Of a DNA stretch of 64,000 bases, positions 1 through 64,000 are shown one piece after another. The position numbers were made by a program, and so were the translations under genes. The stretch is from a virus (taxonomy: Duplodnaviria; Heunggongvirae; Uroviricota; Caudoviricetes): IMG/VR virus record IMGVR_UViG_3300032294_002926. One strand, 5' to 3'. Positions within the stretch are counted from its first letter, which is position 1, and each line of letters opens with the position of its first letter. The notes beneath the pieces were generated by a model. The model had not been told where the DNA came from, made no database searches, and was given only the letters and a program-made list of their open reading frames with translations.

Positions 1-1
1 T

Positions 2-496
2 GCTCACGCTGGACATTTCAAAGCACTTGTGAATGAACTTCATTTGAAAAAATCTTTTAAACCAGATGTTCTGTTTATTGATTATTTAAATATCTGTTCA
101 TCAAGTCGATTCAAATCAAATTCCAACGTAAATTCATATTCTTATGTAAAATCGATTACAGAAGAAGTGAGAGGAATGGTAGTAGAACTTGATATTCCTC
201 TGATTACAGCTACTCAAACGACTAGATGTTTAGGATTAGATTCTGAAGTAATAAAAAAAGATGATGGAAAAATTAAAATAAAAGATATTAAAGTAGGTGA
301 TGAAATTTTATCTCATTCAGAATTTGTGACAGTTGAACATGTTTATCCCATAGAAACACAAAATGTTTATGAAATTACTACAAAATCAGGAAAAAAAATT
401 ATTTGTTCAGATAAACATATTTTCCCAACTGTTGAAGGTGAAAAGAGTATTAGTTCTGGATTATCTGAAGGTGATAGTTTATTTGTGATAAAATAA
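2..496 (+). CDS. gp41: DnaB-family replicative helicase (T4 gp41-like) N-extein, 5'-truncated by the window edge, fused in frame to an N-terminal split-intein half (IntN ~nt 227-493) and then a stop codon
   Basis: The frame of ORF 29..496 stays open back to nt 2. DnaB motifs DVLFIDYLNI and ELDIPLITATQTTR are followed by a Cys-initiated Hint block CLGLDSEV...KKIICSDKHIFPT of ~89 aa and then TAA. Length and sequence closely match the N-half of the gp41-1 split intein. Confidence 0.8.
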   Translation, partial: AHAGHFKALVNELHLKKSFKPDVLFIDYLNICSSSRFKSNSNVNSYSYVKSITEEVRGMVVELDIPLITATQTTRCLGLDSEVIKKDDGKIKIKDIKVGDEILSHSEFVTVEHVYPIETQNVYEITTKSGKKIICSDKHIFPTVEGEKSISSGLSEGDSLFVIK

Positions 497-549
497 TAAA
501 CAGAAACGCAAATTAAAAAATAATAAATAATTGTGTCGCTGTTAAAAAA

Positions 550-1191
550 ATGGAAGTTAACTACGTTTTAAATAAAATAAAAATTCTAACAGGTTTGGAA
601 TGTTTGGATTTTTATAAAAAAGATATTGAAAAATTAGTCGATTGTCACAATAAAGGAGAGTTTTCTCTTTATACTAAAATGAAAATATTATCAAAACAAA
701 TTTCTATAGGATTACCTGATCCTTATGATAGAATAATTAAATTGAAAAAATATGGAAGAGATTCTTCTTCTATAGAAGCATGTAAACTTAGATATGGAGA
801 TATTGAAGGAGTTAGAGTTTATAATGAAAAGATATTTAAATCTAAACAAACATTAGAAAAATACATTGAAAAATATGGAGAAATTGATGGAAAGATAAAA
901 TATAAAGAATACTGCAAGTCAAAGTCAATGTCTTTGGAAATGTGTATAAAAAGACATGGTGAAACTGAAGGTAAAATAGTATATGAAAAATTTTGGAAAA
1001 ATACTGGATTTGGAACTTCTAAGAGAGCATTTAAAAAAAGGCATGGAAATGACTGGGGAAAATATTACAATCAATTTGTAATAAATCAAGGAAAAAATAA
1101 TACTTTGGATGGAAAAATATTAAAATATGGAGAAGAATTAGGTAAGAAAAAATATAAAGAATTAAATGAAAAAAAAAACAAAATCATCTAA
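550..1191 (+). CDS. Hypothetical protein built from ~25-aa tandem modules (consensus ..YGExEGKIKYxEY..); probably the N-terminal part of a frameshifted free-standing endonuclease gene
   Basis: The repeated YG..EGK..KY.EY motif occurs at least 5 times and continues into the next ORF (1166..1882) in a different frame. The two ORFs overlap at an A10 homopolymer (nt ~1173-1182). Confidence 0.45.
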   Translation: MEVNYVLNKIKILTGLECLDFYKKDIEKLVDCHNKGEFSLYTKMKILSKQISIGLPDPYDRIIKLKKYGRDSSSIEACKLRYGDIEGVRVYNEKIFKSKQTLEKYIEKYGEIDGKIKYKEYCKSKSMSLEMCIKRHGETEGKIVYEKFWKNTGFGTSKRAFKKRHGNDWGKYYNQFVINQGKNNTLDGKILKYGEELGKKKYKELNEKKNKII

Positions 1192-1882
1192 TAAAGAATA
1201 TTTTATAAAAAAATTATTAGAATCTGGTTTTTCTTTTAATGAAATACAAAATATGATAATCGATAGATGGGACAATACATCTTTGAAATCTTTTATTTCT
1301 AGATATGGAGAATTTGAGGGAAAAATAAAATATGAGGAATATATTAAAAAAATCAGAAAATCAAATCCACTTTGTTTGGAGTATTATGAGGAGAGAAATA
1401 TAAAAGAGGATATTGCTTTTGACATTATTTCTACAATACAATGGCAAAATAATAAAAAAATATCTAGATATTCAAAAGAATCTCTGAAATATTTTGACAA
1501 ATTAAATGAAATATTTCAAAATAGAGGTTATGCATGTCTTTATAAAAAAAATGAACTTGGAATAAAACTTACTAAAAAAGAATATGATTTGTATAAAAAA
1601 AATAGATTTTTTTTCTATGATTTTTTCATTCCGGATATAAATTTAATTATAGAATATCATGGTTTTAGATTTCATGATAATATTGATTATGATTCAACCT
1701 TAAACGTATCTGAAAATGAAATACAAAAAATAGAATACAACAGAGATTTTTATAAAAAATGGATAGCAGAATTTAGAGGATATAAAGTTTTCATTCTTAG
1801 ATCTTGGTTTTTGAATGAAGATTTAAATAGATTATTTGAAGAATTAAATTTTACGGAGGAAGAAAAGTGCAAATTAATCTAG
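1166..1882 (+). CDS. Putative homing endonuclease, Vsr/DUF559-like PD-(D/E)xK nuclease domain, lying between the two split-intein halves
   Basis: C-terminal region FFFYDFFIPDINLIIEYHGFRFHDN...RDFYKKWIAEFRGYKVFILRSW fits the Vsr/DUF559 very-short-patch-repair-like endonuclease fold. Its position between IntN and IntC is the arrangement described for fractured gp41 genes. Confidence 0.5.
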   Translation: MKKKTKSSNKEYFIKKLLESGFSFNEIQNMIIDRWDNTSLKSFISRYGEFEGKIKYEEYIKKIRKSNPLCLEYYEERNIKEDIAFDIISTIQWQNNKKISRYSKESLKYFDKLNEIFQNRGYACLYKKNELGIKLTKKEYDLYKKNRFFFYDFFIPDINLIIEYHGFRFHDNIDYDSTLNVSENEIQKIEYNRDFYKKWIAEFRGYKVFILRSWFLNEDLNRLFEELNFTEEEKCKLI

Positions 1883-2307
1883 ATGAAATTATTTCAATCA
1901 AAAAAATAGGAAAAAAAGAGACTATAGATATTACAGTTTCTGGAGATAATTTATTTTTTGCAAATGATATTTTGACTCATAATAGTGGATTTTCATCTTC
2001 GGATGTTGAGATGACTGATATTTCTGAAAGTTTTGGTACAGCAGCAACTGCTGATCTACTTCTTGCTCTTATTACTACAGAAGAATTAGATAATCTTGGT
2101 CAAATTATGATTAAACAACTGAAAAATAGATATGCAGATAAATCAATTAATAAACGTTTTGTCGTAGGAATTGATCGTTCAAAAATGAGACTTTTTGATG
2201 TTGAGCAATCTGCTCAAAAAGATTTAGTTGACTCTGGACAAGAAGAGGAGTATAATACTTCCGAAACAAACAAACCTAAAAAAATATTTGAGGCATTTAA
2301 ATTCTGA
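1867..2307 (+). CDS. gp41: C-terminal split-intein half (IntC, nt 1867-1983, ~39 aa) fused to the gp41 helicase C-extein (nt 1984-2307)
   Basis: Intein blocks F/G: ETIDITVSGDNLFFANDILTHN followed by a +1 Ser. The extein SGFSSSDVEMTDISESFGTAATADLLLALITTEE matches the DnaB helicase C-terminus (SDLRESGSIEQDAD region). Confidence 0.8.
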   Translation: MQINLDEIISIKKIGKKETIDITVSGDNLFFANDILTHNSGFSSSDVEMTDISESFGTAATADLLLALITTEELDNLGQIMIKQLKNRYADKSINKRFVVGIDRSKMRLFDVEQSAQKDLVDSGQEEEYNTSETNKPKKIFEAFKF

Positions 2308-2723
2308 TGGATTCTAAAACTACAATTGAAATAACTGATTATAAAAATTTTGTAAATACTATAACTTCAAAACCGTCTACAAATCTCGACTGTTTAATCT
2401 CAAGATTGAATGAACTTCAAGACCAAGGCGTTAATGTTCCTCAACTTATGACTAGCGCATATGGCATTTCGTCTGAATCTGGTGAATTTACAGAATTGGT
2501 AAAAAAAATAATTTTTCAAGGGAAACCTTATACTGAAGACAATGTAAGACATCTTAAAATTGAATTATCCGATATTCTTTTTTATTTTCAATTAGCTTGT
2601 ATTGCTTTAGATACAACAATTGAAGAAATTATGCAAATTAATTTTGAAAAATTATCTTCTCGTTATCCAGAAGGTACCTTTACTATCAATCGTTCTGAAA
2701 ATCGTAGAGAAGGTGATCTATAA
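2307..2723 (+). CDS. mazG: MazG-like nucleoside triphosphate pyrophosphohydrolase
   Basis: ELSDILFYFQLACIALDTTIEEIMQINFEKL is the typical MazG EExxE/D-helix motif. MazG is a common cyanophage gene. Confidence 0.7.
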   Translation: MDSKTTIEITDYKNFVNTITSKPSTNLDCLISRLNELQDQGVNVPQLMTSAYGISSESGEFTELVKKIIFQGKPYTEDNVRHLKIELSDILFYFQLACIALDTTIEEIMQINFEKLSSRYPEGTFTINRSENRREGDL

Positions 2724-2753
2724 ACATAAATGATCGAATAAATACCATTAAAA

Positions 2754-3155
2754 ATGTCTTTAACCAGTAAAAATAAGGGAAGATCTCTTTCAAGAAATCA
2801 TTTTAATTTTATACTTAAAAGATTTCTTCTCTTTCTGAAAAGAGAACTTCGTATAGCATATGATATACCAATTATTCTTATTGACGACTCGGAGTTCTCT
2901 AAAAAAATAAAAGCATTTGGTGAACTCTCTAATAATATCATATATGTAAGTATTATTAATAGACATCCAGTGGATATTTTAAGAACTATTGCACATGAGT
3001 GTATACATTATAAACAGAATATCGAAGGTAAAAAAGGTAGTTCTCGTCCTGGTAGTTTAATAGAGAATCAAGCAAACGCAAAGGCTGGAGAATTGATAAG
3101 AAAATATGGAGATATTCATCCAGAATTATTTGATTTAACTTCAATTAAATTATAA
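2754..3155 (+). CDS. Hypothetical protein
   Basis: ORF with start codon, compact spacing to neighbours, HExxH-like IAHECIHY. Confidence 0.4.
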   Translation: MSLTSKNKGRSLSRNHFNFILKRFLLFLKRELRIAYDIPIILIDDSEFSKKIKAFGELSNNIIYVSIINRHPVDILRTIAHECIHYKQNIEGKKGSSRPGSLIENQANAKAGELIRKYGDIHPELFDLTSIKL

Positions 3156-3188
3156 TTCTAAATAATTTAGATTTAAATTTTTGAATAT

Positions 3189-4340
3189 ATGCCTCTTGAG
3201 TATAACAAAGGTAACATTTCTGAAGCAGTCTTAGCGGCTGCAATTGGTGCAAGATTTAAAAAAAGATTCCAACAACCTGATTTTAAAAAATCATCTGAAT
3301 CTATTAAAATTGGAATGCTCCCTCAAATTGGTCTAAATGATGTTAAATTAGTTTTACGTGATATAGTCAGAAATCAAGGGAGTTCATATACAGTTTATGA
3401 TTTTGACAGAAAGGAAAAAAAGATTGCTAATATTACAGATAACATAAATTTAAATATTTCTATTCCAGCAAGAGATTTTGAATTTCTTAGATTGGAATCT
3501 AACTGGTCAAAGATCAGTGAAATATTTTCATCTGCATTGAATAAGATTAATAGCGATGGTAAAATTAAATCACAAGCATATGGACTCGCTGTAAATAAAA
3601 AATATGATACAATTAATATTGTGGCACAAGGAACTCAAGGCACAAAAATTGATATAGATGTTTCATTTTTTAGTAGAGATCCATCAAAAAAAATAAGTTC
3701 CGCCTTAAGAGGTAGTCAAATTTCACTTAAATATGATTCTCCTCAATTTGCTCAATCTGTAGGAATAGAGTTTGAAAATTTTGGAAAAATTTTTGATGAA
3801 TTGGGATTAAATGATTATAAACAATATTCAGAATTGTTTTTAAATGAAGTTATGAAAGTTTATCCTGACATTTTAGGTAAAAGATTTTCCGATACGGAAC
3901 AAATAAAATCTTCAAATGAAGTTAAAGCATTGAGAAAAGTTGCAAAAGTAATTTTTGGTAAAATTAATTCTGAATTAAATGTAAAGTTAAAAACTCCAGA
4001 ATTTAAATCCGTTCTTGCTCAATATTGTATAAATAAATCAATTTCAAATCAAAGTGGTGTTGAACTAGTACAATTTACAAAAAAAGGTACATCAGTTACT
4101 CAAAGTTTTAAACCAACTTTTACTGAAAACTTAATTAATTCTGATTTAAAATCTACTTTTATAGATTCTATAGCAGATCCAAAAGTAATCATTCATTTGT
4201 CTGGAAAATCTTCAACAAAACCAGATATGTTAATTCAATTTAGATATAGAACTGATGCATCACAAAAAAATAAAGCAGGGTTTCATAGACTTGTTATGAG
4301 AACTTATGTGGAATCTGGGGATCTTATATATGAACTATAA
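3189..4340 (+). CDS. Hypothetical protein (383 aa)
   Basis: Long ORF with no recognisable motif. Confidence 0.45.
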   Translation: MPLEYNKGNISEAVLAAAIGARFKKRFQQPDFKKSSESIKIGMLPQIGLNDVKLVLRDIVRNQGSSYTVYDFDRKEKKIANITDNINLNISIPARDFEFLRLESNWSKISEIFSSALNKINSDGKIKSQAYGLAVNKKYDTINIVAQGTQGTKIDIDVSFFSRDPSKKISSALRGSQISLKYDSPQFAQSVGIEFENFGKIFDELGLNDYKQYSELFLNEVMKVYPDILGKRFSDTEQIKSSNEVKALRKVAKVIFGKINSELNVKLKTPEFKSVLAQYCINKSISNQSGVELVQFTKKGTSVTQSFKPTFTENLINSDLKSTFIDSIADPKVIIHLSGKSSTKPDMLIQFRYRTDASQKNKAGFHRLVMRTYVESGDLIYEL

Positions 4341-4393
4341 TTCATAAATAGTTGAACGATTTATTATAACTAATAATAATCATTAAATAAATA

Positions 4394-5713
4394 ATGAAAA
4401 CTTTTTTAAACTTCTTATCGGAAAATTCTGCCGCTCAGCAAGCAAAACGTTTTGGTCTTGTTGGTGATGGTCATGGTGGATGGTATGATAGACAAGGTGA
4501 ATTTGTGGCAAAGACTGAAGGTGGTGAAATAAAATTTTACAATAAGCGTCAAATTATTGGTAGTAAAGATCCAAAACAAACAGAAAAAGAAAAAGATATT
4601 CCATCTTCTCAATATAATGATCCAGCATTAATGCAACAAAATTCTGCCCCTCAAGTAGAACCGTCTCCACAGCAACCAGAATCTCCAGATTCACAGCAAA
4701 CAGTATCACAATTTTTACCTATATCAAAAACAAAAGGAACTCTTACAGTTGCTTTTGGTAGATTCAATCCTCCTACTATAGGGCATGAAGAACTTATGAA
4801 TGTTGCCGCAGCAGCAGCATCCAAAGATAAGAATGGTCAATATTTAATTTTCCCATCAAGGAGTCATGATAAGAAAAAAAATCCACTAGATCCTGAAACA
4901 AAAATTGCATTTATGCAAAAATTTTATCCAGATCATTCGGACAATATTGTAAATGATCCCAATATCAGAACAATATTTGATGTCTTAACTATTGCTCATA
5001 ACAATGGTTATTCTGGGGTTAGAATTGTTAGTGGGTCGGATCGAGTTAAAGAATTTGAAAAACTTTCCAATCAATATAATGGTCAACTTTATCAATTTGA
5101 CACTATTGAAGTTATTTCATCTGGAGAAAGAGATCCGGATTCAAAAGGTGTGGAAGGTATGTCTGCATCAAGAATGAGACTAGCAGCATCTGAAGGTGAT
5201 TTCAGAACTTTTAAATCTGGACTACCACAAAATATTAAAACATCAGATGCAAAAGAATTATTTTATAGTTTACGGGGTGCCATGAATATGGCAGAAAATC
5301 ATGATACTTGGGAAATTGCACCAAAGTTTGATTATCAGAATCTTCGTGAACAATATGTTCAAGAAAGTATTTTTAAAATTGGTGAAATGGTTGAAAATTT
5401 AAATACTGGAATGATTGGGAAAATTATTCGCAGAGGTACAAATTACTTGATTTGTGTGACTGAATCTGGACAAATGTTTAAATCCTGGATTAAAGATATT
5501 TCAGAATATACTGAAGTGAAAATGAATAGAAAAATGAGACTTCCTGGGAAACCAAATACTCTTACAGGTACTTCTGGTGCATTTAAACATTTTTCAGATA
5601 TGACTCCTAGTGCAATTGAAGTAGGTAAGAAAAATCTTCAATTTGGTGGCAAACCTTATTTGGGTTATAATGTAAAAGAATTCATAAATAAATATAGAAA
5701 AAATAAAAAATAA
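4394..5713 (+). CDS. Protein with a cytidylyl/adenylyl-transferase-like (HxGH) nucleotidyltransferase domain, preceded by a Q/P-rich linker
   Basis: [18 protein letters not shown] matches the (G)xFxPxHxGH signature of class I nucleotidyltransferases. Confidence 0.5.
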
Positions 5714-5723
5714 AAAGTTTCTT

Positions 5724-7169
5724 ATGAAAAACCACATTGTAGAGGAACTTCCTCAGAGACAAGTTCCACAAGGAAGTATGCCTCGACAAGAAGTTGATCG
5801 AAAAAGAATGAGTGGTAAAACTCCAGAACAAAAAGTAAGGCAAGCAGTATATGATATTCGTTATCGTGCGAGACGTGAAGATATATCTCTTAGTCAAGCA
5901 TATGCACAATATATGCAAAATAGTAATATGAGTCCAAAAGAGAAGACTTTAGTAAGAGAAAAAATCTTTGGTAAAAATGGTGTTCAATCTGAAGATTATG
6001 GATTGAAATCTTTAGTTACTTCTAGTATTGCCAATACTTTATATAAAGTATTTGTTGAAAATGAACAATTAGATGAACCAATTTCTTTGACTTATTTGGA
6101 GGATATGTCGATTCTTGATGATCGTAAATATAAAGTTAAAGTTGTTGATAGAAATGGTAGAAGTTACGTAAGATATGCTACTCGTGAAAAAATTAGAACT
6201 CTTCGTAGTAATCCAAATATCGAGTCTGTAGAAATGGTTAGATATGGTGAACCTTATGAAGGTGAAAGAAAGAGAGGTGAATTAACCGCTGCTGCAACTA
6301 GAGGGGATAAACTTGATCCAGTTGGCAAAGAAGATTCTGATGTAAATAATGATGGTAAAGTTAATTCAACAGATAAGTATTTAAAACATCGTAGAGATGT
6401 CCGTGGGTCTGAAATATCAAAAAGAAAAAAAGTTAAAGAAGAATTTTTACATGAAATTAAGAGAGGCGTCGTAGACGGTTCTAGAAAAAAAATTGATGTT
6501 ATGAAAGGAAAGAACAAGGTAATTGTTGGACCTGAAATTCCTGGAAGTTCTAAAAATTACGGTTCTAGTCTTCAAATGTCTCATTATATTCCTGACGGAA
6601 ATTACGTAAATGAATCTGAAGGATATTCTGAGTTTCTTCGTATGATTAATGAGAAAAAATTAACAAAAAAAGAAAAACAAAAGAAAGAAGAAATTGTAAA
6701 AAGTTTGAAACCACAATATGGTAAAACTTCAAAAACTTATGCCATTGCAACTTCAGTGGCAAAAAGAGTTGCAGAAAATTGTGAAAATAGAGATGATAAT
6801 AAAAAGGAAGATCCAAGAAGTATTCCCACTAAAGTTAATGTAGTTAAAAACAAATTAAGATCAGTGGGACTCAAAATGTCTCATGATCTTGAAGGAAATC
6901 AAATTGATGAATTAAATCGTTTAGAACGCGAACAAGGAAAAGAAAGTGGTGGTAGTGTAAATCCTGCTATTCGATCTGTGAAAAAATCTATTCGTTCTAT
7001 TGAAGGAAAACCCGAAGGTCAACGTAAAAAGGTACGCGGACAAAAACCACCTAGAGCAGGTGAATATGGATCAGAAAGATTATCTCCAAGTCAAATTGTA
7101 GATAGAAGAAAAAGAGATAAAAAATCTGCAGATTCAATGTATCGTGCGAGATCTGGAGAGTCTGATTAA
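5724..7169 (+). CDS. Hypothetical highly charged/basic protein (481 aa)
   Basis: Long ORF, K/R/E-rich, no motif recognised. Confidence 0.45.
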
Positions 7170-7395
7170 TCTAAATACTTATGAATCCATAAATAAGTAA
7201 AAATATGGTATCCTCTACACTTTTTTTAGTTGCAGTTAATAACTTATCTGCGGCAAATTTACAATTAATTTTAGCTATTCTTTTAGCTATTTCGGAAGCC
7301 TTAGGTGCTGACCCTAGAGTAAAAGCAAACGGAATTCTTTCTTTTATTTTAATTCAAGTAAGAGCATTGATTCGTAACCAAAAAAAATAATAAAA

Positions 7396-7419
7396 AGAAT
7401 ATTTAGCATATTCTTTTTA
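7396..7419 (+). terminator. Rho-independent terminator hairpin (agaatat-ttagc-atattct + T-run)
   Basis: Perfect 7-bp stem followed by TTTTT, immediately upstream of a TATAAATA box. Confidence 0.5.
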
Positions 7420-7425
7420 TAAATA
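7418..7425 (+). promoter_or_regulatory. T4-type late promoter box TATAAATA upstream of the 7456 gene
   Basis: Exact TATAAATA ~30 nt upstream of the ATG. Confidence 0.45.
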
Positions 7426-7455
7426 TTTTCAGAAAAGAATTATTAGGTAAAACAC

Positions 7456-8028
7456 ATGTCTCTATGGGGCAAGAAAGATTCAGTTTATTCAGCTGGAACA
7501 ATATCCGTTAATTTATCAACCAATACTGTTACTGGTGCATTAGGTGTAGTTACTTTTACGACTGCAGGAATTGCTACAGGAGACGTAATTACCGTTGGCA
7601 CTGGTGCAACTTATGGTTATGCTGTAGTTACGGGATTTACTTCCACCACGATTTCTATTGCAAATACAGAAAATTTTGTTTCTGGGTTAACGACAGTACC
7701 ATCTGGAACTTCATATAATATTTCTGAAGAACCACTTTATACACTTAAAGATTCTGTATATAGAGCGCCGGAACTAAAAACGACTGGTTTCTCTACAAAT
7801 AGATTTTTCACAGGTGTATTTGGTGTAGATACTACAGAAACTGGAATTGCTCGTACAACAACAGTTGGGGGTAAAGCGGGTGCATATGGAATTGCTCATG
7901 CTGGATGGGTAGGTGTAACTACTTATATTGACACTCATGGCAACTTTAGAGTTAAATCAGAGACATTAGTTGCTGGAAGTAGTATTACTAATGATGCAAA
8001 TGATAATAGTCAATTCCCCAACAGTTAA
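7456..8028 (+). CDS. Hypothetical Gly/Thr/Val-rich protein, possibly structural
   Basis: ORF preceded by a late-promoter box; beta-rich low-complexity composition. Confidence 0.4.
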   Translation: MSLWGKKDSVYSAGTISVNLSTNTVTGALGVVTFTTAGIATGDVITVGTGATYGYAVVTGFTSTTISIANTENFVSGLTTVPSGTSYNISEEPLYTLKDSVYRAPELKTTGFSTNRFFTGVFGVDTTETGIARTTTVGGKAGAYGIAHAGWVGVTTYIDTHGNFRVKSETLVAGSSITNDANDNSQFPNS

Positions 8029-8040
8029 AGACAATTAAAT

Positions 8041-8412
8041 ATGAAATTTAATGAATTGAATGAAAATAATTATTTGTTATTTGCTATAAAATTTTATAAT
8101 AATCCTCAGGCACTGACTTATGAAGATTTTGAGGCGGATTTAAAAAGAATACGTTATATTAAAAGATTATTAAAAAAATATAAAAATAAAGGTGAACTTA
8201 AAACTCATTTAATTCTGAATCACTTAGTTATACTTTTTAATGTTTTTAATGATGCTGCGGTACCTTTATTATTTTATAATTTAGATAAAGATCTTTGGCC
8301 ATGTATTAAAAGTTTTTTAATTTTTATCAATCGTTTCCCAGAATATCCAAAAACTAAAATTCATTCAATAGAAGAAGATATGAACTGTTTGGCTGAATTG
8401 CAAAAAATATAA
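8041..8412 (+). CDS. Hypothetical protein
   Basis: ORF tightly packed with its neighbours. Confidence 0.4.
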   Translation: MKFNELNENNYLLFAIKFYNNPQALTYEDFEADLKRIRYIKRLLKKYKNKGELKTHLILNHLVILFNVFNDAAVPLLFYNLDKDLWPCIKSFLIFINRFPEYPKTKIHSIEEDMNCLAELQKI

Positions 8413-8621
8413 TGGATAAAATAGATAGACTCATTCAAATCATAAGAATCATAAAAGAAGAAGGTGGAATGATTGCTGGGTCAGGTGGATTTACTGGATC
8501 CGCAGATTCTAAAGGTCCAGTTGCTGGATATGATCCCGTTATGGGTTTGACTAAAAGAAAAAAAATAATTGGATTAGGGAAAGGGTCACGTAAAAGGTGG
8601 ATGCAACCAAAATATAAATAA
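8412..8621 (+). CDS. Hypothetical small basic protein
   Basis: ATGA start/stop overlap with the upstream ORF. Confidence 0.3.
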   Translation: MDKIDRLIQIIRIIKEEGGMIAGSGGFTGSADSKGPVAGYDPVMGLTKRKKIIGLGKGSRKRWMQPKYK

Positions 8622-8679
8622 TTATACTACTTGAGTTGTTTATTTTTGTAGTATAAAAACAATAACTCAGGTGTAAAAA

Positions 8680-9117
8680 ATGTTTAGTCAAAACACAATA
8701 ACTAATACTAGAATTGCAGTTTTAGAAGAACGTTTATCCTCATACGAAGCTATGACAAAAAAGATCGATGAAGCAATTCAAGTCATGGGTAAAACAAGTC
8801 AAAATATGAGTAAAATGATTGCAATTCATGAAGAAAGAATTGATCAATGTCATAAAACAGATGATTCTTTAGTCAGTATGATTAACGATCTAAAACTTGA
8901 AAATAAAACTCAACATGACGGCGTTTCACAAAGAATAAAAATTATAGAAGATGAAGTTAAGGATATTTCTAAAATTAAATGGATGACTCTTGGATGTGGT
9001 ACACTTTTAATGGTTTTAGTTGCCGCTTTTGCAAGTCTGGCATCTGGGTTGTGGACTCCTTCTGAAATGAGAATGCAACATCAGGGACACAATCATACAC
9101 TGTCTACTCCAAATTGA
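8680..9117 (+). CDS. Hypothetical coiled-coil protein with a C-terminal transmembrane helix
   Basis: Hydrophobic segment LGCGTLLMVLVAAFASLASGLW near the C-terminus. Confidence 0.4.
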   Translation: MFSQNTITNTRIAVLEERLSSYEAMTKKIDEAIQVMGKTSQNMSKMIAIHEERIDQCHKTDDSLVSMINDLKLENKTQHDGVSQRIKIIEDEVKDISKIKWMTLGCGTLLMVLVAAFASLASGLWTPSEMRMQHQGHNHTLSTPN

Positions 9118-9163
9118 CATCGATTAGAAATCATGGTAAAGTGACATCACTGAAAATTTTTGA

Positions 9164-10135
9164 ATGGATTTTATTGATTCGAAATACATTGGAATAATCT
9201 CACATAATCTTAAAAACTTTAAGAAAGTTAATAACAATACTTATAACTTTAGATGCTGTTTCTGCGGTGATTCTCAAAGAAATAAATCTAAAGCAAGAGG
9301 TTATTTCTATACAGTTAAAAATAATACCAACTTTAAATGCCACAATTGTGGCATGAGTTTATCTTTGAATAATTTTATAAAAACTTTAGATGAATCTATC
9401 CATAAGCAATATGTTTTAGATAAATTTAAAGAAGGGCATTCTGGAAAAAATTTCCCAACACCTGCACCAAAACTTATTTTTAAGAAACCATCTTTTCGGG
9501 AAAAAATAGATTTACCTAAAGCATCTGCAAATGAGTATGCCAAAAATTATTTACTAAAGAGAAAAATAAATCCTGATAATTTTTATTATGCTGAAAAGTT
9601 TAAAGAATGGGTAAACACAAAAAAATCTACTTTTTCTGAAATTAAATATGAAGAATCCAGAATTATAATTCCTTTATATAATTCTAAAAGTGAACTTATA
9701 GGGTTTCAAGGAAGAAGCATTCAATATTCATCAAATAAATATATCACAGTTATGCTTTCTGAAAATGATCCCAAAATATATGGACTTCATAAAGTGGATT
9801 TCGAAAAACCGATATACATCGTTGAAGGTCCCTTTGATTCCGAATTCGTCGAAAACTCCATTGCTATGTGTGGGTCTGATATTGATATTGGGGCGTTTGG
9901 CTGGAGCAATTATATTTGGGTATTTGATAACGAACCTCGCAATCGAGAAATCGTCTCAAAATTATCAAAAACCATTGATAGAGGGGATAAAGTAGTAATT
10001 TGGCCGTCCAACATTCAGCAAAAAGACATCAACGATATTGCATTAAGTGGACTTAATGTTATGAATGTGTTAAAATCAAACATCTATTCTGGTTTAGAAG
10101 CAAAAATCAAATTTAACAATTGGAAAAAAGTATGA
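9164..10135 (+). CDS. DNA primase (T4 gp61-like; Zn-ribbon + Toprim)
   Basis: CCFCGDS...CHNCG zinc ribbon; Toprim motifs IYIVEGPFDS and VFDNEP. Confidence 0.75.
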   Translation: MDFIDSKYIGIISHNLKNFKKVNNNTYNFRCCFCGDSQRNKSKARGYFYTVKNNTNFKCHNCGMSLSLNNFIKTLDESIHKQYVLDKFKEGHSGKNFPTPAPKLIFKKPSFREKIDLPKASANEYAKNYLLKRKINPDNFYYAEKFKEWVNTKKSTFSEIKYEESRIIIPLYNSKSELIGFQGRSIQYSSNKYITVMLSENDPKIYGLHKVDFEKPIYIVEGPFDSEFVENSIAMCGSDIDIGAFGWSNYIWVFDNEPRNREIVSKLSKTIDRGDKVVIWPSNIQQKDINDIALSGLNVMNVLKSNIYSGLEAKIKFNNWKKV

Positions 10136-12867
10136 GTAATAGTACAAGTGTAGTCAAAAGAAACGGGTCTATTGAATATCTTGATTTGAATAAACTTCAT
10201 CTCATGGTTGACGAGGCTTGTAAAGACTTGTCAGGAGTATCTGCAAGTCAAGTCGAAATGACTTCTGGTATTCAATTTTATGATGGAATCACAACAGCAG
10301 AAATTCAAGAAATTTTAATTAAATCTGCATCGGATTTAATTAGTTTAGATCATCCAAATTATCAGTATGTTGCATCTCGTCTATTATTGTTTTCAATTCG
10401 TAAAAGTCTTTATGGTGGACGAATTGATCTTCCGAGTTTATATGACCATATTAAAAAAGTAATTGATTTGGGATTTTATGATTCAAATATTTTGAATCTT
10501 TATACAGAAGAAGAATTTAATGAAATTAATTCTTATATTGATCATGATAGAGATTTCTTGTTCACTTATGCTGGTCTTCGTGAAATTGTAGACAAATATC
10601 TTGTTCAAGATAGAAGTAAAAAACAAGTATTTGAAACTCCTCAATACATGTACATGCTTGTTGCTTTAATTACATTTTCATCTTATCCAAAAGAATCTAG
10701 ATTAAATTATGTGAAGCGTTATTATGATGCTATCAGTAAACATAAAATTAATATTCCTACGCCGATTATGGCAGGAGTAAGAACGAATAAAAAACAATAT
10801 GCAAGTTGCACTCTTCTAGATTGTGGCGATTCTATGGAATCAATTATTGCAACGACAGGAGCATTAATGCGATATGTTGCAGCTAAATCCGGAATTGGAT
10901 TAAATGTAGGAAGAATTCGGGGATTAGGTTCTAAAATTCGTAATGGAGAAGTAGTTCATACCGGAATTGTTCCATTTATTAAAGCATTTGAAGGTGTTTT
11001 GAATTCATGTTGTGTAACTCCAGATACTTGGGTTGAGATATTAGAACCATTGCAAGATCTGAGCACGAAAATGACAAAAACTAAAAAAATTAAAATTAAA
11101 GACCTCCAGATTGGAGAAAAGATTAAGACTAAGGATGAAAATGGAAATATTGTTTTTAAAAGGGTGACTGATAAATTCAATACTATAGTATCTTCAGAGA
11201 ATCAAGTACTTTTAAGATTTACTAATGGGTCAAAATTAAATTGTTCTACTAATCATCCTATTTTGATTCTTGGTGATGGTGGCGAGTTTATAGAGAAATT
11301 GCCAATGGATATTTCTGATTCTGATAAAATTATCACAGAATCGGGTGTTACTAATTTATTATCTATAGATAACTACCAACAAAACGATATCAATTATATA
11401 GATATAACAGTAGAAGATTGCCATACATTCTTTGCTTCAGATACTGAATTCGAAGAAATGATTTTAACTCATAACAGTCAAGGAGGTCTTCGTAAAGGAT
11501 CTGCAACCTTGTTTTTTCCCATTTGGCATCAAGAAATCAAAGAATTAATAGTGCTTAAAAATGAAAAAGGAAATGATGAGAATCGTGCTCGTTCTTTAGA
11601 TTATGCCGTGTCCATCTCAAAAATTTTCTATGAGAGATTTATCAACAATGAAGAAATTACTCTCTTCTCTCCACATGACGTTCTTGGTCTGTATGATGCT
11701 TTTGGTACTGATAGATTTGACGAGTTATATGTTCATTATGAACGAGATGAGTCTATTCCAAAGAAAACTGTTAATGCTCAGGAACTCATTCTTGAGATTT
11801 TAAATGAAAGAAGTGATACTGGTCGAATTTATATTCTGAATATTGATCATGCAAATAGTCATGGTCCATATACAAAAACGATTCGTATGAGTAATCTTTG
11901 TTTAGAAATTTGTTTGTTGACGGATCCTATTGAACATATTGATGATATAAATGGTGCTATTGCTCTTTGCATTCTTTCTGCATTAAATGCAGGAACTATC
12001 AAGAATGAAAAAGAATTGGAAGAATGTTGTGATCTTTCCGTGAGATCTTTGGATGAATTGATTGACATTCAAGAATATCCAGTAAAAGCAGCTGAAATTG
12101 CAACAAAAAGATATAGACCTCTTGGAATTGGCATCATTGGACTTGCACATTATCTTGCAAAATTAGGATATAATTACGAAGATTCTGATGCATGTAATTC
12201 TGTTCATAGGTTGTCAGAAAGTCTTCAATATTATCTTTTGAAAGCATCAAATCAACTTGCAAAAGAAAAAGGTATTTGCGAAGGTTTCAGTGATACGAAA
12301 TATTCACAAGGAATTCTTCCAATTGATACTTATAAAAAAGATGTTGATGAATTTTGTACAGAACCCTTACAACATGACTGGGAATCTTTGAGAAGAAATA
12401 TTATGGAATATGGTTTGAGGAATACAACTCTCACTGCAGCTATGCCATCAGAGACATCATCAAAAACGTCTAATGCCACTAATGGAATTGAACCTCCAAG
12501 AGGATATCTTTCTGTAAAGAGAAAAATCAAACAAATAGTTCCTCAATATTCAACACTCAAAAATAATTACACACTTCTTTGGGATATGAAGTCAAATGAA
12601 GGATACTTTAATATTGTTGCAGTGATGCAAAAATTCTTCGATCAATCTATTAGTGCGAATTGGAGTTATAATCCAGAAAATTATCCAGATAAAAAAGTAC
12701 CAATGAGTGTTGTCGTGAACGATTTTCTTCAAGCATACAAAAAGGGACATAAGACAGCATACTATATGAATACCTATGATGGTAAGAAAGATGATATGCA
12801 ATTAGATGATTTAATAAACGAAATTTTAGAACAAGGGGAAGAATCCTGTGAATCCTGCAAAATCTGA
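10120..12867 (+). CDS. nrdA: Ribonucleoside-diphosphate reductase alpha subunit (class Ia) carrying an in-frame mini-intein
   Basis: N-terminal ATP-cone; active-site regions QYASCTLLDCGDS, NLCLEICLL and GGLRKGSATLFFPIWH. Over 900 aa because of the intein insertion. Confidence 0.9.
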   Translation: MEKSMSNSTSVVKRNGSIEYLDLNKLHLMVDEACKDLSGVSASQVEMTSGIQFYDGITTAEIQEILIKSASDLISLDHPNYQYVASRLLLFSIRKSLYGGRIDLPSLYDHIKKVIDLGFYDSNILNLYTEEEFNEINSYIDHDRDFLFTYAGLREIVDKYLVQDRSKKQVFETPQYMYMLVALITFSSYPKESRLNYVKRYYDAISKHKINIPTPIMAGVRTNKKQYASCTLLDCGDSMESIIATTGALMRYVAAKSGIGLNVGRIRGLGSKIRNGEVVHTGIVPFIKAFEGVLNSCCVTPDTWVEILEPLQDLSTKMTKTKKIKIKDLQIGEKIKTKDENGNIVFKRVTDKFNTIVSSENQVLLRFTNGSKLNCSTNHPILILGDGGEFIEKLPMDISDSDKIITESGVTNLLSIDNYQQNDINYIDITVEDCHTFFASDTEFEEMILTHNSQGGLRKGSATLFFPIWHQEIKELIVLKNEKGNDENRARSLDYAVSISKIFYERFINNEEITLFSPHDVLGLYDAFGTDRFDELYVHYERDESIPKKTVNAQELILEILNERSDTGRIYILNIDHANSHGPYTKTIRMSNLCLEICLLTDPIEHIDDINGAIALCILSALNAGTIKNEKELEECCDLSVRSLDELIDIQEYPVKAAEIATKRYRPLGIGIIGLAHYLAKLGYNYEDSDACNSVHRLSESLQYYLLKASNQLAKEKGICEGFSDTKYSQGILPIDTYKKDVDEFCTEPLQHDWESLRRNIMEYGLRNTTLTAAMPSETSSKTSNATNGIEPPRGYLSVKRKIKQIVPQYSTLKNNYTLLWDMKSNEGYFNIVAVMQKFFDQSISANWSYNPENYPDKKVPMSVVVNDFLQAYKKGHKTAYYMNTYDGKKDDMQLDDLINEILEQGEESCESCKI
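11011..11475 (+). other. Mini-intein (155 aa, no endonuclease domain) inserted in nrdA between ...LNSC and SQGG...
   Basis: Starts CVTPDTWVEIL (block A) and ends ILTHN with +1 Ser (block G). The insertion sits just before the conserved GG(L/I)RxG extein motif. Confidence 0.75.
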
Positions 12868-14011
12868 TATCGAGGGTATGACTGTTTTCAATTCAAACAA
12901 TTCGGATTATACTAAACAAAATATGTTCTTTGGATCTCCTTTAGGAATTCAAAGATATGACATTCATAAGTTTCCGGTCTTTTATAAATTAACTCAAGAT
13001 CAACTTGGTGCTTTCTGGAGACCGGAAGCATATCCACTCACAAAAGATAGAGCGGATTATCAAAAACTTAGGCCAGAACAAAAGCATATTTTTACTTCAA
13101 ATTTGAAGTATCAGATTATGCTTGATTCTGTTCAGGGTAGAGGCCCTGGATTGGCATTTTTACCATATTGTTCATTGCCAGAACTTGAATCAGCAATGAT
13201 TGTCTGGGAATTTATGGAGATGATTCATAGTTATTCATATACTTATATCATTAAAAATGTTTATTCAAATCCTTCTGAAGTATTTGATAAAATTATTGAT
13301 GATGAAAATATTTTGGAAAGATCAAAAACTGTTACAAGTTCTTATGATGATTATATTCAATCAGCACAAAATTATTCATCATCGAATCTTTGGAAATTCA
13401 ATAATGAAGGTGTTCCCTTAGGTAAAGACGAACTTTATGAAGTTAAAAGAAAATTATATCGTGCTGTTGCTAATGTAAATATTTTAGAAGGAATTCGTTT
13501 TTATGTTTCCTTTGCATGTTCATTTGCATTTGGTGAACTTCATTTGATGGAAGGATCGGCAAAGATTATTTCTAAGATTGCTTTAGACGAAAGACTTCAT
13601 CTTTTCCTTACTCAAAATATTCTAACAAAATGGAAAAATGGATCCGATGATCCAGATATGAAAAAAATTGCCATTGAAGAAGAACCTTATTTCTATGAAA
13701 TGTTTAGAAAAACTGCAGATGAAGAAAAGAAATGGGCGCAATATCTTTTTAAAGATGGATCTATGATTGGATTGAATGATAAACTCCTTTGTAATTATGT
13801 TGAATGGATTACAAACCGTAGAATGAAAGCAATTGGATTGAAACCAATTTATGATATTGCAGCAAATAATAATCCTCTTCCTTGGACCGAAGATTGGTTG
13901 AATAGTAAAAATGTACAGAATCCTCCGCAAGAAGAACCTTTAGAGGCTTATATTGTTGGTGGAATTAAGTCGGATGTGAAACCAAATAGTTTTTCTGGAT
14001 TTAAGTTATGA
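12848..14011 (+). CDS. nrdB: Ribonucleoside-diphosphate reductase beta subunit
   Basis: Ferritin-like di-iron ligand regions (EGIRFYVSFACSFAFGELH, ALDERLHL); follows nrdA with an overlapping start. Confidence 0.85.
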   Translation: MNPAKSDIEGMTVFNSNNSDYTKQNMFFGSPLGIQRYDIHKFPVFYKLTQDQLGAFWRPEAYPLTKDRADYQKLRPEQKHIFTSNLKYQIMLDSVQGRGPGLAFLPYCSLPELESAMIVWEFMEMIHSYSYTYIIKNVYSNPSEVFDKIIDDENILERSKTVTSSYDDYIQSAQNYSSSNLWKFNNEGVPLGKDELYEVKRKLYRAVANVNILEGIRFYVSFACSFAFGELHLMEGSAKIISKIALDERLHLFLTQNILTKWKNGSDDPDMKKIAIEEEPYFYEMFRKTADEEKKWAQYLFKDGSMIGLNDKLLCNYVEWITNRRMKAIGLKPIYDIAANNNPLPWTEDWLNSKNVQNPPQEEPLEAYIVGGIKSDVKPNSFSGFKL

Positions 14012-14176
14012 GATAAATGAAACCAACATTACTAATTCAAGATAGTAATTATGATGAATGGTGTGAAGAAGAAATTAGAATAGCACATAAAAATGCTGCA
14101 ACTTTTGATAATTTTATGTTCGGTGATTATGATTACCAGGAATTATGGTTAGATAATACCTCAAACGATACTTTTT

Positions 14177-14200
14177 AAGAGTCTTTTAGACTCTTTTTTT
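14177..14200 (+). terminator. Rho-independent terminator after nrdB
   Basis: aagagtc-tttt-agactct hairpin followed by a T-run. Confidence 0.5.
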
Positions 14201-14209
14201 ATAAATATT

Positions 14210-14217
14210 TTCATAAG
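14210..14217 (+). promoter_or_regulatory. T4-type late promoter box TATAAATA
   Basis: Exact TATAAATA directly after the terminator, upstream of the 14231 ATG. Confidence 0.45.
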
Positions 14218-14230
14218 AATAGATGTAAAA

Positions 14231-15385
14231 ATGTCAAAAATTACTGTTGATGAAGTTAAAGATTTAATGGAAGCATATTCTTCTGTGTATAATGAATCTG
14301 AATTTACAGAAGATGAAACTTGGGAACAGGTGGAAAAATGGGTAAACAATCTTGTAGATGAAGGATATGATCTTAGTGATTATAGTTGGAGCGATATGTA
14401 TGAAGAATATTTGAATGAAATAGCTGTAAATATGGGCGGGAAAAAACAATTGGAAAAGCAGCAAAAAGATAAAGAATTTCGAAGTAAAGTAGATAAATTA
14501 AGGCAGCAAAGATTTGGTGGAAGTAAAAAATCTACTGGATCTTCTGTCGATATTCTTTCAAGAAATCCTATTACTTCAGGAATTGAAAAATATAAATCTG
14601 CTGGACCTCGTGATGTAAAAGGGCGACCACTCAATAATCTTTTTGCAAAAACTAAACCATCTGATACTGCTAAAGAACCGCCATCTACCAAGGGTGGTAC
14701 AACTACTAAAGCACCTCCAGCACCTTCTGCTAAACCATCTGCTCCAGTTAAAGAGGCACCTAAGGCGTCTCCAGCACCTTCTGCTAAACCATCTGCAGCA
14801 CCTGCTGTCAAGACATCACCCACTGCTAAAGCATCTCCAGCACCTTCTGCTAAACCATCTGCTCCTGTTAAAGCGACACCTGCACCTAAAGGTTCTTCTG
14901 ATGTGAAATCATCTGCAAAAGCATCAACAGCGGAAAAAATCTCTAAAGGAATGAATGTTTGGAAACAACAAAAATCTGCTGGTGATATGAAAGGTGCAAC
15001 TGAAACTGGTAAATCGATTTGGGCACTTAAGAATCCAAAACTTGCGGCATCTGCTGCAGAAAGAGAAAGAACTCGTGGTACAAAACAAACTGACAACCCT
15101 CTTATGAGTGGAATGAAATCAAAACTTCCTGATGCACCTAAAGGTCCAGATGTTGTTGCTAAAACGAAAGAAATTGCATCTAAACCAGTGCAACCTACTG
15201 TAGAACCACCAAAAACAAAATCTCCAAGAGAACTTAGATTAAACATGGAGATGGAGCATGATGCCTATAATGTTGTTTTAGAATATCTCTTCTCACAGGG
15301 GCATGTAGATACCTTAGATGAAGCGCATTATGTTATGATGGAAATGACTGCTGAAACTATTCAGAGTATTTGTGAAGATAAGTGA
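14231..15385 (+). CDS. Hypothetical protein with an acidic N-terminus and a Pro/Ala/Lys/Ser-rich repetitive core
   Basis: SPAPSAKPSA units repeated at least 3 times (DNA repeats ~14717-14880); strong terminator downstream at 15408-15434. Confidence 0.5.
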   Translation: MSKITVDEVKDLMEAYSSVYNESEFTEDETWEQVEKWVNNLVDEGYDLSDYSWSDMYEEYLNEIAVNMGGKKQLEKQQKDKEFRSKVDKLRQQRFGGSKKSTGSSVDILSRNPITSGIEKYKSAGPRDVKGRPLNNLFAKTKPSDTAKEPPSTKGGTTTKAPPAPSAKPSAPVKEAPKASPAPSAKPSAAPAVKTSPTAKASPAPSAKPSAPVKATPAPKGSSDVKSSAKASTAEKISKGMNVWKQQKSAGDMKGATETGKSIWALKNPKLAASAAERERTRGTKQTDNPLMSGMKSKLPDAPKGPDVVAKTKEIASKPVQPTVEPPKTKSPRELRLNMEMEHDAYNVVLEYLFSQGHVDTLDEAHYVMMEMTAETIQSICEDK

Positions 15386-15407
15386 GAATTTCCTGACATA
15401 ATATCTT

Positions 15408-15434
15408 AGAGGTCTTGACAAGACCTCTTTTTTA
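15408..15434 (+). terminator. Rho-independent terminator (agaggtctt-gaca-aagacctct + T6)
   Basis: Perfect 9-bp stem and T-run. Confidence 0.6.
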
Positions 15435-15526
15435 TGATTAGAATAGGTTTGTTACCGATGGTGAATACGTTATAACTAAAAACTTTTAGAGACTCTTAAA
15501 AAGCCTTAAGAAAAAAATAAATATTC

Positions 15527-15967
15527 TTATTCATTTACCAAGGAATGTTCTACTAGATTGTAAATGTTACTAACTTCTGATGAGAAATACTTACCTTCTA
15601 TATTTGTATTATAATAATCTTCTTTAAGAATCACGTCTCTTTTAAATTGCTCCATAGTTTCATAATAAGACATTGATTTTTTATGAGGACATAAATGCAA
15701 TATTTCCTTGAAGAACTTATCTTCACCAAGCATTTTTACATCTTCTTTGAGTTCATCACAAGAACTTAGATATTTTTTCCAATCACTTTCTCTCTTTTTT
15801 CTACGACCAGTTTTACGATCCTTTTGTCTCGTCCAGAAATTCTTTTTACCGATATATTTCTTTTGATTTACTACATTTGTAATAAGATAAACAAATCCTT
15901 CCATATGATCTGGCACCTCATTAAAATCTGAATTACGATACTGCCATTCCATGTAAACGAAATACAT
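15527..15967 (-). CDS. GIY-YIG family homing endonuclease (free-standing)
   Basis: GFVYLITNVVNQKKYIGKK is the GIY-...-YIG motif. Opposite strand to its neighbours, typical of an inserted homing endonuclease gene. Confidence 0.6.
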   Translation of the reverse strand: MYFVYMEWQYRNSDFNEVPDHMEGFVYLITNVVNQKKYIGKKNFWTRQKDRKTGRRKKRESDWKKYLSSCDELKEDVKMLGEDKFFKEILHLCPHKKSMSYYETMEQFKRDVILKEDYYNTNIEGKYFSSEVSNIYNLVEHSLVNE

Positions 15968-16248
15968 TTGCTCAAGTAATATTTATGAGTCTTGACAGAA
16001 TCCAGGAAATCATGGTAACGTCATAGCAGTCACTCAAAAAATATGAATTATAGTGAAGTCTTATCGGATACATATGAATGGGTAAATTTAAGAATTGAAA
16101 CTTTGAACTTAAAAAATCGAAAAGAGGATGCAGATTCTTTAAGAATTGAATTTTATGAATGGTTAAACGAGGATATCTCATGTCACGATATTTTCTTTAT
16201 TTAATATTATCTAAAAACTAAATAATTAAGAGTTTCATTTTCATCGAA

Positions 16249-16758
16249 ATGATTGGGCCAAATAAAAGACCACAAGACTTTGGTTTTAAAAAAGGTGATA
16301 GTCATTTAATCGTCAATGATATTAAAGAAACCATTAAAGGATTTAATTTTGAAGGTAAACTTTTATGGGAACTTCCTGCTTTAGCAAGAGGCCAGGGAAG
16401 TGATTATGAATATAAGTATACTAATACAGATACTCCACCAGGTCTTTACAAGATTTCTACCATTTATAAAGATTACGAAAATAATCCAAATCCTGCCTAT
16501 GATCGAACTTTAATGGCATATGGATGGTATAGTTTTGATTTAATCGATTTAGAAGGACAAGAAGGTAGATATTCTCGTGGTGGAATTATGATTCACGGTG
16601 GAGGTTCTGCTTGTGGATGGCCTGGTGCCTGGGATCCTTATCAGACATTATATTCTACTCATGGATGTGTTCGTCTCAAGAATATTCATTTAAGAGATTA
16701 TATTTTACCTCTTACAAAAAAAGGAACCGTTTATGTTTCCGTTTATCAAGAAGGTTGA
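16249..16758 (+). CDS. L,D-transpeptidase (YkuD) catalytic-domain protein
   Basis: IHGGGSACGWPGAWDPYQTLYSTHGCVRLKN gives the H...SHGC(V/I)RL catalytic signature. Confidence 0.65.
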   Translation: MIGPNKRPQDFGFKKGDSHLIVNDIKETIKGFNFEGKLLWELPALARGQGSDYEYKYTNTDTPPGLYKISTIYKDYENNPNPAYDRTLMAYGWYSFDLIDLEGQEGRYSRGGIMIHGGGSACGWPGAWDPYQTLYSTHGCVRLKNIHLRDYILPLTKKGTVYVSVYQEG

Positions 16759-16869
16759 ATCATCTAATTTTAAAAAAGTAATTTTAGACCAAATTCAAAA
16801 ACTTATGAATGAAGGTAATATAGAAGAAGCGGAGTTTCTTTATAAAAAATATTTTTTAGAAAAAAAGAA

Positions 16870-17256
16870 CTAATTTTTAGGATTTCGAATATGAGTATCT
16901 CTGGTAGTAAAATCTCTATTCCTTCCTCTGTTTGATTCAAAACCATGTGATTTATAAAACTTTGCCAGTTTTGCTTTTTTTCCTTTTTCTGGTGCTTGAT
17001 TTAATGTAATTCTTTTTCCTTGCTTATCTGCATATTTTGTCAATCCTTTCATAATTCTTCCTCCAATTCCTTTGTTTCTTTTTTCTGGAGGTAACCAAAT
17101 ATTATTTAAACGAATATCGTCTGTTGAAGTATGATGTGACGCATCTACATTAACTCCACGATGTTTTTTGGAATAAGCAGAAGATATTTTGTTCAAAACT
17201 TCTTTGGGTGATTTTGCTGCTTTTGCTTCCGAGATGAATTGTGAATATGTTTTCAT
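16870..17256 (-). CDS. Basic protein with a GNAT-like acetyltransferase motif; a 36-aa K/G-rich micro-ORF (17262-17370) lies upstream with an ATGA overlap
   Basis: RNKGIGGRIMKGLTKYADKQGKRITL resembles GNAT motif A (R/Q-x-x-G-x-G/A). Confidence 0.4.
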   Translation of the reverse strand: MKTYSQFISEAKAAKSPKEVLNKISSAYSKKHRGVNVDASHHTSTDDIRLNNIWLPPEKRNKGIGGRIMKGLTKYADKQGKRITLNQAPEKGKKAKLAKFYKSHGFESNRGRNRDFTTRDTHIRNPKN

Positions 17257-17586
17257 TTTCTTTTACCACCATTTTTTGCTTTTTTTGCCGTTGCATTGCC
17301 TTGATTTTGTTTATGTCGTTTATCACCAGAATTCCCTTTCTTTCCTTTATTCGGGGATTTTGACATTTTTATGATCACATTGTTACATACTATTTATTTT
17401 AGAGTCCACTTTCATAACTGGTTGACGTTATTGACAGATTCTAAATACTGGTATATTATGAGTTCACTCAGATAAAACTGAGTTTTCGTTATGAGTCATT
17501 GATTGACTTTTAGAGCCGTGGAGATTGCCTTCTGAAAAGAAGGATGTGCGCTTTCTTTATACGGATGTAGAGTTCTATTTACCCTA

Positions 17587-18225
17587 ATGCTTAAAACACT
17601 CACAAATGTAACCGTTGCACTTTTGAGCACGGTTGTAACATCAACGGCAATGCTGCCAACACCTAGTTTTGCAACTTCTTCGAATATTTTACAAGAAGTT
17701 ACATCTAAAGAGACAGGACTACCGAATACCAAAATTGGTGTTCCCGTAAAACCAAAAGCAAAACGATTAATTTGTAAGAGTTGTAATCGAAATGAGATTG
17801 TAACTTTAAATTTCCTTCAGGATCATGGCATCACCGATAAAAAGGCACTGGCCACAATCATGGGAAATATAAGACAAGAATCAACTTTTATTCCAAATAT
17901 ATGTGAAGGTGGATCCAGGGTCCCCTATCATCAGTGTAAATCTGGTGGAGTGGGAATTTTACAATGGACAGACCATACGCGATATTATGGGTTGGGTAGA
18001 TTCGCTGCCCGTATTGGAGGTGATCCATCATCTCTAGACACTCAATTACGTTATATGATGCACGAAATTGATTGGAAAAACATTGAACAACGAATGAAAA
18101 CTCCGGGCGGAAGTATCGAATACTATATGCGTTTAGCACGAACATGGATTCGATGGGGGCATAAAGGTCCAAGAACCGATTATGCTTATGATTATGTAAA
18201 ACGAATAGGTTTCTCTGAAACCTGA
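17587..18225 (+). CDS. Secreted peptidoglycan-hydrolase-like protein (phage-tail-lysozyme-like GNIxxES motif) with a signal peptide
   Basis: N-terminal signal peptide MLKTLTNVTVALLSTVVTSTAMLPTPSFA; ALATIMGNIRQESTFIPN resembles the phage tail lysozyme (PF18013-like) motif. Confidence 0.45.
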   Translation: MLKTLTNVTVALLSTVVTSTAMLPTPSFATSSNILQEVTSKETGLPNTKIGVPVKPKAKRLICKSCNRNEIVTLNFLQDHGITDKKALATIMGNIRQESTFIPNICEGGSRVPYHQCKSGGVGILQWTDHTRYYGLGRFAARIGGDPSSLDTQLRYMMHEIDWKNIEQRMKTPGGSIEYYMRLARTWIRWGHKGPRTDYAYDYVKRIGFSET

Positions 18226-18394
18226 TGTAAATGAGACACTTTTCATGAGTGTCTCACTCCAAGGCGGCAGACTAGAATCTGCATAAGGGGGGATCCAAAT
18301 CCCCCATGCCTACTTGTCAATTGTCTGACTTTATGTTATGATGATGCTGCAATTAAATACGCTCGCGTAGCCCAGCGGAAGAGGCAGTGGACTT

Positions 18395-19233
18395 ATGAAA
18401 AAAATGAGCCTCATTTGAGAAATCTTATGAGTGTAATTCCTCAAATTCGGTGAAACCTGTAAAATGGCAATACCGAGCCAAGCATCGTAAGATGAAGGTG
18501 TAGAGACTATTTTCTAATAATTAAAACCACATCTAGAATGTAGGAAAGAACAATGACAACTAAACGAGCAAAAAGTCTTTTATTAGCTATGTCCATTGGT
18601 GATGGAACAGTTCGCAAGGATAGTCCAGAACTTCAAATTGGTCATAGTGTAAAACAAAAAGATTATTGTCAGCAAAAAGCAAAACTTCTTGGAGAATGCC
18701 TAGAACGAAACATTAATACTCATCAAAAAACATATGGTGATTATGATTGTGTTCGTTTTAGTGTTTATCATCCATATTTAAAATTTGTTAGAAATTGGTT
18801 GTATAAAAACAATCAAAAAACTCTCACTATTAAAGTTTTGAGAAGGCTAACAGACGAAGCAATTGCTATTTGGTATATGGATAATGGAAGTCTTTATACT
18901 AAAAAAAGAAATGGAATTCCTCACGCATTTGAACTTGTTATTTCAACTTGTTGTTCTACAATAGAAGAAGCACAACCAATTTGTGATTTCTTTTATGAAA
19001 GATATGAAGTTAAAATGAAAATTAAAAAAATGAAAGGAGGATTTTCCATTCGTTGCGGAACACAAAATGCTCGTAAGTTAATTTCTATTTTAGAACCTTA
19101 TTGTATGTCTGGAATGGAATATAAGTTCAAACCAATTTTAGAAAACTAGACGGGGAACACCTAAACCGAAAGGTATGGTGAAGATATAGTCCAGACCACA
19201 AACCGAAAGGGTAGTGAAAACTATAGTGGTATG
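18395..19233 (+). mobile_element. Putative group I intron (839 nt) in the tRNA anticodon loop, carrying a LAGLIDADG homing endonuclease ORF
   Basis: Exon halves flank it precisely; terminal G before exon 2; internal repeated aaaccgaaagg elements. Confidence 0.55.
18553..19149 (+). CDS. LAGLIDADG homing endonuclease (two-motif, single-chain) encoded in the tRNA intron
   Basis: LLLAMSIGDGTV (motif 1) and AIAIWYMDNGSL (motif 2). Confidence 0.7.
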   Translation: MTTKRAKSLLLAMSIGDGTVRKDSPELQIGHSVKQKDYCQQKAKLLGECLERNINTHQKTYGDYDCVRFSVYHPYLKFVRNWLYKNNQKTLTIKVLRRLTDEAIAIWYMDNGSLYTKKRNGIPHAFELVISTCCSTIEEAQPICDFFYERYEVKMKIKKMKGGFSIRCGTQNARKLISILEPYCMSGMEYKFKPILEN

Positions 19234-19305
19234 AAAATCCACCCAGGGTCGGTTCGAATCCGACCGCGAGTATTGAACTGGTAAACATAATAAATAACCT
19301 ATGAT

Positions 19306-20013
19306 GTGTTTACCAGTATGAAATATTCATATAATATAGAAGAATTCAAAAAAGCAGTAGAAGAAAGTTATTCTATTGCTCAGGCACTAACAAAATTAGG
19401 TTTATCTCCTAAAGGTGGAAATTATCGTGTGTTTAAAAAATTTAAAAAACTTTATGAAATAGATACTTCACATTTCACTGGTCAAGGTCATTTAAAAGGA
19501 AAAACTCACAACTTTAATACAATACCATTAAGTGAAATACTTGTTAAAAATTATGAGTATAGTTCTAATAGGTTGAGAAAAAGATTAATTTCTGAAGGAT
19601 TAAAACAACACAAATGTGAATGTTGTAAATTAACTAAATGGTTAGGTGAACTTATACCATTAGAACTAGATCATATCGATGGAGATCATTGTAATAATAC
19701 TTTAGAAAATTTAAAAATATTATGTCCCAATTGTCATGCAAAAACTCCAACATATCGAGGTAAAAATAAAAAGAATAAAAACTCTGAAACTACGTCAACA
19801 AAAAAAGTTTATAATTGCTCTTTCTGTCAAATTGAATTAAAGACAAGATGTAAAACTGGTCTCTGTAAATCCTGTTTTTCGAAATCACAAAGAAAAGTGA
19901 AAAGACCTTCAAAAGAACAATTGATTAAAGAAATTCAAGAAAGTTCTTATCTTACTGTAAGTCGAAAATATGGAGTTAGTGATAATGCCATTCGTAAATG
20001 GATTAATAAATAA
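19306..20013 (+). CDS. HNH homing endonuclease (free-standing) with a C-terminal helix-turn-helix-like tail
   Basis: ELDHIDGDHCNNTLENLKILCPNCHA is a classic HNH with Zn-coordinating Cys pairs. Confidence 0.7.
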   Translation: MFTSMKYSYNIEEFKKAVEESYSIAQALTKLGLSPKGGNYRVFKKFKKLYEIDTSHFTGQGHLKGKTHNFNTIPLSEILVKNYEYSSNRLRKRLISEGLKQHKCECCKLTKWLGELIPLELDHIDGDHCNNTLENLKILCPNCHAKTPTYRGKNKKNKNSETTSTKKVYNCSFCQIELKTRCKTGLCKSCFSKSQRKVKRPSKEQLIKEIQESSYLTVSRKYGVSDNAIRKWINK

Positions 20014-20258
20014 AATAGGTCTAAGTCAACTCAGTCCAATAACTAGTATTAAAACAAAGGTAATAATTTTATAATTAAAACCTATTAATTCTATTTACTT
20101 TTGATAACTCTTTCTTTTAGATCCACTTTTTAAACTGACACAAACTACTTGATTCAGAGTAAGAATGGTGGTATTCTTAGAAAGTTGGTGAGGAATTTGT
20201 CATTTTCCATCACCGCTACTTGATTATCTAAAGTTTATACTTTATGATTTTCAATCAT

Positions 20259-20331
20259 GGGCGTATAGTGAAGTGGATCATCACACGGCTCTTCTAAAGC
20301 CTTATCCCTGGTTCGAATCCAGGTACGCCTG
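20259..20331 (+). tRNA. tRNA-Arg (anticodon UCU)
   Basis: Acceptor gggcgta/tacgcct; D-arm gtga-agtggatca-tcac; anticodon loop cuUCUaa; T-arm cctgg-ttcgaat-ccagg. Confidence 0.7.
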
Positions 20332-20392
20332 TTAACAACATAATATAAGTTGTTGATCTTAATTAATCTGAAATATTCATGAGGTTATTTGA

Positions 20393-20716
20393 ATGTCCGA
20401 CAAATTCATTCTATCTTCTAGTCTAAATGATCTGCGTAATCAATGGTTATCTGAACCTGAATATGCAACTCTAGGAATGAGTAGTGTTTATACGCTCTCT
20501 CAGAATAAACTTGACTCAATGCTTGAATCTGCTATAAAATGGGGAGCAATTGAAGCACTTTTTCATTTCGCAGAAAGAATTGGTGATCACACTTATCGCT
20601 ATCAATGTGAAGGAATGACATATGAAGAAAAATCTGATGATTTATTTCAATATGTTCTTCATCTTGAAAAGAGAGCAAAAGAAGAAGTACTGTACAACAT
20701 GAATCATCATGAATAA
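20393..20716 (+). CDS. Hypothetical protein
   Basis: ORF with a start; overlaps the downstream PTH2 gene start. Confidence 0.4.
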   Translation: MSDKFILSSSLNDLRNQWLSEPEYATLGMSSVYTLSQNKLDSMLESAIKWGAIEALFHFAERIGDHTYRYQCEGMTYEEKSDDLFQYVLHLEKRAKEEVLYNMNHHE

Positions 20717-21062
20717 TCTTCAACAAGTTATTGTAATGAGAAAAGATTTGAATATGCGTAAGGGTAAAATGATTGCTCAGGCATGCCACGCATCAGTCAA
20801 ATCTATTCTGGAAAATCAGAATGATGATAGAGTTAAAAACTGGATTGAAAATAATTATACTAAAATCTGCGTTTCCGTAAATTCGGAAAAAGAACTTCTT
20901 TCAGTTTATGAAAAAGCAAAATCATCAAATATGATATGCACATTAGTCGAAGATCTCGGATTCACTGAGTTCAATGGAATTCCCACTCTTACATGTTGTT
21001 CTATTGGACCCGCAACAAAAGATGAACTTCAGACTATTACTGGAGATCTTAAATTACTTTAA
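20709..21062 (+). CDS. Peptidyl-tRNA hydrolase, PTH2 (archaeal/eukaryotic type) family
   Basis: VIVMRKDLNMRKGKMIAQACHAS matches the PTH2 N-terminal core (..VVRTDLGMGKGKIAAQCSHAA..). Confidence 0.7.
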   Translation: MNNLQQVIVMRKDLNMRKGKMIAQACHASVKSILENQNDDRVKNWIENNYTKICVSVNSEKELLSVYEKAKSSNMICTLVEDLGFTEFNGIPTLTCCSIGPATKDELQTITGDLKLL

Positions 21063-21072
21063 ATTTAAATAA

Positions 21073-22254
21073 ATGAGCACATTTATAGGAAAAGATTCTG
21101 AATTGATGAAAGGTGTGATTGAAGTTTTTCCTCAGACCGATAAATTCAATAATCATCTTAGAATTAAACTTGGTTTTGATCCAACATCAGATCGTTTACA
21201 TTTGGGGCATCTAGTTCTTTTAAATAAAATTAAACAATTTCAATCTCATGGGCATCATGCCTGTATTATCATTGGAGATTTTACTGCTAAAGTGGGAGAT
21301 CCTACCGGAAGAAATGAAACAAGACCACAACTTTCTGATGAAGAAATTGATTTCAATGTAAACTCTATTTTAAAAATTATAAAAAAATTTCTTGATCCAG
21401 AAGTAGAAATTTTCAAAAATAGTTCTTGGCTATTTAAACAAACTCCAGATTCTCTATTATCTTTAATGAGTCTCTTTACAGTAAATCAAATGCTTGCCAA
21501 AGAAGACTTTGGAAATCGATATAAAGATGGCAATCCTATTGGAATGCATGAGTTTATGTATCCTCTTCTTCAGGGTCTAGATAGTTTAATTATAAAGTCT
21601 GATGTAGAAATTGGTGGTAGTGATCAAAAATTTAATATTGGTATTGGTCGAGATATACAAAAAAAGTTTAATTCTTCGGAAAAATCTCAAATAGGAATTC
21701 TTATGCCAATTCTTCAAGGAAGAGATGGATCATCTAAAATGTCAAAGTCAAAGAATAACACAATAAATCTTGACGATGAACCTTTAGAAATGTATTCTAA
21801 ATTGGAGAAAATTCCTGATCATATTGTCTTAGATTATTTGAACTTGCTGACAGATGTTCCGCAATCCGAATATCCCAAAGAAAATAGAGAGAGGCAAAGG
21901 TTCATGGCATTTAAAGTGACCGAATCTATACATGGATTAGATAAAACTCAAGAAGCACAAAAAATTTCAGAGAAGATTGTACTTAAAGGTCAAACTTCAG
22001 ATGACATGAATATTCCTGAGATTTATATTCCAGAAAATTTGGAATTTCCTATTCCTTTATGTGTCTTTATGTTTATGATGGGAATGTCTACAAGTATAAG
22101 TGATTCTAAACGTAAGATTCAATCTGGTGCAGTGAGACTTAATGATGAAAAAATTGTGGATGTCGAAAAAATTCTCGATACTGCACAAAGTATGAATGGT
22201 GTTATACTCAGAACAAGCCGAACAAATTTTAAAAAAATTCTTTTGAAATCATGA
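21073..22254 (+). CDS. tyrS: Tyrosyl-tRNA synthetase (class I aaRS) with a C-terminal S4-like domain
   Basis: GFDPTSDRLHLGHLV (HIGH), GDFTAKVGDPTGRN, KMSKSK (KMSKS); C-terminal SDSKRKIQSGAVRLNDEKIVD is S4-like. Confidence 0.8.
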   Translation: MSTFIGKDSELMKGVIEVFPQTDKFNNHLRIKLGFDPTSDRLHLGHLVLLNKIKQFQSHGHHACIIIGDFTAKVGDPTGRNETRPQLSDEEIDFNVNSILKIIKKFLDPEVEIFKNSSWLFKQTPDSLLSLMSLFTVNQMLAKEDFGNRYKDGNPIGMHEFMYPLLQGLDSLIIKSDVEIGGSDQKFNIGIGRDIQKKFNSSEKSQIGILMPILQGRDGSSKMSKSKNNTINLDDEPLEMYSKLEKIPDHIVLDYLNLLTDVPQSEYPKENRERQRFMAFKVTESIHGLDKTQEAQKISEKIVLKGQTSDDMNIPEIYIPENLEFPIPLCVFMFMMGMSTSISDSKRKIQSGAVRLNDEKIVDVEKILDTAQSMNGVILRTSRTNFKKILLKS

Positions 22255-23024
22255 AAGTTTACATATTATCTGATCTTCATTTAGAACACTTCTCGTCATT
22301 TCAGGTTTTTAATCCTGGAGAAGGTGATATTTTAATTTTGGCTGGAGATATTCTTCGTGTAAAACATTTTAAGAAGAATGGATATCTTCATGCGGTATAT
22401 GATAGATTCTTAAATGATTGTAGTGAAAACTATAATCATATTCTTTATGTAATGGGTAATCATGAAAGTTATGGGTATCATTATCAAAAAACAAAGAATA
22501 AATTAAAGAAACATCTCCCATATAATTTTCATTTACTTGATAATGATACTGTTACTATTAATAATTGGAACTTTATTGGATTTACATTATGGACTGATTT
22601 TAGAAATGAAAATCCTTTAGAAATGATGGATGCCCAAGTTACAATGAATGATTATAAAGTAATTCGCTGTGATTCAAGTTTTCGTAAATTAACAGTGAAT
22701 GATACTCTTGAATTTCATAAAAGAAGTAAAGAATATCTCTTAAAACAATTGGAAATTTTTAAAGAGAATGTTTTCGTGATTAGTCATCATACTCCTAGTT
22801 ATCAATCTATACCGGATGAGTATAAAAATTCAGCAAATGGTGCATATAGTAATAATCTAGACGATTTAATTATTACAAATTCTCAGATTAAGTATTTTAT
22901 TCACGGACATACTCATAATTTTTTTGACTATATGATTGAACAATGTAGAGTTATTTGTAATCCAGTGGGTTATCCTGGACAGGTCACTGGTTATGATTCC
23001 AAACTCGTCTTAGAACTGACTTGA
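22251..23024 (+). CDS. Calcineurin-like metallophosphoesterase
   Basis: Metal-ligand motifs SDLHLEH, GDI, GNHE, GHTH. Confidence 0.65.
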   Translation: MKVYILSDLHLEHFSSFQVFNPGEGDILILAGDILRVKHFKKNGYLHAVYDRFLNDCSENYNHILYVMGNHESYGYHYQKTKNKLKKHLPYNFHLLDNDTVTINNWNFIGFTLWTDFRNENPLEMMDAQVTMNDYKVIRCDSSFRKLTVNDTLEFHKRSKEYLLKQLEIFKENVFVISHHTPSYQSIPDEYKNSANGAYSNNLDDLIITNSQIKYFIHGHTHNFFDYMIEQCRVICNPVGYPGQVTGYDSKLVLELT

Positions 23025-23085
23025 CGGGATTGATTTTAAATGGTATTATATGTCAGTGACTTTAAAAACCTACTCTTAAAATTCT

Positions 23086-23565
23086 TTGGTAAAAATCATG
23101 ATCACCAAATCTCAACTTGAACAAAAGATTACTGAACTTGAATCCGAACTTCAGGAATTCAAGTCTCAGTTGAATAATTATTCTGAAATTACACTAGAGA
23201 ACTCCAAACCCGGTGATACTCTATCTAATGGAACTGTAGTGATTCATAAGGAATGCAATCGGATTTTGATTGCAGCACCAAAAGAGACTGTAGTGTACTC
23301 TAAATGGACTCCAGAATTTCCAGAAGTATTTGAATCCCTTAAGTCTCATGGATTCATTCCTTCTCAGTGGCATGTTCCTACTATACAGGAAATGAGACTT
23401 GCTTATGAGAATGCAAAAGAATCTTTCTCCGCCGCCAATTATTGGTCTTCTGCGGAGACTAGTGCTACTTGCGGTTGCATTCTGTACTTTGGCTATGGTA
23501 ATACGTACGGCGGCACTAAGCCGAACACCTTCTGCGTGCGTGCCTTCCGGTGGGTGACAGTTTAA
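23086..23565 (+). CDS. DUF1566 (Lcl C-terminal-like) domain protein with an N-terminal coiled coil; paralog 1
   Basis: WHVPTIQEM...YWSSAETS...FCVRAFRWVTV matches the DUF1566 consensus. Confidence 0.5.
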   Translation: MVKIMITKSQLEQKITELESELQEFKSQLNNYSEITLENSKPGDTLSNGTVVIHKECNRILIAAPKETVVYSKWTPEFPEVFESLKSHGFIPSQWHVPTIQEMRLAYENAKESFSAANYWSSAETSATCGCILYFGYGNTYGGTKPNTFCVRAFRWVTV

Positions 23566-23632
23566 TTACTGTCCTAAGAATTTTCAGAGATCTTTAAGAA
23601 TCACTATACTATCTTTAAATTAAACTTCAATC

Positions 23633-24100
23633 ATGATCACCAAAACTCAACTTGAACAAAAGATTACTGAACTTGAATCCGAACTTCAGGAATTCAAGTC
23701 TCAGTTGAATAATTATTCTGAAATTACACTAGAGAACTCCAAACCCGGTGATACTTTGTCCGATGGAACCGTTGTTATCTTCAAAGAATGTAATCGAATT
23801 CTGATTGCTGCTCCAAAAGAGACTGAAGTGTACTCTAAATGGACTCCAGAGTTCTCAGAAGTCTTTGAATCTCTGAAATCTCATGGATTCACCCCTTCTC
23901 AGTGGCATGTTCCCACGATTGAGGAACTTAAACTCGCATATAAGAATGCAAAAGACTCTTTCTCCTCCGCCTATTATTGGTCTTCTACGGAGATTAGTGC
24001 TGCTATCGGTTGTTCTCTGTACTTTGGCTTTGGTAATACGTACAACTTCACTAAGACGGGCACCTTCTGCGTGCGTGCCTTCCGGTGGGTTACTATTTGA
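23633..24100 (+). CDS. DUF1566 domain protein; tandem paralog 2 (~75% identical to 23086..23565)
   Basis: Near-identical N-terminus ITKTQLEQKITELESELQEFKSQLNNYSEITLENSKPGDTL; C-terminal FCVRAFRWVTI. Confidence 0.5.
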   Translation: MITKTQLEQKITELESELQEFKSQLNNYSEITLENSKPGDTLSDGTVVIFKECNRILIAAPKETEVYSKWTPEFSEVFESLKSHGFTPSQWHVPTIEELKLAYKNAKDSFSSAYYWSSTEISAAIGCSLYFGFGNTYNFTKTGTFCVRAFRWVTI

Positions 24101-24460
24101 TTCTTGTTACTTATTTTTTGAAGTATAATTTTTATACTTTAATTAAATAAATAATATGACAGATTTTCAACTGTATGAATAGCGACAAACTAACAACGAG
24201 TAGCAGGATTCAGAATCTTGATTCAACGCTATCTGCACTGAAATCAACATCATCGGCGCTGCAATCCAGCAATAAGGATTTGTCCTTATCCGTATCACAG
24301 ATGGAGTTGCGGTTGAAGATGCGGGGTCACCGGATACAGAGGACCCAGACAACTAGTGATTGAGATACATCACAAAGAACATTGACAATTAAATATAAAT
24401 CCTTTATTATTGAGTTCGTAATTCAATGCTAGAATAACACCCTTTTAACTCTTTCATTAA

Positions 24461-24534
24461 GCGGAATTCGTCTAATGGTAAGACAAGAGATTCCAAACCT
24501 CTTGATGCGAGTTCGATTCTTGCATTCCGTGCCA
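24461..24534 (+). tRNA. tRNA-Trp (anticodon CCA), with encoded CCA
   Basis: gcggaat..attccgt acceptor; D-arm gtct-aatggta-agac; anticodon loop uuCCAaa; T-arm gcgag-ttcgatt-cttgc. Confidence 0.8.
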
Positions 24535-24535
24535 T

Positions 24536-24609
24536 ACCCAATTAGATCAGCGGACTAGAGTACTTGGTTACGACCCAAGGTGCCCCAGGTTCAAATCCTG
24601 GATTGGGTG
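24536..24609 (+). tRNA. tRNA-Arg (anticodon ACG)
   Basis: Acceptor acccaat/attgggt; anticodon arm cttgg-ttACGac-ccaag; T-arm ccagg-ttcaaat-cctgg. Body closely resembles bacterial tRNA-Arg(ACG). Confidence 0.75.
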
Positions 24610-24656
24610 TAGGGTGTTATGTTTTTCAGTTTCTCGATGCCCTCTAAAAATAGTAG

Positions 24657-24743
24657 AAACTGATATGGAAGTGTGGCAGAGTCTGGTTTATTGCGTTTGT
24701 CTTGAAAACAAATGAGGGTAACACCTCCACTAGTTCGAATCTA
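24657..24743 (+). tRNA. tRNA-Ser (anticodon UGA), type II
   Basis: Acceptor ggaagtg/cacttct; anticodon arm tttgt-cuUGAaa-acaaa; long variable arm; T-arm ctagt-tcgaatc-(ctag). Confidence 0.75.
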
Positions 24744-24759
24744 GTCACTTCTGCTTACT

Positions 24760-25365
24760 TTATAATTTATTAAATATAATATTTTCTATTATATTTAAAA
24801 TCTTTATAAAGTTTTGAATTTTATTGTACTTTATCCAAGATGTATCTATGACGCAAAGTTCAATCTTTTCTTCTAGACAAGACTGAAACTTACGATTATC
24901 GTTATTTTGGATTTGATTCAATTTTTCTTGCCCATATATAGGTTCATAATGAAAAATTCCGTTAAGTTCAAACGCCAATTTGAGTTCAGGTATATAAATG
25001 TCTAATTCGGAATTGATAGCATCTTTTCGATTGAAAAGAAACTCATAGGAATACCTTTTGGTCAATTCTTCTTGTAAGAATAACTCTAGTTTGGAAACTC
25101 TTGTTCCTTGAGTTTTGTGAGTATTGTTATAAGTTGCAGCACAACTTCTGGAACAAAAATCATTTTTTGTTTTCTTTTGGTCTACCGGTCTTTTGTAAAA
25201 TTTTTTTCCGCAGTATTTACACTCTTTTATATTGTTTTTTCTATCACTTCTTTGATGATTATTGAAACAATCTCTGGAGCAAAAATTTCTATTTTTAGTT
25301 CTTTTAATTTCATATGGTGCTTTTTTAAAAATTTTATTACAGTGTAGACATTTTACGTCTATCAT
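24760..25365 (-). CDS. Putative homing endonuclease: N-terminal tandem Cys4 zinc fingers plus a C-terminal Vsr/DUF559-like PD-(D/E)xK domain; same family as ORF 1166..1882
   Basis: CLHCNK..CSRDC and CKYCGK..CSRSC; ELDIYIPELKLAFELNGIFHYEP...IELCVID parallels FIPDINLIIEYHGFRFHDN of the ORF in the intein gap. Opposite strand, embedded among tRNA genes. Confidence 0.55.
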   Translation of the reverse strand: MIDVKCLHCNKIFKKAPYEIKRTKNRNFCSRDCFNNHQRSDRKNNIKECKYCGKKFYKRPVDQKKTKNDFCSRSCAATYNNTHKTQGTRVSKLELFLQEELTKRYSYEFLFNRKDAINSELDIYIPELKLAFELNGIFHYEPIYGQEKLNQIQNNDNRKFQSCLEEKIELCVIDTSWIKYNKIQNFIKILNIIENIIFNKL

Positions 25366-25444
25366 TTATAATATAAGGAAAGTGATGTATTATTTATATA
25401 TTTTCAATTCTTTTACTTTCCGTTAATATTTAAAATTTCATTAT

Positions 25445-25520
25445 GGCGTAGTAGACAAATTGGATAAAGTCTCCACACTTTCAATGTGGATTTTTGAGGG
25501 TTCGAGTCCCTTCTACGCTT
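25445..25520 (+). tRNA. tRNA-Glu (anticodon UUC)
   Basis: Acceptor ggcgtag/ctacgct (G1-U72); anticodon arm ccaca-cuUUCaa-tgtgg perfect; T-arm gaggg-ttcgagt-ccctt. Confidence 0.6.
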
Positions 25521-25642
25521 TTTAGGTTTCTAGATAACCTAAACGTATAAGATTATCGTTAAATCTTCGACGACCTCCTCACAGTGTCGTAATATGCGAG
25601 GTGCTTAACGTTAAGATTGTTCCTCTTTATTGGGGAACTTCA

Positions 25643-25714
25643 CCAGGAGTAAGTCAGAGGTAGACGGCACCGTTTGGGGCGGTGAAGGCATTGGTTCGAT
25701 CCCAATCTTCTGGA
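25643..25714 (+). tRNA. tRNA-Pro (anticodon UGG)
   Basis: C1-G72 acceptor ccaggag/cttctgg; anticodon arm caccg-uuUGGgg-cggtg; T-arm attgg-ttcgatc-ccaat. Confidence 0.65.
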
Positions 25715-25790
25715 CTTGAAGAATACTAGTAAAACTTCAACCGATTTTACATGCGTCGGATAATATTCTAAAATATAGAATGCATTGTGT

Positions 25791-25875
25791 GCTGGAGTTA
25801 GCGTAGAGGTCGAACGCACGGCACTTGTAACGCCGCTCCGAAAGGACACCGCAGGTTCAAATCCTGTCTCCAGCT
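25791..25875 (+). tRNA. tRNA with a long variable arm (type II-like); anticodon loop CUUGUAA, so isotype unresolved (UGU/Thr by register, GUA/Tyr if shifted); anticodon stem has an A31-C39 mismatch
   Basis: Perfect 7-bp acceptor gctggag/ctccagc; T-arm gcagg-ttcaaat-cctgt; 15-nt variable region ctccgaaaggacacc; loop identical to T4 tRNA-Thr CUUGUAA. Confidence 0.5.
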
Positions 25876-26010
25876 TGACTTTTTATCAGAGAGATTTATG
25901 ATGAATTTTTAAAATTTATACATGAATCTTGACTAAAGGTCTCACATATATTATGATTATAAAATCAAAGATAGACTTTGATTAACAACTATTTCTAAGG
26001 AGTTTAGAAA

Positions 26011-27036
26011 ATGAAAAAATACGATGTAATTGTTTTTATTGGTAGATTTCAACCATTTCATAATGCTCATTTAGAGATCATTAAACGAGCAACAGAACTT
26101 GCAGAACACATTGCAATTATTGTTGGATCTGCAAATCAACCCAGAACATTTAAGAATCCTTTCTCTTATGAGGAAAGAGAAGATTTAATCAATAAAACTT
26201 TAATGATGATGAAGATGAACACTAATTACAGTATTCATCCAAACCAAGATACTATTTACAATGACGATTCTTGGGCAACAAGAGTTCAAAATGTTGTAAA
26301 CAAAATTAATCCTTTTGAAAGTTCTAGAATTGGAATCATTGGGCATAAAAAGGACGAGTCTTCTTTCTACCTTGATATGTTTCCTCAATGGAACTTAATT
26401 GAAGTTCCTTTGATTGAAGAATTAAGTGCATCTCAGATTCGTCAACTTTATTTTAAACGAGACTTTAATTCAAATTTTATTAAGAATGTTCTTCCTCAAG
26501 AAGTTCTGGACTTTCTCAATAAATTTTCTCAAACAGAAGATTATCAACAAATTCTGAAAGAGATTAATTTTGTTGAGAAATACAAATCTCAATATGCTTC
26601 TTTCCCATATCCTCCAACCTTCGTGACTGTGGATGCTGTTATAGTGCAATCGGGGCATATTCTAATGATTCGTCGTCGTGCAGAACCTGGAAAAGGACTT
26701 CTTGCTCTACCTGGTGGATTCTTAGACGCTTTGAGTGATAAATCTTTAGAGGATGCTATGATACGGGAGGTAAGGGAAGAAACTCAACTCAAGGTGCCTG
26801 CTCCAGTTCTTCGTGGTAGTATTGAGGAAGCAAAAGTTTTTGATGCTATTGAACGTAGCACAAGAGGTAGAACAATCACTCATGCATTTCACATCAAACT
26901 TCCTAACGGAGAACTTCCAAAAGTGAAGGGAGGAAGTGATGCTACATCTGCAAAGTGGATTCCAATTTCTAAAATCACTCCAAATGAGTGCTTTGAAGAC
27001 CACTATGAAATCATTAATTATTTTACTGGAGTCTAA
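26011..27036 (+). CDS. Bifunctional NMN adenylyltransferase / Nudix ADP-ribose pyrophosphatase (NadM-Nudix, NatV-like)
   Basis: N-terminal VIVFIGRFQPFHNAHLEII (HxGH nucleotidyltransferase); C-terminal Nudix box GGFLDALSDKSLEDAMIREVREETQL. Confidence 0.8.
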   Translation: MKKYDVIVFIGRFQPFHNAHLEIIKRATELAEHIAIIVGSANQPRTFKNPFSYEEREDLINKTLMMMKMNTNYSIHPNQDTIYNDDSWATRVQNVVNKINPFESSRIGIIGHKKDESSFYLDMFPQWNLIEVPLIEELSASQIRQLYFKRDFNSNFIKNVLPQEVLDFLNKFSQTEDYQQILKEINFVEKYKSQYASFPYPPTFVTVDAVIVQSGHILMIRRRAEPGKGLLALPGGFLDALSDKSLEDAMIREVREETQLKVPAPVLRGSIEEAKVFDAIERSTRGRTITHAFHIKLPNGELPKVKGGSDATSAKWIPISKITPNECFEDHYEIINYFTGV

Positions 27037-27567
27037 ATGAAAACCATCAAAGGAGACTTAATCAAACTTGCCGAACAAGGCGAGTTTAATATGATTGTGC
27101 AAGGATGCAATTGCTTTCATACTCAATCTTCTGGGTTGGCAGGACAACTTGTATCAAAGTATCCACAAGTATTAGAAGCAGATAAAACACAATCCAAATA
27201 TGGAGACAAAGAAAAATTAGGAACTTGGAGTGTTGCTGAGATTGGTAATTTTACTGTCATTAACGCATATACTCAATACTCTTTTAGTCGTAAAAAAGAT
27301 GTTTTTGAGTATGATGCTTTCGATAAATTTCTAAATGACTTTACGAATATGATAGAATATTATGATTCAATGGCAAATTTTGACTGGAAACCAGATGGAA
27401 ATAATGTTCGTGTTCGTGAATTTAAAAGATTTAGAATTGGTTTTCCTCAAATCGGTGCTGGACTTGCTGGTGGCGATTGGAGTAGAATTTCCAAGATGAT
27501 TGAAAAGTTTTCAGAAGATGTCTCTGATTATGCTGACGTAACTGTGGTGGAATATCAACCTTACTGA
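27037..27567 (+). CDS. Macro-domain (ADP-ribose binding/processing) protein
   Basis: GDLIKLAEQGEFNMIVQGCNCFHTQSSGLAGQL parallels the macro-domain GDIT..DAIVNAAN..GGGGVAGAI core. Confidence 0.55.
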   Translation: MKTIKGDLIKLAEQGEFNMIVQGCNCFHTQSSGLAGQLVSKYPQVLEADKTQSKYGDKEKLGTWSVAEIGNFTVINAYTQYSFSRKKDVFEYDAFDKFLNDFTNMIEYYDSMANFDWKPDGNNVRVREFKRFRIGFPQIGAGLAGGDWSRISKMIEKFSEDVSDYADVTVVEYQPY

Positions 27568-27711
27568 ATTTTGTTACTAGTTACAAGGAAAATATTGGGT
27601 CCATGTTAAATAACATGTCCTTTGATTAATTTGATAGTCAGGTGTAAAGACTATAAAACACGAACTAACGATAGACGTTAGTTTATTCATTAACATTTTA
27701 AGGAGTTTAAA

Positions 27712-28248
27712 ATGACTATTAATAAAACAATTCTGTTGAACACCGATTCTTACAAGTTTTCGCAATACAATCAATATCCCGAAGGGACTACGAATGTATA
27801 TTCCTATGTAGAAAGTCGTGGAGGTACTTGGAACCAAACTGTTTTCTTCGGACTTCAAATCTTTCTGAAAGAGTATCTGTCTAATCCTATTACTCAGGAT
27901 GATATTGATACCGCAGAACTTATTACTCAAGCACACGGAGAACCTTTCAATCGTGAAGGTTGGGAGTATATTCTTCGTGAACACGGTGGTAAGTTGCCTA
28001 TTCGTATTAAAGCAGTTCCCGAAGGTTCTGTAATTCCTGTAAAGAATGTTCTTGCGACTGTTGAGAACACTGACCCTCAATGTGCCTGGATTACAAGTTA
28101 CATTGAGACTTCACTTCTCAGGAGTATTTGGTATGGAACTACTGTTGCTACCAACTCTTATGAGAGCAAGAGGATTATTCACGATTACTTGGTGAAGACT
28201 GGAGACCCAAGTTTGATTGAGTTCAAACTGCACGATTTCGGTGCTTAA
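27712..28248 (+). CDS. nadV: Nicotinamide phosphoribosyltransferase (NadV/NAMPT), exon 1; reading frame runs into an in-frame stop inside the intron
   Basis: LLNTDSYKFSQY...KLHDFG aligns with the NAMPT N-terminus up to the conserved HDFG(Y/A)RGVSS junction. Confidence 0.8.
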   Translation: MTINKTILLNTDSYKFSQYNQYPEGTTNVYSYVESRGGTWNQTVFFGLQIFLKEYLSNPITQDDIDTAELITQAHGEPFNREGWEYILREHGGKLPIRIKAVPEGSVIPVKNVLATVENTDPQCAWITSYIETSLLRSIWYGTTVATNSYESKRIIHDYLVKTGDPSLIEFKLHDFGA

Positions 28249-29171
28249 TTAACTTCGGGCACCTAACTTTGTGAACTGCTGGAACCCCTAAGTTGCTTAG
28301 GTAATATGGAAATCAGCATCCAAGACTACTATTTTAGTAGTAAGGTTCAGAGACCATCGAAAAGGTTATTTACAAATAACACTTAGTAGAGTACACTCAA
28401 GCGAGTGGAAGCGCAAAGGCGATACTATGTATCGTAAGATATGGTCCAATCTTCATTGAAAAATGAAGCAGTTCATACTCAGCATAAATACTTCCAGACC
28501 AAAATTGTAAAATATTTATGTTGAAACTATTAGAAACTATACCTAGTTTAGAAACATTTAAGGGGTATTCGATTTCAGATGATGGTAGAATCTTTTCACA
28601 TAAGACTAACAAATTTCTGAAAACGAGTATAAGAATGGGAAATGGATGTGCTTATGGAAGAATTGGATTAAACGATTCTAACGGAATCCGTAAAACAATT
28701 TCAATTCATAGACTCGTTTGTTTAGCATTTAAATATAACCCCAACCACAAAAATCTAACTGTGAATCACATAGACGAAAACACTTTTAATAATCATATTG
28801 ATAACTTAGAGTGGATGCCTCTTTCTGAAAACATTAGATATTCTCAGGCAAACAAAAGTTATGTCGGAGACCCAGATAAACTTACATTAGAGTTTAATGA
28901 AGGAAACTACACGGTACAGGAGTTTGCCAAAAAGTATAATACTCCATTAAATACTATGTGGGATATTCTAAACAAATTAGGTTCAGTCAAAAACAACAAA
29001 AAAAGAAGAGTCTTTGGTAAAAAAATACGACTTGAAATTGCTTTAATGAGAAAATCAGGAAAAGCACTAAAAGAAGTATCTGAAAAGTATCAATGTTCTC
29101 AATCTTTTGTTTCTTTAGTTTTTAAAGAGTATGAACGGGGTATGCTTAGCGAACATGCCTGAATAACTCCG
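28246..29171 (+). mobile_element. Putative group I intron (~0.92 kb) splitting nadV, carrying an HNH homing endonuclease ORF
   Basis: The NAMPT alignment breaks after LHDFG(A) and resumes at RGVSSFESAGIGG ~925 nt later. ~270 nt non-coding structured leader; boundaries follow U (5') and G (3'). Confidence 0.55.
28518..29162 (+). CDS. HNH homing endonuclease (HNH_3 / AP2-domain type, I-HmuI-like) inside the nadV intron
   Basis: SIHRLVCLAFKYNPNHKNLTVNHIDENTFNNHIDNLEWMP is the HNH_3 core; C-terminal helix-turn-helix-like basic tail. Confidence 0.7.
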   Translation: MLKLLETIPSLETFKGYSISDDGRIFSHKTNKFLKTSIRMGNGCAYGRIGLNDSNGIRKTISIHRLVCLAFKYNPNHKNLTVNHIDENTFNNHIDNLEWMPLSENIRYSQANKSYVGDPDKLTLEFNEGNYTVQEFAKKYNTPLNTMWDILNKLGSVKNNKKRRVFGKKIRLEIALMRKSGKALKEVSEKYQCSQSFVSLVFKEYERGMLSEHA

Positions 29172-29177
29172 CGAGGA

Positions 29178-30014
29178 GTGTCCTCTTTTGAGTCTGCTGG
29201 TATCGGTGGTCTCGCACACCTTGTAAACTTCAAGGGAACGGATACAGTCACCGCTCTTCTTTACGGTAAAGAATACTACGACATTTATATGGCAGGATTC
29301 TCTATTCCCGCCAGTGAACATAGTACCTGCACCTCTTGGGGTAGGGAAGGTGAAGAAGATTCTTACCGTAATATGGTAAAACTCTACGGCAAACCTGGTT
29401 CTCTATTTGCTTGCGTAAGTGATAGTTATAACATTTACGATGCTTGTCATATGTGGGGCACTGTGTTAAAGGATGATATAATCAACTCTGGTGCAACTCT
29501 TGTAGTTCGCCCAGATAGTGGACATCCACCAGAAGTGGTAATAAATTGCCTTCAACTTTTAGACAAATATTTTGGACACACGATCAATGAGAAAGGATTC
29601 AAAGTTCTTAATTATGTTCGTGTAATTCAGGGTGATGGTATTACTCAAGATACGATTGACCGTATTCTTTATAGAGCAATGACTGCTGGTTATTCTTCAG
29701 ACAACATTGCTTTCGGTCAAGGTGGTAAACTGCTTCAGAGTATTGACCGAGACACTCAAAAGTTTGCTATGAAGTGTTCTTCTATTGAAGTTAACGGAGA
29801 GCAACGCGATGTCTATAAGAGTCCGATTACCGATATGGGTAAAGAATCCAAGAAAGGTCGTGTAACTCTCTATCGTAATGATGAAGGTTACTTCACCGAC
29901 TTGGAAGGTAGGACTGATGCGGTAGAAGTTCTTGAAACTGTATTTGAGAAAGGTGAACTGGTCAAAGAATATACCTTTGATGAGGTTCGTAAAAATGCTT
30001 CGGTGATTATCTAA
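29178..30014 (+). CDS. nadV: Nicotinamide phosphoribosyltransferase (NadV), exon 2 (true exon start ~29172 at Arg-Gly-Val; the tracked ORF starts at an internal GTG)
   Basis: [25 protein letters not shown]... matches the NAMPT C-terminal half through to the end. Confidence 0.8.
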   Translation: [278 protein letters not shown]

Positions 30015-30095
30015 AGACACTTGAGCAACTGGCATAAGGGCACTTTGCGGGTGCCCTTTTTTAATGTATAATGATTTCATATACACAGACACTTT
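30015..30095 (+). repeat. Duplicated intergenic element (copy 1; copy 2 at ~30468-30550): ...aagacacttga(g/a)(c/g)aact...tataatga(t/c)tt(c/t)atacacag..
   Basis: ~70% identical 80-nt blocks following two consecutive genes, each holding a hairpin/terminator and a TATAAT-like box. Confidence 0.45.
30038..30062 (+). terminator. Rho-independent terminator after nadV
   Basis: gggcac-loop-gtgccc followed by T6. Confidence 0.55.
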
Positions 30096-30467
30096 ATGTT
30101 TTTTGCAATCAAACTGAAAGATTTTGATGTATGGTTGGGTAAAAAAAATCTTTCTTATTTTATAACAGACGATGCTCGTTTCACACTTGAACCAGAAAAA
30201 GAAACTATGGAATGTGTATTAAGGTTTGGAGTTTCTGAAAAACGACGAAGAGTATTTTCATCCACTGATGAAATTCGTCGTTCTCTTAGATGTTGTAATA
30301 AAGAAACCGTTGTTAAACCTATTGTTTTGCCACCGAATAGTATTATGCTTAACCGCCAGGTTTTAATCCAAGGAAATTCTTTTGGTAAATTTAGTAAATT
30401 CGTTGTTGTTGAATTGACTAATGATAAAACATATCCACTTGATGATGTGATAAGTGGTCTTGTTTAA
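30096..30467 (+). CDS. Hypothetical protein
   Basis: ORF flanked by duplicated intergenic elements. Confidence 0.4.
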   Translation: MFFAIKLKDFDVWLGKKNLSYFITDDARFTLEPEKETMECVLRFGVSEKRRRVFSSTDEIRRSLRCCNKETVVKPIVLPPNSIMLNRQVLIQGNSFGKFSKFVVVELTNDKTYPLDDVISGLV

Positions 30468-30617
30468 AGACACTTGAAGAACTAACCTAGGATCACCCCA
30501 TAGGTATTCTTTTTGGTTTATAATGACTTTATACACACAGAAACCTATCGACATCTTCATAATTCTTTCACTAAATAAAAAAATATTTGGGCACTCTAAA
30601 GTGTCCATTATTTTTCT

Positions 30618-30690
30618 GCTCGATGACTCAGCTAGTGAAGAGATCTGCCTTACAAGCAGACATTGACAGGGGCAGTACCTGTATCGAGCA
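30618..30690 (+). ncRNA. tRNA-like cloverleaf (anticodon loop cuUACaa, Val-like) with a non-canonical T-loop GGCAGTA; possible degenerate tRNA or tRNA-like regulatory RNA
   Basis: 7-bp acceptor gctcgat/atcgagc; D-arm ctc-agctagtgaa-gag; anticodon arm tctgc/gcaga; T-stem acagg/cctgt; discriminator A. Confidence 0.35.
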
Positions 30691-30785
30691 TTATGATTTA
30701 CTGTGACAGTTGAAGATCTGGTACTTCTGATAAAAAAATGACACCATATCAATTAAAATTGAAAGAGTAAAGGAGAAAAAGTCTC

Positions 30786-31334
30786 ATGATTAAACCTAAA
30801 ATTTTTCTAACGTCGGATACTCATTTTGGACATCATGGCGTTTGTCAATTTCTGAAGAGTGACGGAACAAAACTTCGTCCATGGACTGATATTAAAGACA
30901 TGGACGAGGCATTGATTGATTTTTGGAATGAAACAGTATCTCCAAATGATAAAGTTTATCATCTAGGTGATTTTGTAATCAATCGAAGATCCCTAAACAT
31001 TGCTTCTAAACTAAATGGTAAAAAATGTTTGATAAAAGGAAATCATGATATTTTTAGACTCAATGAATATGCTGAGCATTTTTATGATATTCGTTCATAT
31101 CACATGATGAATATTGATGTACATGATAAAAAAACAAATATCATCATGAGTCATATTCCAATTCATGAACAAGAACTTAAAAGATTTGGCATTAATGTTC
31201 ATGGACATCTTCATGCAAATAGAGTTTTAAACTCTTCAAATGAGATCGATGAAAGATATCAATGTGTTTGTGTTGAACAAACTAACTTTAGACCGATTTC
31301 TTTAGAAGAAGTCATTTCAAAAATTAAAATTTGA
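30786..31334 (+). CDS. Calcineurin-like metallophosphoesterase
   Basis: LTSDTHFGHHG, LGDFV, GNHD, GHLH. Confidence 0.6.
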   Translation: MIKPKIFLTSDTHFGHHGVCQFLKSDGTKLRPWTDIKDMDEALIDFWNETVSPNDKVYHLGDFVINRRSLNIASKLNGKKCLIKGNHDIFRLNEYAEHFYDIRSYHMMNIDVHDKKTNIIMSHIPIHEQELKRFGINVHGHLHANRVLNSSNEIDERYQCVCVEQTNFRPISLEEVISKIKI

Positions 31335-31343
31335 TAATTATTC

Positions 31344-31823
31344 ATGGAATTCGTCGAACCTCATTCTACTATATTAGTTTTAAATAGTTCATATGAACCA
31401 TTGAATTTTGTAAGTTGGAAAAGAGCAATTGTTTTACTTCTTAAAGAAAAAGCAAAATTGATTTCAAAAAGAACAATTCGTTTGATAAATTTTGTAAAAA
31501 TTCCATCTAAGAACTATAGAAATTATTTTCCAACAAAATCTCTAATTCATAAAAGAGATGATTTTCAGTGCCAATATTGCGGTGCTTATAGAAATCTTAC
31601 AATTGATCATGTAATACCCAAATCTAAGGGGGGTGGAGATACTTGGGATAATCTTGTTTGTTGTTGTTATCGTTGTAATATAAAAAAGGGTGATCTTTTA
31701 TTACATGAAACTGATATGATTCTTCATACCAGACCTTATTCACCTCTAAATCCCCTTCATTTGAAAATGGAAAGAAGTATGGTATCTGAATGGAAAGATT
31801 ATCTAATAGCATCAAAAACTTAA
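31344..31823 (+). CDS. HNH endonuclease (McrA/HNH_5-like)
   Basis: CQYCGAYRNLTIDHVIPKSKGGGDTWDNLVCCCYRCNIKKGD. Confidence 0.7.
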   Translation: MEFVEPHSTILVLNSSYEPLNFVSWKRAIVLLLKEKAKLISKRTIRLINFVKIPSKNYRNYFPTKSLIHKRDDFQCQYCGAYRNLTIDHVIPKSKGGGDTWDNLVCCCYRCNIKKGDLLLHETDMILHTRPYSPLNPLHLKMERSMVSEWKDYLIASKT

Positions 31824-32058
31824 TAGAAATTTCATTTTTCATGTGTGCACTTTTAAAACTGTCACACTGTTTTGATTAAACTTAAAATATGGTATATAAT
31901 ACCTAAGCACTATAAGATGAATCTTTGACTTTATCTGATGTGTAACTACCGAATTTTATTTCAATAATTTCTAAAAGTTTATTGAAATAAATATCATGAA
32001 GTAATAATGTCTAATACATAATTACTTCCCTTATACTATCGTTTAGTAAAAAATCTTT

Positions 32059-33561
32059 ATGAAACTTAATTCATTAATTCTTGCATCTGCTGTTCTTGGT
32101 TCAATTTTCCCAGTTTCTTCTAATGCATCTGAATTAAAAATTTCGGAAGTGTCTCAATACTCTTCTGATCAAGTAACAAGCATCTCTCAATTTAGTGATG
32201 TAAAACCAACGGATTGGTCGTATCAAGCACTGAGTAATCTTATTGAAAGGTATGGTTGCGTTGCAGGTTATCCGAATGGAACCTATGCTGGAAGTCAATC
32301 CATGACTCGCTATGAAGCAGCTGCTCTCTTGAATTCTTGCTTGGATAGAGTAACTGAAGTGACTGATGAACTTAAGAGACTTCTCACCGAATTTTCGAAA
32401 GAACTTTCTGTAATTCGAGGTCGAGTTGATGTTGCTGAAGCGAAAATTGGAGTACTTGAATCAAATCAATTTTCTACGACTACCAAACTTCGTGGAGAAT
32501 CTAGTTTTGTTCTTGGTGGTGTTCCAGGTGCTCGTCTCAATCCAACATCTCTTTATCAAAATGGTCAAAATGTAGGAAATACTGCATTTAATTATGATCT
32601 TCGTCTGAATTTTGATACATCGTTTAATGGTGAAGACTTGCTTCGTACTCGTATCCGATCGGGTAATTTTTCTTCTCAACCATTTGGTTCAAGTTCTTCT
32701 ATTCTGAAATTGGATAAAGCAGAAACCACGACTTCCAATTCAGCGATTATTGATCGCCTTTATTATAGTTTTCCCGCTCTTACTAAAGGTTTGACTCTTA
32801 CTGCTGGTCCACTGGTTCGTAATACTGAAATGGCATGGGTGCCTACTGCATATCGTTCGGAAATCTTGGATTTCTTTACTACTGCAGGTGTTCCAGGTGT
32901 TTATAATAAAGCAACTGGTTCTGGATTCGGCGCACAATGGGTTCAACCTGGAAAAAGAGGTTTTGTTGCGGGAGTGAACTATGTTGCTCAGAACGGTTCA
33001 GATTCATCCAAAGGTGTATTTGATGAAACTGGTGGGTTGAATGCAATGGTTCAACTTGGTTATCGTGCTCCTAACTATGGTATTGCATTCGGTTACCGTT
33101 ACGGTACTGAAGGGACAAGAGTTCGTACTTATAATGGTCCTTTGGGTGCAAGTGGTGTTCTTACTCCAGAGCAAACTTCGAACGGATATGGAGTGAATGC
33201 ATACTGGCAACCTTCTCAGGGTGGTACTCTTATGCCATCAATTAGTGCAGGATATGGATGGAATACTGTGAGTGATTCGACTTCGATTTCTAACAGTGCC
33301 ACGAATACATCTACGTGGTTTGCCGGACTCCAATGGAGTGACGTGTTTGTGAGTGGAAATTCTGCTGGCGTTGCATATGGTCAACCCGGAAATTATTCTG
33401 GTTTGAGTGATAAAGCATCTCTTCTTGAAATTTTCTATAAATTTAGAGTTGGGGACAATGTGAGTATCACTCCTGCAATCATCTATGTTCAAAATAATCA
33501 AGCATTTAAAGATGTAGAATCTAGATGGGGTGGGATCGTTCAGACGAAATTTACTTTCTAA
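32059..33561 (+). CDS. Cyanobacterial-type outer-membrane porin: signal peptide + SLH domain + OprB-like beta-barrel
   Basis: Signal peptide MKLNSLILASAVLGSIFPVSSNA; SLH motif FSDVKPTDWSYQALSNLIERYGCVAGYPNGTYAGSQSMTRYEAAALL; C-terminal Gly/aromatic-rich alternating beta-strands ending in a terminal Phe (QTKFTF). Confidence 0.6.
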   Translation: MKLNSLILASAVLGSIFPVSSNASELKISEVSQYSSDQVTSISQFSDVKPTDWSYQALSNLIERYGCVAGYPNGTYAGSQSMTRYEAAALLNSCLDRVTEVTDELKRLLTEFSKELSVIRGRVDVAEAKIGVLESNQFSTTTKLRGESSFVLGGVPGARLNPTSLYQNGQNVGNTAFNYDLRLNFDTSFNGEDLLRTRIRSGNFSSQPFGSSSSILKLDKAETTTSNSAIIDRLYYSFPALTKGLTLTAGPLVRNTEMAWVPTAYRSEILDFFTTAGVPGVYNKATGSGFGAQWVQPGKRGFVAGVNYVAQNGSDSSKGVFDETGGLNAMVQLGYRAPNYGIAFGYRYGTEGTRVRTYNGPLGASGVLTPEQTSNGYGVNAYWQPSQGGTLMPSISAGYGWNTVSDSTSISNSATNTSTWFAGLQWSDVFVSGNSAGVAYGQPGNYSGLSDKASLLEIFYKFRVGDNVSITPAIIYVQNNQAFKDVESRWGGIVQTKFTF

Positions 33562-33581
33562 AGAAAATTTTGTCTTCTTAA

Positions 33582-33610
33582 ACACCCTCTGAATCTGGGG
33601 GGTGTTTTTT
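33582..33610 (+). terminator. Rho-independent terminator after the porin gene
   Basis: acaccc-loop-gggtgt followed by T7. Confidence 0.5.
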
Positions 33611-33618
33611 TATAAATA
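33611..33618 (+). promoter_or_regulatory. T4-type late promoter box TATAAATA upstream of dps
   Basis: Exact match ~15 nt upstream of the ATG at 33634. Confidence 0.4.
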
Positions 33619-33633
33619 CATAAAAAAGGTGAA

Positions 33634-34077
33634 ATGGAAAAACTTTTTAAACTTTTGAGTGATTCTCAATCCACGCTTTTTGTACTTTTTCAAAAAACTT
33701 GGATGTATCATTGGAATGTAGTTGGTTCGGATTTTCAACAATTACATACTCTTTTTGGGGACCAATACGAAAAAATGTTTGAAGAGATTGATTCACTCAC
33801 TGAACATATGAGATACTTGGGTATTAAACCTGTAAGTACTCTTTCTAGAATTGTAGAAGTATCTCATATTGAGCAGGCTTCAAATAGTTCTCAGGAAATT
33901 GATTCCAGAGAAATGGTTAGACAATTAAGAGATGATAATAAAAAAATCATTGATTTATTTTCTAGTGTTTCTGAAGAAGCAGATAAGCAAAAACAATTTG
34001 CAACTTCAAATCTTGTTCAGAGTTTAATGGAAACTCATGGAAAATTTCTGTGGATGTTAAGATCAGTATTAGAGTAA
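33634..34077 (+). CDS. dps: Dps-family ferritin-like protein (DNA protection during starvation)
   Basis: LFVLFQKTWMYHWNVVGSDFQQLHTLFGDQYEKMFEEIDSLTEHMRYLG matches the Dps ferroxidase-site helices. Confidence 0.75.
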   Translation: MEKLFKLLSDSQSTLFVLFQKTWMYHWNVVGSDFQQLHTLFGDQYEKMFEEIDSLTEHMRYLGIKPVSTLSRIVEVSHIEQASNSSQEIDSREMVRQLRDDNKKIIDLFSSVSEEADKQKQFATSNLVQSLMETHGKFLWMLRSVLE

Positions 34078-34086
34078 AAGTGTAAA

Positions 34087-34350
34087 ATGGAAAATTTAAA
34101 AGTTCAGTGTCGTTCTTGTGGCAAAGAAATTCAGGCATATTCAAATAAAACCGTAACTTGCGGATGTTCGAATATGACCACTATTTGTGGTGAGAAAATT
34201 TCCGCGATTGATTTGGCGAATGTTATTATGGTGACAGATCCCAAAAGTTTATTTTCATCGAAAACTAATGTTCTTTCAAATGAAGATATTCAATGGCAAG
34301 AAGAAAGAAAGAAAAGAAAAATTCGTAAAATAGATTTTGAAGAGAGATGA
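34087..34350 (+). CDS. Hypothetical small protein with a CxxC...C zinc-ribbon-like N-terminus
   Basis: CRSCGK...CGCSN..CGE. Confidence 0.35.
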   Translation: MENLKVQCRSCGKEIQAYSNKTVTCGCSNMTTICGEKISAIDLANVIMVTDPKSLFSSKTNVLSNEDIQWQEERKKRKIRKIDFEER

Positions 34351-34577
34351 TTTAAAATGTTTTTGTATCAACATAAACACTAGAAATCAAAATATATTCT
34401 AATATAAATTATTAGTGTATAGATACAAAAACATGGACGATAGAAGTCTCAAAAATTGGATCAAGATCAAAGAAACCTTTGAACAATCCGGTAATACTGA
34501 TAATATGTTTTATAAAAGAGCATGTCAGATAGTTAAAACTGGAAAAGATCCATATGCAAAATTTTTAGGCGAAATTC

Positions 34578-34778
34578 ATGAATGATGATAATGATTTTGT
34601 AACTAGAGACGAAGTTCAGGAGATGATTGATTCTGCAATAAGAATACATAATAGAAATGCCTCAATTATTTCAATGTGTGTTGGTTGGGTAGTTCTTGGA
34701 TTATTCGCTGAAGGTCTTCTTAGATTAATAGGCGTCATTCCTCCTTTATTTCCATGGCTCAAAATTACTCTTCAATAA
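34578..34778 (+). CDS. Hypothetical small membrane protein
   Basis: C-terminal transmembrane helix. Confidence 0.3.
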   Translation: MNDDNDFVTRDEVQEMIDSAIRIHNRNASIISMCVGWVVLGLFAEGLLRLIGVIPPLFPWLKITLQ

Positions 34779-35044
34779 TTTTTTTAATACCATGGTTTGT
34801 TTTTGCATTAATTGCGATTTCAATGTTCATACAAGGTTGGATGATAATGAACTCTAAATATGGATATTCTAAATATCCAAAAATTAAACATCCAGAAATG
34901 AAAAATTATAAAATAGGAGAAGGATTACTGGTGATCAAATTTACAGAAGAAGATTTAAATGAATTACAGGAAAGAATTATAAAATTAAAAATGGATGAAT
35001 TGTTCGAAGAACCTTCGAGTTACGAAGATGAAGACGAAGAATAA
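34754..35044 (+). CDS. Hypothetical small membrane protein with an acidic tail
   Basis: N-terminal transmembrane helix, C-terminal EDEDEE. Confidence 0.35.
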   Translation: MAQNYSSIIFLIPWFVFALIAISMFIQGWMIMNSKYGYSKYPKIKHPEMKNYKIGEGLLVIKFTEEDLNELQERIIKLKMDELFEEPSSYEDEDEE

Positions 35045-35328
35045 TAACGAGTTAATCGCTTCTACAGTTATACTTTTTTTCATATTTGTTCTATTAATTT
35101 ATATTTCACTTAATTTTGGATATGCACGATAAAATATTTCATATTGTAGAAATTCTAGCTAAAAGTCCCGTATGGTTGGGATTATGTGGAATGGGATTAA
35201 TAGTAGTTCCAATTATAGGAATTGCTAGAATTCACAAAAAATGAATCTGACTGTGCCAATTTTTAAATTGGAAGACTTGACAGATTTTCTCAGACGTTCT
35301 ACAATTACTTCGTAAACAAAGCACGACT

Positions 35329-35547
35329 ATGACTCTGACTCAAAAATTCAAGAAAGATGTACGCACTCTTCGTGGTGCTGTAGATGGCGAATTTTATCTT
35401 GATGTGAAGAATCCAAAACTTTATAGAAAACTTCTTCAATACTATAACAAAAAAGGAGTTATATTTTCTGATGATCCTCTTGATAACTATGAAATCGTCA
35501 TGGATCAAATTGACTCTGACCTTCAATCTATTGAAGTTGTGCAATGA
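35329..35547 (+). CDS. Hypothetical small protein
   Basis: ORF; ATGA-type overlap with the next ORF. Confidence 0.3.
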   Translation: MTLTQKFKKDVRTLRGAVDGEFYLDVKNPKLYRKLLQYYNKKGVIFSDDPLDNYEIVMDQIDSDLQSIEVVQ

Positions 35548-35807
35548 AACTAATTCAAAAACCAATTGTTTTAATGGAGAAATTCCCCTACCGATATGTC
35601 GAGGTGGGGGTTCTTGAAATTAATGGTATGCCTGATTATCGAATTCAAAAAATGGATTCCTATACAGGACGATACAAAGACATGTATCTTTTGGATAACA
35701 AAGATCAACTGATTACTGCAATGGATAACTTTTCTTATACCTGTTGGTTGGACCCTGATGGAGTTGCTTGTTATGCTAAGAAAGATGAGGATGATGATGG
35801 CACCTAA
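35544..35807 (+). CDS. Hypothetical small protein
   Basis: ORF. Confidence 0.35.
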   Translation: MKLIQKPIVLMEKFPYRYVEVGVLEINGMPDYRIQKMDSYTGRYKDMYLLDNKDQLITAMDNFSYTCWLDPDGVACYAKKDEDDDGT

Positions 35808-35895
35808 ATAATAATTGATGAATTTATAAAACATAAAAGTTTTATAGATAAATCAATTTTCTAAAAATACAAAAAGTCTTTAAAAGTATTGTTTA

Positions 35896-36141
35896 GTGTT
35901 AAAGCATCTCCTTATAAAAAATACAGATTTATTAAGATACATTGGAAATATTTTTCTTTTATCTGGATATTTCATCCTTTTATGGGGGGATCCCAAAATC
36001 GGATTAATTGCAAAATGTATTGGTAACGCTTGTGTCATACCTTTTGCAATCAAGTATAAATTTTGGGACATTCTTGTTATTTGTGGATTTTATGCCGCAA
36101 TTGAGATTCCGAAACTCATTCAATTAACTTTTCCTAGTTAG
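35896..36141 (+). CDS. Hypothetical small membrane protein
   Basis: Two predicted transmembrane helices. Confidence 0.3.
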   Translation: MLKHLLIKNTDLLRYIGNIFLLSGYFILLWGDPKIGLIAKCIGNACVIPFAIKYKFWDILVICGFYAAIEIPKLIQLTFPS

Positions 36142-36276
36142 TATAAACTAGGTGGTGGAGTCAATGACCCGTTTTGATCCTTTGGCAAGGATCTTTAAAT
36201 ATGTTAAATTGTTTTTAATAATTGAAATTAAATAATGTCTAGAAAATCGGATTCAATAATAATACAGGAGTTGTAA

Positions 36277-37059
36277 GTGATTGGATTTAATTATCTCGGT
36301 CAACATGGTAGATTGGCTAATCAAATGTTTCAATATGCAGCATTGAGGGGGATTGCGGATTATAAAAATTATGAGTTTTGTATTCCACAAACTAATTATA
36401 ATGATAAGTGGAAGGATAATAAGCTTTTTGAAATCTTTGAATTAAAAAATCTTGAGAATATTTGTTATTTACCTGGACAATTTTATCAAGAAAGACAGTA
36501 CCATTATGATGAAGAATATGTTCAAAATTGCCCTGATAATGTAAATTTGCATGGATATTTTCAGACTGAAAAATATTTCAAGCATATCGAGGATAGCATA
36601 AGAGAAGATTTTACTTTTAAGGAATATATACTAGAACCTTGCACTAAAAATTTTAATTTTGATGAAATTATTGCTTTACATGTAAGAAGAACTGATTATG
36701 TCTATAATTCAATAAATCATCCTCTATGTGATATAAATTATTATGATATGGCATTAAAACATTTTGACGATACTATTCCTGTAATGATTTTTTCTGATGA
36801 TATTGAATGGTGTAATATGCAAAATATATTTAAGTCAGATAGATTTTTGGTATCAGAATCATATAATACATATATTGATTTGTGTTTAATGAGTATGTGT
36901 CATTATCATATTATTGCTAATAGTTCTTTTAGTTGGTGGGGTGCATGGTTAGCTAAATCTAAAAAAGTAATAGCTCCCCAAAAATGGTATGGAACTACTG
37001 GCGATACTTCTAAAAATAAAACTCACGATCTTTATTTAAATGAGTGGATTGTTATATGA
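36277..37059 (+). CDS. Glycosyltransferase family 11 (alpha-1,2-fucosyltransferase-like)
   Basis: N-terminal GRLANQMFQYAALRGIA is the GT11 signature (GRLGNQMFQYA). Confidence 0.6.
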   Translation: MIGFNYLGQHGRLANQMFQYAALRGIADYKNYEFCIPQTNYNDKWKDNKLFEIFELKNLENICYLPGQFYQERQYHYDEEYVQNCPDNVNLHGYFQTEKYFKHIEDSIREDFTFKEYILEPCTKNFNFDEIIALHVRRTDYVYNSINHPLCDINYYDMALKHFDDTIPVMIFSDDIEWCNMQNIFKSDRFLVSESYNTYIDLCLMSMCHYHIIANSSFSWWGAWLAKSKKVIAPQKWYGTTGDTSKNKTHDLYLNEWIVI

Positions 37060-37895
37060 GTAATAAAATTGATTTGTCGAAATTAACTTTTTTAATTCCC
37101 ATCAGAATTGATTCTGACGATAGAATTAGAAATATAATTACTGTTCTTTGTTATCTTTTAAAAAATTTTAATACCAATATAATTTTAAAAGAAGTTGATA
37201 ATGAAAAATATTTTCAGAGTTATGCTCTACCTCAGATTAAAGAATTTGTAGAAGATGATATTAATCAATTAGATTATATTTTTGAGAAATCAAATGATCC
37301 TGTTTTTTATAGAATGCAAATCATAAATGAAATGTTGGAACGATCGAAAACTGAAGTTATTGTTAATTATGATTGTGATGTTCTACTAAAACCGGATACT
37401 TATATAAAGTGCTATAATCTAATTATAGATAAAACTTACGATGTAATATATCCTTATGGATTTGGTTATTATCAAAAACAAATTTATGCTAATGATGAAC
37501 TCGTAAGTGAATTTTTAAATAATAATTTTAATTTTTCAATTTTAGAACAACAACAAAATACTGAAATCTCTCAGTATGGACATGTCCAATTTTTTAATAG
37601 AAGAGTTTATATTGAAGGTGGGATGGAAAATGAAAATTTTCGAGGATCTTCACCGGAAGATAAAGAAAGATTTTTTAGATTTAATAAATTAGGATACAAT
37701 GTTGGTAGAATAGATGATCATGTTTATCATTTGGAACATAGTAGAGGCGATAATTCTTGGCCAGTTTCATATCAAAAGAATCCATATATGAAAGAAAATC
37801 TTGAATTGTGGGACTTTTTACAGAGATTGGATAAAAAACAACTTATTAATTACTATACTAGTCAAAAATATTTGAGAAAATATTCTGAGGAATAA
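37044..37895 (+). CDS. Putative glycosyltransferase (family not assigned)
   Basis: Lies within the glycosylation cluster; LTFLIPIRIDSDDR resembles a GT-A N-terminal beta-strand/DxD region. Confidence 0.35.
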   Translation: MDCYMSNKIDLSKLTFLIPIRIDSDDRIRNIITVLCYLLKNFNTNIILKEVDNEKYFQSYALPQIKEFVEDDINQLDYIFEKSNDPVFYRMQIINEMLERSKTEVIVNYDCDVLLKPDTYIKCYNLIIDKTYDVIYPYGFGYYQKQIYANDELVSEFLNNNFNFSILEQQQNTEISQYGHVQFFNRRVYIEGGMENENFRGSSPEDKERFFRFNKLGYNVGRIDDHVYHLEHSRGDNSWPVSYQKNPYMKENLELWDFLQRLDKKQLINYYTSQKYLRKYSEE

Positions 37896-37898
37896 TTT

Positions 37899-39485
37899 AT
37901 GTGGAATTTAGTTACTTTTTCTTATGGCGGAAATATTTTTTCAAATTATCAAAAATTTATTTCCAATTTATTGAAAAGTCAGGGATTAAAATCTTTTGAG
38001 TATGATGTTGAATTTTTAAAAAATACTGAAGTATATAAAAATAACGTAGAATACTTTACAGAAAACAACAAATATGGTTGGTGTTCTTGGAAACCAATTT
38101 TATTACTTGAGACCATGAAAGTATTAGACGATGGAGACAAAATTCTTTTATGTGACGTTGAAGATCTTTTTCATCCAGAAATATTTAATTATGTTGATTC
38201 CGTAATGGAAGATGATCCATGTCTTTTTGTTTTGGGATTTGATAAAAATAAAAAGACTACGAAAAGAGATTGTTTTGTTTTTATGGATTGTGATGATGAA
38301 GATTATTGGAATTCTCCACAACTTGAGGCTGGAGTTACTTTTTGGAAAGTATGTGATGAATCTAAGAGAATCATAAATGAGTGGTTGAAATGGTGTTTAG
38401 ATGAGAGAGTTAATGGAGAAGATTCACATTTCTCTCAAAAAGAAAATTTTCCTGAATTTTCTGGATATTCATCAAAAGATCAAAGTATTTTAACAAATTT
38501 GGCAATAAAAGAAGGTCTTTTTGTCGATAATGGTACTATTAGAAATTACATGGAATGTAATGCTGATTATTGGTATGATAGATATTTTGATAATAAAGTA
38601 AACATATATAGACCCATTGATCAATATATGATTCAAATTCAGAATCAGTGTCCCTATATAAAAGGAAATTTAATTAAACATAGTCTAGTTCTTACAGTTC
38701 ATAATAAAGAGTTTTTAATTAAAAAAGTTATAGATGGAATTGTAAACAACACTACTGGCGATTATGAGTTAATCTTAGTGTTTGATGGATGCATTGATCA
38801 ATCTGAAAAAATTGCTTCTGATATGTTAGAGAACATTGATATAGATTATAAGATATTATATGCATCTGATGTATTCGAAACCAAATCAAATAATATTGGA
38901 TTGAGGGAATGTACTGGTAGATATGCAATTATCATTCAAGATGATATGGTAATTCAGGAACTCGGATGGAATCGTAGAATGCAAAAACCATTCCTAAAGT
39001 TTGATGATGTATTTGCTGTTACTGCTAGAACATCTCACAATTGGATTTATAATGAAGATTCGAAACATATTGGAATGCTTGAGAATCTTGATAATTGCTA
39101 TTGTGATATATTAATACACTGTGATCATTCGGATAAATCTAATACACCAAGAGATACTTTTTCTGTCAGAGGATCTGTAAATAGAGGACCTTTAATGATG
39201 AATCTTGACGATCTTAAAACTTTAAATTATTTTGATGAGGAATACGCTCCGCTTGATATGGATGATCATGATCTTATGTTTAGGGCAAGAACTGAACTTA
39301 ATAAAGTTTGTGGATGTTATTGGATCAATTATCAATCAGAGAGTGAATGGGGTGGTACAAGAATTAATGGATTCCCTGCTCCATGGTATTTAAAATCTCA
39401 ACATAAAAATGTTAAAATATTTTATGATAGATACAAAGATGTTTTGGAATCTTATAGAATTATTGAAAACAGAAAGGTTAGTTAA
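37899..39485 (+). CDS. Large glycosyltransferase with a GT2-like (GT-A fold) domain
   Basis: SLVLTVHNKEFLIKKVIDGIVNNTTGDYELILVFDGCIDQS (GT2 N-terminal signature and DxD). Confidence 0.5.
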   Translation: MWNLVTFSYGGNIFSNYQKFISNLLKSQGLKSFEYDVEFLKNTEVYKNNVEYFTENNKYGWCSWKPILLLETMKVLDDGDKILLCDVEDLFHPEIFNYVDSVMEDDPCLFVLGFDKNKKTTKRDCFVFMDCDDEDYWNSPQLEAGVTFWKVCDESKRIINEWLKWCLDERVNGEDSHFSQKENFPEFSGYSSKDQSILTNLAIKEGLFVDNGTIRNYMECNADYWYDRYFDNKVNIYRPIDQYMIQIQNQCPYIKGNLIKHSLVLTVHNKEFLIKKVIDGIVNNTTGDYELILVFDGCIDQSEKIASDMLENIDIDYKILYASDVFETKSNNIGLRECTGRYAIIIQDDMVIQELGWNRRMQKPFLKFDDVFAVTARTSHNWIYNEDSKHIGMLENLDNCYCDILIHCDHSDKSNTPRDTFSVRGSVNRGPLMMNLDDLKTLNYFDEEYAPLDMDDHDLMFRARTELNKVCGCYWINYQSESEWGGTRINGFPAPWYLKSQHKNVKIFYDRYKDVLESYRIIENRKVS

Positions 39486-39556
39486 AAAATAATAACTCTA
39501 TTTTACTAAATTTATTAAAATGATTAAGGATAAACTTCAAATGGATTTAAATTAAT

Positions 39557-40171
39557 ATGAAAATATCTAGAGAAAGATGGGAATATGCTCAAAGAGCAGA
39601 AATTTCTGAATTGAATGAAAGTACTGATCCTGGAGAAAAAGCATATAAGTATGCTGTAGAAGTAACTTTTAATCTTCTTGGTGCAGATTTACAAAAAGAT
39701 TTCAAAGATAAAGTTATTGTTGAAGTTGGTTGCGGATTTTACCCAGCTCTTCTTTGGACAAAAGATACCAAAAGATCTATTGGCGTCGATCCATTATTTA
39801 ATCAATGGCCTAAAAAATATATTGATAGGTGTAATGAGGCTAGAATTGAAATGATTTCTCATCCATATGAGGATCTTGAGATTGATGAGGATGTTGATGA
39901 AACCTGGTTTTTCAATTGTTTCCAACATGTTATTTCACCTGAAGAACAAATGATAAAATCTATGGAAACTTCTAAAGTTGTCCGTATTTTTGAACCAATT
40001 GGATGGGGGAATGGACTAAATTTAACTGAAAATGATGCTCATCCTCATATTATCACTAAAGAAACTATAATAGATATTATGGGGGATTTTGGATTTGTTT
40101 ATACGGCAAATTCGGTAGAAAAATTTCACCAAGCTGAATGTTATTACGGGACATGGAGTAAAACTAAATGA
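39557..40171 (+). CDS. Putative SAM-dependent methyltransferase-like protein (paralog A)
   Basis: VIVEVGCGFYPALL is a motif I-like glycine loop. Confidence 0.4.
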   Translation: MKISRERWEYAQRAEISELNESTDPGEKAYKYAVEVTFNLLGADLQKDFKDKVIVEVGCGFYPALLWTKDTKRSIGVDPLFNQWPKKYIDRCNEARIEMISHPYEDLEIDEDVDETWFFNCFQHVISPEEQMIKSMETSKVVRIFEPIGWGNGLNLTENDAHPHIITKETIIDIMGDFGFVYTANSVEKFHQAECYYGTWSKTK

Positions 40172-40761
40172 AAATCACTGAAGAACGTTGGGTACAAGCT
40201 CAAGAAGAAGAATTGAGATTGTCTTCTATTAATATTGATCCCAAATATTATGAGATGATGTATTTTACAATGGCAAAATTGATGAATATTGATTTTGATA
40301 CTGATTTTATCGGTAAATCAATAATTGAGATTGGACCAGGACCATTGGGTGTCACTCTCTTAACTGAGAAGTTTTCTAAGGCTATAATTGTTGAACCATT
40401 GATTTATAAATGGGGTCAAGAATACGTAAATCTTTACATGGAAAAAAATATCATTATTGAAACAACTCCTTATGAAAATTTGACAATTGAGGAAAAGGTA
40501 GATGAAACTTGGTTTTTTAATGTTCTTCAACACGTAATTGATCCAGAATTGCAACTAAGAAAAGCGAAAGAGACTTCAAAGGTAGTTAGAATTTTTGAAC
40601 CCATTAATTATCCTATTGAATTAGCCCACCCACATTTGTTGACAAAAGATTTATTTACTGGAATTTTTGGTGAAGATTTTGGCACTACTTACATTGGAAG
40701 TTCAATACCAAATTTTCATACAGCAGATTGTTATTATGGAACTTGGATTAATCCTGGGTGA
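40168..40761 (+). CDS. Putative SAM-dependent methyltransferase-like protein (paralog B, tandem duplicate)
   Basis: IIEIGPGPLGVTLL; shared C-terminus ...ETWFFN..QHVI.PE...K..ETSKVVRIFEPI...HPH..TKE....FG..CYYGTW. Confidence 0.4.
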   Translation: MKITEERWVQAQEEELRLSSINIDPKYYEMMYFTMAKLMNIDFDTDFIGKSIIEIGPGPLGVTLLTEKFSKAIIVEPLIYKWGQEYVNLYMEKNIIIETTPYENLTIEEKVDETWFFNVLQHVIDPELQLRKAKETSKVVRIFEPINYPIELAHPHLLTKDLFTGIFGEDFGTTYIGSSIPNFHTADCYYGTWINPG

Positions 40762-40764
40762 TCT

Positions 40765-41712
40765 ATGTACATAGCATCATGCCCTCTTAGAGTTTCTTTA
40801 TTTGGTGGATCAACAGACAATCCTTATTTTGTGGAAAAATTTGGATATGGATCTGTGATTAGTTTTACTTGTAATCTTAAAACTTATGTAACTATTAGTC
40901 AAGATAAATTTGGATTTAATAGTTATCAGCGCAAATATATTGTCAATTACTCAATAAGAGAAGAAGTGTCCAATATTCATGAGATAAAAAATGATGTGGT
41001 TAGAGTAGTTCTTGATTATTTCAATATGCCTCCAGTTCAAGTAACGCTTACAAGTGATGCATATTCTCAAGGTAGTGGTCTCGCATCTTCATCTTCTTAT
41101 ATTATTAGTTTGATTAAGGCATGTATTCTTTTTCTTGACATTCGTATGACGGATATAGAGATCTGTAAACTTGCCTATGAATTAGAATTGAAATTTAATT
41201 CATATTGTGGATATCAAGATCCTTACGGTTGTGGGATTGGTGGATTTAAAAAAATTGAATTTATTAGGGGTGGAGGTGTTAAATATGATTTTCTCTCCAC
41301 TAAAATGTTTAATAATTATGATGCTCATTTAGTTTTTACTGGAGTTACAAGAAACTCAAAAAATGTTTTAAAAGATATTACAGATAATATCGATAAAGCA
41401 AAACCACTTTTGGGTACACTTGACAAATCCTATAATGCAATTATGCAAGATGATTATGGAACTTTTTTAAATTATCTGAATAAAAGTTGGATTCAAAAAA
41501 AACATACTAGTTCAACTATTACTGAAAACTTAATTATTAAAAATATGGATCAATTTTTGAGTGAAAATGGGACTGTAATATCTCATAAATTATGTGGTGC
41601 GGGTAATGGTGGATTTTTTCTTGTTTTCTCTGAAAAAGGAAACTTGAATATTTCCTATCAATCTGTTAAAATAGATGTAACACCTAATGGAGTTTCTGGG
41701 AAAATGCTATGA
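40765..41712 (+). CDS. GHMP-family sugar kinase (D-glycero-D-manno-heptose 7-phosphate kinase HddA-like)
   Basis: PLRVSLFGGSTDNPYF N-terminal motif; SQGSGLASSSS ATP-binding P-loop of GHMP kinases. Confidence 0.6.
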   Translation: MYIASCPLRVSLFGGSTDNPYFVEKFGYGSVISFTCNLKTYVTISQDKFGFNSYQRKYIVNYSIREEVSNIHEIKNDVVRVVLDYFNMPPVQVTLTSDAYSQGSGLASSSSYIISLIKACILFLDIRMTDIEICKLAYELELKFNSYCGYQDPYGCGIGGFKKIEFIRGGGVKYDFLSTKMFNNYDAHLVFTGVTRNSKNVLKDITDNIDKAKPLLGTLDKSYNAIMQDDYGTFLNYLNKSWIQKKHTSSTITENLIIKNMDQFLSENGTVISHKLCGAGNGGFFLVFSEKGNLNISYQSVKIDVTPNGVSGKML

Positions 41713-42212
41713 ATCCATTTATAGAATATATTGAAGCACTTCAGGGTGCTCATATAGAAGAAGAGTTTGAAAAATTTTATAATGCATTTATCTCTTATTC
41801 AAGAATTATTATTCTCGGTAATGGCGGAAGTAATTCTGTGGCGTCTCATATTTCGCAAGATTATATGAAGTTTCATGGAAAAAAGGTATCTATTCTTTCT
41901 GATCCTTCAATGCTAACCATGTTGACAAATGATTTTGGATATGAGAATGCTTATCAAAAGTTTTTAGAGTATTATGTTGAAAAAGATACACTTGTAATTA
42001 TTGTGAGTTCTGGTGGGGAGTCTAAAAATATGATAAATTCTCAGAAATGGTGTGAAAAAAACAATGTTCCATATGGGGTTCTGACTGGTTTTAAACCGGA
42101 TAATACACTAAGAAAAACTTCAACAAATTCTCTATGGAATTACTATATTAGTAGTTATGATTATGGTGTCGTAGAATGTGTACATCAAATTTTTCTTCAC
42201 GGAGTAGTATGA
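41709..42212 (+). CDS. gmhA: Sedoheptulose-7-phosphate isomerase (SIS domain, GmhA)
   Basis: ILGNGGSNSVASHISQD matches GNGGSAADAQH of GmhA. Confidence 0.65.
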   Translation: MNPFIEYIEALQGAHIEEEFEKFYNAFISYSRIIILGNGGSNSVASHISQDYMKFHGKKVSILSDPSMLTMLTNDFGYENAYQKFLEYYVEKDTLVIIVSSGGESKNMINSQKWCEKNNVPYGVLTGFKPDNTLRKTSTNSLWNYYISSYDYGVVECVHQIFLHGVV

Positions 42213-42964
42213 GATATTGTTTTGATATTGATGGTACTCTTTGTGATACTCCAAATAATGAATTCGGCAAACCTGATTATATGAACGCAAAACCTGTTTC
42301 ATTTATGGTGGAACAAGTTAACCGTTTATATCATGAAGGTCATTATATTATTATGCAAACTGCAAGAGGTAAAGGATCCGGTATAGATCATACGGACCTT
42401 ACTAAAAGTCAATTAGATGAATGGGGGTACAAATATCATGAGTTATTTCCCATGTTCTCTAAACCAACTGCAGATATTTTTGTAGATGATAAAGCAATAA
42501 ATGTGGAAGATTGGAAAAAAATGCAACCATTGAAGTCCGGAATTATTGCTGGTGCATTCGATATAATTCACCCTGGATATATCCGTATATTTAAAGAATC
42601 TAAATTTTATTGTAATCATTTAACTGTGGCACTTCATGAAGATCCTTCTACAGAAAGATTAATTAAATTAAAACCAGTTCAAACAGTAGAAGAAAGAAAA
42701 GAAATACTTCAAAGTATTAAATACATTGATAAAATAGTTACATATAAAGTAGAAAATGAATATCTTGACTATTTGAAGAGTGGTAATTATAATGTTAGAT
42801 TCTTGGGTACAGATTATAAGACAAAAATTTATTCTGGATCAGAGATACCAATTGATATTGTGTGGTTGGACAGAGAATCGCATGATTATTCTTCAACTAG
42901 ATTGAAGAATCAAATTTATGAATCCATAAAAGCAAAAAAAGAACAAATTAAAAAATATGACTAA
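42176..42964 (+). CDS. Bifunctional HAD-like phosphatase / heptose-1-phosphate nucleotidyltransferase (cytidylyltransferase fold, HldE domain II-like)
   Basis: N-terminal FDIDGTLCD (HAD motif I); C-terminal IIAGAFDIIHPGYIRIFKESK (GxFDxxHxGH nucleotidyltransferase). Confidence 0.55.
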   Translation: MCTSNFSSRSSMRYCFDIDGTLCDTPNNEFGKPDYMNAKPVSFMVEQVNRLYHEGHYIIMQTARGKGSGIDHTDLTKSQLDEWGYKYHELFPMFSKPTADIFVDDKAINVEDWKKMQPLKSGIIAGAFDIIHPGYIRIFKESKFYCNHLTVALHEDPSTERLIKLKPVQTVEERKEILQSIKYIDKIVTYKVENEYLDYLKSGNYNVRFLGTDYKTKIYSGSEIPIDIVWLDRESHDYSSTRLKNQIYESIKAKKEQIKKYD

Positions 42965-43856
42965 AAGTTTAGTAACTGGTGGTGCTGGATTTATTGGATC
43001 TAATTTAGTAGATTCATTAATTGATCTCGGGCATGAAGTTATTGTAATTGATAATGAGAGTGCTGAGTGTAATGAAAAATTTTATTGGAATGATAAAGCA
43101 AAAAATTATAAATTAGATATTTGTGATTACGAATTTACTAGAGACTTGTATAATGATGTAGATTATGTCTTTCATCTTGCAGCTGAATCAAGACTTCAAC
43201 CTGCAATTTTAAATCCAATTAATGCAGTGATAAAAAATACTGTAGGTACTTGTACTGTTCTTCAATGTTCTAGAGAGTCTGGAGTTAAAAAGGTAATGTA
43301 TTCATCTACATCTTCTGCTTATGGTCTGAACAAATTTCCAAATTATGAAACTGATCCCAATGATTGTTTGAATCCATATTCAGTATCAAAAGTTTCTGGT
43401 GAAGAACTTTGCAAACTTTATACGAAAATGTATGGATTGAAAACAATTATTTTTAGATATTTTAACGTTTACGGTGATCGATCTCCAACTACAGGACAAT
43501 ATGCACCAGTTATTGGAATTTTTAAGAGGCAAAAAGAAAATAATCAATCATTGACTATCGTTGGTGATGGTCTTCAACGTCGAGATTTTGTAAATGTTAA
43601 AGATGTTGTTGATGCAAATATTATGGTAATGTCTGCTGATATTGCAGATTTTTGTTATGGTGAAGTTTATAATATTGGTAGTGGAGTAAATATTTCAATT
43701 TTAGAAATTGCTAAAATGATATCCGATGATTATATTCATCTTCCATCAAGAGACGGTGAAGCAAGGACAACACTTGCTAATATTGATAAGATGAAAAAAA
43801 CTTTTGGATGGTATCCAAAAATAAACATACTGGATTGGATTAATGGACAAAAATAA
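42957..43856 (+). CDS. NAD-dependent sugar-nucleotide epimerase/dehydratase (SDR family)
   Basis: LVTGGAGFIGSNLVDSL Rossmann motif; YSVSK catalytic YxxxK. Confidence 0.75.
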   Translation: MTKSLVTGGAGFIGSNLVDSLIDLGHEVIVIDNESAECNEKFYWNDKAKNYKLDICDYEFTRDLYNDVDYVFHLAAESRLQPAILNPINAVIKNTVGTCTVLQCSRESGVKKVMYSSTSSAYGLNKFPNYETDPNDCLNPYSVSKVSGEELCKLYTKMYGLKTIIFRYFNVYGDRSPTTGQYAPVIGIFKRQKENNQSLTIVGDGLQRRDFVNVKDVVDANIMVMSADIADFCYGEVYNIGSGVNISILEIAKMISDDYIHLPSRDGEARTTLANIDKMKKTFGWYPKINILDWINGQK

Positions 43857-44634
43857 ATCAGCATATAAACTTCAAAATCTTCCTCCGATTTATTATATTA
43901 ATCTGGATGATCAACCAGAAAGAAAAGAATATATGGAAGAACAGTTTAAATATTGGGAAATTGAAAATTACACTCGTATCTCAGCGTATGATGGTCGTAA
44001 TGATGACCTAAGTGACTTTCTTAAAGGGAAATACCCAGATGGAATGTCTTCTGGTGAAGTTGGATGTACATTATCACACTTAAAAGCAATTCAACATTGG
44101 TATGATACTACTGATTCATCTTATGCTCTTTTTTTAGAGGATGATGTAAATTTTGATTTGGTCAAATTTTGGAATTTTACTTGGAAAGATTTTATTTCTA
44201 AGATTCCTTATGATTGGGATGTAATTCAATTGGCAATTATTTGCACTGGTGATCTTCATATTAAACTTCACAAAAGATTTATAAATGATTTTTCTACTGC
44301 TGCTTATATTTTAACGAGACATCATGCAGAAAAACTTCTTAAGTTTCATGTTAAAAATGGAAAGTATAAATTAGATCAAGGAGTTAGACCTAGAGCAGTT
44401 GCAGATGATCTAATTTATAACTCAGGTAATACTTTTTCTATTCCTTTGTTTCTTTATAGAATTGAATTGGGTTCATCTATTCATCAAGAACACATTGATG
44501 TTTATCATCGTTCTAGTCATCAAGGATTGTTGCAATTTTGGCAGAATCAAGGATTCAATATGAAAATTGATGATTTGATGAATTATGACCCATATCTAGG
44601 TCGGATCACAGGAACATTTGAATTAAATCAATGA
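43843..44634 (+). CDS. Glycosyltransferase family 25 (LPS/LOS glycosyltransferase)
   Basis: IYYINLDDQPERKEYMEEQF matches the GT25 N-terminus. Confidence 0.6.
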   Translation: MDKNKSAYKLQNLPPIYYINLDDQPERKEYMEEQFKYWEIENYTRISAYDGRNDDLSDFLKGKYPDGMSSGEVGCTLSHLKAIQHWYDTTDSSYALFLEDDVNFDLVKFWNFTWKDFISKIPYDWDVIQLAIICTGDLHIKLHKRFINDFSTAAYILTRHHAEKLLKFHVKNGKYKLDQGVRPRAVADDLIYNSGNTFSIPLFLYRIELGSSIHQEHIDVYHRSSHQGLLQFWQNQGFNMKIDDLMNYDPYLGRITGTFELNQ

Positions 44635-44647
44635 TGTATCAGCAAAT

Positions 44648-44929
44648 GTGAACATTGGGATTCTTGACAGGATTTTTTTCTTAGGGTATGATACTCGGGT
44701 AAATCTTCACAAAAGGTTAATGACTGTTACAAAAAATGAAAATCAGCAAATGAATGTGTTTGCGAAAGAACCTCCAATGTATATTTCAAACGAGGATATG
44801 ACTCGATACGAACAGCAACCCTATGCAGAAAGATCGGAAATTATGAATTCTCGATTTGCAATGATCGGAGTTGTTTCAGGTGTAATTTCTTATATAATTA
44901 CCGGTAAATTTTTCTTTGGCGTATTTTAA
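44648..44929 (+). CDS. hli: High-light-inducible protein (HLIP, one-helix CAB-like)
   Basis: AERSEIMNSRFAMIGVVSGVISYIITG core motif (E..N.R.AM.G). Confidence 0.75.
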   Translation: MNIGILDRIFFLGYDTRVNLHKRLMTVTKNENQQMNVFAKEPPMYISNEDMTRYEQQPYAERSEIMNSRFAMIGVVSGVISYIITGKFFFGVF

Positions 44930-44946
44930 TTAAGGAGTAAAGTATT

Positions 44947-45066
44947 ATGAAATTTGGTTTTACTAAACAAGCAGAACTTCTGAATGGAAGAATTGCGATG
45001 ATTTCTTTTTTGATTATGACTGGAGTGTATCTCAAAACTGGTCATCTGTTGCCAGGAATCTTTTGA
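44947..45066 (+). CDS. hli: High-light-inducible protein (39 aa) not in the ORF track
   Basis: MKFGFTKQAELLNGRIAMISFLIMTGVYLKTGHLLPGIF: AE..NGR.AM helix plus the G..LPG tail typical of cyanophage HLIPs. Confidence 0.7.
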   Translation: MKFGFTKQAELLNGRIAMISFLIMTGVYLKTGHLLPGIF

Positions 45067-45097
45067 TGTATTATAATTCCCTTTTAAGGGAGGCGTT

Positions 45098-45259
45098 ATG
45101 CCTAGAAATAATTTAACAAAAGATGAAATTCGCTGTCAAGTTTTAAAAATAAAAAATCAATTAGATCAAGAAAACGTTAATTTTACTTCCGATCCAAAAG
45201 GACTAGTTCATAAATATTTGGATTTGGTTCTCTCTAAAATAGAAGAATATCGAAATTAA
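45098..45259 (+). CDS. Hypothetical small protein (53 aa)
   Basis: GGAGG ribosome-binding site 6 nt upstream of the ATG. Confidence 0.35.
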   Translation: MPRNNLTKDEIRCQVLKIKNQLDQENVNFTSDPKGLVHKYLDLVLSKIEEYRN

Positions 45260-45538
45260 TTTTTTTCCTTGGAATGAATCCAAGTTTTTAATTCATGTAA
45301 ATATGATCTTAACATCTCTGCCTTCTCTAGATGCCATGAATTCTTGGTCTTGAAATACTGAGTGTTATGATTGTCAATTGCTTTCAAAATCTGATGTATT
45401 GGAGCATTCCAAGGTTCCCTAACCGGAGTATTGAACTCTCTCGGCATTGTTTTAAGATCATATTTACTTTATTTATTTAAAAACTTGACATGAGTTTAAA
45501 TTTATTCTAGTGTAAAAAGATGAACTTAAAAATTAATT

Positions 45539-45859
45539 ATGAATTCTATTATTGCTTGTAATCCCAACACATCACCAAAGACTCTAGAATCTCTAGTGAC
45601 TGATGAGGACTGGTGTGTTCGTTATGAAGTTGCTCGTAATCCCAACACATCATCAGAGACTCTAGAATCTCTAGCGACTGATAAGGATTGGAGTGTTCGT
45701 GTGGGAGTTGCTTCTAATCCCAACACATCATCAAAGACTCTAGAATCTCTAGCGACTGATGAAGATTGGGAGATTCGTATGTTAGTTGGCGAAAATCCAA
45801 AGTCATCAGAACTTGCACGACGACTGGTTCTGATGACAAATAATAAACCGTCCACCTGA
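45539..45859 (+). CDS. HEAT-repeat (PBS-lyase HEAT-like) protein, three ~33-aa repeats
   Basis: Repeated D(E/K)DW.VR..VA.NPNTSS.TLESLAT units. Confidence 0.55.
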   Translation: MNSIIACNPNTSPKTLESLVTDEDWCVRYEVARNPNTSSETLESLATDKDWSVRVGVASNPNTSSKTLESLATDEDWEIRMLVGENPKSSELARRLVLMTNNKPST

Positions 45860-45911
45860 GTTCTTCAGAACTCTCAGGTGTCTTATACTTTTTTAATTCA
45901 ACTCTTGAGTT

Positions 45912-46268
45912 ATGTATTTTTATCAAAAAATCGAACTTGCTGAAAATCCCAACACACCATTAAAAACTCTAGAAATCTTAGCGACTGATCATGATTGGCG
46001 TGTTCGTGATGGAGTTGCTTCTAATCCCAGCACATCATCAAAAATTCTAGAATTTTTAGCAACTGATGAGGACTGGTGTGTTCGTTATGAAGTTGCTGAA
46101 AATCCCAACACATCATCAAAGACTCTAGAATCTCTAGCGACTGATACCGATTTTTATATTCGTAGCGAAGTTGCTTATAATCCCAACTCAACTGAACTTG
46201 CAAGAAGACTGGTTCTGATGACAAATAATCGATCAGTAAGTAAACTGTCACAGTGCTCATCAAACTAA
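45912..46268 (+). CDS. HEAT-repeat (PBS-lyase HEAT-like) protein, tandem paralog
   Basis: Same repeat unit and the same C-terminal ELARRLVLMTNN. Confidence 0.55.
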   Translation: MYFYQKIELAENPNTPLKTLEILATDHDWRVRDGVASNPSTSSKILEFLATDEDWCVRYEVAENPNTSSKTLESLATDTDFYIRSEVAYNPNSTELARRLVLMTNNRSVSKLSQCSSN

Positions 46269-46341
46269 GAAATTTTCGTTCTATAATTCATTCGTTTAAA
46301 GTTGATTCAGCAGAAAACATAGTCTTCCACTTTCTTTTTCT

Positions 46342-47856
46342 GTGAAAATCGACCAATTCACAATCAACTTGGAGAACATCATGACTTTTATTACTGCATT
46401 AGAAAATGAACTGAATACCACCGAGACTTTGAATGGAGCAAAAGCATATTCTTCGACTTTGAATTATTGCCTAGATCTTTTTGGTAAGATCGGATCATGT
46501 CGTAATGATATGAATCAAGCAAAGAAACTCTTTGCTCGCGCTTATCAAGTAAATCCTGAAACTGCTACTCGTATTTTGTTCTGGGTGCGCGATATTCGGG
46601 GTGGGCAAGGTGAACGTGAAGTTTTTCGTCAACTATTTAAATATCTTGTAGAACAGGATTCACAAATTGCCGTAAAACTTGTTTCTCTAGTGCCTGAATA
46701 TGGTCGTTGGGATGATCTTCTTATTCTGGAGGATACTTCTGCATGGGAAGCAGTTCTTGATCTTATCAAAACTCAATTACTTCAAGATGTTGCAGTTCTT
46801 GCTGATCAATCATCTAATCAAGTAAGTTTAATTAGCAAATGGTTGCCTTCAATCAATGCTTCTAGTAAAGACAGTAAGCGTTTAGGGCGTAAGATTGCAT
46901 CTTATCTTGGTATGACAGAACGTCAGTATCGTCAAACTCTGTCGAAACTCCGTAATCATATTAAGATTATTGAAACTGCAATGTGTTCTAGAGAATGGTC
47001 TGCAATTGACTATTCAAAAGTACCTTCTCGTGCTTCATTTATGTACCGTAAGGCATTTGCAAAGCAGGATGCAACTCGTTATGCTCAGTATCTGAGTTCT
47101 GTTGAAAAGGGTGAAGCAAAAATCAACGCTGCAACTCTTTATCCTTATGATATTGTTTATCAGTATCTCCACAACGGTGCTCGTAACGATAAGACTATTG
47201 ATCTTCAATGGAATGCTCTGCCTAATTATATGGGAGATCAAACTTTCAACGGTCTAGTAGTTGCAGATGTTTCAGGGTCTATGTATGGTATGCCTATGGC
47301 AGTTTCCATCTCTCTTGCGATGTATATTGCAGAACGCAATACCTCTCCTGCTTGGAAAAATAAGTTTCTAACTTTTTCTGCACAACCTAAATTGCAAACT
47401 ATTGTTGGTTCTACGATTGGAAAACGTATTGAGAATCTTTCCCGTGCTGATTGGGATATGAATACTGATTTGATTGCAGTATTTAAAACTATTCTAAGCG
47501 CAGCTGAGAAAAACTCTGTTGCATCCGAAGACATGCCTCAGAAATTGATTATTGTTTCTGATATGCAATTTGATCGATGCTGCTTTTCTAATAAGAGAAC
47601 TAATTTTGAGCAAATTCAAAAACTCTATCGTAAGGCGGGTTATGAGATGCCTCAATTGGTATTCTGGAATGTGAATTCTCATTCAAACGTTCCTATTACC
47701 TCTCACGATACTGGTACTTGTCTTGTGTCCGGTTGTAGTCCTTCTATTCTTAAAACCGTACTTACTGGTGGTACTCTGTCACCTGTTGACATTATGAACG
47801 ATGCGGTGTATAATAACAGGTATGATGAGATCGGTCGAGTCTTTAACACCCCTTAA
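46342..47856 (+). CDS. von Willebrand factor A (vWA/MIDAS) domain protein
   Basis: LVVADVSGSMYG is a MIDAS DxSxS motif preceded by a hydrophobic beta-strand. Confidence 0.5.
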   Translation: MKIDQFTINLENIMTFITALENELNTTETLNGAKAYSSTLNYCLDLFGKIGSCRNDMNQAKKLFARAYQVNPETATRILFWVRDIRGGQGEREVFRQLFKYLVEQDSQIAVKLVSLVPEYGRWDDLLILEDTSAWEAVLDLIKTQLLQDVAVLADQSSNQVSLISKWLPSINASSKDSKRLGRKIASYLGMTERQYRQTLSKLRNHIKIIETAMCSREWSAIDYSKVPSRASFMYRKAFAKQDATRYAQYLSSVEKGEAKINAATLYPYDIVYQYLHNGARNDKTIDLQWNALPNYMGDQTFNGLVVADVSGSMYGMPMAVSISLAMYIAERNTSPAWKNKFLTFSAQPKLQTIVGSTIGKRIENLSRADWDMNTDLIAVFKTILSAAEKNSVASEDMPQKLIIVSDMQFDRCCFSNKRTNFEQIQKLYRKAGYEMPQLVFWNVNSHSNVPITSHDTGTCLVSGCSPSILKTVLTGGTLSPVDIMNDAVYNNRYDEIGRVFNTP

Positions 47857-47894
47857 TAGGGGTTGACAAACTCAGATTTTCATCTTATAATCTC

Positions 47895-48012
47895 TTTAGA
47901 TGGTTCAGCAATCAAATCTCTTTTTTGGATAAAGATCAAACACCATCTAGTTAATACGTATATTTCCTCTAATTTGCACCCATAGATAGTTCAGCAATCA
48001 AACTCTTTTATC
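47895..48012 (+). repeat. Intergenic direct repeats: gat(g/a)gttcagcaatcaaa(t)ctctttt twice, ~85 nt apart
   Basis: Copies at ~47900-47925 and ~47986-48011, upstream of the tRNA-like element. Confidence 0.4.
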
Positions 48013-48069
48013 CGTTTTGGAAACTTTCAAAAGAACAACTACTATCTAGTTTTTAAAACTTCCTTCATC

Positions 48070-48189
48070 CGGGGGGTGGCCTAATTGGAAAAGGCAACAG
48101 TTAAAAATTTATCTAGATTATAGATAATAACAGCAATTAATAAACCACTAAGAAACAGTTTATTGTAGGTTCGAGTCCTACTCCCCCGA
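48070..48189 (+). ncRNA. tRNA-like element (120 nt) with canonical acceptor, D-arm and T-arm but a ~50-nt AT-rich insertion in place of a recognisable anticodon arm
   Basis: cgggggg/tcccccg acceptor; D-arm gcct-aattggaaa-aggc; T-arm gtagg-ttcgagt-cctac; no complementary anticodon stem found. Confidence 0.3.
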
Positions 48190-48489
48190 ATAAAGATGAG
48201 ACAGCAATTTAATACACAACATATATTCTCATATTTGTTTTAAATTCTCATCTTGTTTACACTCAAAAAGTGTCTTTTGATTATTGGAGGTACATATTTT
48301 TTATTTTATCATAATTTTTGTTTTTTATATAATGTTTACAAGTAACCGTTGGTATTTTAGGTAATAGGCACTTATTATCTAAGATACCAATTTTTTTTTT
48401 TAGAAAGAGTAAACTTCTCTTTGGATTCTTAAACAATCTGAATAAAGTTAAAAAGTATTTTCACTATTTTTGATATAACTTATTTTTTT

Positions 48490-50025
48490 ATGAAATTCAA
48501 TCACAAAATTGCAAGTCTAATCATTCCTGCAGTTATTGCTTCTTCTTCTTCTTTTCTTCCAGTAGAAAGTGTGAAAGCAGATGTAGTTCCTCTAAACACG
48601 CAATCACAGGTATCTAAAGCATCAGAATCTCCAGTATTCTTTATTCTTAAATATGCATTGTTGTTTGGAGGTGTATCAGGAACTTTGTTGATTTTGATAT
48701 CTTTCTTTTTCAGAAAAGTTGTCAATACCAACATGGTCCATATTGTTCAGAATGGTAAAACTACAGTTCCTTATGGATCAAATTTGCCTAATGGAAATGT
48801 TTATTATGAAATTCCTTCCTGGGTTCCAAAGTTTGGTGTTTCTGTTATCAAACTTCCGGTAAATAATTTTGATCTGTCTCTTCAAGATTATGAAGCTTAT
48901 GATGAAGATAGAGTTCCTTTTTTGGTAGATGTTACGGCATTTTTTAGAATCATTGATCCCACTGTTGCATCTCAAAGAATTTCTAACATCTCAAGTCTTG
49001 AACAGCAATTGACACTCATCGTTCAGGGTGCTGTGAGAAGGGTTCTCGCCTCTGAGAAAATTGATAACATCATGACTCAAAGATCTACTTTTGGTGAGAG
49101 TTTTTCGAATGAAGTTAGAGATCAATTAGCTGAATGGGGAGTAAGTTCTGTGAGAAATATGGAACTTATGGACATTCGTGATTCTCCTAAATCTTCGGTA
49201 ATTTCTAATATTATGGCTAAAAAGATCTCAGAGATTGAGAAAGATAGTCGTATTACTGTTGCTGAGAATAATCGTCTAGCAACTGTTGCTGAAGTTGAAA
49301 ATAAGCGTACATCTGAAATTTCTTCAGTGGAAGCAAATCGTGAAATCGCACTCAGTAAACAACTTGCTGAACAACAAGTTGGAGAAAGATCTGCTGAGAA
49401 AGATAAAGTAATTGGTATAGCACAAGAACAATCAAAGCAACAAGTTCTTCTGCAACAAGCTGAGACCAAAGAAAAGGATCTTGCAGTTCAGAGAGTTCAA
49501 GAAATCAAATCCGCTGAAATTACACGAGACAGAGCACTTGTTCAGGCTGAAGAATTGCAAAAAGTTGCTAAAATTAGTAAAGAAACTGCATTGATTGAGG
49601 CATCTCAGCAAAAAGAAACTTCTATTCTTATTGCTGATGGTAAGTTGGAATCCGAGAAAAGAAACGCTGAAGCTATTCAGACTACTGGTATTGCTAAGGC
49701 AGAAGCTGATAAAGCTATGCAACTTGCACCAGTTAGTGCTCAAATTGCTCTTTCACAAGAGATTGGTAATAATGAATCTTATCAGAAGTATCTTGTTCTC
49801 GTTGAAGCACTTAAATCTTATATGTCTGTAGGTGTTGAACAAGCTAAGGCACTTCAATCTGCGGAAGTTAAGGTTATTGCCAATGGTGGATCTACCTCTG
49901 ATGGTGTGAAAAATGTGATGGATCTCTTTAGTTCTAAAGGTGGAACTTCTCTTGCATCTGCATTTGAAGCATTTGCTCAAAGTGATCTTGGGGCAGATTT
50001 GTTGAATAAAATTACTCAATCTTGA
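48490..50025 (+). CDS. SPFH/Band-7 (flotillin-like) membrane protein with a long C-terminal coiled coil
   Basis: Signal/anchor plus a second transmembrane helix; SPFH core PFLVDVTAFFRIIDP...; extended E/A/Q/K-rich coiled-coil tail as in flotillins. Confidence 0.6.
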   Translation: MKFNHKIASLIIPAVIASSSSFLPVESVKADVVPLNTQSQVSKASESPVFFILKYALLFGGVSGTLLILISFFFRKVVNTNMVHIVQNGKTTVPYGSNLPNGNVYYEIPSWVPKFGVSVIKLPVNNFDLSLQDYEAYDEDRVPFLVDVTAFFRIIDPTVASQRISNISSLEQQLTLIVQGAVRRVLASEKIDNIMTQRSTFGESFSNEVRDQLAEWGVSSVRNMELMDIRDSPKSSVISNIMAKKISEIEKDSRITVAENNRLATVAEVENKRTSEISSVEANREIALSKQLAEQQVGERSAEKDKVIGIAQEQSKQQVLLQQAETKEKDLAVQRVQEIKSAEITRDRALVQAEELQKVAKISKETALIEASQQKETSILIADGKLESEKRNAEAIQTTGIAKAEADKAMQLAPVSAQIALSQEIGNNESYQKYLVLVEALKSYMSVGVEQAKALQSAEVKVIANGGSTSDGVKNVMDLFSSKGGTSLASAFEAFAQSDLGADLLNKITQS

Positions 50026-50125
50026 TATTTGTAGGAAGCGAACACCTCTCTTTGGGTTCTTTGAGAAACTGAATGAAGTGAAAGAGGAGAATTACTTGCG
50101 CTTTAGACTCTCCCTCCTACCCCAT

Positions 50126-50197
50126 ATTCGGGTAGTCTAGTGGTCAGGACGAGCAGACAATGCATATGGAGTTCGGGTTCGATTCCCGATCCGAATA
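50126..50197 (+). pseudogene. Degenerate tRNA-like sequence (Glu/Asp-type D-arm, canonical T-arm, no pairable anticodon stem)
   Basis: Acceptor attcggg/tccgaat; D-arm gtc-tagtggtcag-gac; T-arm tcggg-ttcgatt-cccga; central region agcag-acaatgc-atatg cannot pair. Confidence 0.3.
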
Positions 50198-50221
50198 TTT
50201 GACTAAATATTTATTATCTTT

Positions 50222-50292
50222 GCGGATATAGTGTAGTGGTAACATATGATCCTTCCAAGTTCCAGTCACGGGTTCGAATCCCGTTATCCGCT
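50222..50292 (+). tRNA. tRNA-Gly (anticodon UCC)-like, homologous to T4 tRNA-Gly, with a weak anticodon stem (3/5 pairs)
   Basis: gcggata...tatccgc acceptor identical to T4 tRNA-Gly ends; anticodon loop cuUCCaa; T-arm acggg-ttcgaat-cccgt. Confidence 0.5.
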
Positions 50293-50517
50293 TTCAAATC
50301 TCATGAGTCCGCTGAGTACAAATACGGATTGTCAGGATCTCATGATGGTGTTATGATAAGTACATCGGAAAAAAGGAAAACCTGATTCTGATACTCCCGT
50401 TAACCGAGACCTATGGGGAGTCTAAACACGTCTCTTATCTTGCCTTCTCTTGAGGGTGGAGAAGGAAAATAACGTAAAGAATCTTCCCTAGATTCACTTT
50501 ATTTTCTTTAAATTCTT

Positions 50518-51597
50518 ATGACTGCTACAATTGCTACACGTTCACAAAGTAACGCTTGGGAAGATTTTTGCCAGTGGGTTACTTCAACCAATAATAGGTT
50601 GTACGTTGGGTGGTCGGGAACCATTATGATTCCTTGCCTTCTTGCTGCTACTATTTGCTTTATTCTTGCTTTTATTGCAGCACCTCCCGTTGACATAGAT
50701 GGCATTAGAGAACCTGTTGCTGGGTCTCTTATGTGGGGGAATAACATTATCTCGGGTAATGTTATTCCAAGTTCTAATGCTATCGGACTTCATTTTTATC
50801 CTATCTGGGAAGCACAATCTCTTGAAGAATGGTGTTACAACGGAGGTGAATATCAACTCATCATCTTCCATTTTCTAATTGGTATTTGGATGTATGCTAT
50901 GAGAGAGTGGGAACTTTCTTACCGTCTTGGAATGCGCCCTTGGATTTTTGTTGCATATTCTGCTCCTGCCATTGCAGCAACTGCGGTATTTCTTCTTTAT
51001 CCTATTGGTCAAGGTTCTTTCTCTGATGGTATGCCTCTGGGTATTTCTGGAACCTTTAATTTTATGCTTGTCTTCCAAGCAGAACATAATATCCTTATGC
51101 ACCCCTTCCATCAAATGGGAGTTATCGGTGTTTTCGGTGGTGCTTTTGCTGGAGCAATGCATGGTTCCCTCGTAACCTCTTCAATTGTTCGTGAAACCAC
51201 TGAGACTGAATCTCAGAACTATGGTTACAAGTTCGGACAAGAGGAAGAAACTTATAACATTGTTGCTGCACATGGTTATTTCGGTCGTCTTATTTTCCAA
51301 TATGCGTCCTTCAATAACTCACGTTCACTACATTTCTTCCTTGCTGCACTTCCTGTAATTGGCATTTGGTTTACTTCTCTTGGCATTGCCACTATGAGTT
51401 ATAACCTCAACGGGTTTAACTTCCAACATAGTGTTCAAGATGCACAAGGACGAGTTATTCCTACTTGGGCAGATGTTCTCGGAAGAGCAAATTTGGGTCT
51501 AGAAGTCATCCACGAACGTAACGCACACAATTTTGCATTGGATTTGGCGACAGTATCAACTACAGAAGTAGCACTCATTGCACCTGAAATTGGTTGA
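50518..51597 (+). CDS. psbA: Photosystem II reaction-centre protein D1, full length and uninterrupted
   Basis: 359-aa product with diagnostic D1 motifs ([10 protein letters not shown]..., [26 protein letters not shown], ...ALIAPEIG). Confidence 0.95.
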
Positions 51598-51622
51598 TAA
51601 AATAGTGTAATCTCTTTATATA

Positions 51623-51661
51623 ATCTCTCTTATGGTGTATAATCATAAGAGAGATTTTTTG
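51623..51661 (+). terminator. Rho-independent terminator after psbA
   Basis: 12-bp stem atctctcttatg/cataagagagat followed by T6. Confidence 0.6.
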
Positions 51662-51669
51662 TTTATAAA

Positions 51670-52266
51670 ATGATAACATATATTGCAACAAATACTTTGA
51701 ATGGAAAGTTTTATATTGGAAGCACTTTTAATTTTGAAAGAAGAAAACAAGAACATTTAGAATCAAAAAATAATTATCCATTTCAAAACTCTCTCCGTAA
51801 AAATCCAGATAAGTTTGAATGGGAAACTTACATTGATGAATATGATGAACCAATTTTAGAGCAATCATTATTGGATGTGTGGTGGGGGAAGTCGCAATGT
51901 TATAATATAAATCAATATGCTTCTCGTCCACCAGACCCAACGGGAAGAATTCTTAGTAAAGTGTCAAAAGATAAAATAAGTAAAAAATTAAAGGGTAGAG
52001 TAATAAATGAAAAAACTAGAAAGGCAGTTTCATACTCAAATAAAACTAGACATCTTAATGAAGAAACTTTAAAGATAAAATCTGATGCTATACTTGGAGA
52101 AAAGAACCCATTTTATGGAAAAAAACATAGTGAAGAAACTATTCGTAATTTATCCGAAAAAAGAAAAGGTTTAAAATGGTGGTATAATGAGAAAACTAAA
52201 AAAACTTGTATGTCTAAAGAATTGCCGGGTGAAGGATGGAGACGGGGTAGAAAATACTCATCTTGA
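51670..52266 (+). CDS. GIY-YIG homing endonuclease with NUMOD3-like DNA-binding repeats, immediately downstream of psbA
   Basis: MITYIATNTLNGKFYIGST (GIY-YIG); repeated ..KNPFYGKKHSEETIRNLSEKRKG.. NUMOD3-like units. Confidence 0.65.
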   Translation: MITYIATNTLNGKFYIGSTFNFERRKQEHLESKNNYPFQNSLRKNPDKFEWETYIDEYDEPILEQSLLDVWWGKSQCYNINQYASRPPDPTGRILSKVSKDKISKKLKGRVINEKTRKAVSYSNKTRHLNEETLKIKSDAILGEKNPFYGKKHSEETIRNLSEKRKGLKWWYNEKTKKTCMSKELPGEGWRRGRKYSS

Positions 52267-52309
52267 CATAAGACCCCCAACCCTGCTAAGATATTCATAA
52301 ATTCCAAAT

Positions 52310-53182
52310 ATGCCTCAAATTCAAAAACCTCTTCTTGCTGGAAAATTTGATGCTTCTAAAGCAAAATTTCCATATATTGTAACGCCAAAGATTGATGGTG
52401 TTCGATTCTTAATGGTCAACGGTGTTGCAGTATCTCGTACATTTAAACCTATTCGGAATGTTTATATTCAGAATTTACTTCAACAATATTTACCTGATGG
52501 AGTTGATGGAGAAATTACATCTGGAGACACGTTTCAGTCTTCTACATCTGCAGTGATGACAATCGAAGGATCTTCGAATTTTAAGGTATGGTTGTTTGAT
52601 TATGTAAATCCAGAAAATGATATAATTGAACCTTTTATGAAACGTTTGAAGAAGATGCCAACTCTTCCTTCCACTCCATTTGAGTATGAGATTCTTTATG
52701 GATCTTTGAAAAATACAATTGAAGAAGTGGAGGATTTTGAAAAAATATGTCTTCTCAAAGGATATGAAGGAGTGATGTTGCGGTCTCCTTCAGGAACTTA
52801 TAAGTTCGGTCGTTCTACTATCAACGATAATATTCTTTTAAAACTTAAAAGATTTGAAGATTCTGAAGCAATTCTTATTGATATAGAAGAGAAGATGAGT
52901 AATCAAAACCCGGAAAAACTTGATGCCTTTGGATATATTAAAAGATCCTCTGCATTGGATGGTATGATTTCTATGAATACTACTGGCGCTCTTATAGTTA
53001 AGGATGAGCATAATCAATTTAAAATTGGTAGTGGATTGGATGATAAAATGAGAGAAGAAATATGGAATAATAAGAGTTCTTATATCGGGAAAATTGTAAA
53101 GTACAAATATTTTCCAGTAGGAGTGAAAGAACTTCCAAGGCATCCTGTGTTTCTTGGGTTTCGTGATAAAGAAGATTTCTGA
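52310..53182 (+). CDS. ATP-dependent DNA ligase-like nucleotidyltransferase (small T7/Chlorella-virus type)
   Basis: Motif I KIDGVR; motif III GVDGEIT; motif IV WLFDYV; motif V ILLKLKRF. Confidence 0.55.
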   Translation: MPQIQKPLLAGKFDASKAKFPYIVTPKIDGVRFLMVNGVAVSRTFKPIRNVYIQNLLQQYLPDGVDGEITSGDTFQSSTSAVMTIEGSSNFKVWLFDYVNPENDIIEPFMKRLKKMPTLPSTPFEYEILYGSLKNTIEEVEDFEKICLLKGYEGVMLRSPSGTYKFGRSTINDNILLKLKRFEDSEAILIDIEEKMSNQNPEKLDAFGYIKRSSALDGMISMNTTGALIVKDEHNQFKIGSGLDDKMREEIWNNKSSYIGKIVKYKYFPVGVKELPRHPVFLGFRDKEDF

Positions 53183-53220
53183 TAATATATAATATTATTC
53201 CTTAGACGATGTGAGGTATT

Positions 53221-54048
53221 ATGACCATTGAAGATAAAATAAAAGAATTTCAAAAATGTAAAGATGATCCAATATATTTTATCAATACTTACGTGAAATG
53301 TGCATCACCACAATCATCACAATCAATAGTAAAACTTTATGATTATCAAGAAGATATCATAAGAAGATATCATAATAATCGATTTACTATTGTAAAAGGC
53401 TGTAGACAATCTGGAAAATCATTCACTGGAATTTTATATATTCTTCATTATATTCTTTTTAATGAAAATGTAATTGTAGGACTTTTTTCTCATAATCGAT
53501 CAGCTGCTGTAGATCTGTTAACTAGACTATCAGACATTTATCTAGAACTTCCGAGTTGGATGAGAATGGAAGTGATTAAATATAACAAAACAGAACTTGA
53601 ACTTGGAAATGGATCTAAAATCTGTGCATCATCTGTGAATCTAACTTCAGCACATGCAACTATTTTTGATTTAATTTTTCTTGATGAATTTGCATTTGTG
53701 AATGATGAGATTGCAGGAAATTTTTGGGAAATGATGATTCCCACAGTTTTTTCTAGAAGAACAAAACTTATTGTTTCTTCGACTCCTTTTTATAGTCATA
53801 AACTGACTGTAGATGATGAAGGTAACATCATTACTATTAAAGTTCCAACTCTTTTTTATGTTTTATGGATTGATGCAATATTTGGAAGAAATACCTTTAT
53901 TCCTTATGAGATTTCTTGGAGGATTTTACTTCCTGAAAAGGATGAGCAATGGAAAGAAAAACAAATTGCTTATATTGGTAAAGACAAATTCGACAATGAA
54001 TATGAATGTAAATTTTTAGACAATGTTTCAACTTCTAATATTTTTTGA
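53221..54048 (+). CDS. Terminase large subunit (T4 gp17-like) ATPase domain only; the nuclease domain is absent
   Basis: DYQEDIIRRYHNNRFTIVKGCRQSGKSFTGI (Walker A), LIFLDEFAFV (Walker B), IVSSTPF (motif III) align to T4 gp17 residues ~130-290. The ORF ends where the gp17 nuclease domain should begin, with no continuation in any frame. Confidence 0.65.
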   Translation: MTIEDKIKEFQKCKDDPIYFINTYVKCASPQSSQSIVKLYDYQEDIIRRYHNNRFTIVKGCRQSGKSFTGILYILHYILFNENVIVGLFSHNRSAAVDLLTRLSDIYLELPSWMRMEVIKYNKTELELGNGSKICASSVNLTSAHATIFDLIFLDEFAFVNDEIAGNFWEMMIPTVFSRRTKLIVSSTPFYSHKLTVDDEGNIITIKVPTLFYVLWIDAIFGRNTFIPYEISWRILLPEKDEQWKEKQIAYIGKDKFDNEYECKFLDNVSTSNIF

Positions 54049-54087
54049 ACTCTTTGGACTGTTCCTTTTCATTATGTCTCTGTTTCC

Positions 54088-54116
54088 TTGACATAATTCT
54101 GAATACTCGCTAAAAT
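54088..54116 (+). promoter_or_regulatory. Sigma-70-like promoter (TTGACA-17 nt-TAAAAT)
   Basis: ttgaca taattctgaatactcgc taaaat ~75 nt upstream of the 54195 ATG. Confidence 0.4.
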
Positions 54117-54194
54117 ACTTATAGATTCGTGATGCAAATGAATTATCGGAAAGAAACACTTAGAGAATATACTGAAAGAGACTGAAAAAATATT

Positions 54195-54896
54195 ATGTAC
54201 GATGCAACTTTTATAAGCGATGTTCATCTCGGATCTCCTAGATGTAACACGAAAAAGTTTTTAAAATTTTTGAAAGAACTTCAAACTAAAAAACTAATAA
54301 TGGTGGGTGATATTATAGACATCTATTGTATGGAGAAATATAATACTCGCTGGACAAAAGAACATACTGAATGTGTTCATCAGATTTTAGAACTTCTCAA
54401 AAAAGGCACGGAAGTTGTTTATATTCTTGGAAATCATGAGGCACAAATTCGTAGATACTGTAATTTTTCTCATGAAAATTTTAAGATGGTGAATGAATAT
54501 ACTCATATGGATTCAAGAGGAAATAAGATTCTTTGTGTTCATGGAGATAAGTATTCGCAGTATTCATCTGGTTCCTGGAAACAATTGTTATTTAATAAAG
54601 GATATGAATATATTACTCCAATGAGTGTATTTTTAGAAAAATTTTTAAAAATTTCTTTGATTCATATTCTTAAAAATACGTCTCGTGGTAGAAAATATAT
54701 TAATCATTATGAGACTGATATTGCATCATATGGTGTTCGAAGAGAAGAGAAATATAATGGAATAATTTGTGGACATATTCATCACGCAAAGATTCGAGAA
54801 TTTGGTACAATCACGTATATGTGTTGTGGAGACTGGTGTGATCAATGTACGTATATTACAGAAATGAATGGCGAATATAAATTATTATTTTATTGA
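54195..54896 (+). CDS. Calcineurin-like metallophosphoesterase (LpxH-like layout)
   Basis: ISDVHLGSP, MVGDIID, GNHE, HGD, GHIH motifs. Confidence 0.6.
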   Translation: MYDATFISDVHLGSPRCNTKKFLKFLKELQTKKLIMVGDIIDIYCMEKYNTRWTKEHTECVHQILELLKKGTEVVYILGNHEAQIRRYCNFSHENFKMVNEYTHMDSRGNKILCVHGDKYSQYSSGSWKQLLFNKGYEYITPMSVFLEKFLKISLIHILKNTSRGRKYINHYETDIASYGVRREEKYNGIICGHIHHAKIREFGTITYMCCGDWCDQCTYITEMNGEYKLLFY

Positions 54897-54936
54897 TTCA
54901 AATAGTACAATAAATAATCATAAGTCTCGGTAACTT

Positions 54937-55272
54937 ATGGATCTTCTCCATTCTCCCTCAGAGTATTTGTTTAATTTACACACAACAAGTTCGGCAGAAG
55001 CAAAAAAAATATGGAGAAATCAAATAAAACAAAGATGGAATTACAAATGTGCTTATTGTGATTCAGAGAAAAATCTGACAATCGATCATATTATACCTCA
55101 GTCGAAGGGTGGAACAAATTTTACAACAAATGTTCTTTGCTGTTGTCATTCTTGTAATCAATCAAAAAATCATACTCCTTGGGAAGAATGGTATACATCT
55201 CAGAGTTTTTTCTGTGAGAATCGATTCTCTAAAATTAAAAAATGGATGAATATGAATCTACCTGAAAATTAA
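54937..55272 (+). CDS. HNH endonuclease (McrA/HNH_5-like; paralog of 31344..31823)
   Basis: CAYCDSEKNLTIDHIIPQSKGGTNFTTNVLCCCHSCNQSKNH. Confidence 0.7.
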   Translation: MDLLHSPSEYLFNLHTTSSAEAKKIWRNQIKQRWNYKCAYCDSEKNLTIDHIIPQSKGGTNFTTNVLCCCHSCNQSKNHTPWEEWYTSQSFFCENRFSKIKKWMNMNLPEN

Positions 55273-55342
55273 TTTTTAACGAATAAAAACATGAATAAAT
55301 ATATGAAAGCACTTTTAATATTGAGAGCGATATCGAACAATA

Positions 55343-58300
55343 ATGTCAACACGTATTAGACTAAAGAGGTCTTCTGTACCCGGAAAAATACCTTTACCAG
55401 GTCAACTAAAAAATGCGGAAGTCGCTTATAATACGTATGATGGTGAATTATATGGAAAAAGAGAAAGAGTAGGAATTGGAACTGATATTGTTCGCATTGG
55501 ATCAGGTGCAACAGTTACAAATATTCTTTATGTTACAGAAGATGGAAAAGACGAAAACACAGGTAAAAAACTCGGAGACGCAAAAGCGACAATTAAAGGA
55601 GCAATCGCAGCAGCAACAACAGGAACAGTTATTAAAGTTAGTGCTGGATCTTATATAGAAGATAATCCTTTAATCATACCGGAACAAGTTTCTATTGTAG
55701 GAGATTCTCTTCGAGAAGTGTCAGTATCTCCATTAAATGCGAATCAAGATTTATTCTATGTTTCAAATGGAAATTATGTTGCAGAAATGTCTTATACTGG
55801 ATCATTGAATTCGGGTAAGGCAATTTTTGCATTTAATTCAGAACAAATTGGATATTTTGATCAGTCTCCATATATTCAGAATTGTACGAATTTTATTCCT
55901 AATAGTATTGGTTTAAAAATTGATGGTAACAATGCAATAGGACCATTAAAATCAATGGTTCTAGATAGTTATACTCAATATAATCAAGGAGGTATTGGTG
56001 TTTCTATCACCAATGAAGGATATGCTCAATTGGTATCCTTGTTTACAATTTGTTGTGATGTTGCAGTTTATTGTGGATCAGGTGCAGCATGTGATCTTAC
56101 AAACTCAAATTCTTCTTTTGGTAACTATGCTTTAGTTGCAAATGGTACAAGCCCAAAAAAATATTCTGGAATTATTACACAAAATTCATTAGAAAATGAT
56201 GACACCTTTGTTATAGATTTAAATACGCCAACTTTAAATGTCACAAATGCTTTATATGATAATACTTCTGGAATTTTAACTGCATATACAAGTACTCCTC
56301 ATAACTTTTCAGTTGGAATGGGAGTTTCTTTATCCAATTTACAATTTACTTGTCAGGGAATTGGAGGAATAAACACTTATCCAAGTGGAAAATATGGTTA
56401 TATTTTTGAAGTTAAAACTGTTGCTCCAGGAAGATATGTAGACTCTTATAATTTAATTCAAAATAATAAATTAGAAATTCAGGATAAATCTTTAGCGGCA
56501 ATTGCATTAAATCATCCAGATTTCATTTTTCCAGGAAATTCATCATCTGATTTAAGATATCGATATTATGATTCTTATCGTTTGATTCAAAAAAATAAAC
56601 AAGAAATTGTAGATAAATCTCTTGCTTCTATTGCAGTTGGATTTCCTTCTAATTTTAAATTTCCGGATGATCCAGTTCCATTTGAAAGAAATCGTTTTTA
56701 TGATGCATCTGGATTAATTCAAAGAAATAAACAAGAAATTATTGATAAATCAATTGGGGCAATTGCAATTGCTCATACGAATTTTTATTTTCCAGGAGAT
56801 TTTCAAACAAATTCAAGATCTCGTTATTTTGATTCTTATCGTTTAATTCAAAAAAATAAGAATGTAATTGTTTCTATTGCATGGACAAATACTGTTTCAG
56901 TTTATCCTGAAATTTCAAGCACTCAGAATAAATGTAAAAGGGATTTAGATTTTTTTGTAGATGCAATTTCTGCTGATGTTTTAACGGGTGGTAATAATTA
57001 TTCTAGAGAGTTTACTTTACAATACTTTAATAATGGATCTTTAATTGTAAATGGATTATTGGGTGAGCAGACTCAATCAAATTATGCTTTTAATCAAGTT
57101 AGAAATTTGATGAAAAATGCAGTCACAAATACTCTTGTTGGTGCAGCATATAGTGATCTTTCAATTACTCCAGATTCCTTAACTGGTTTCAATACTTCTC
57201 CAAATTCTTGTGCAGACGTAAGATCAAATATTGATAATCTAGTTTCAATTGTAACTACCTCTATAGGATCAGGTAATACAAGTTCTCTACCTTCTCCAAA
57301 TTTTGGATATTTTGTTGGTATAGGTAGTACAAGTTCTCCAGGTGGATTAAAATGTGCGAGAGATCTTGGTTTTATGATTGAAGCAATCTCTACGGATATT
57401 TTTACTGGTGGAAATAAGTATTCGAGAGATTTTACTCTTCAATATTTCAACAATAATTCTCCAATTTCAAATGGATTATTGGGTGAAGAATCACAATCTA
57501 TTACTGCATTTCTTTCTGCAAGTGAATTTGCGAAGAAAGCAGTTACGAATCAATTGAACATTAAAAATTTGGGAATTAGTTCCGGTCCTGCAATTTACAA
57601 TGGTCCTGGTATTGCTTATACTGTCTATGCTTCAGGTAATCCAGATTCTTGTGCAGATGTAAGATCGAATATTGATAATTTAGTTGGAATTATTACCACT
57701 GTAATTGGTGCAGGTAGTACCGTTAGTCTTCAGATTTTTAATGAAAATCTTGGAATTTCAACTACAAATATTTGTGCAAGAGATTTATCATATCTTGTAG
57801 ATGCGATTTCTACTGATATTTTTACAGGAGGTAACAAGTACTCTAGAGACTTTACTGATTTTTATTTCAATGGGGCATCTTCTGTTGGAATTGGTACAAG
57901 TGAAAGACTTCAATCTGTATATGCATTTAATACTTTGGGTACTTATGCAAAAAAAGCAATTACGAATCAATTGAATTATAAAGAAATTGGAATTAGTTCT
58001 GGACCTGCAAATTATAATTCCGGTGGACCAAATATTCCTGTATTACCTTCAGGAAATTCTGAATCCTGTACTGATGTTCAAAGTGCAATTAATACTCTTG
58101 TGGGAATTGTAACAACTGTTATCGGAAGTGGATCACAGTCTTTTCTGAATACTTTTAGTGAAAATTCAGGCACTTTCTCATTAGGTATTAGTAAATGTTA
58201 TAGAGATATTGGTTATTTAATTGATGCATTATCTTTGGATGTGCGAGATTATACAAATGAGAATATTCGCGACTTTATAAGTGGATATTTTAATGCAAAT

Positions 58301-59338
58301 GGTGTTCCCATTTTAAACGGAATTTCCGGTGAAGTTATAGAATCAAAAACTGCTTTTAATGCTGTAAGAGATTATGCAAAGAAGGCAATCACAAATCAAT
58401 TAAATTATCAAGATCTTACTTTACAAGGAGATCCAACAAATAAAGATGTTAATTCATGTGCAAATGTACAAAGTTTTATTGATAACTTAATTGCAACGGT
58501 AAACTCAGACTCGGTTGGAATTGGAACTACTCAATTGTCATTACCTTCTGTTTCAATGGCAAGTACAGTATTTACTTGTAATGTTGGAGTTTCTACTACA
58601 CCAAATCAAGTTTATGTCTCTGGTGGGACCGCAAGAATTAATACAGTTCGTCCATTTGATGGACAGGTGATATACTTTGGTGATCTTTATTATACTGTTG
58701 GAAACATTCAAATTTTAAATAACGGTTCTGGATATATCACTAGTCCAATTATTGAAATTCAAGAACCCGACGTATCTTGGGGAATTCCTGCTACTTCTGT
58801 TGCGGAAATTCGAAATGGATCTTTGACAAATATTGAAATTGTTTCGAGTGGTAGAGGATATAAAAATGTTCCGAAAATTACGATTAGTTCTCCTGATGTG
58901 GGTGTGAATACTGCTACTGCAATTGTTGAATTAATTCCTACTTATTATTCTATTCTTTCTTCCACTCCTGTATCCTCTGGAATTTGTACAGTTACAATTA
59001 ATCAAACTTTACCGTACGCTTTAAATTCTGGTACAAGAGTTGACATATATAAACAAAGTAGAATTTTAGCTTCCGGTCACTCTTTAGAATATATTGGTTC
59101 TGGAGTTAATATTTCAAGTGCTCTTCCCGCAGGAGGAGGTGTTCCAATTCAAGAAAATGAAACTGTATCTAAAAACGGAGGAATAGTGATATACACAACT
59201 ACAGATCAATCTGGTAATTTTAGAATTGGTGATGGAGTTGTTATTAATCAACAGACTGGAACAATTTCTGGTGATTTCTATTCTAAGAGTTTATTCTCAA
59301 CAGTTACACCATTTATCTTAGCATTAGGAGGAGAGTAA
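55343..59338 (+). CDS. Giant structural protein (1331 aa) with two internal tandem-repeat arrays; putative tail fibre/baseplate component
   Basis: Four ~42-aa repeats (YxDSYxLIQxNKxEIxDKSLAxIA...FPG) and five ~125-aa repeats (C.RDL.F..DAIS.D..TGGN.YSR.FT..YFN...NGLLGE..QS..AF.....AKKA.TNQLN...SGP..YN...SC.DV.S.I..LV.I.T). Confidence 0.6.
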   Translation: MSTRIRLKRSSVPGKIPLPGQLKNAEVAYNTYDGELYGKRERVGIGTDIVRIGSGATVTNILYVTEDGKDENTGKKLGDAKATIKGAIAAATTGTVIKVSAGSYIEDNPLIIPEQVSIVGDSLREVSVSPLNANQDLFYVSNGNYVAEMSYTGSLNSGKAIFAFNSEQIGYFDQSPYIQNCTNFIPNSIGLKIDGNNAIGPLKSMVLDSYTQYNQGGIGVSITNEGYAQLVSLFTICCDVAVYCGSGAACDLTNSNSSFGNYALVANGTSPKKYSGIITQNSLENDDTFVIDLNTPTLNVTNALYDNTSGILTAYTSTPHNFSVGMGVSLSNLQFTCQGIGGINTYPSGKYGYIFEVKTVAPGRYVDSYNLIQNNKLEIQDKSLAAIALNHPDFIFPGNSSSDLRYRYYDSYRLIQKNKQEIVDKSLASIAVGFPSNFKFPDDPVPFERNRFYDASGLIQRNKQEIIDKSIGAIAIAHTNFYFPGDFQTNSRSRYFDSYRLIQKNKNVIVSIAWTNTVSVYPEISSTQNKCKRDLDFFVDAISADVLTGGNNYSREFTLQYFNNGSLIVNGLLGEQTQSNYAFNQVRNLMKNAVTNTLVGAAYSDLSITPDSLTGFNTSPNSCADVRSNIDNLVSIVTTSIGSGNTSSLPSPNFGYFVGIGSTSSPGGLKCARDLGFMIEAISTDIFTGGNKYSRDFTLQYFNNNSPISNGLLGEESQSITAFLSASEFAKKAVTNQLNIKNLGISSGPAIYNGPGIAYTVYASGNPDSCADVRSNIDNLVGIITTVIGAGSTVSLQIFNENLGISTTNICARDLSYLVDAISTDIFTGGNKYSRDFTDFYFNGASSVGIGTSERLQSVYAFNTLGTYAKKAITNQLNYKEIGISSGPANYNSGGPNIPVLPSGNSESCTDVQSAINTLVGIVTTVIGSGSQSFLNTFSENSGTFSLGISKCYRDIGYLIDALSLDVRDYTNENIRDFISGYFNANGVPILNGISGEVIESKTAFNAVRDYAKKAITNQLNYQDLTLQGDPTNKDVNSCANVQSFIDNLIATVNSDSVGIGTTQLSLPSVSMASTVFTCNVGVSTTPNQVYVSGGTARINTVRPFDGQVIYFGDLYYTVGNIQILNNGSGYITSPIIEIQEPDVSWGIPATSVAEIRNGSLTNIEIVSSGRGYKNVPKITISSPDVGVNTATAIVELIPTYYSILSSTPVSSGICTVTINQTLPYALNSGTRVDIYKQSRILASGHSLEYIGSGVNISSALPAGGGVPIQENETVSKNGGIVIYTTTDQSGNFRIGDGVVINQQTGTISGDFYSKSLFSTVTPFILALGGE

Positions 59339-59339
59339 C

Positions 59340-59669
59340 ATGGCTTTAGCACTTAATATATTCAAAACAGTTACAAAAGTTGTGACTCTTACTCCTTCAA
59401 TTGTTTATACTGCTCCTGTAGGTTATACTGGTGTGGTTCTTTTGTCTCAGGTGACAAATACAGGTCCAGTTACATATGATGTGACTTTATTACATCGAAG
59501 AGGTAATGTTGATAGTGAAATTGCATATCAATTACCGGTGGAATCTCATGACACTCTTAATTTAATTCGGGGGAAATTGTGTCTTGAGAGTGGAGATAAA
59601 TTAGTATTGTATGGTAATAATGACACTCATTTAAAATTTGTTGTAAGTATTTTAGCTACACTTAATTAA
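59340..59669 (+). CDS. Hypothetical small protein (possible structural accessory)
   Basis: ATGA-type junction with the upstream giant ORF. Confidence 0.35.
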   Translation: MALALNIFKTVTKVVTLTPSIVYTAPVGYTGVVLLSQVTNTGPVTYDVTLLHRRGNVDSEIAYQLPVESHDTLNLIRGKLCLESGDKLVLYGNNDTHLKFVVSILATLN

Positions 59670-59677
59670 TTTTTAAT

Positions 59678-62600
59678 ATGCCCGAAAGATATCTAAGTAA
59701 TCGTCAAAAAAATCTCAAAGTTGGTATCAGTTCTTACACTGAGAATCAAACAGTAGTTCAGATTACTGGAAATGTTGGAATAGGAACAACATATTCTGGA
59801 GGACGATCTCTTTATGCAATTGGAGATGGAGAATTTACTGGTGTTCTTACTGCAAAGAATTTCATAGGAAACGTGACGGGTGATTCCGTATCTGTAACTT
59901 CTCTGAACGTTTCAGGAATTTCAACTTTAGGTACGGTAAGAATTTCTAGTGGAATTATTACATCAACTGTAGGAGTTGTTACTTATTATGGAGATGGTTC
60001 CAATTTAACTGGAGTTATTGCACAATCTCTTGTTGGAGTTGTTTCTTATTCTGATAGATCTGGAATTGCAACTTATTCTAATTTTGCAGGAATTGCTACG
60101 TATTCAGATACTTCTGGAATTGCTACTTATTCTAATTTTGCAGGCATTTCTACTTATTCTGAAAAATCTGGAGTATCCACTGCATTAGAAACTCCGAGAA
60201 CTTTTCAAATTACAGGAGATATTGTTGCGTCTCCAGTAATATTTGATGGTACAAATAATGTTTCACTTGCAGCGACAATTCAACCAAATAGTGTTGAATT
60301 GGGTCAAGATACGACTGGGGATTATGTTAAAGATATTTCTGGTACATCTCAGCAAATTGTTGTCACAAATGGGACCGGTGAAGGATCTACTTCAATAATA
60401 AGTCTTCCAACAAATTTATTCGCACCTCAAGATTTAACTGTTACAAGAGATTTACAAGTAAATAGAAATTTAAATGTTTCTGGAAATATTACTATTGGTG
60501 GTACTTCAGCAATCATTTATGCAACGGAATTAAGAGTTTCTGATTCAGATATTATTCTTGGATTTAGAAGTGATGTAAATGGAAATGATGTATCAAATGA
60601 TAATACTGCGAATCACGGAGGTGTTGCTTTAGCTTCTACTGAAGGTAGTCCTTTAGTGAATTTGTATATACCTGGAATTGAAGAAATTTCACCCACATAT
60701 AAAAAAATTATGTGGTTTAAAGAGGGTACTTTTTCTGGACTTGGGACTGATGCTTGGTTATTTAATTATGCAGTTGGTATTGGATCCACTCAATTTCCTA
60801 ATGGAACTAGACTTGCAGTTGGAGAAATTAAATTCACGGAAAAAGATTTATCTATCATAAGAAATATTAATTCTTATGGTATTATTACTGCAAGTAATTT
60901 TTATGGAGATGGTTCGAATTTAACGGGAATTGTCGCTTCTTCTATTGTTGGAATTGTCTCTTATGCAGATAGATCTGGAACTTCAACAAATGTATCAGGA
61001 GGAATTGCATCTGTAACTTCTCTAAATGTTTCAGGAATTTCAACTTTAGGTACGGTAAGAATTTCTGATGGAATTATCACATCAACTGTAGGAATTGTCA
61101 CTTATTATGGAGATGGTTCTAATTTAATTGGAGTTGCTGCATCTTCTCTTGTCGGATTTGCTTCGTATTCTGATAGATCTGGAATTGCAACTTATTCTGA
61201 TTTTTCAGGCATCTCTACTTATTCTAATTTTGCGGGAATTGCTACTTTTTCGAATAGATCTGGAATTGCAACTTATTCTGATTTTTCAGGCATCTCTACT
61301 TATTCTAATTTTGCGGGGATATCTACTTATTCTAATTTCTCAGGTATTGCTACTTTCTCGAATAGATCGGGAATTGCAACCTACTCTGATTTTTCAGGCA
61401 TCGCCACTTTCTCAAATAGATCTGGAGTTGCAACTTATTCTAATTTTGCTGGAATTGCAACCTACTCTGATTTTTCAGGTATCGCCACTTTCTCAAATAG
61501 ATCTGGAGTTGCAACTTATTCTAATTTTGCGGGAATTGCTACATATTCTGATTTTTCAGGTATCGCCACTTTCTCGAATAGATCGGGAATTGCAACCTAC
61601 TCTGATTTTTCTGGAATTGCTACTTTTTCAAGCAGATCTGGAATTGCTACATATTCAGATAGATCAGGAATTGCAACAAATGTATCAGGGGGAATTGCAT
61701 CTGTAACTTCTCTGAATGTTTCAGGAATTTCAACTTTAGGAACGGTAAGAATTTCTAGTGGAATTATTACATCAACTGTAGGAGTTGTTACTTATTATGG
61801 AGATGGTTCCAATTTAACGGGAATTGCTGTCACTATAGCAGTTGGAGTCACAACAAATGCTGATTATGCAACATCCTCTGGAGTAATTGCAACAACAAAT
61901 CTAAATCAATCTTTTAATATTCCATATCTTTTAAACAGTAGCGGATCTATATCCACGACTTATGTTTCACCATCAACTCTAACTTTTAATCCATCTACCA
62001 ATAATTTAGGTATAGGTACTAATATTCCTTTACAGAGAATTCAAGTTAATTCTAGAAATCAATTTATACCAAGTATTGTATCGATTGCTTCTTCTATTGG
62101 TATTTCTACAACTTTTATTACAGGTGTTAGCACTTCAGGTCTTTCTATTGGATTGGAATTACAACAAATTAATAATATTATTTCCTCTGGGACGACAATA
62201 ACATCTATTGGAATCAATACAATTGGAATAGGAACTACATCATTAAATAGTACTGCATTAGGTATAACTACTCTCACTTTTGGATCTAGAAGTGATTCTA
62301 GAGTGATTACATTCACTTCTGATGGTTCTATTGGAATAGGAACCACAAATCCTACTGTGAATTCTAAATTAGATGTATTTGGGTCTTTATTTTTAAGTTC
62401 TCCTGTTGGAACTGCGATAACGAATAAGGTAAGATTATCTTCTGTTCCTAGAGATAATGGAACTTTTGAAGTTGCTGGATTATATGGAAATCTTTCTAGT
62501 AATACTGGAAATCAATTATTTACAGCAAACAATACGAAAACAGGCGACTTTTTTAGAGTTACTGATTGGGATTCTACTTTAGGATTATCAACTTATTTAA

Positions 62601-64000
62601 GTGTTTCTAACACTGGTATTACTAGAGTTGATAAAATTTCAATTGGAAGAACTTCAGTAAATTCTTTTTATTCTCACGATTTATATAATAGATTAAATCT
62701 CAGATCTGCTTTTTCTACAACTACAAACTATATGTTTGTTGCTCCGAAAACATTAGACAGCGGATCAATCAGTTTTAATGCACCAGTAGGCGCTGCACAA
62801 ACAAATCAAGAAACTCAGATATTTAGTATTACTAATAATCTCACTTCTAGTATTTTTAGAGTAAATGATATTAATAGATCACCTATTTTTGAGGCAAGTT
62901 CTTCTGGGAATGTTGGCATAGGTATTACAAATCCTCTTGTCAGATTTCAAGTAAATGATAGAAATAATTTTATTCCAAGTTTTGTTGCAACAGCATCTAC
63001 AATTGGAGTAACAACAACAATAATTACCGGAGTTTCAACTGTTGGAATTTCGACGAATTTATCGATTCGAGATATTTTTGGTATTATTCGTGATAATACC
63101 ATTATTACTTCAGTAGGTATAAGTCAAATTGGAATTAATACAACTACATTAAATACTGGAATACAAACTAATATAAATTTAACTTTTGGTACCAGATCTG
63201 ATACTGGAATTGTTGCAATTACTTCTACTGGAAATGTGGGACTAGGTACAACCAGTCCTCAAGTAAAATTAGATGTATATGGATCAGCAAGAATTAATTC
63301 TGTAGGTTCTACTGCATTTCAACAGATTACTGCATCTCATTTTGCAAGAACTGGAGTTAATACAGTTAATCCAATTCGAGGATCACTTGTTCTTGATGGT
63401 ATTATAGATGCAACTACACTTAATGGTGGTCAATTAATAAGTATTCTGAATGATAACAATAGTCTATTATCTATTAATAGATATTCCAAATCTTTTCCGT
63501 CCGTTCAATCTGTTTTAGAAGTAACTCAATCTGGTAATATTGGTATCGGTACTACTTTACCAACTAATCTAATTGAGATTAATTCTACGAATGTATTTGT
63601 TACAACGGTTATTGCTTATGGTTCGACAATTGGAATTACAACGACTACGATAATTGGTATTAATACTAGTGGACTTAGAACAGGACTTGAAGTACAATCA
63701 TTAGTTTCTGGTATTGTTACTTCTGGGACCACTGTTACATCTATTGGTAGCAGTTCAATTGGTATTGGTAGAAGTACTTTGAATACTGGAATACAAACTA
63801 ATATTCCTTTTGTTTTCGGTACCAGAGATAATAATAGAGTTATTTCTATAACGTCACAAGGGTCTGTGGGACTAGGTACAACCAGTCCTCAAGTAAAATT
63901 AGATGTATATGGATCAGCGAAGATTAATTCTGTAGGTTCTGCTACATCTCAGCAAATTACTATATCTCATGAGGCCAGAACTGCACTTAATGCCATTAAT
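59678..64000 (+). CDS. Very large repeat-rich fibre-like protein, 3'-truncated by the window edge (>1440 aa)
   Basis: The open frame runs from ATG 59678 to the window end. It is Gly/Ser/Thr/Ile/Val-rich. ~27-aa (81-nt) units RSGIATYSDFSGISTYSNFAGIATFSN repeat ~7 times (61140-61700). The module VTYYGDGSNLTG...SLNVSGISTLGTVRISSGIITSTVG repeats 3 times. Modules like IGI.T..P..LQVNDRNNFIPS recur. Confidence 0.6.
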   Translation, partial: MPERYLSNRQKNLKVGISSYTENQTVVQITGNVGIGTTYSGGRSLYAIGDGEFTGVLTAKNFIGNVTGDSVSVTSLNVSGISTLGTVRISSGIITSTVGVVTYYGDGSNLTGVIAQSLVGVVSYSDRSGIATYSNFAGIATYSDTSGIATYSNFAGISTYSEKSGVSTALETPRTFQITGDIVASPVIFDGTNNVSLAATIQPNSVELGQDTTGDYVKDISGTSQQIVVTNGTGEGSTSIISLPTNLFAPQDLTVTRDLQVNRNLNVSGNITIGGTSAIIYATELRVSDSDIILGFRSDVNGNDVSNDNTANHGGVALASTEGSPLVNLYIPGIEEISPTYKKIMWFKEGTFSGLGTDAWLFNYAVGIGSTQFPNGTRLAVGEIKFTEKDLSIIRNINSYGIITASNFYGDGSNLTGIVASSIVGIVSYADRSGTSTNVSGGIASVTSLNVSGISTLGTVRISDGIITSTVGIVTYYGDGSNLIGVAASSLVGFASYSDRSGIATYSDFSGISTYSNFAGIATFSNRSGIATYSDFSGISTYSNFAGISTYSNFSGIATFSNRSGIATYSDFSGIATFSNRSGVATYSNFAGIATYSDFSGIATFSNRSGVATYSNFAGIATYSDFSGIATFSNRSGIATYSDFSGIATFSSRSGIATYSDRSGIATNVSGGIASVTSLNVSGISTLGTVRISSGIITSTVGVVTYYGDGSNLTGIAVTIAVGVTTNADYATSSGVIATTNLNQSFNIPYLLNSSGSISTTYVSPSTLTFNPSTNNLGIGTNIPLQRIQVNSRNQFIPSIVSIASSIGISTTFITGVSTSGLSIGLELQQINNIISSGTTITSIGINTIGIGTTSLNSTALGITTLTFGSRSDSRVITFTSDGSIGIGTTNPTVNSKLDVFGSLFLSSPVGTAITNKVRLSSVPRDNGTFEVAGLYGNLSSNTGNQLFTANNTKTGDFFRVTDWDSTLGLSTYLSVSNTGITRVDKISIGRTSVNSFYSHDLYNRLNLRSAFSTTTNYMFVAPKTLDSGSISFNAPVGAAQTNQETQIFSITNNLTSSIFRVNDINRSPIFEASSSGNVGIGITNPLVRFQVNDRNNFIPSFVATASTIGVTTTIITGVSTVGISTNLSIRDIFGIIRDNTIITSVGISQIGINTTTLNTGIQTNINLTFGTRSDTGIVAITSTGNVGLGTTSPQVKLDVYGSARINSVGSTAFQQITASHFARTGVNTVNPIRGSLVLDGIIDATTLNGGQLISILNDNNSLLSINRYSKSFPSVQSVLEVTQSGNIGIGTTLPTNLIEINSTNVFVTTVIAYGSTIGITTTTIIGINTSGLRTGLEVQSLVSGIVTSGTTVTSIGSSSIGIGRSTLNTGIQTNIPFVFGTRDNNRVISITSQGSVGLGTTSPQVKLDVYGSAKINSVGSATSQQITISHEARTALNAIN

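Follow-up and report, generated by a model that had tools for sequence, protein, structure and literature searches.

A cyanophage genome carries a gene for a membrane-anchored protein of the SPFH/flotillin type

Introduction

Genes for SPFH/flotillin proteins have been noted in the genomes of phages and giant viruses since 2006. Among the cellular members of this superfamily, Escherichia coli QmcA has an N-terminal transmembrane (TM) helix and a cytoplasmic SPFH domain, and its partner is the NfeD protein YbbJ; HflK/C contacts FtsH on the periplasmic side. HflK/C is known to cage FtsH in E. coli, and the SPFH proteins Slr1128 and Slr1106 are associated with photosystem II (PSII) subunits and with FtsH2/3 (PMC9950537). 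Flotillin-1/2 (PDB 9bq2, 9l3g) and FloT/YqiK share one order of parts, namely an anchor, the SPFH domain, a long charged A/E-rich helix and strand-linked C-terminal helices (PMC11260169). The reason why phages carry SPFH genes is called unclear in the literature (PMC13239085), and within the searchable literature we found no functional test of any phage or giant-virus SPFH gene.

The protein described here is encoded in a 64,000-nucleotide stretch of viral DNA, to which we refer as the window. It follows the flotillin order of parts, although its identity to the flotillin-1/2 cage and to FloT/YqiK is only 18-21%, its anchor is a predicted true TM helix rather than a hairpin or lipid anchor, and its gene is devoid of the NfeD partner found in operons of the YuaF-FloT or YqiJ-YqiK type. 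In sequence and profile comparisons its SPFH core is closest to stomatin and E. coli QmcA (PDB 9oh9, 8z5g), whose tails are, however, much shorter (255-305 amino acids in total); moreover, QmcA pairs with YbbJ, while no such gene lies near the viral one. With the HflK/HflC-FtsH complex (PDB 7vhq, 7wi3, 9cz2), which is historically connected with FtsH and with phage research (PMC9950537), the protein shares the principle of an SPFH cage, but this match is weaker (14-20% identity), and HflK/HflC is a hetero-oligomer with a periplasmic SPFH domain, whereas the opposite topology is predicted for the viral protein.

Results and Discussion

The window encodes a genuine SPFH protein

The gene occupies positions 48490..50025 of the plus strand (stop codon included), starts with ATG and encodes 511 amino acids, just where a preliminary description of this DNA had placed a phage flotillin. 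A 236 kb contig on record encodes an identical 511-residue protein. Since 1922 homologues reach E<=1e-5 and identity to the closest is 73%, the ORF is not a chance reading frame. The SPFH/Band 7 domain covers residues 78-261 (48721..49272, plus strand) and is recognized by the Pfam family Band_7 (PF01145) with 61.5 bits against a cutoff of 23.6 (E 1.4e-16), the alignment spanning profile positions 3-175 of 176. The absence of an SPFH profile match, which would have spoken against the earlier proposal, was thus not observed. A large cyanobacterial virus carries a genuine gene for a membrane-anchored SPFH/flotillin-type protein.

As Band_7 was the sole Pfam family above its cutoff in this protein, a dedicated flotillin-tail family was not detected. 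Sequence matches included QmcA, stomatin, flotillin-1 and erlin-2. Orthology to FloT was ruled out, the NCBIfam equivalog NF058507 scoring 42.1 bits against a cutoff of 700. A PHROGs search with the protein gave no match and none of the PADLOC defence models (0 families at E<=0.01) recognized it, so neither a viral-family nor a defence label can be transferred to it.

Two hydrophobic segments precede the SPFH domain

Hydropathy analysis revealed two hydrophobic segments at the N-terminus, at residues ~7-25 and ~49-75, and hence the earlier reading of this region as a signal-anchor plus a TM helix was a fair one. The first segment lies within a signal-peptide-like stretch (residues 1-30; 48490..48579, plus strand) in which an n-region with K2 and K6 is followed by the h-region IASLIIPAVIAS and by a c-region whose last residues, V-K-A, precede D. 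It is followed by a variable linker rich in S, T, Q and P (residues 31-48; 48580..48633, plus strand), which is modelled with pLDDT <50, is poorly conserved and varies in length in the alignment; by the positive-inside rule it is predicted to lie outside the cytoplasm. The second segment, directly ahead of the SPFH domain, is the predicted membrane anchor (residues 49-75; 48634..48714, plus strand), with the hydropathy maximum of 2.19 and a model helix at residues 48-73 (pLDDT ~87). R75-K76 follow it, R75 being invariant in the alignments. Because these positive residues come after the TM helix, the SPFH domain is predicted to be cytoplasmic. An arrangement of the HflK/HflC type was rejected, both on account of this topology and because the gene is single, with no paired K and C genes.

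The structural model matches SPFH cage-formers, and flotillins along the tail

In the AlphaFold2 model of the monomer, pLDDT exceeds 90 over the SPFH core and a low-confidence break occurs at residues 329-349. Foldseek superimposed the model on crystal structures of stomatin SPFH domains with target-normalised TM-scores of 0.80-0.86 and an rmsd of ~2 A. Among the 50 matches listed, SPFH cage-formers took the top 45 places; stomatin, flotillin, QmcA, prohibitin, HflK/C and erlin were among them, and every solved SPFH cage-former was matched. Flotillin-1/2 gave the longest alignments among these 50 (408-447 columns), and they were the only solved structures aligned through the tail. Together with the Pfam and sequence matches, this bears out the flotillin-like architecture of a phage-encoded, membrane-anchored SPFH protein.

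The tail (residues 237-457; 49198..49860, plus strand) is charged, rich in E, A, K and Q, and modelled as helices at residues 237-335, 350-427 and 429-457. The alignments show an invariant AxAxAE..LAPV.AQ motif in it (residues 402-418) and two insertions specific to the clade described below (residues ~269-279, 11 amino acids, and ~355-372, 18 amino acids). A coiled-coil tail of ~250 amino acids had been proposed for this protein. The long helix is indeed there, as ~220 helical residues followed by a module of ~55 residues, but a classical heptad pattern did not emerge with significance: in a crude Fourier test for the 3.5-residue hydrophobic periodicity, p was 0.2 across residues 237-457 and reached 0.05 in residues 429-457 only. 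As this test was not significant, we present the tail as a long charged alpha-helix and not as a classical coiled coil.

The C-terminal module (residues 458-511; 49861..50022, plus strand) consists of a strand-like VKVIANGG motif and helices bearing GGT..A..EAF, and this strand and these helices show the highest conservation outside the SPFH core, with V460, K461, I463, A464, N465, G467, F480, G484, G485, T486, E493 and A494 invariant or nearly so. They mirror the oligomerisation module of flotillins (PMC11260169), and mapping onto the latter suggests that this part of the protein is a putative oligomerisation cap.

An apparent cassette within a tRNA array

The window contains psbA with a PhotoRC-II motif, an hli-like ORF and an SLH-OprB porin gene, its terminase is 41-43% identical to those of T4-like cyanomyoviruses, and it is syntenic with Synechococcus phage B3. 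Judged by these sequence features it is a T4-like cyanomyovirus, and the label of cyanophage given to it previously was correct.

Upstream of the SPFH gene lies a tRNA-like element with an insertion of ~48 nt (48070..48189, plus strand; Rfam tRNA, 39.7 bits). It is conserved in phage B3, being 75% identical to a region that includes an annotated 'tRNA-Pseudo-GCA', and the intron mode of ARAGORN returned a poor tRNA-Val(aac) model for it. A consensus scan and inspection of the sequence revealed a terminator-like hairpin with a T-run (48348..48401, plus strand), which is the probable end of a tRNA-like transcription unit lying upstream. Just 3' of it is the first copy of a 59-nt direct repeat (48397..48455, plus strand), detected in a repeat search and ending 35 nt ahead of the ATG; the second copy (50028..50086, plus strand; 76% identical) begins 3 nt past the stop codon. 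The 64 kb contain exactly two occurrences of this motif, against 0 expected. Next come tRNA-His and tRNA-Gly(TCC) (50125..50292, plus strand; ARAGORN and Rfam), the 3' half of the latter being 83% identical over 46 nt to tRNA-Gly of B3. In the syntenic DUF2828-tRNA region of B3 there is no SPFH gene. The bracketing repeat and the lack of a counterpart in the B3 tRNA array give the SPFH gene the appearance of a cassette that was inserted here. On the other hand, the 59-nt repeat was absent from all other fetched loci and partly resembles the spacer repeats of the B3 tRNA array, and thus it may be an array spacer and not an insertion scar.

We found no shared promoter motif occurring consistently upstream of the clade members; sigma70-like sites precede the gene in two other loci (L002 and L113), and those in the window, located between hairpin and ATG, are all weak. 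The flanks yielded no candidate NfeD partner among ORFs down to 20 amino acids, and there is no SPFH paralogue near the gene, which is single. Neighbour clustering of 72 cellular and ~28 viral copies revealed nothing conserved except for antisense artefacts.

Proximity to psbA is a feature of the window's own contig

As stated in the preliminary description, psbA is indeed next door: it lies at 50518-51597 in the ORF list, so that the SPFH gene is ~490 nt upstream of it. The interval holds the two tRNA genes and the PhotoRC-II RNA motif in the 5' leader of psbA (50381..50478, plus strand; Rfam RF01717, 55.6 bits, gathering score 39). Divided by tRNA-His, tRNA-Gly and psbA's own leader, the SPFH gene and psbA are separate units. 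Co-occurrence with psbA had been proposed as a check, and it was not found: tblastn detected psbA in the flanks (up to 10 kb on each side, less at contig ends) of 0 of 34 other loci, and a Photo_RC gene is missing from the gene tables of another three contigs of the clade. Among the loci tested, adjacency to psbA was seen only on the window's own contig.

Relatives form a cyanophage-associated clade within a widespread subfamily

The protein belongs to a metagenomic clade (63-74% identity, 26 aligned members) labelled 'flotillin' by JGI. The additional signal-peptide-like segment and both helical insertions are present in each of the 26, and the h-region with its AXA-type site near residues 24-31 was likewise found in all 26, but in none of the 51 non-clade sequences that could be scored. 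The clade is tied to cyanobacteria by three lines of evidence. Its ORF is intact across at least 8 different contigs, whose GC content ranges from 33 to 48% and is matched by that of the gene in each genome, and the flanks are otherwise mostly unrelated between contigs. That 63-74% amino acid identity is kept across such contigs argues for selection on the gene.

None of the cultured cyanophages carries this gene. Full-length relatives (40-50% identity over 85-91% of the length) are found in Vibrio, Xanthomonas and Brevundimonas phages, and further ones in 30 IMG/VR loci, many of them on contigs of 200-517 kb. The cultured-phage proteins, annotated as 'SPFH domain-containing protein' (Xanthomonas phages BUDD and X1), 'flotillin protein' (Brevundimonas phage Bambus) or 'hypothetical protein' (Vibrio Thalassavirus gp118), belong to the same subfamily (45-51% identity over 85-91% of the length) and have the SPFH core, helical tail and C-terminal module in common with the window protein. 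Unlike the latter, to whose clade the signal-like segment, the linker and the two helical insertions are added, they have a single N-terminal TM helix and ~430-460 amino acids, and none of them is from a cyanophage. Their genes are placed in accessory, tRNA or NAD-salvage regions: the copy of Vibrio phage GRLPWR lies inside a tRNA cluster, that of Bambus beside NAD-salvage genes and that of BUDD beside an ATP-grasp gene. In three loci (L002, L004 and L114), a GSP_synth/DUF1190 module is located near the SPFH gene.

Cellular members of the subfamily (~445-460 amino acids) occur in Patescibacteria, Rhodobacterales (Cypionkella, Frigidibacter), Caulobacterales and Bdellovibrionales. From the TM helix onwards their architecture is identical to that of the window protein and the gene also stands alone, but they have a single TM helix, neither the signal-like segment nor the 11- and 18-residue insertions, and a chromosomal location with no phage context. 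The subfamily is thus scattered, occurring in large phages and in a patchy selection of bacteria. A neighbour-joining (NJ) tree places the clade together with bacterial-genome copies, and the closest sequences outside it are cellular ones (52-59% identity). A cyanobacterial origin of the clade was rejected, as the only copy found in cyanobacterial genomes (L098) is decayed; being truncated, frameshifted and located in a low-GC island, this copy fits phage-to-host transfer better. Relatives in many big phages of non-photosynthetic bacteria, along with the lack of conserved psbA adjacency, lead us to regard the SPFH gene as an interesting yet fairly ordinary accessory gene.

A general role at the host membrane is the preferred reading

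On balance, we consider it somewhat more likely than not that the protein forms a cytoplasm-facing oligomeric SPFH cage on the host membrane and plays a general role in supporting infection. The first hydrophobic segment would be a signal of the Sec type, which is either removed by cleavage after V-K-A or kept as a first helix, and the second one would span the membrane (plasma membrane or thylakoid), with R75-K76 holding the SPFH domain and the tail in the cytoplasm. Many copies might then pack side by side through their charged helices and C-terminal caps, as solved SPFH proteins do; this oligomerisation we infer from the behaviour of the family and from the conserved tail and C-terminal module. 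The resulting ring or cage would fence off a patch of membrane, and this might either keep the membrane intact and energised through a long infection or corral membrane proteins of the host, for example proteases or transporters. Such a physiological role is our best guess, drawn from bacterial flotillins and SPFH proteins. A generic role is preferred over a psbA-specific one since relatives are present in phages of non-phototrophs and in 30 IMG/VR loci, while psbA was found at 0 of 34.

A photosynthesis-specific job tied to psbA, an idea raised together with the first description of the gene, is less likely than a general membrane role. In its simplest form, a cage assembled on thylakoids would keep FtsH or intermediates of PSII repair together, and damaged host D1 would thereby be exchanged efficiently for D1 of the phage. 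The ~490 nt between the two genes, a CP12 gene 1.4 kb upstream of the SPFH gene in a second clade member and the clade-specific signal-like segment, which could in principle target thylakoids, are consistent with it, as are the association of host Slr1128 and Slr1106 with PSII subunits and FtsH2/3 and the caging of FtsH by E. coli HflK/C (PMC9950537). Nevertheless, we regard this organiser of PSII repair and D1 turnover as quite improbable: psbA adjacency recurs neither at the other 34 loci nor in the three further clade gene tables, tRNAs and the PhotoRC-II leader separate the two genes, members of the subfamily are common among phages whose hosts are non-phototrophs, the predicted cytoplasmic topology is opposite to that of HflK/C, and the SPFH gene appears as an insertion in a tRNA array. 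In an extended version, the clade with the signal segment would be a form of a generic phage flotillin adapted specifically to cyanophages: the additional N-terminal segment would bring the protein into thylakoids (or into the zones where thylakoid and plasma membrane converge), and its cages would set up microdomains under viral control which, together with phage psbA, organise PSII repair and FtsH-dependent exchange of D1. This version we find very improbable.

It is also conceivable, if unlikely, that the protein serves competition or counter-defence at the membrane, either excluding superinfecting phages or buffering the membrane against depolarising or perforating effectors of abortive infection. 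The gene resides in accessory or early-type regions rich in small unknown genes and shows a patchy, cassette-like distribution across unrelated large phages and bacteria. In several phages it has GSP_synth and DUF1190 or ATP-grasp genes nearby, families that we take to be part of a PspA-type envelope-stress operon in E. coli. A Bacillus subtilis SPFH protein is reported to recruit PspA in membrane repair (PMC8581546). However, PADLOC gave no match, the protein resembles no known exclusion or anti-defence family, and both GSP_synth and DUF1190 are absent from the 64 kb window. The least probable of the readings, and a highly doubtful one, is that a recently captured cellular SPFH gene is carried as a neutral passenger without benefit. 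Its cassette look with flanking repeats, the position of the clade next to bacterial-genome copies in the NJ tree and the decayed copy in L098 would fit this, but a passenger would hardly be expected to remain intact at 63-74% amino acid identity on at least 8 contigs of 33-48% GC, with a GC content fitting each genome although the flanks diverge, to keep its derived features in 26 of 26 aligned clade members and to be retained independently in several phage lineages.

Significance

The presence of an SPFH gene in this genome is a sound annotation and not a surprise. What is new is a cyanophage-associated SPFH clade with a distinctive N-terminus, and these new points are modest. The window and Synechococcus phage B3 provide a clean comparison with and without the gene, and culturable relatives in Vibrio and Xanthomonas phages make a knockout feasible. 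If the protein did organise PSII repair, its gene would be a structural, not an enzymatic, auxiliary photosynthesis gene. If such proteins do build virus-controlled membrane compartments in bacteria, this would parallel the exploitation of flotillin/raft domains by eukaryotic viruses, and it would bear on models that explain how infecting cyanophages sustain the membranes and the photosynthesis of their host.

The SPFH ORF encodes a predicted membrane-anchored SPFH protein

The ORF at 48490..50025 (+) starts with ATG and encodes 511 aa. Hydropathy revealed two hydrophobic segments at the N-terminus (residues ~7-25 and ~49-75), the second being directly followed by R75-K76. Residues 78-261 match Band_7 (PF01145) with 61.5 bits against a Pfam cutoff of 23.6, no further family scoring above cutoff, and phmmer against PDB sequences matched QmcA (1e-11), stomatins, flotillin-1 (residues 177-425) and erlin-2. 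An AlphaFold2 model, built from an input alignment of 79 sequences (mean pLDDT 76), contains a TM helix (48-73), an SPFH core with pLDDT >90 and a tail of helices 237-335, 350-427 and 429-457 followed by small C-terminal helices. When this model was compared with the PDB by Foldseek, SPFH cage-formers (stomatin, flotillin, QmcA, prohibitin, HflK/C, erlin) took the top 45 places among the best 50, and the rest were three further SPFH entries and two chains of major vault protein. By profile, fold and predicted anchor alike, the protein belongs to the SPFH superfamily, and the preliminary description of it as membrane-anchored, together with the Band_7/SPFH match proposed there as a check, is borne out. 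The ~250-aa coiled-coil tail fared less well: the tail is indeed helical, long and charged, but it spans ~220 residues and its heptad periodicity was not significant in a crude test, so what stands of the coiled coil is a long charged helix.

In its build the protein resembles flotillins. The longest Foldseek alignments among the best 50 listed (408-447 columns) are to flotillin-1/2, and in a profile search the core was closest to stomatin and QmcA, while the tail was aligned by flotillins only. However, the flotillin partner NfeD is found neither in the window flanks nor as a conserved neighbour, and the predicted topology is unlike that of HflK/C. Nor is the protein a FloT orthologue (42 bits against a cutoff of 700). 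The nearest named relatives are entries of cultured large phages called 'SPFH domain-containing protein' and 'flotillin protein'. The annotation is correct and well supported, and accessory genes of this kind are already known from viruses.

SPFH genes are widespread in phages, and the window's copy belongs to a distinct clade

SPFH ORFs of T4-like phages have been on record since 2006 (PMC1524935), and the purpose of phage SPFH genes is still called unclear (PMC13239085; PMC13384950). At E<=1e-3, tblastn gave 52 matching records, from Vibrio T5-like, Xanthomonas, Brevundimonas, Ralstonia, Erwinia and Salmonella phages, with about 45-51% identity over nearly full length among the matches listed; no cultured cyanophage matched at this threshold. 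Likewise, a full-text literature search combining cyanophage and SPFH-family terms found no paper describing such a gene in a cyanophage. BFVD holds SPFH proteins of giant viruses and many phages. A large protein database yielded 1922 relatives, with a tight clade at 63-74% identity (~515-540 aa, contigs up to 272 kb) and a second tier at ~55% (~450 aa) that includes Paracoccaceae, Patescibacteria and Deltaproteobacteria. There were 30 homologous loci in IMG/VR, many on 200-517 kb contigs, and 72 in a species-representative genome set (Patescibacteria, Rhodobacterales, Caulobacterales, Bdellovibrionales, Thermomicrobiales and others). In a neighbour-joining tree the window's clade is monophyletic and adjoins copies from cellular genomes; a second viral clade (loci L017-L035) is separate from it.

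All 26 aligned clade members have an N-terminus of ~80-105 residues, in which a signal-peptide-like n/h/c region, closed at about residue 24-31 by an AXA-type site, is followed by a variable linker and then the TM. In all 51 scorable sequences outside the clade, a single TM lies 31-41 residues from the start. Clade members also share two insertions in the helices, which measure 11 and 18 residues in the window protein. Either length comes close to an integral number of turns, so that the helix would become longer but keep its face.

The clade is tied to cyanobacteria in three ways: the window is itself a cyanophage; on clade contig P0030, CP12 precedes the SPFH gene by 1.4 kb, and the DUF2828 gene known from the window is close by; and the third link is locus L098. 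The latter (contig CAMAPJ010000138.1, 4.4 kb) was binned with a freshwater Synechococcus MAG (Synechococcus sp. UW140) and carries at 2458-3662 a truncated, frameshifted copy of the window's clade (68% identity), a 46-50% GC island between flanks of 65-69% GC with DUF4351 and glycosyltransferase genes. Unless the small contig is chimeric, this appears to be a remnant of phage origin in a host genome and may reflect phage-to-host DNA transfer.

The window derives from a cyanophage

The cyanophage label is justified by several markers. The psbA gene (50518-51597) is preceded by a PhotoRC-II RNA motif (55.6 bits against a gathering score of 39); an hli-like ORF has the ExxNxRxAMxG motif, read by eye, and no Pfam match; the terminase N-domain is 41-43% identical to those of T4-like cyanomyoviruses; and the DUF2828 gene just 5' of the SPFH region shows 72% protein identity to gp345 of Synechococcus phage B3 (Kyanoviridae, 245 kb). 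A phage-encoded 500-aa ORF at 32059-33561 (+) has an SLH and then an OprB carbohydrate-selective porin domain, the typical architecture of cyanobacterial outer-membrane porins. The exact SPFH protein is also recorded on a 236 kb contig.

The window also encodes RNR, TyrRS and NAD-salvage genes. The RNR large subunit (10120-12867, +) contains an intein (PT-HINT/Intein_splicing match at residues ~322-524). The TyrRS (21073-22254, +) is 48% identical to a copy at 7778-8947 of clade member L037, ~1 kb upstream of that SPFH gene. The nicotinamide phosphoribosyltransferase gene (27712-30014, +) appears split into ORFs for a NAMPT_N domain (27712-28248, +), an HNH/NUMOD4 homing endonuclease (28518-29162, +) and a NAPRTase catalytic domain (29178-30014, +). 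Similarly, the large terminase may be split or interrupted: within 53221-55272 (+), an ORF covers only its N-terminal ATPase domain (275 aa, Terminase_6N), with Metallophos and HNH genes and then a 1331-aa ORF without Pfam match (55343-59338) downstream. The homing-endonuclease load is unusually high, with a GIY-YIG/NUMOD3 directly after psbA (51670-52266), one LAGLIDADG and two more HNH (18553-19149, 31344-31823, 54937-55272). Other accessory genes encode a ferritin-like protein, a YkuD L,D-transpeptidase and two LRV/HEAT-repeat ORFs (33634-34077, 16249-16758, 45539-46268), and there is a ~8 kb sugar-nucleotide/glycosyltransferase cluster (36277-44634). The psbA gene (+ strand) has only ~75-77% nucleotide identity to any cultured cyanophage psbA, and its D1 protein has an unusual C-terminal extension.

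The SPFH gene is a probable addition to a conserved tRNA-array region

In phage B3, a conserved promoter block and spacer repeats come after the DUF2828 gene; next is a tRNA-like element with an insertion, directly followed by a tRNA array including tRNA-Gly(TCC). Apart from the added SPFH ORF, the window is arranged in the same way, and the SPFH gene is absent from the corresponding region of B3. Two copies of a 59-nt direct repeat (48397-48455 and 50028-50086, 76% identical) flank the ORF, and the motif occurs twice in 64 kb against 0 expected by chance. Given its partial similarity to the B3 array spacers, this repeat may itself belong to the spacers and not be the scar of an insertion. Vibrio phage GRLPWR also carries its SPFH homologue within a tRNA cluster.

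Two perfect sigma70 consensus promoters (TTGACA-17-TATAAT; 47786-47814 and 47863-47891, +) sit at the end of, and just past, the DUF2828 gene. Phage B3 has conserved the block GGGGTTGACAA, which there precedes the tRNA array. The tRNA-like element at 48070-48189 (+) has a ~48-nt insertion, scores 39.7 bits with Rfam tRNA and was missed by default ARAGORN. It is 75% identical to B3 ~8404-8513, a region including an annotated 'tRNA-Pseudo-GCA'; such conservation across phages suggests that it is functional, possibly as an intron-bearing or atypical tRNA. At 50125-50198 (+) ARAGORN predicted a tRNA-His (40.5 bits, Rfam tRNA) with anticodon ATG, thus A at position 34; the usual tRNA-His anticodon is GTG.

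Membrane support is the favoured role, and linkage to psbA is not conserved

The vicinity of psbA had led to the proposal of a photosynthesis-related role, with co-occurrence in other cyanophage genomes as the check. Conservation does not support this: only on the window's own contig are psbA and the SPFH gene close together. By tblastn, psbA was absent from the available flanks (up to 10 kb per side, shorter at contig ends) of all 34 other loci tested, and three further clade contigs list no Photo_RC gene in their gene tables. Moreover, the two genes are separated by tRNA-His, tRNA-Gly and the PhotoRC-II leader that belongs to psbA. Homologues in other phages have accessory neighbours as well, NMNAT/NAMPT in Brevundimonas phage Bambus and loci L008 and L009, and ATP-grasp or GSP_synth/DUF1190 genes in Xanthomonas phage BUDD and loci L002, L004 and L114. 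Together with the cassette-like placement at the tRNA array, these observations make two accessory genes in a common accessory region the best reading of the proximity. A thylakoid-targeted microdomain builder cooperating with psbA is very improbable, and the PSII/FtsH idea is hardly more plausible.

In several phages GSP_synth and DUF1190 recur no more than ~10 kb away from the SPFH gene (L002 19173-21293; L004 4825-6810; L114 1-914), with ATP-grasp instead in BUDD (L110 7365-8171). For Aeromonas phage 44RR, too, the module is reported close to the SPFH ORF (PMC1524935). The window has no GSP_synth/DUF1190 genes.

We modestly favour a scaffold model as a whole, in which the protein would have a general function in supporting or compartmentalising membranes during infection. 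According to the positive-inside rule the SPFH domain would be cytoplasmic, the first hydrophobic segment could be a Sec signal or a first helix, and the charged helices with the conserved C-terminal strand and helices would mediate assembly of a ring or cage. A role in competition or counter-defence seems unlikely, though less so than either photosynthetic explanation, and a neutral passenger is the least probable of all. What is new here is a cyanophage-associated SPFH clade with a tidy insertion context.

What the first reader, a model, noticed from the sequence alone, without database searches (positions are those of the whole stretch)
53221..54200. Terminase large subunit present only as its ATPase domain
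Residues align convincingly to the T4 gp17 N-terminal ATPase (Walker A CRQSGKS, Walker B FLDEFAF, coupling motif SSTPF). The ORF stops at a point corresponding to ~gp17 residue 290. No frame continues into a nuclease domain. Downstream are a sigma-70-like promoter, a phosphoesterase and an HNH gene instead. Either the nuclease half is encoded elsewhere (another fractured gene, consistent with the HEG load), or the HNH/phosphoesterase genes supply cutting in trans, or this is a non-packaging paralog.
Basis: partly seen in the sequence, partly recalled or inferred. Interest (0 to 1): 0.65.

Follow-up and report, generated by a model that had tools for sequence, protein, structure and literature searches.

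The report
Stand-alone terminase ATPase paralogue in cyanophage
This gene encodes only the ATP-burning half of a phage DNA-packaging enzyme; it is most likely not a broken or split gene but a member of an apparently undescribed family of extra, fast-evolving copies that T4-like cyanophages carry beside their normal packaging enzyme.

Summary
The ORF at 53221-54048 (275 aa) is real. It encodes a complete T4-type large-terminase (TerL) ATPase domain with intact Walker A, Walker B and coupling motifs. No nuclease domain follows in any frame. The stop codon recurs in 11 independent contigs.

It is not a split-intein half. Related 297-aa ORFs are AceL/GOS-TerL-type split genes, but this ORF carries no intein piece. 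It belongs to a family of at least 43 clusters of intein-less, ATPase-only TerL homologues with the same start and end points. The family is monophyletic in a neighbour-joining tree.

On three viral contigs a family member lies directly after a complete canonical gp17 and before gp18. There its dN/dS is 0.49, against 0.03 for gp17.

The window ORF is only 40% identical to the TerL of the closest isolate, S-SRM01. Other orthologues are mostly about 70% (range 48-74%). The neighbouring HNH and phosphoesterase genes are also present in S-SRM01, which has a full-length TerL.

Best reading: an accessory TerL-ATPase paralogue. This phage's own canonical gp17 is predicted about 35-40 kb upstream of the window but could not be reached.

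The parts
53221..54048 (+). ORF of 275 aa: a stand-alone TerL ATPase domain with no nuclease domain and no intein piece. Stop codon TGA at 54046-54048.
   Evidence: Identical protein on 11 contigs.
53213..53216 (+). GAGG, a Shine-Dalgarno-like site 4 nt before the ATG.
   Evidence: Read directly from the sequence; inference only.
53338..53349 (+). YDYQ motif; the Q aligns with T4 gp17 Q143 (adenine-binding residue).
   Evidence: Alignment with T4 gp17; the column is invariant.
53401..53421 (+). Walker A motif CRQSGKS. R62 aligns with T4 R162 and K66 with T4 K166.
53671..53697 (+). Walker B motif LIFLDEFAF. E156 aligns with the T4 catalytic E256.
53776..53787 (+). Coupling (C) motif SSTP, aligned with T4 TTTP 285-288.
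53791..53847 (+). Subclade-specific 19-residue insertion (YSHKLTVDDEGNIITIKVP), modelled as a beta-hairpin.
   Evidence: Absent from canonical TerLs and from P0013. Strands 191-197 and 203-209 in the model.
54004..54045 (+). ECKF, the last conserved residues (F265 = T4 F356), followed by a 10-residue tail. The tail is variable in sequence, and residues 268-275 are modelled as disordered. The tail resembles the start of the inter-domain linker, not an intein N-fragment.
   Evidence: pLDDT below 50 for residues 268-275.

Best explanation
The ORF is an accessory paralogue of the terminase large-subunit ATPase domain. It is not the phage's packaging terminase and not half of a fractured gene.

The protein:
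- It is a complete, foldable ATPase domain that probably binds and hydrolyses ATP, since all catalytic residues are present.
- It lacks the conserved N-terminal 'YLGNPxLK' segment of canonical T4-type TerLs and the whole nuclease/DNA-groove domain.
- On its own it therefore can neither cut DNA nor form a complete motor subunit.

The family:
- It belongs to a distinct, fast-evolving family of such ATPase-only proteins in uncultured T4-like (mostly cyano-) phages.
- These sit either directly after the canonical gp17, inside the late packaging/tail cluster, or in the variable island downstream of psbA, as here.

Inferred, not shown:
- This phage keeps a canonical gp17 between gp16 and gp18, about 35-40 kb upstream of the window.
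- The paralogue acts on or beside the packaging machinery, for example by binding the small terminase, the portal or gp17 itself and modulating or competing with motor assembly.
For: Shown:
- Complete ATPase domain with intact motifs and a high-confidence fold.
- No nuclease domain in the window or within 10 kb of the gene in four relatives.
- Real stop codon on 11 contigs.
- No intein N-fragment, whereas the 297-aa relatives at the gp16-gp18 locus are split-intein genes.
- The phage is a Kyanoviridae closest to S-SRM01. Nine orthologues are 48-74% identical (six of them 69-74%) and primase is 69%. This ORF is only 40% identical to the S-SRM01 TerL N domain. Canonical N domains are 55-76% identical to one another.
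- At least 43 clusters of ATPase-only homologues share the same start, the same end and an 'AW[NK]QE[YF]EC[KE]F' ending (the window ORF has the variant KFDNEYECKF). They are separated from full-length TerLs by bit score, though the margin at the boundary is small.
- The family is monophyletic in 100% of 60 NJ bootstraps.
- Catalytic or coupling motifs that are invariant in about 50 canonical TerLs are eroded in several family members.
- Direct co-occurrence: on IMG/VR contigs L396 and L397 a family member lies between a complete split-intein gp17 and gp18-gp19-gp20. On L398 only its 3' end is seen, next to gp18-gp20.
- In that pair, dN/dS is 0.49 for the paralogue and 0.03-0.05 for gp17, gp18, gp19 and gp20.
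- S-SRM01 has the same psbA ... phosphoesterase ... HNH-fibre locus without this gene, and a 573-aa TerL at the canonical site.
Against: - The canonical gp17 of this very phage was not seen. The upstream walk stopped at gp47, at about window position -24.4 kb. Database searches with TerL C domains were swamped by other cyanophages.
- The family members that sit beside a canonical gp17 are only 33-37% identical to the window ORF and its closest relatives. By raw identity they are no closer to them than to canonical TerLs. The NJ grouping could therefore owe something to long-branch attraction.
- Absence of a matching family of nuclease-only ORFs was checked only among the best 150 representatives.
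- The proposed activity (modulating packaging) rests on no direct evidence.
Confidence: 0.75

Rival explanations
1. True genes-in-pieces terminase. This ORF is the phage's only TerL ATPase. The nuclease half is a separate ORF elsewhere, and the two associate without splicing.
For: - The ORF ends exactly at the domain boundary and has all catalytic residues.
- The phage is rich in fractured genes: gp43, an AAA_5 ATPase and nrdA alleles.
- This phage's canonical gp17 was not directly observed.
Against: - There is no intein fragment to rejoin the halves.
- Identity to the nearest isolate's TerL is 40%, against mostly about 70% for other orthologues.
- The conserved N-terminal segment is lost.
- Family members lie beside complete gp17 genes.
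- Selection on the family member that could be tested (L396/L397 pair) is relaxed: dN/dS 0.49 against 0.03.
- Several family members have damaged Walker or coupling motifs.
- No nuclease-only ORF without an intein, and not explained by truncation or a frameshifted assembly, was found among the best 150 representatives.
- The gene is absent from the same locus in S-SRM01.
Confidence: 0.08
2. A functionless remnant: a truncated duplicate or captured fragment of a TerL gene that is decaying.
For: - Relaxed selection in the L396/L397 pair (dN/dS 0.49).
- Motif erosion in some members.
- Location in a hypervariable island rich in homing endonucleases.
Against: - At least 43 clusters keep an intact ORF with the same boundaries.
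- Q, R, K and the catalytic E are invariant across 19 diverse members.
- dN/dS remains below 1.
- In the window gene the only variants among strains are two synonymous changes.
- The fold is predicted with pLDDT 92.
Confidence: 0.1
3. Modular terminase: the ATPase-only protein works with the neighbouring HNH endonuclease and/or metallophosphoesterase, which cut DNA in trans.
For: - An HNH gene lies 0.7-5 kb from the ATPase-only gene in the window, L009, L011 and L275.
- HNH proteins assist terminases in HK97-like phages (from my own knowledge, not checked here).
Against: - The same HNH (61% identical) sits directly before the fibre gene in S-SRM01, P-SSM2 and S-SKS1. The same phosphoesterase is also in S-SRM01. 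These phages have full-length TerL and no ATPase-only gene.
- On L396/L397 the ATPase-only gene lies directly between gp17 and gp18, with no HNH or phosphoesterase between.
- The phosphoesterase is LpxH-like, below family cut-offs.
Confidence: 0.03
4. Sequencing or assembly artefact: a frameshift hides a full-length gene.
For: None found.
Against: - Identical ORF and stop on 11 contigs from different samples and assemblers.
- Homologues in other phages end within a few residues of the same point.
- No nuclease-coding sequence in any frame.
Confidence: 0.01

Closest known systems
T4 gp17 N-terminal ATPase domain (crystal construct of about 360 residues; PDB 2O0H, 2O0J; full length 3CPE)
   Same: - Same fold (TM 0.84 over the whole ORF).
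- Same Q, R-finger, Walker A, Walker B, catalytic Glu and coupling motifs.
- The ORF ends at about the same boundary as the crystallised domain.
   Different: - In T4 this is a domain of a 610-aa protein, not a separate gene.
- The window protein lacks the region before about T4 residue 104, including the conserved LGxPNLKR segment.
- It carries a 19-residue hairpin insertion after the coupling motif.
Naturally split TerL genes with atypical split inteins (AceL-TerL, GOS-TerL; described in PMC11766414)
   Same: - The gene is interrupted within a few residues of the same place. The intein sits between '...EFE' and 'C(D/E)FLGS'; the window ORF ends 13 residues after that Cys.
- These are the commonest ATPase-only TerL ORFs among the homologues.
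   Different: - Those N ORFs end with a 25-37-residue intein N-fragment. They are followed by an ORF carrying the intein C-fragment plus the nuclease, at the gp16-gp18 locus.
- The window ORF has no intein piece and no adjacent partner, lies elsewhere, and belongs to a separate clade.
Genes-in-pieces made by homing-endonuclease insertion (fractured genes, PMC2677866; T4 gp39/gp60 and Aeromonas phage Aeh1 nrdA from my own knowledge)
   Same: A conserved enzyme gene appears as a domain-sized ORF in a phage full of homing endonucleases and inteins.
   Different: - In those cases both pieces are orthologous parts of the single gene, stay close together, and evolve like the intact gene.
- Here the piece is a divergent extra copy.
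T4 gp17' and gp17'' internal-start products (annotated in NC_000866)
   Same: Shorter TerL forms that coexist with the full-length protein.
   Different: Those are N-terminally shortened products of the same gene and keep the nuclease. The window protein is a separate gene that keeps only the ATPase.

Membership tests
T4-type large terminase subunit (gp17/TerL) | N-terminal ASCE ATPase domain (Pfam Terminase_6N) with Walker A, Walker B, catalytic Glu and coupling motif | tested here: met
T4-type large terminase subunit (gp17/TerL) | C-terminal RNase H-like nuclease domain (Pfam Terminase_6C) in the same protein, or joined to it by splicing | tested here: not met
   No match in the window by tblastn or by a C-domain HMM. 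No intein piece.
T4-type large terminase subunit (gp17/TerL) | Conserved N-terminal segment (YLGNPxLKxxN) ahead of the ATPase core | tested here: not met
   Present in every canonical TerL aligned, T4 included. Absent from the window ORF and all family members.
T4-type large terminase subunit (gp17/TerL) | Position between small terminase gp16 and tail sheath gp18 in the late cluster | tested here: not met
   The ORF lies between a DNA ligase and a phosphoesterase, downstream of psbA. No gp13-gp23 homologue is in the window.
T4-type large terminase subunit (gp17/TerL) | DNA packaging and cutting activity | not testable with these tools
   Needs biochemistry or genetics.
Split-intein fractured TerL (AceL-TerL / GOS-TerL type) | N ORF ends with an intein N-fragment (Cys or Ser first, about 25-37 residues) straight after '...EFE' | tested here: not met
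   The window ends '...NEYE|CKFLDNVSTSNIF'. This aligns with the extein 'CDFLGSSDTLIS', not with 'CLDGNTMITV...'.
Split-intein fractured TerL (AceL-TerL / GOS-TerL type) | Partner ORF with an intein C-fragment ending HN|C, followed by the nuclease domain, adjacent or nearby | tested here: not met
   Nothing within the window or within 10 kb in relatives.
   - Family profile score of 415 bits, against at most 339 bits for full-length TerLs.
- NJ clade of 17 members supported by 100% of 60 bootstraps, with a long-branch caveat.
   - Shown for members on L396 and L397, and consistent with the 3' end seen on L398.
- For the window's phage it is only inferred from synteny with S-SRM01.

The most novel reading that the evidence does not exclude
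The ATPase-only TerL copies are conflict genes rather than housekeeping parts. One possibility is a decoy that occupies host sensors recognising the terminase ATPase domain; Avs-type sensors bind TerL (PDB 8DGC appeared among the fold matches). Another is a dominant-negative subunit that poisons the packaging motors of co-infecting rival phages. Four observations fit this reading but do not demonstrate it: the high dN/dS, the patchy presence among close relatives, the loss of coupling-motif residues in some lineages, and the siting in a variable island.
Probability: 0.15. Interest if true: 0.85.

Novelty: new variant of a known kind. Interest (0 to 1): 0.5.

Why it matters
- Automatic annotation will call this gene 'terminase large subunit'. 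That can mislead TerL-based phylogenies, genome-completeness checks and packaging-strategy predictions for cyanophage genomes assembled from metagenomes.
- Tailed phages are generally taken to have one TerL. A conserved, fast-evolving second copy of the motor ATPase alone suggests an unrecognised layer of packaging control or of phage-host or phage-phage conflict. This can be tested with the well-developed T4 packaging assays.
- The finding also separates three things that look alike in raw sequence: split-intein TerL genes, TerL genes with inteins, and true ATPase-only paralogues.

Tried and rejected
**Finding this phage's own nuclease domain or canonical gp17**
- tblastn and an HMM on the window and on 20-kb loci of relatives found nothing.
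- A protein-database search with the DSL-LC02 TerL C domain gave 2,987 hits. The best 120 were all 72-79% identical cyanophage TerLs, and none was on the 235,951-, 232,540- or 169,681-bp contigs.
- In the search of 50%-identity representatives, ten short nuclease-only candidates were checked. Nine sat on contigs of 1.1-2.5 kb, and two of them share a cluster with full-length proteins. The tenth lay on a 15.9-kb contig in which the terminase and portal genes are each split in two, which looks like a frameshifted assembly.
- Walking upstream with exact-protein look-ups reached gp47 at about -24.4 kb.
- IMG/VR holds no close relative of this phage.
- Matching contig lengths between lists of ATPase-only proteins and canonical TerLs gave no coincidence.
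- The single metagenome scan, with the family signature, gave 7 loci and no new arrangement.

**Ideas tested and dropped**
- Intron or other RNA element after the ORF: no Rfam match near it.
- Functional promoter at 54088: such sites occur at chance frequency.
- Defence-system similarity of the ATPase-only protein: none in PADLOC.
- 'YFINNYVK' as a family signature: rejected, because many canonical TerLs of other T4-like lineages carry it.
- 'WKQEYECEF' also occurs in full-length TerLs of distant T4-like lineages, which are no closer to the family overall.

**Literature**
- Searches found the split-intein TerL work but nothing on ATPase-only TerL paralogues.

Full report
**1. The observation**

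The ORF at 53221-54048 (+) encodes 275 residues. It matches Pfam Terminase_6N over residues 60-275, covering profile positions 4-208 of 215. It also matches a PHROG annotated as terminase large subunit (E 9e-44).

- Walker A CRQSGKS at 53401-53421
- Walker B LIFLDEFAF at 53671-53697
- coupling motif SSTP at 53776-53787

The stated end point is wrong. In the alignment with T4 gp17, ORF residues 5-190 match gp17 105-289. The ORF then continues for 85 residues, and its F265 aligns with T4 F356. It therefore ends at about gp17 residue 366, the end of the complete ATPase domain and not residue 290.

An AlphaFold2 model has mean pLDDT 92.2 and pTM 0.89. Only the last eight residues are disordered. 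The model superposes on the T4 gp17 ATPase-domain crystal structures 2O0J and 2O0H over all 275 columns, with TM 0.84 normalised to the query. A 19-residue insertion after the coupling motif is modelled as a beta-hairpin.

No nuclease domain follows:
- A full-length cyanophage TerL finds only its residues 24-274 in the window.
- A TerL C-domain HMM built from 123 sequences finds nothing better than E about 2 in the six-frame translation. This holds for the window and for the 20-kb loci of four relatives.

The stop codon is real:
- The identical protein is encoded on 11 contigs from independent ENA and Logan assemblies.
- A second strain differs by two synonymous substitutions only.

**2. The genome**

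The window is part of a 235,951-bp metagenomic scaffold from a T4-like cyanophage of the family Kyanoviridae.
- Primase is 69% identical to that of the freshwater Synechococcus phage S-SRM01.
- NrdB is 84% identical to that of phages B3 and B23.
- The 1331-aa fibre protein is 67% identical to that of S-SRM01.

Gene order upstream of the window (gp47, gp46..., gp45, gp44, gp62, regA, gp43, uvsX, gp41..., primase, nrdA) matches S-SRM01 gene for gene. Nine orthologues are 48-74% identical to S-SRM01, and six of the nine are 69-74%.

**3. Split-intein TerL genes are common among the relatives, but this is not one**

Many homologues are ORFs of about 297 aa that match the ATPase domain only. Two that I examined lie at the canonical locus, in the order gp16, N ORF, C ORF, gp18. 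They are split-intein genes:
- The N ORF ends '...TEFE|CLDGNTMITV...', with about 31 residues of intein.
- The C ORF starts with about 110 intein residues ending '...SHN|CDFVGS', after which the nuclease domain follows.

These correspond to the naturally split atypical inteins AceL-TerL and GOS-TerL (PMC11766414).

The window ORF instead ends '...NEYE|CKFLDNVSTSNIF'. That tail aligns with the extein sequence 'CDFLGSSDTLIS', not with an intein. It has no means of being spliced to anything.

**4. A distinct family of ATPase-only TerL homologues**

Proteins with the same architecture recur widely. Their shared features are:
- a start at about T4 residue 104, so they lack the 'YLGNPxLKxxN' segment found in every canonical TerL aligned, T4 included
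- 'DPVYFINNYVK' near the start
- an end 2-13 residues after 'AW[NK]QE[YF]EC[KE]F' (the window ORF carries the variant KFDNEYECKF)
- no intein and no nuclease

A profile of 19 such proteins retrieves about 43 clusters at 336-453 bits. Full-length TerLs with both domains score at most 339 bits, so the margin at the lower edge of the family is small. In a neighbour-joining tree all 17 sampled members form one clade in 100% of 60 bootstraps, apart from all canonical N domains. The long-branch caveat applies.

Walker A, Walker B and the coupling motif are essentially invariant in about 50 canonical TerLs. Several family members have changes there:
- G to C in Walker A (P0003)
- GKA together with LEEF (P0008)
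- SSI in place of STP throughout the P0013 subfamily

The window protein keeps all of these motifs. Most members with visible context lie downstream of psbA: the window, L009, L011, L275, L329, L399, L403 and L406.

**5. Direct co-occurrence with a complete terminase**

A DNA signature scan of IMG/VR found 11 loci. On L396 and L397 the gene order is:
- gp17 N piece, 293 aa, with an intein N-fragment starting with Ser
- gp17 C piece, 421-432 aa
- ATPase-only paralogue, 252-259 aa
- gp18, gp19, gp20

On L398 only the 3' end of the paralogue is visible, next to gp18-gp20. An extra ATPase-only gene therefore coexists with a full canonical TerL in those phages.

Between L396 and L397 the paralogue has dN/dS 0.49. 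The two gp17 pieces and gp18-gp20 have 0.03-0.05. That is the pattern of an accessory gene, not of the essential motor.

The window ORF likewise is 40% identical to the S-SRM01 TerL N domain, while canonical N domains are 55-76% identical to one another.

**6. The neighbouring genes are not partners**

S-SRM01 has the same locus: psbA pieces, an LpxH-like phosphoesterase, small ORFs, HNH and the fibre gene. It lacks the ATPase-only gene and the ligase. It has a 573-aa TerL at the canonical site.

The HNH gene is 60-62% identical in S-SRM01, P-SSM2 and S-SKS1. In the 232-kb relative the phosphoesterase lies on the other side of the ATPase-only gene. Adjacency in the window therefore reflects the conserved layout of this region, not a functional module.

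**7. What could not be done**

I could not read the rest of the 236-kb scaffold.
- The upstream walk ended at gp47, at about window position -24.4 kb. All Logan contigs stop there.
- By synteny with S-SRM01, gp17 should lie about 11-16 kb further upstream.
- Database searches for this phage's own TerL were swamped by other cyanophage TerLs.

The statement that this phage has a canonical gp17 is therefore an inference. It rests on the family-level co-occurrence, on the synteny, and on how atypical the ORF is.

**8. Mechanism**

Shown:
- The protein is a complete ATPase domain with all residues needed for ATP binding and hydrolysis.
- It has no DNA-cutting domain.

Inferred:
- In the model, helices at 242-252 and 254-260 lie in the region that aligns with the end of T4 gp17 subdomain II. 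I recall that a portal-binding helix pair was mapped there; this comes from memory and was not checked.
- At least one lineage places the gene inside the late packaging cluster.
- I therefore favour a role at the packaging machinery, as a modulator or competitor of motor assembly, over an unrelated DNA transaction. This is the weakest part of the account.

Relaxed selection and patchy distribution also fit a conflict role, as a decoy or an inter-phage poison. I rate that at about 15%.

**9. Novelty**

Split-intein and intein-bearing TerL genes are known. I found no description of intein-less, ATPase-only TerL paralogues in the searchable literature. No sequenced isolate in the phage collection carries one.

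I class this as a new variant of a known kind and of moderate interest.

Noticed in passing
window 10120-12867 (intein 11011-11475); L098 19583-20642: nrdA carries a 155-residue mini-intein (...NSC|CVTPDTW...THN|SQGG). In a co-occurring strain the sequence is 99.2% identical up to window position 11045 and then diverges. There nrdA stops about 15 residues into the intein and a new ORF begins. This looks like a contiguous-intein allele and a fractured allele at the same site.
   Followed up: partly
L099 13233-16251 and 2966-5387 (upstream of the window): DNA polymerase gp43 is in two ORFs (679 + 312 aa), both with intein-splicing hits. An AAA_5 ATPase is a 297-aa ORF with an intein hit, followed by a 486-aa ORF with a TnsA-like N domain. 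The phage has several fractured genes.
   Followed up: no
window 50125-51597: tRNA-His, tRNA-Gly and a PhotoRC-II RNA motif (50381-50478) precede an uninterrupted psbA. In relatives (L009, L011, L403, L406) and in S-SRM01, psbA is in several pieces with endonuclease genes between them.
   Followed up: partly
window 51670-52266: A GIY-YIG/NUMOD3 homing-endonuclease gene lies directly after psbA. A minimal ATP-dependent DNA ligase (52310-53182) follows; it is absent from the same locus in S-SRM01.
   Followed up: partly
window 32059-33561: A 500-aa ORF has an SLH domain and an OprB-type carbohydrate porin domain. This is a cyanobacterial outer-membrane porin homologue in a phage.
   Followed up: no
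window 21073-22254; 26011-27036; 29178-30014: The phage encodes a tyrosyl-tRNA synthetase, a nucleotidyltransferase-Nudix fusion and a NAPRTase-family protein (NAD salvage).
   Followed up: no
L103 and L104, position 1 (about window -24.6 kb): Contigs from two of the three sequencing runs end at exactly the same base, just upstream of gp47. The third (L105) ends 751 bases further in, inside gp47. This suggests a repeat or a strain-variable segment there.
   Followed up: no
L097 23664-26306 (phage B3); P0219: The B3 TerL is 880 aa because of an intein of about 330 residues inside the Walker A loop. A TerL on a 245-kb metagenomic contig starts just after that point. This is a second intein site in cyanophage TerL, besides the domain-boundary site.
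   Followed up: partly
L396 3352-4110 versus L397 5648-6448: The ATPase-only paralogue has dS 0.14, while the flanking gp17, gp18, gp19 and gp20 have dS 0.33-0.67. This could mean recent exchange of this gene between the two phages, or different codon constraints.
   Followed up: no
L395 1-858 (IMG/VR contig of 243,166 bp): An ORF that looks like an IS605 OrfB/TnpB-type protein lies about 3.4 kb from the ATPase-only TerL gene of this large phage contig. This is my reading of the sequence and was not tested against a family library.
   Followed up: no
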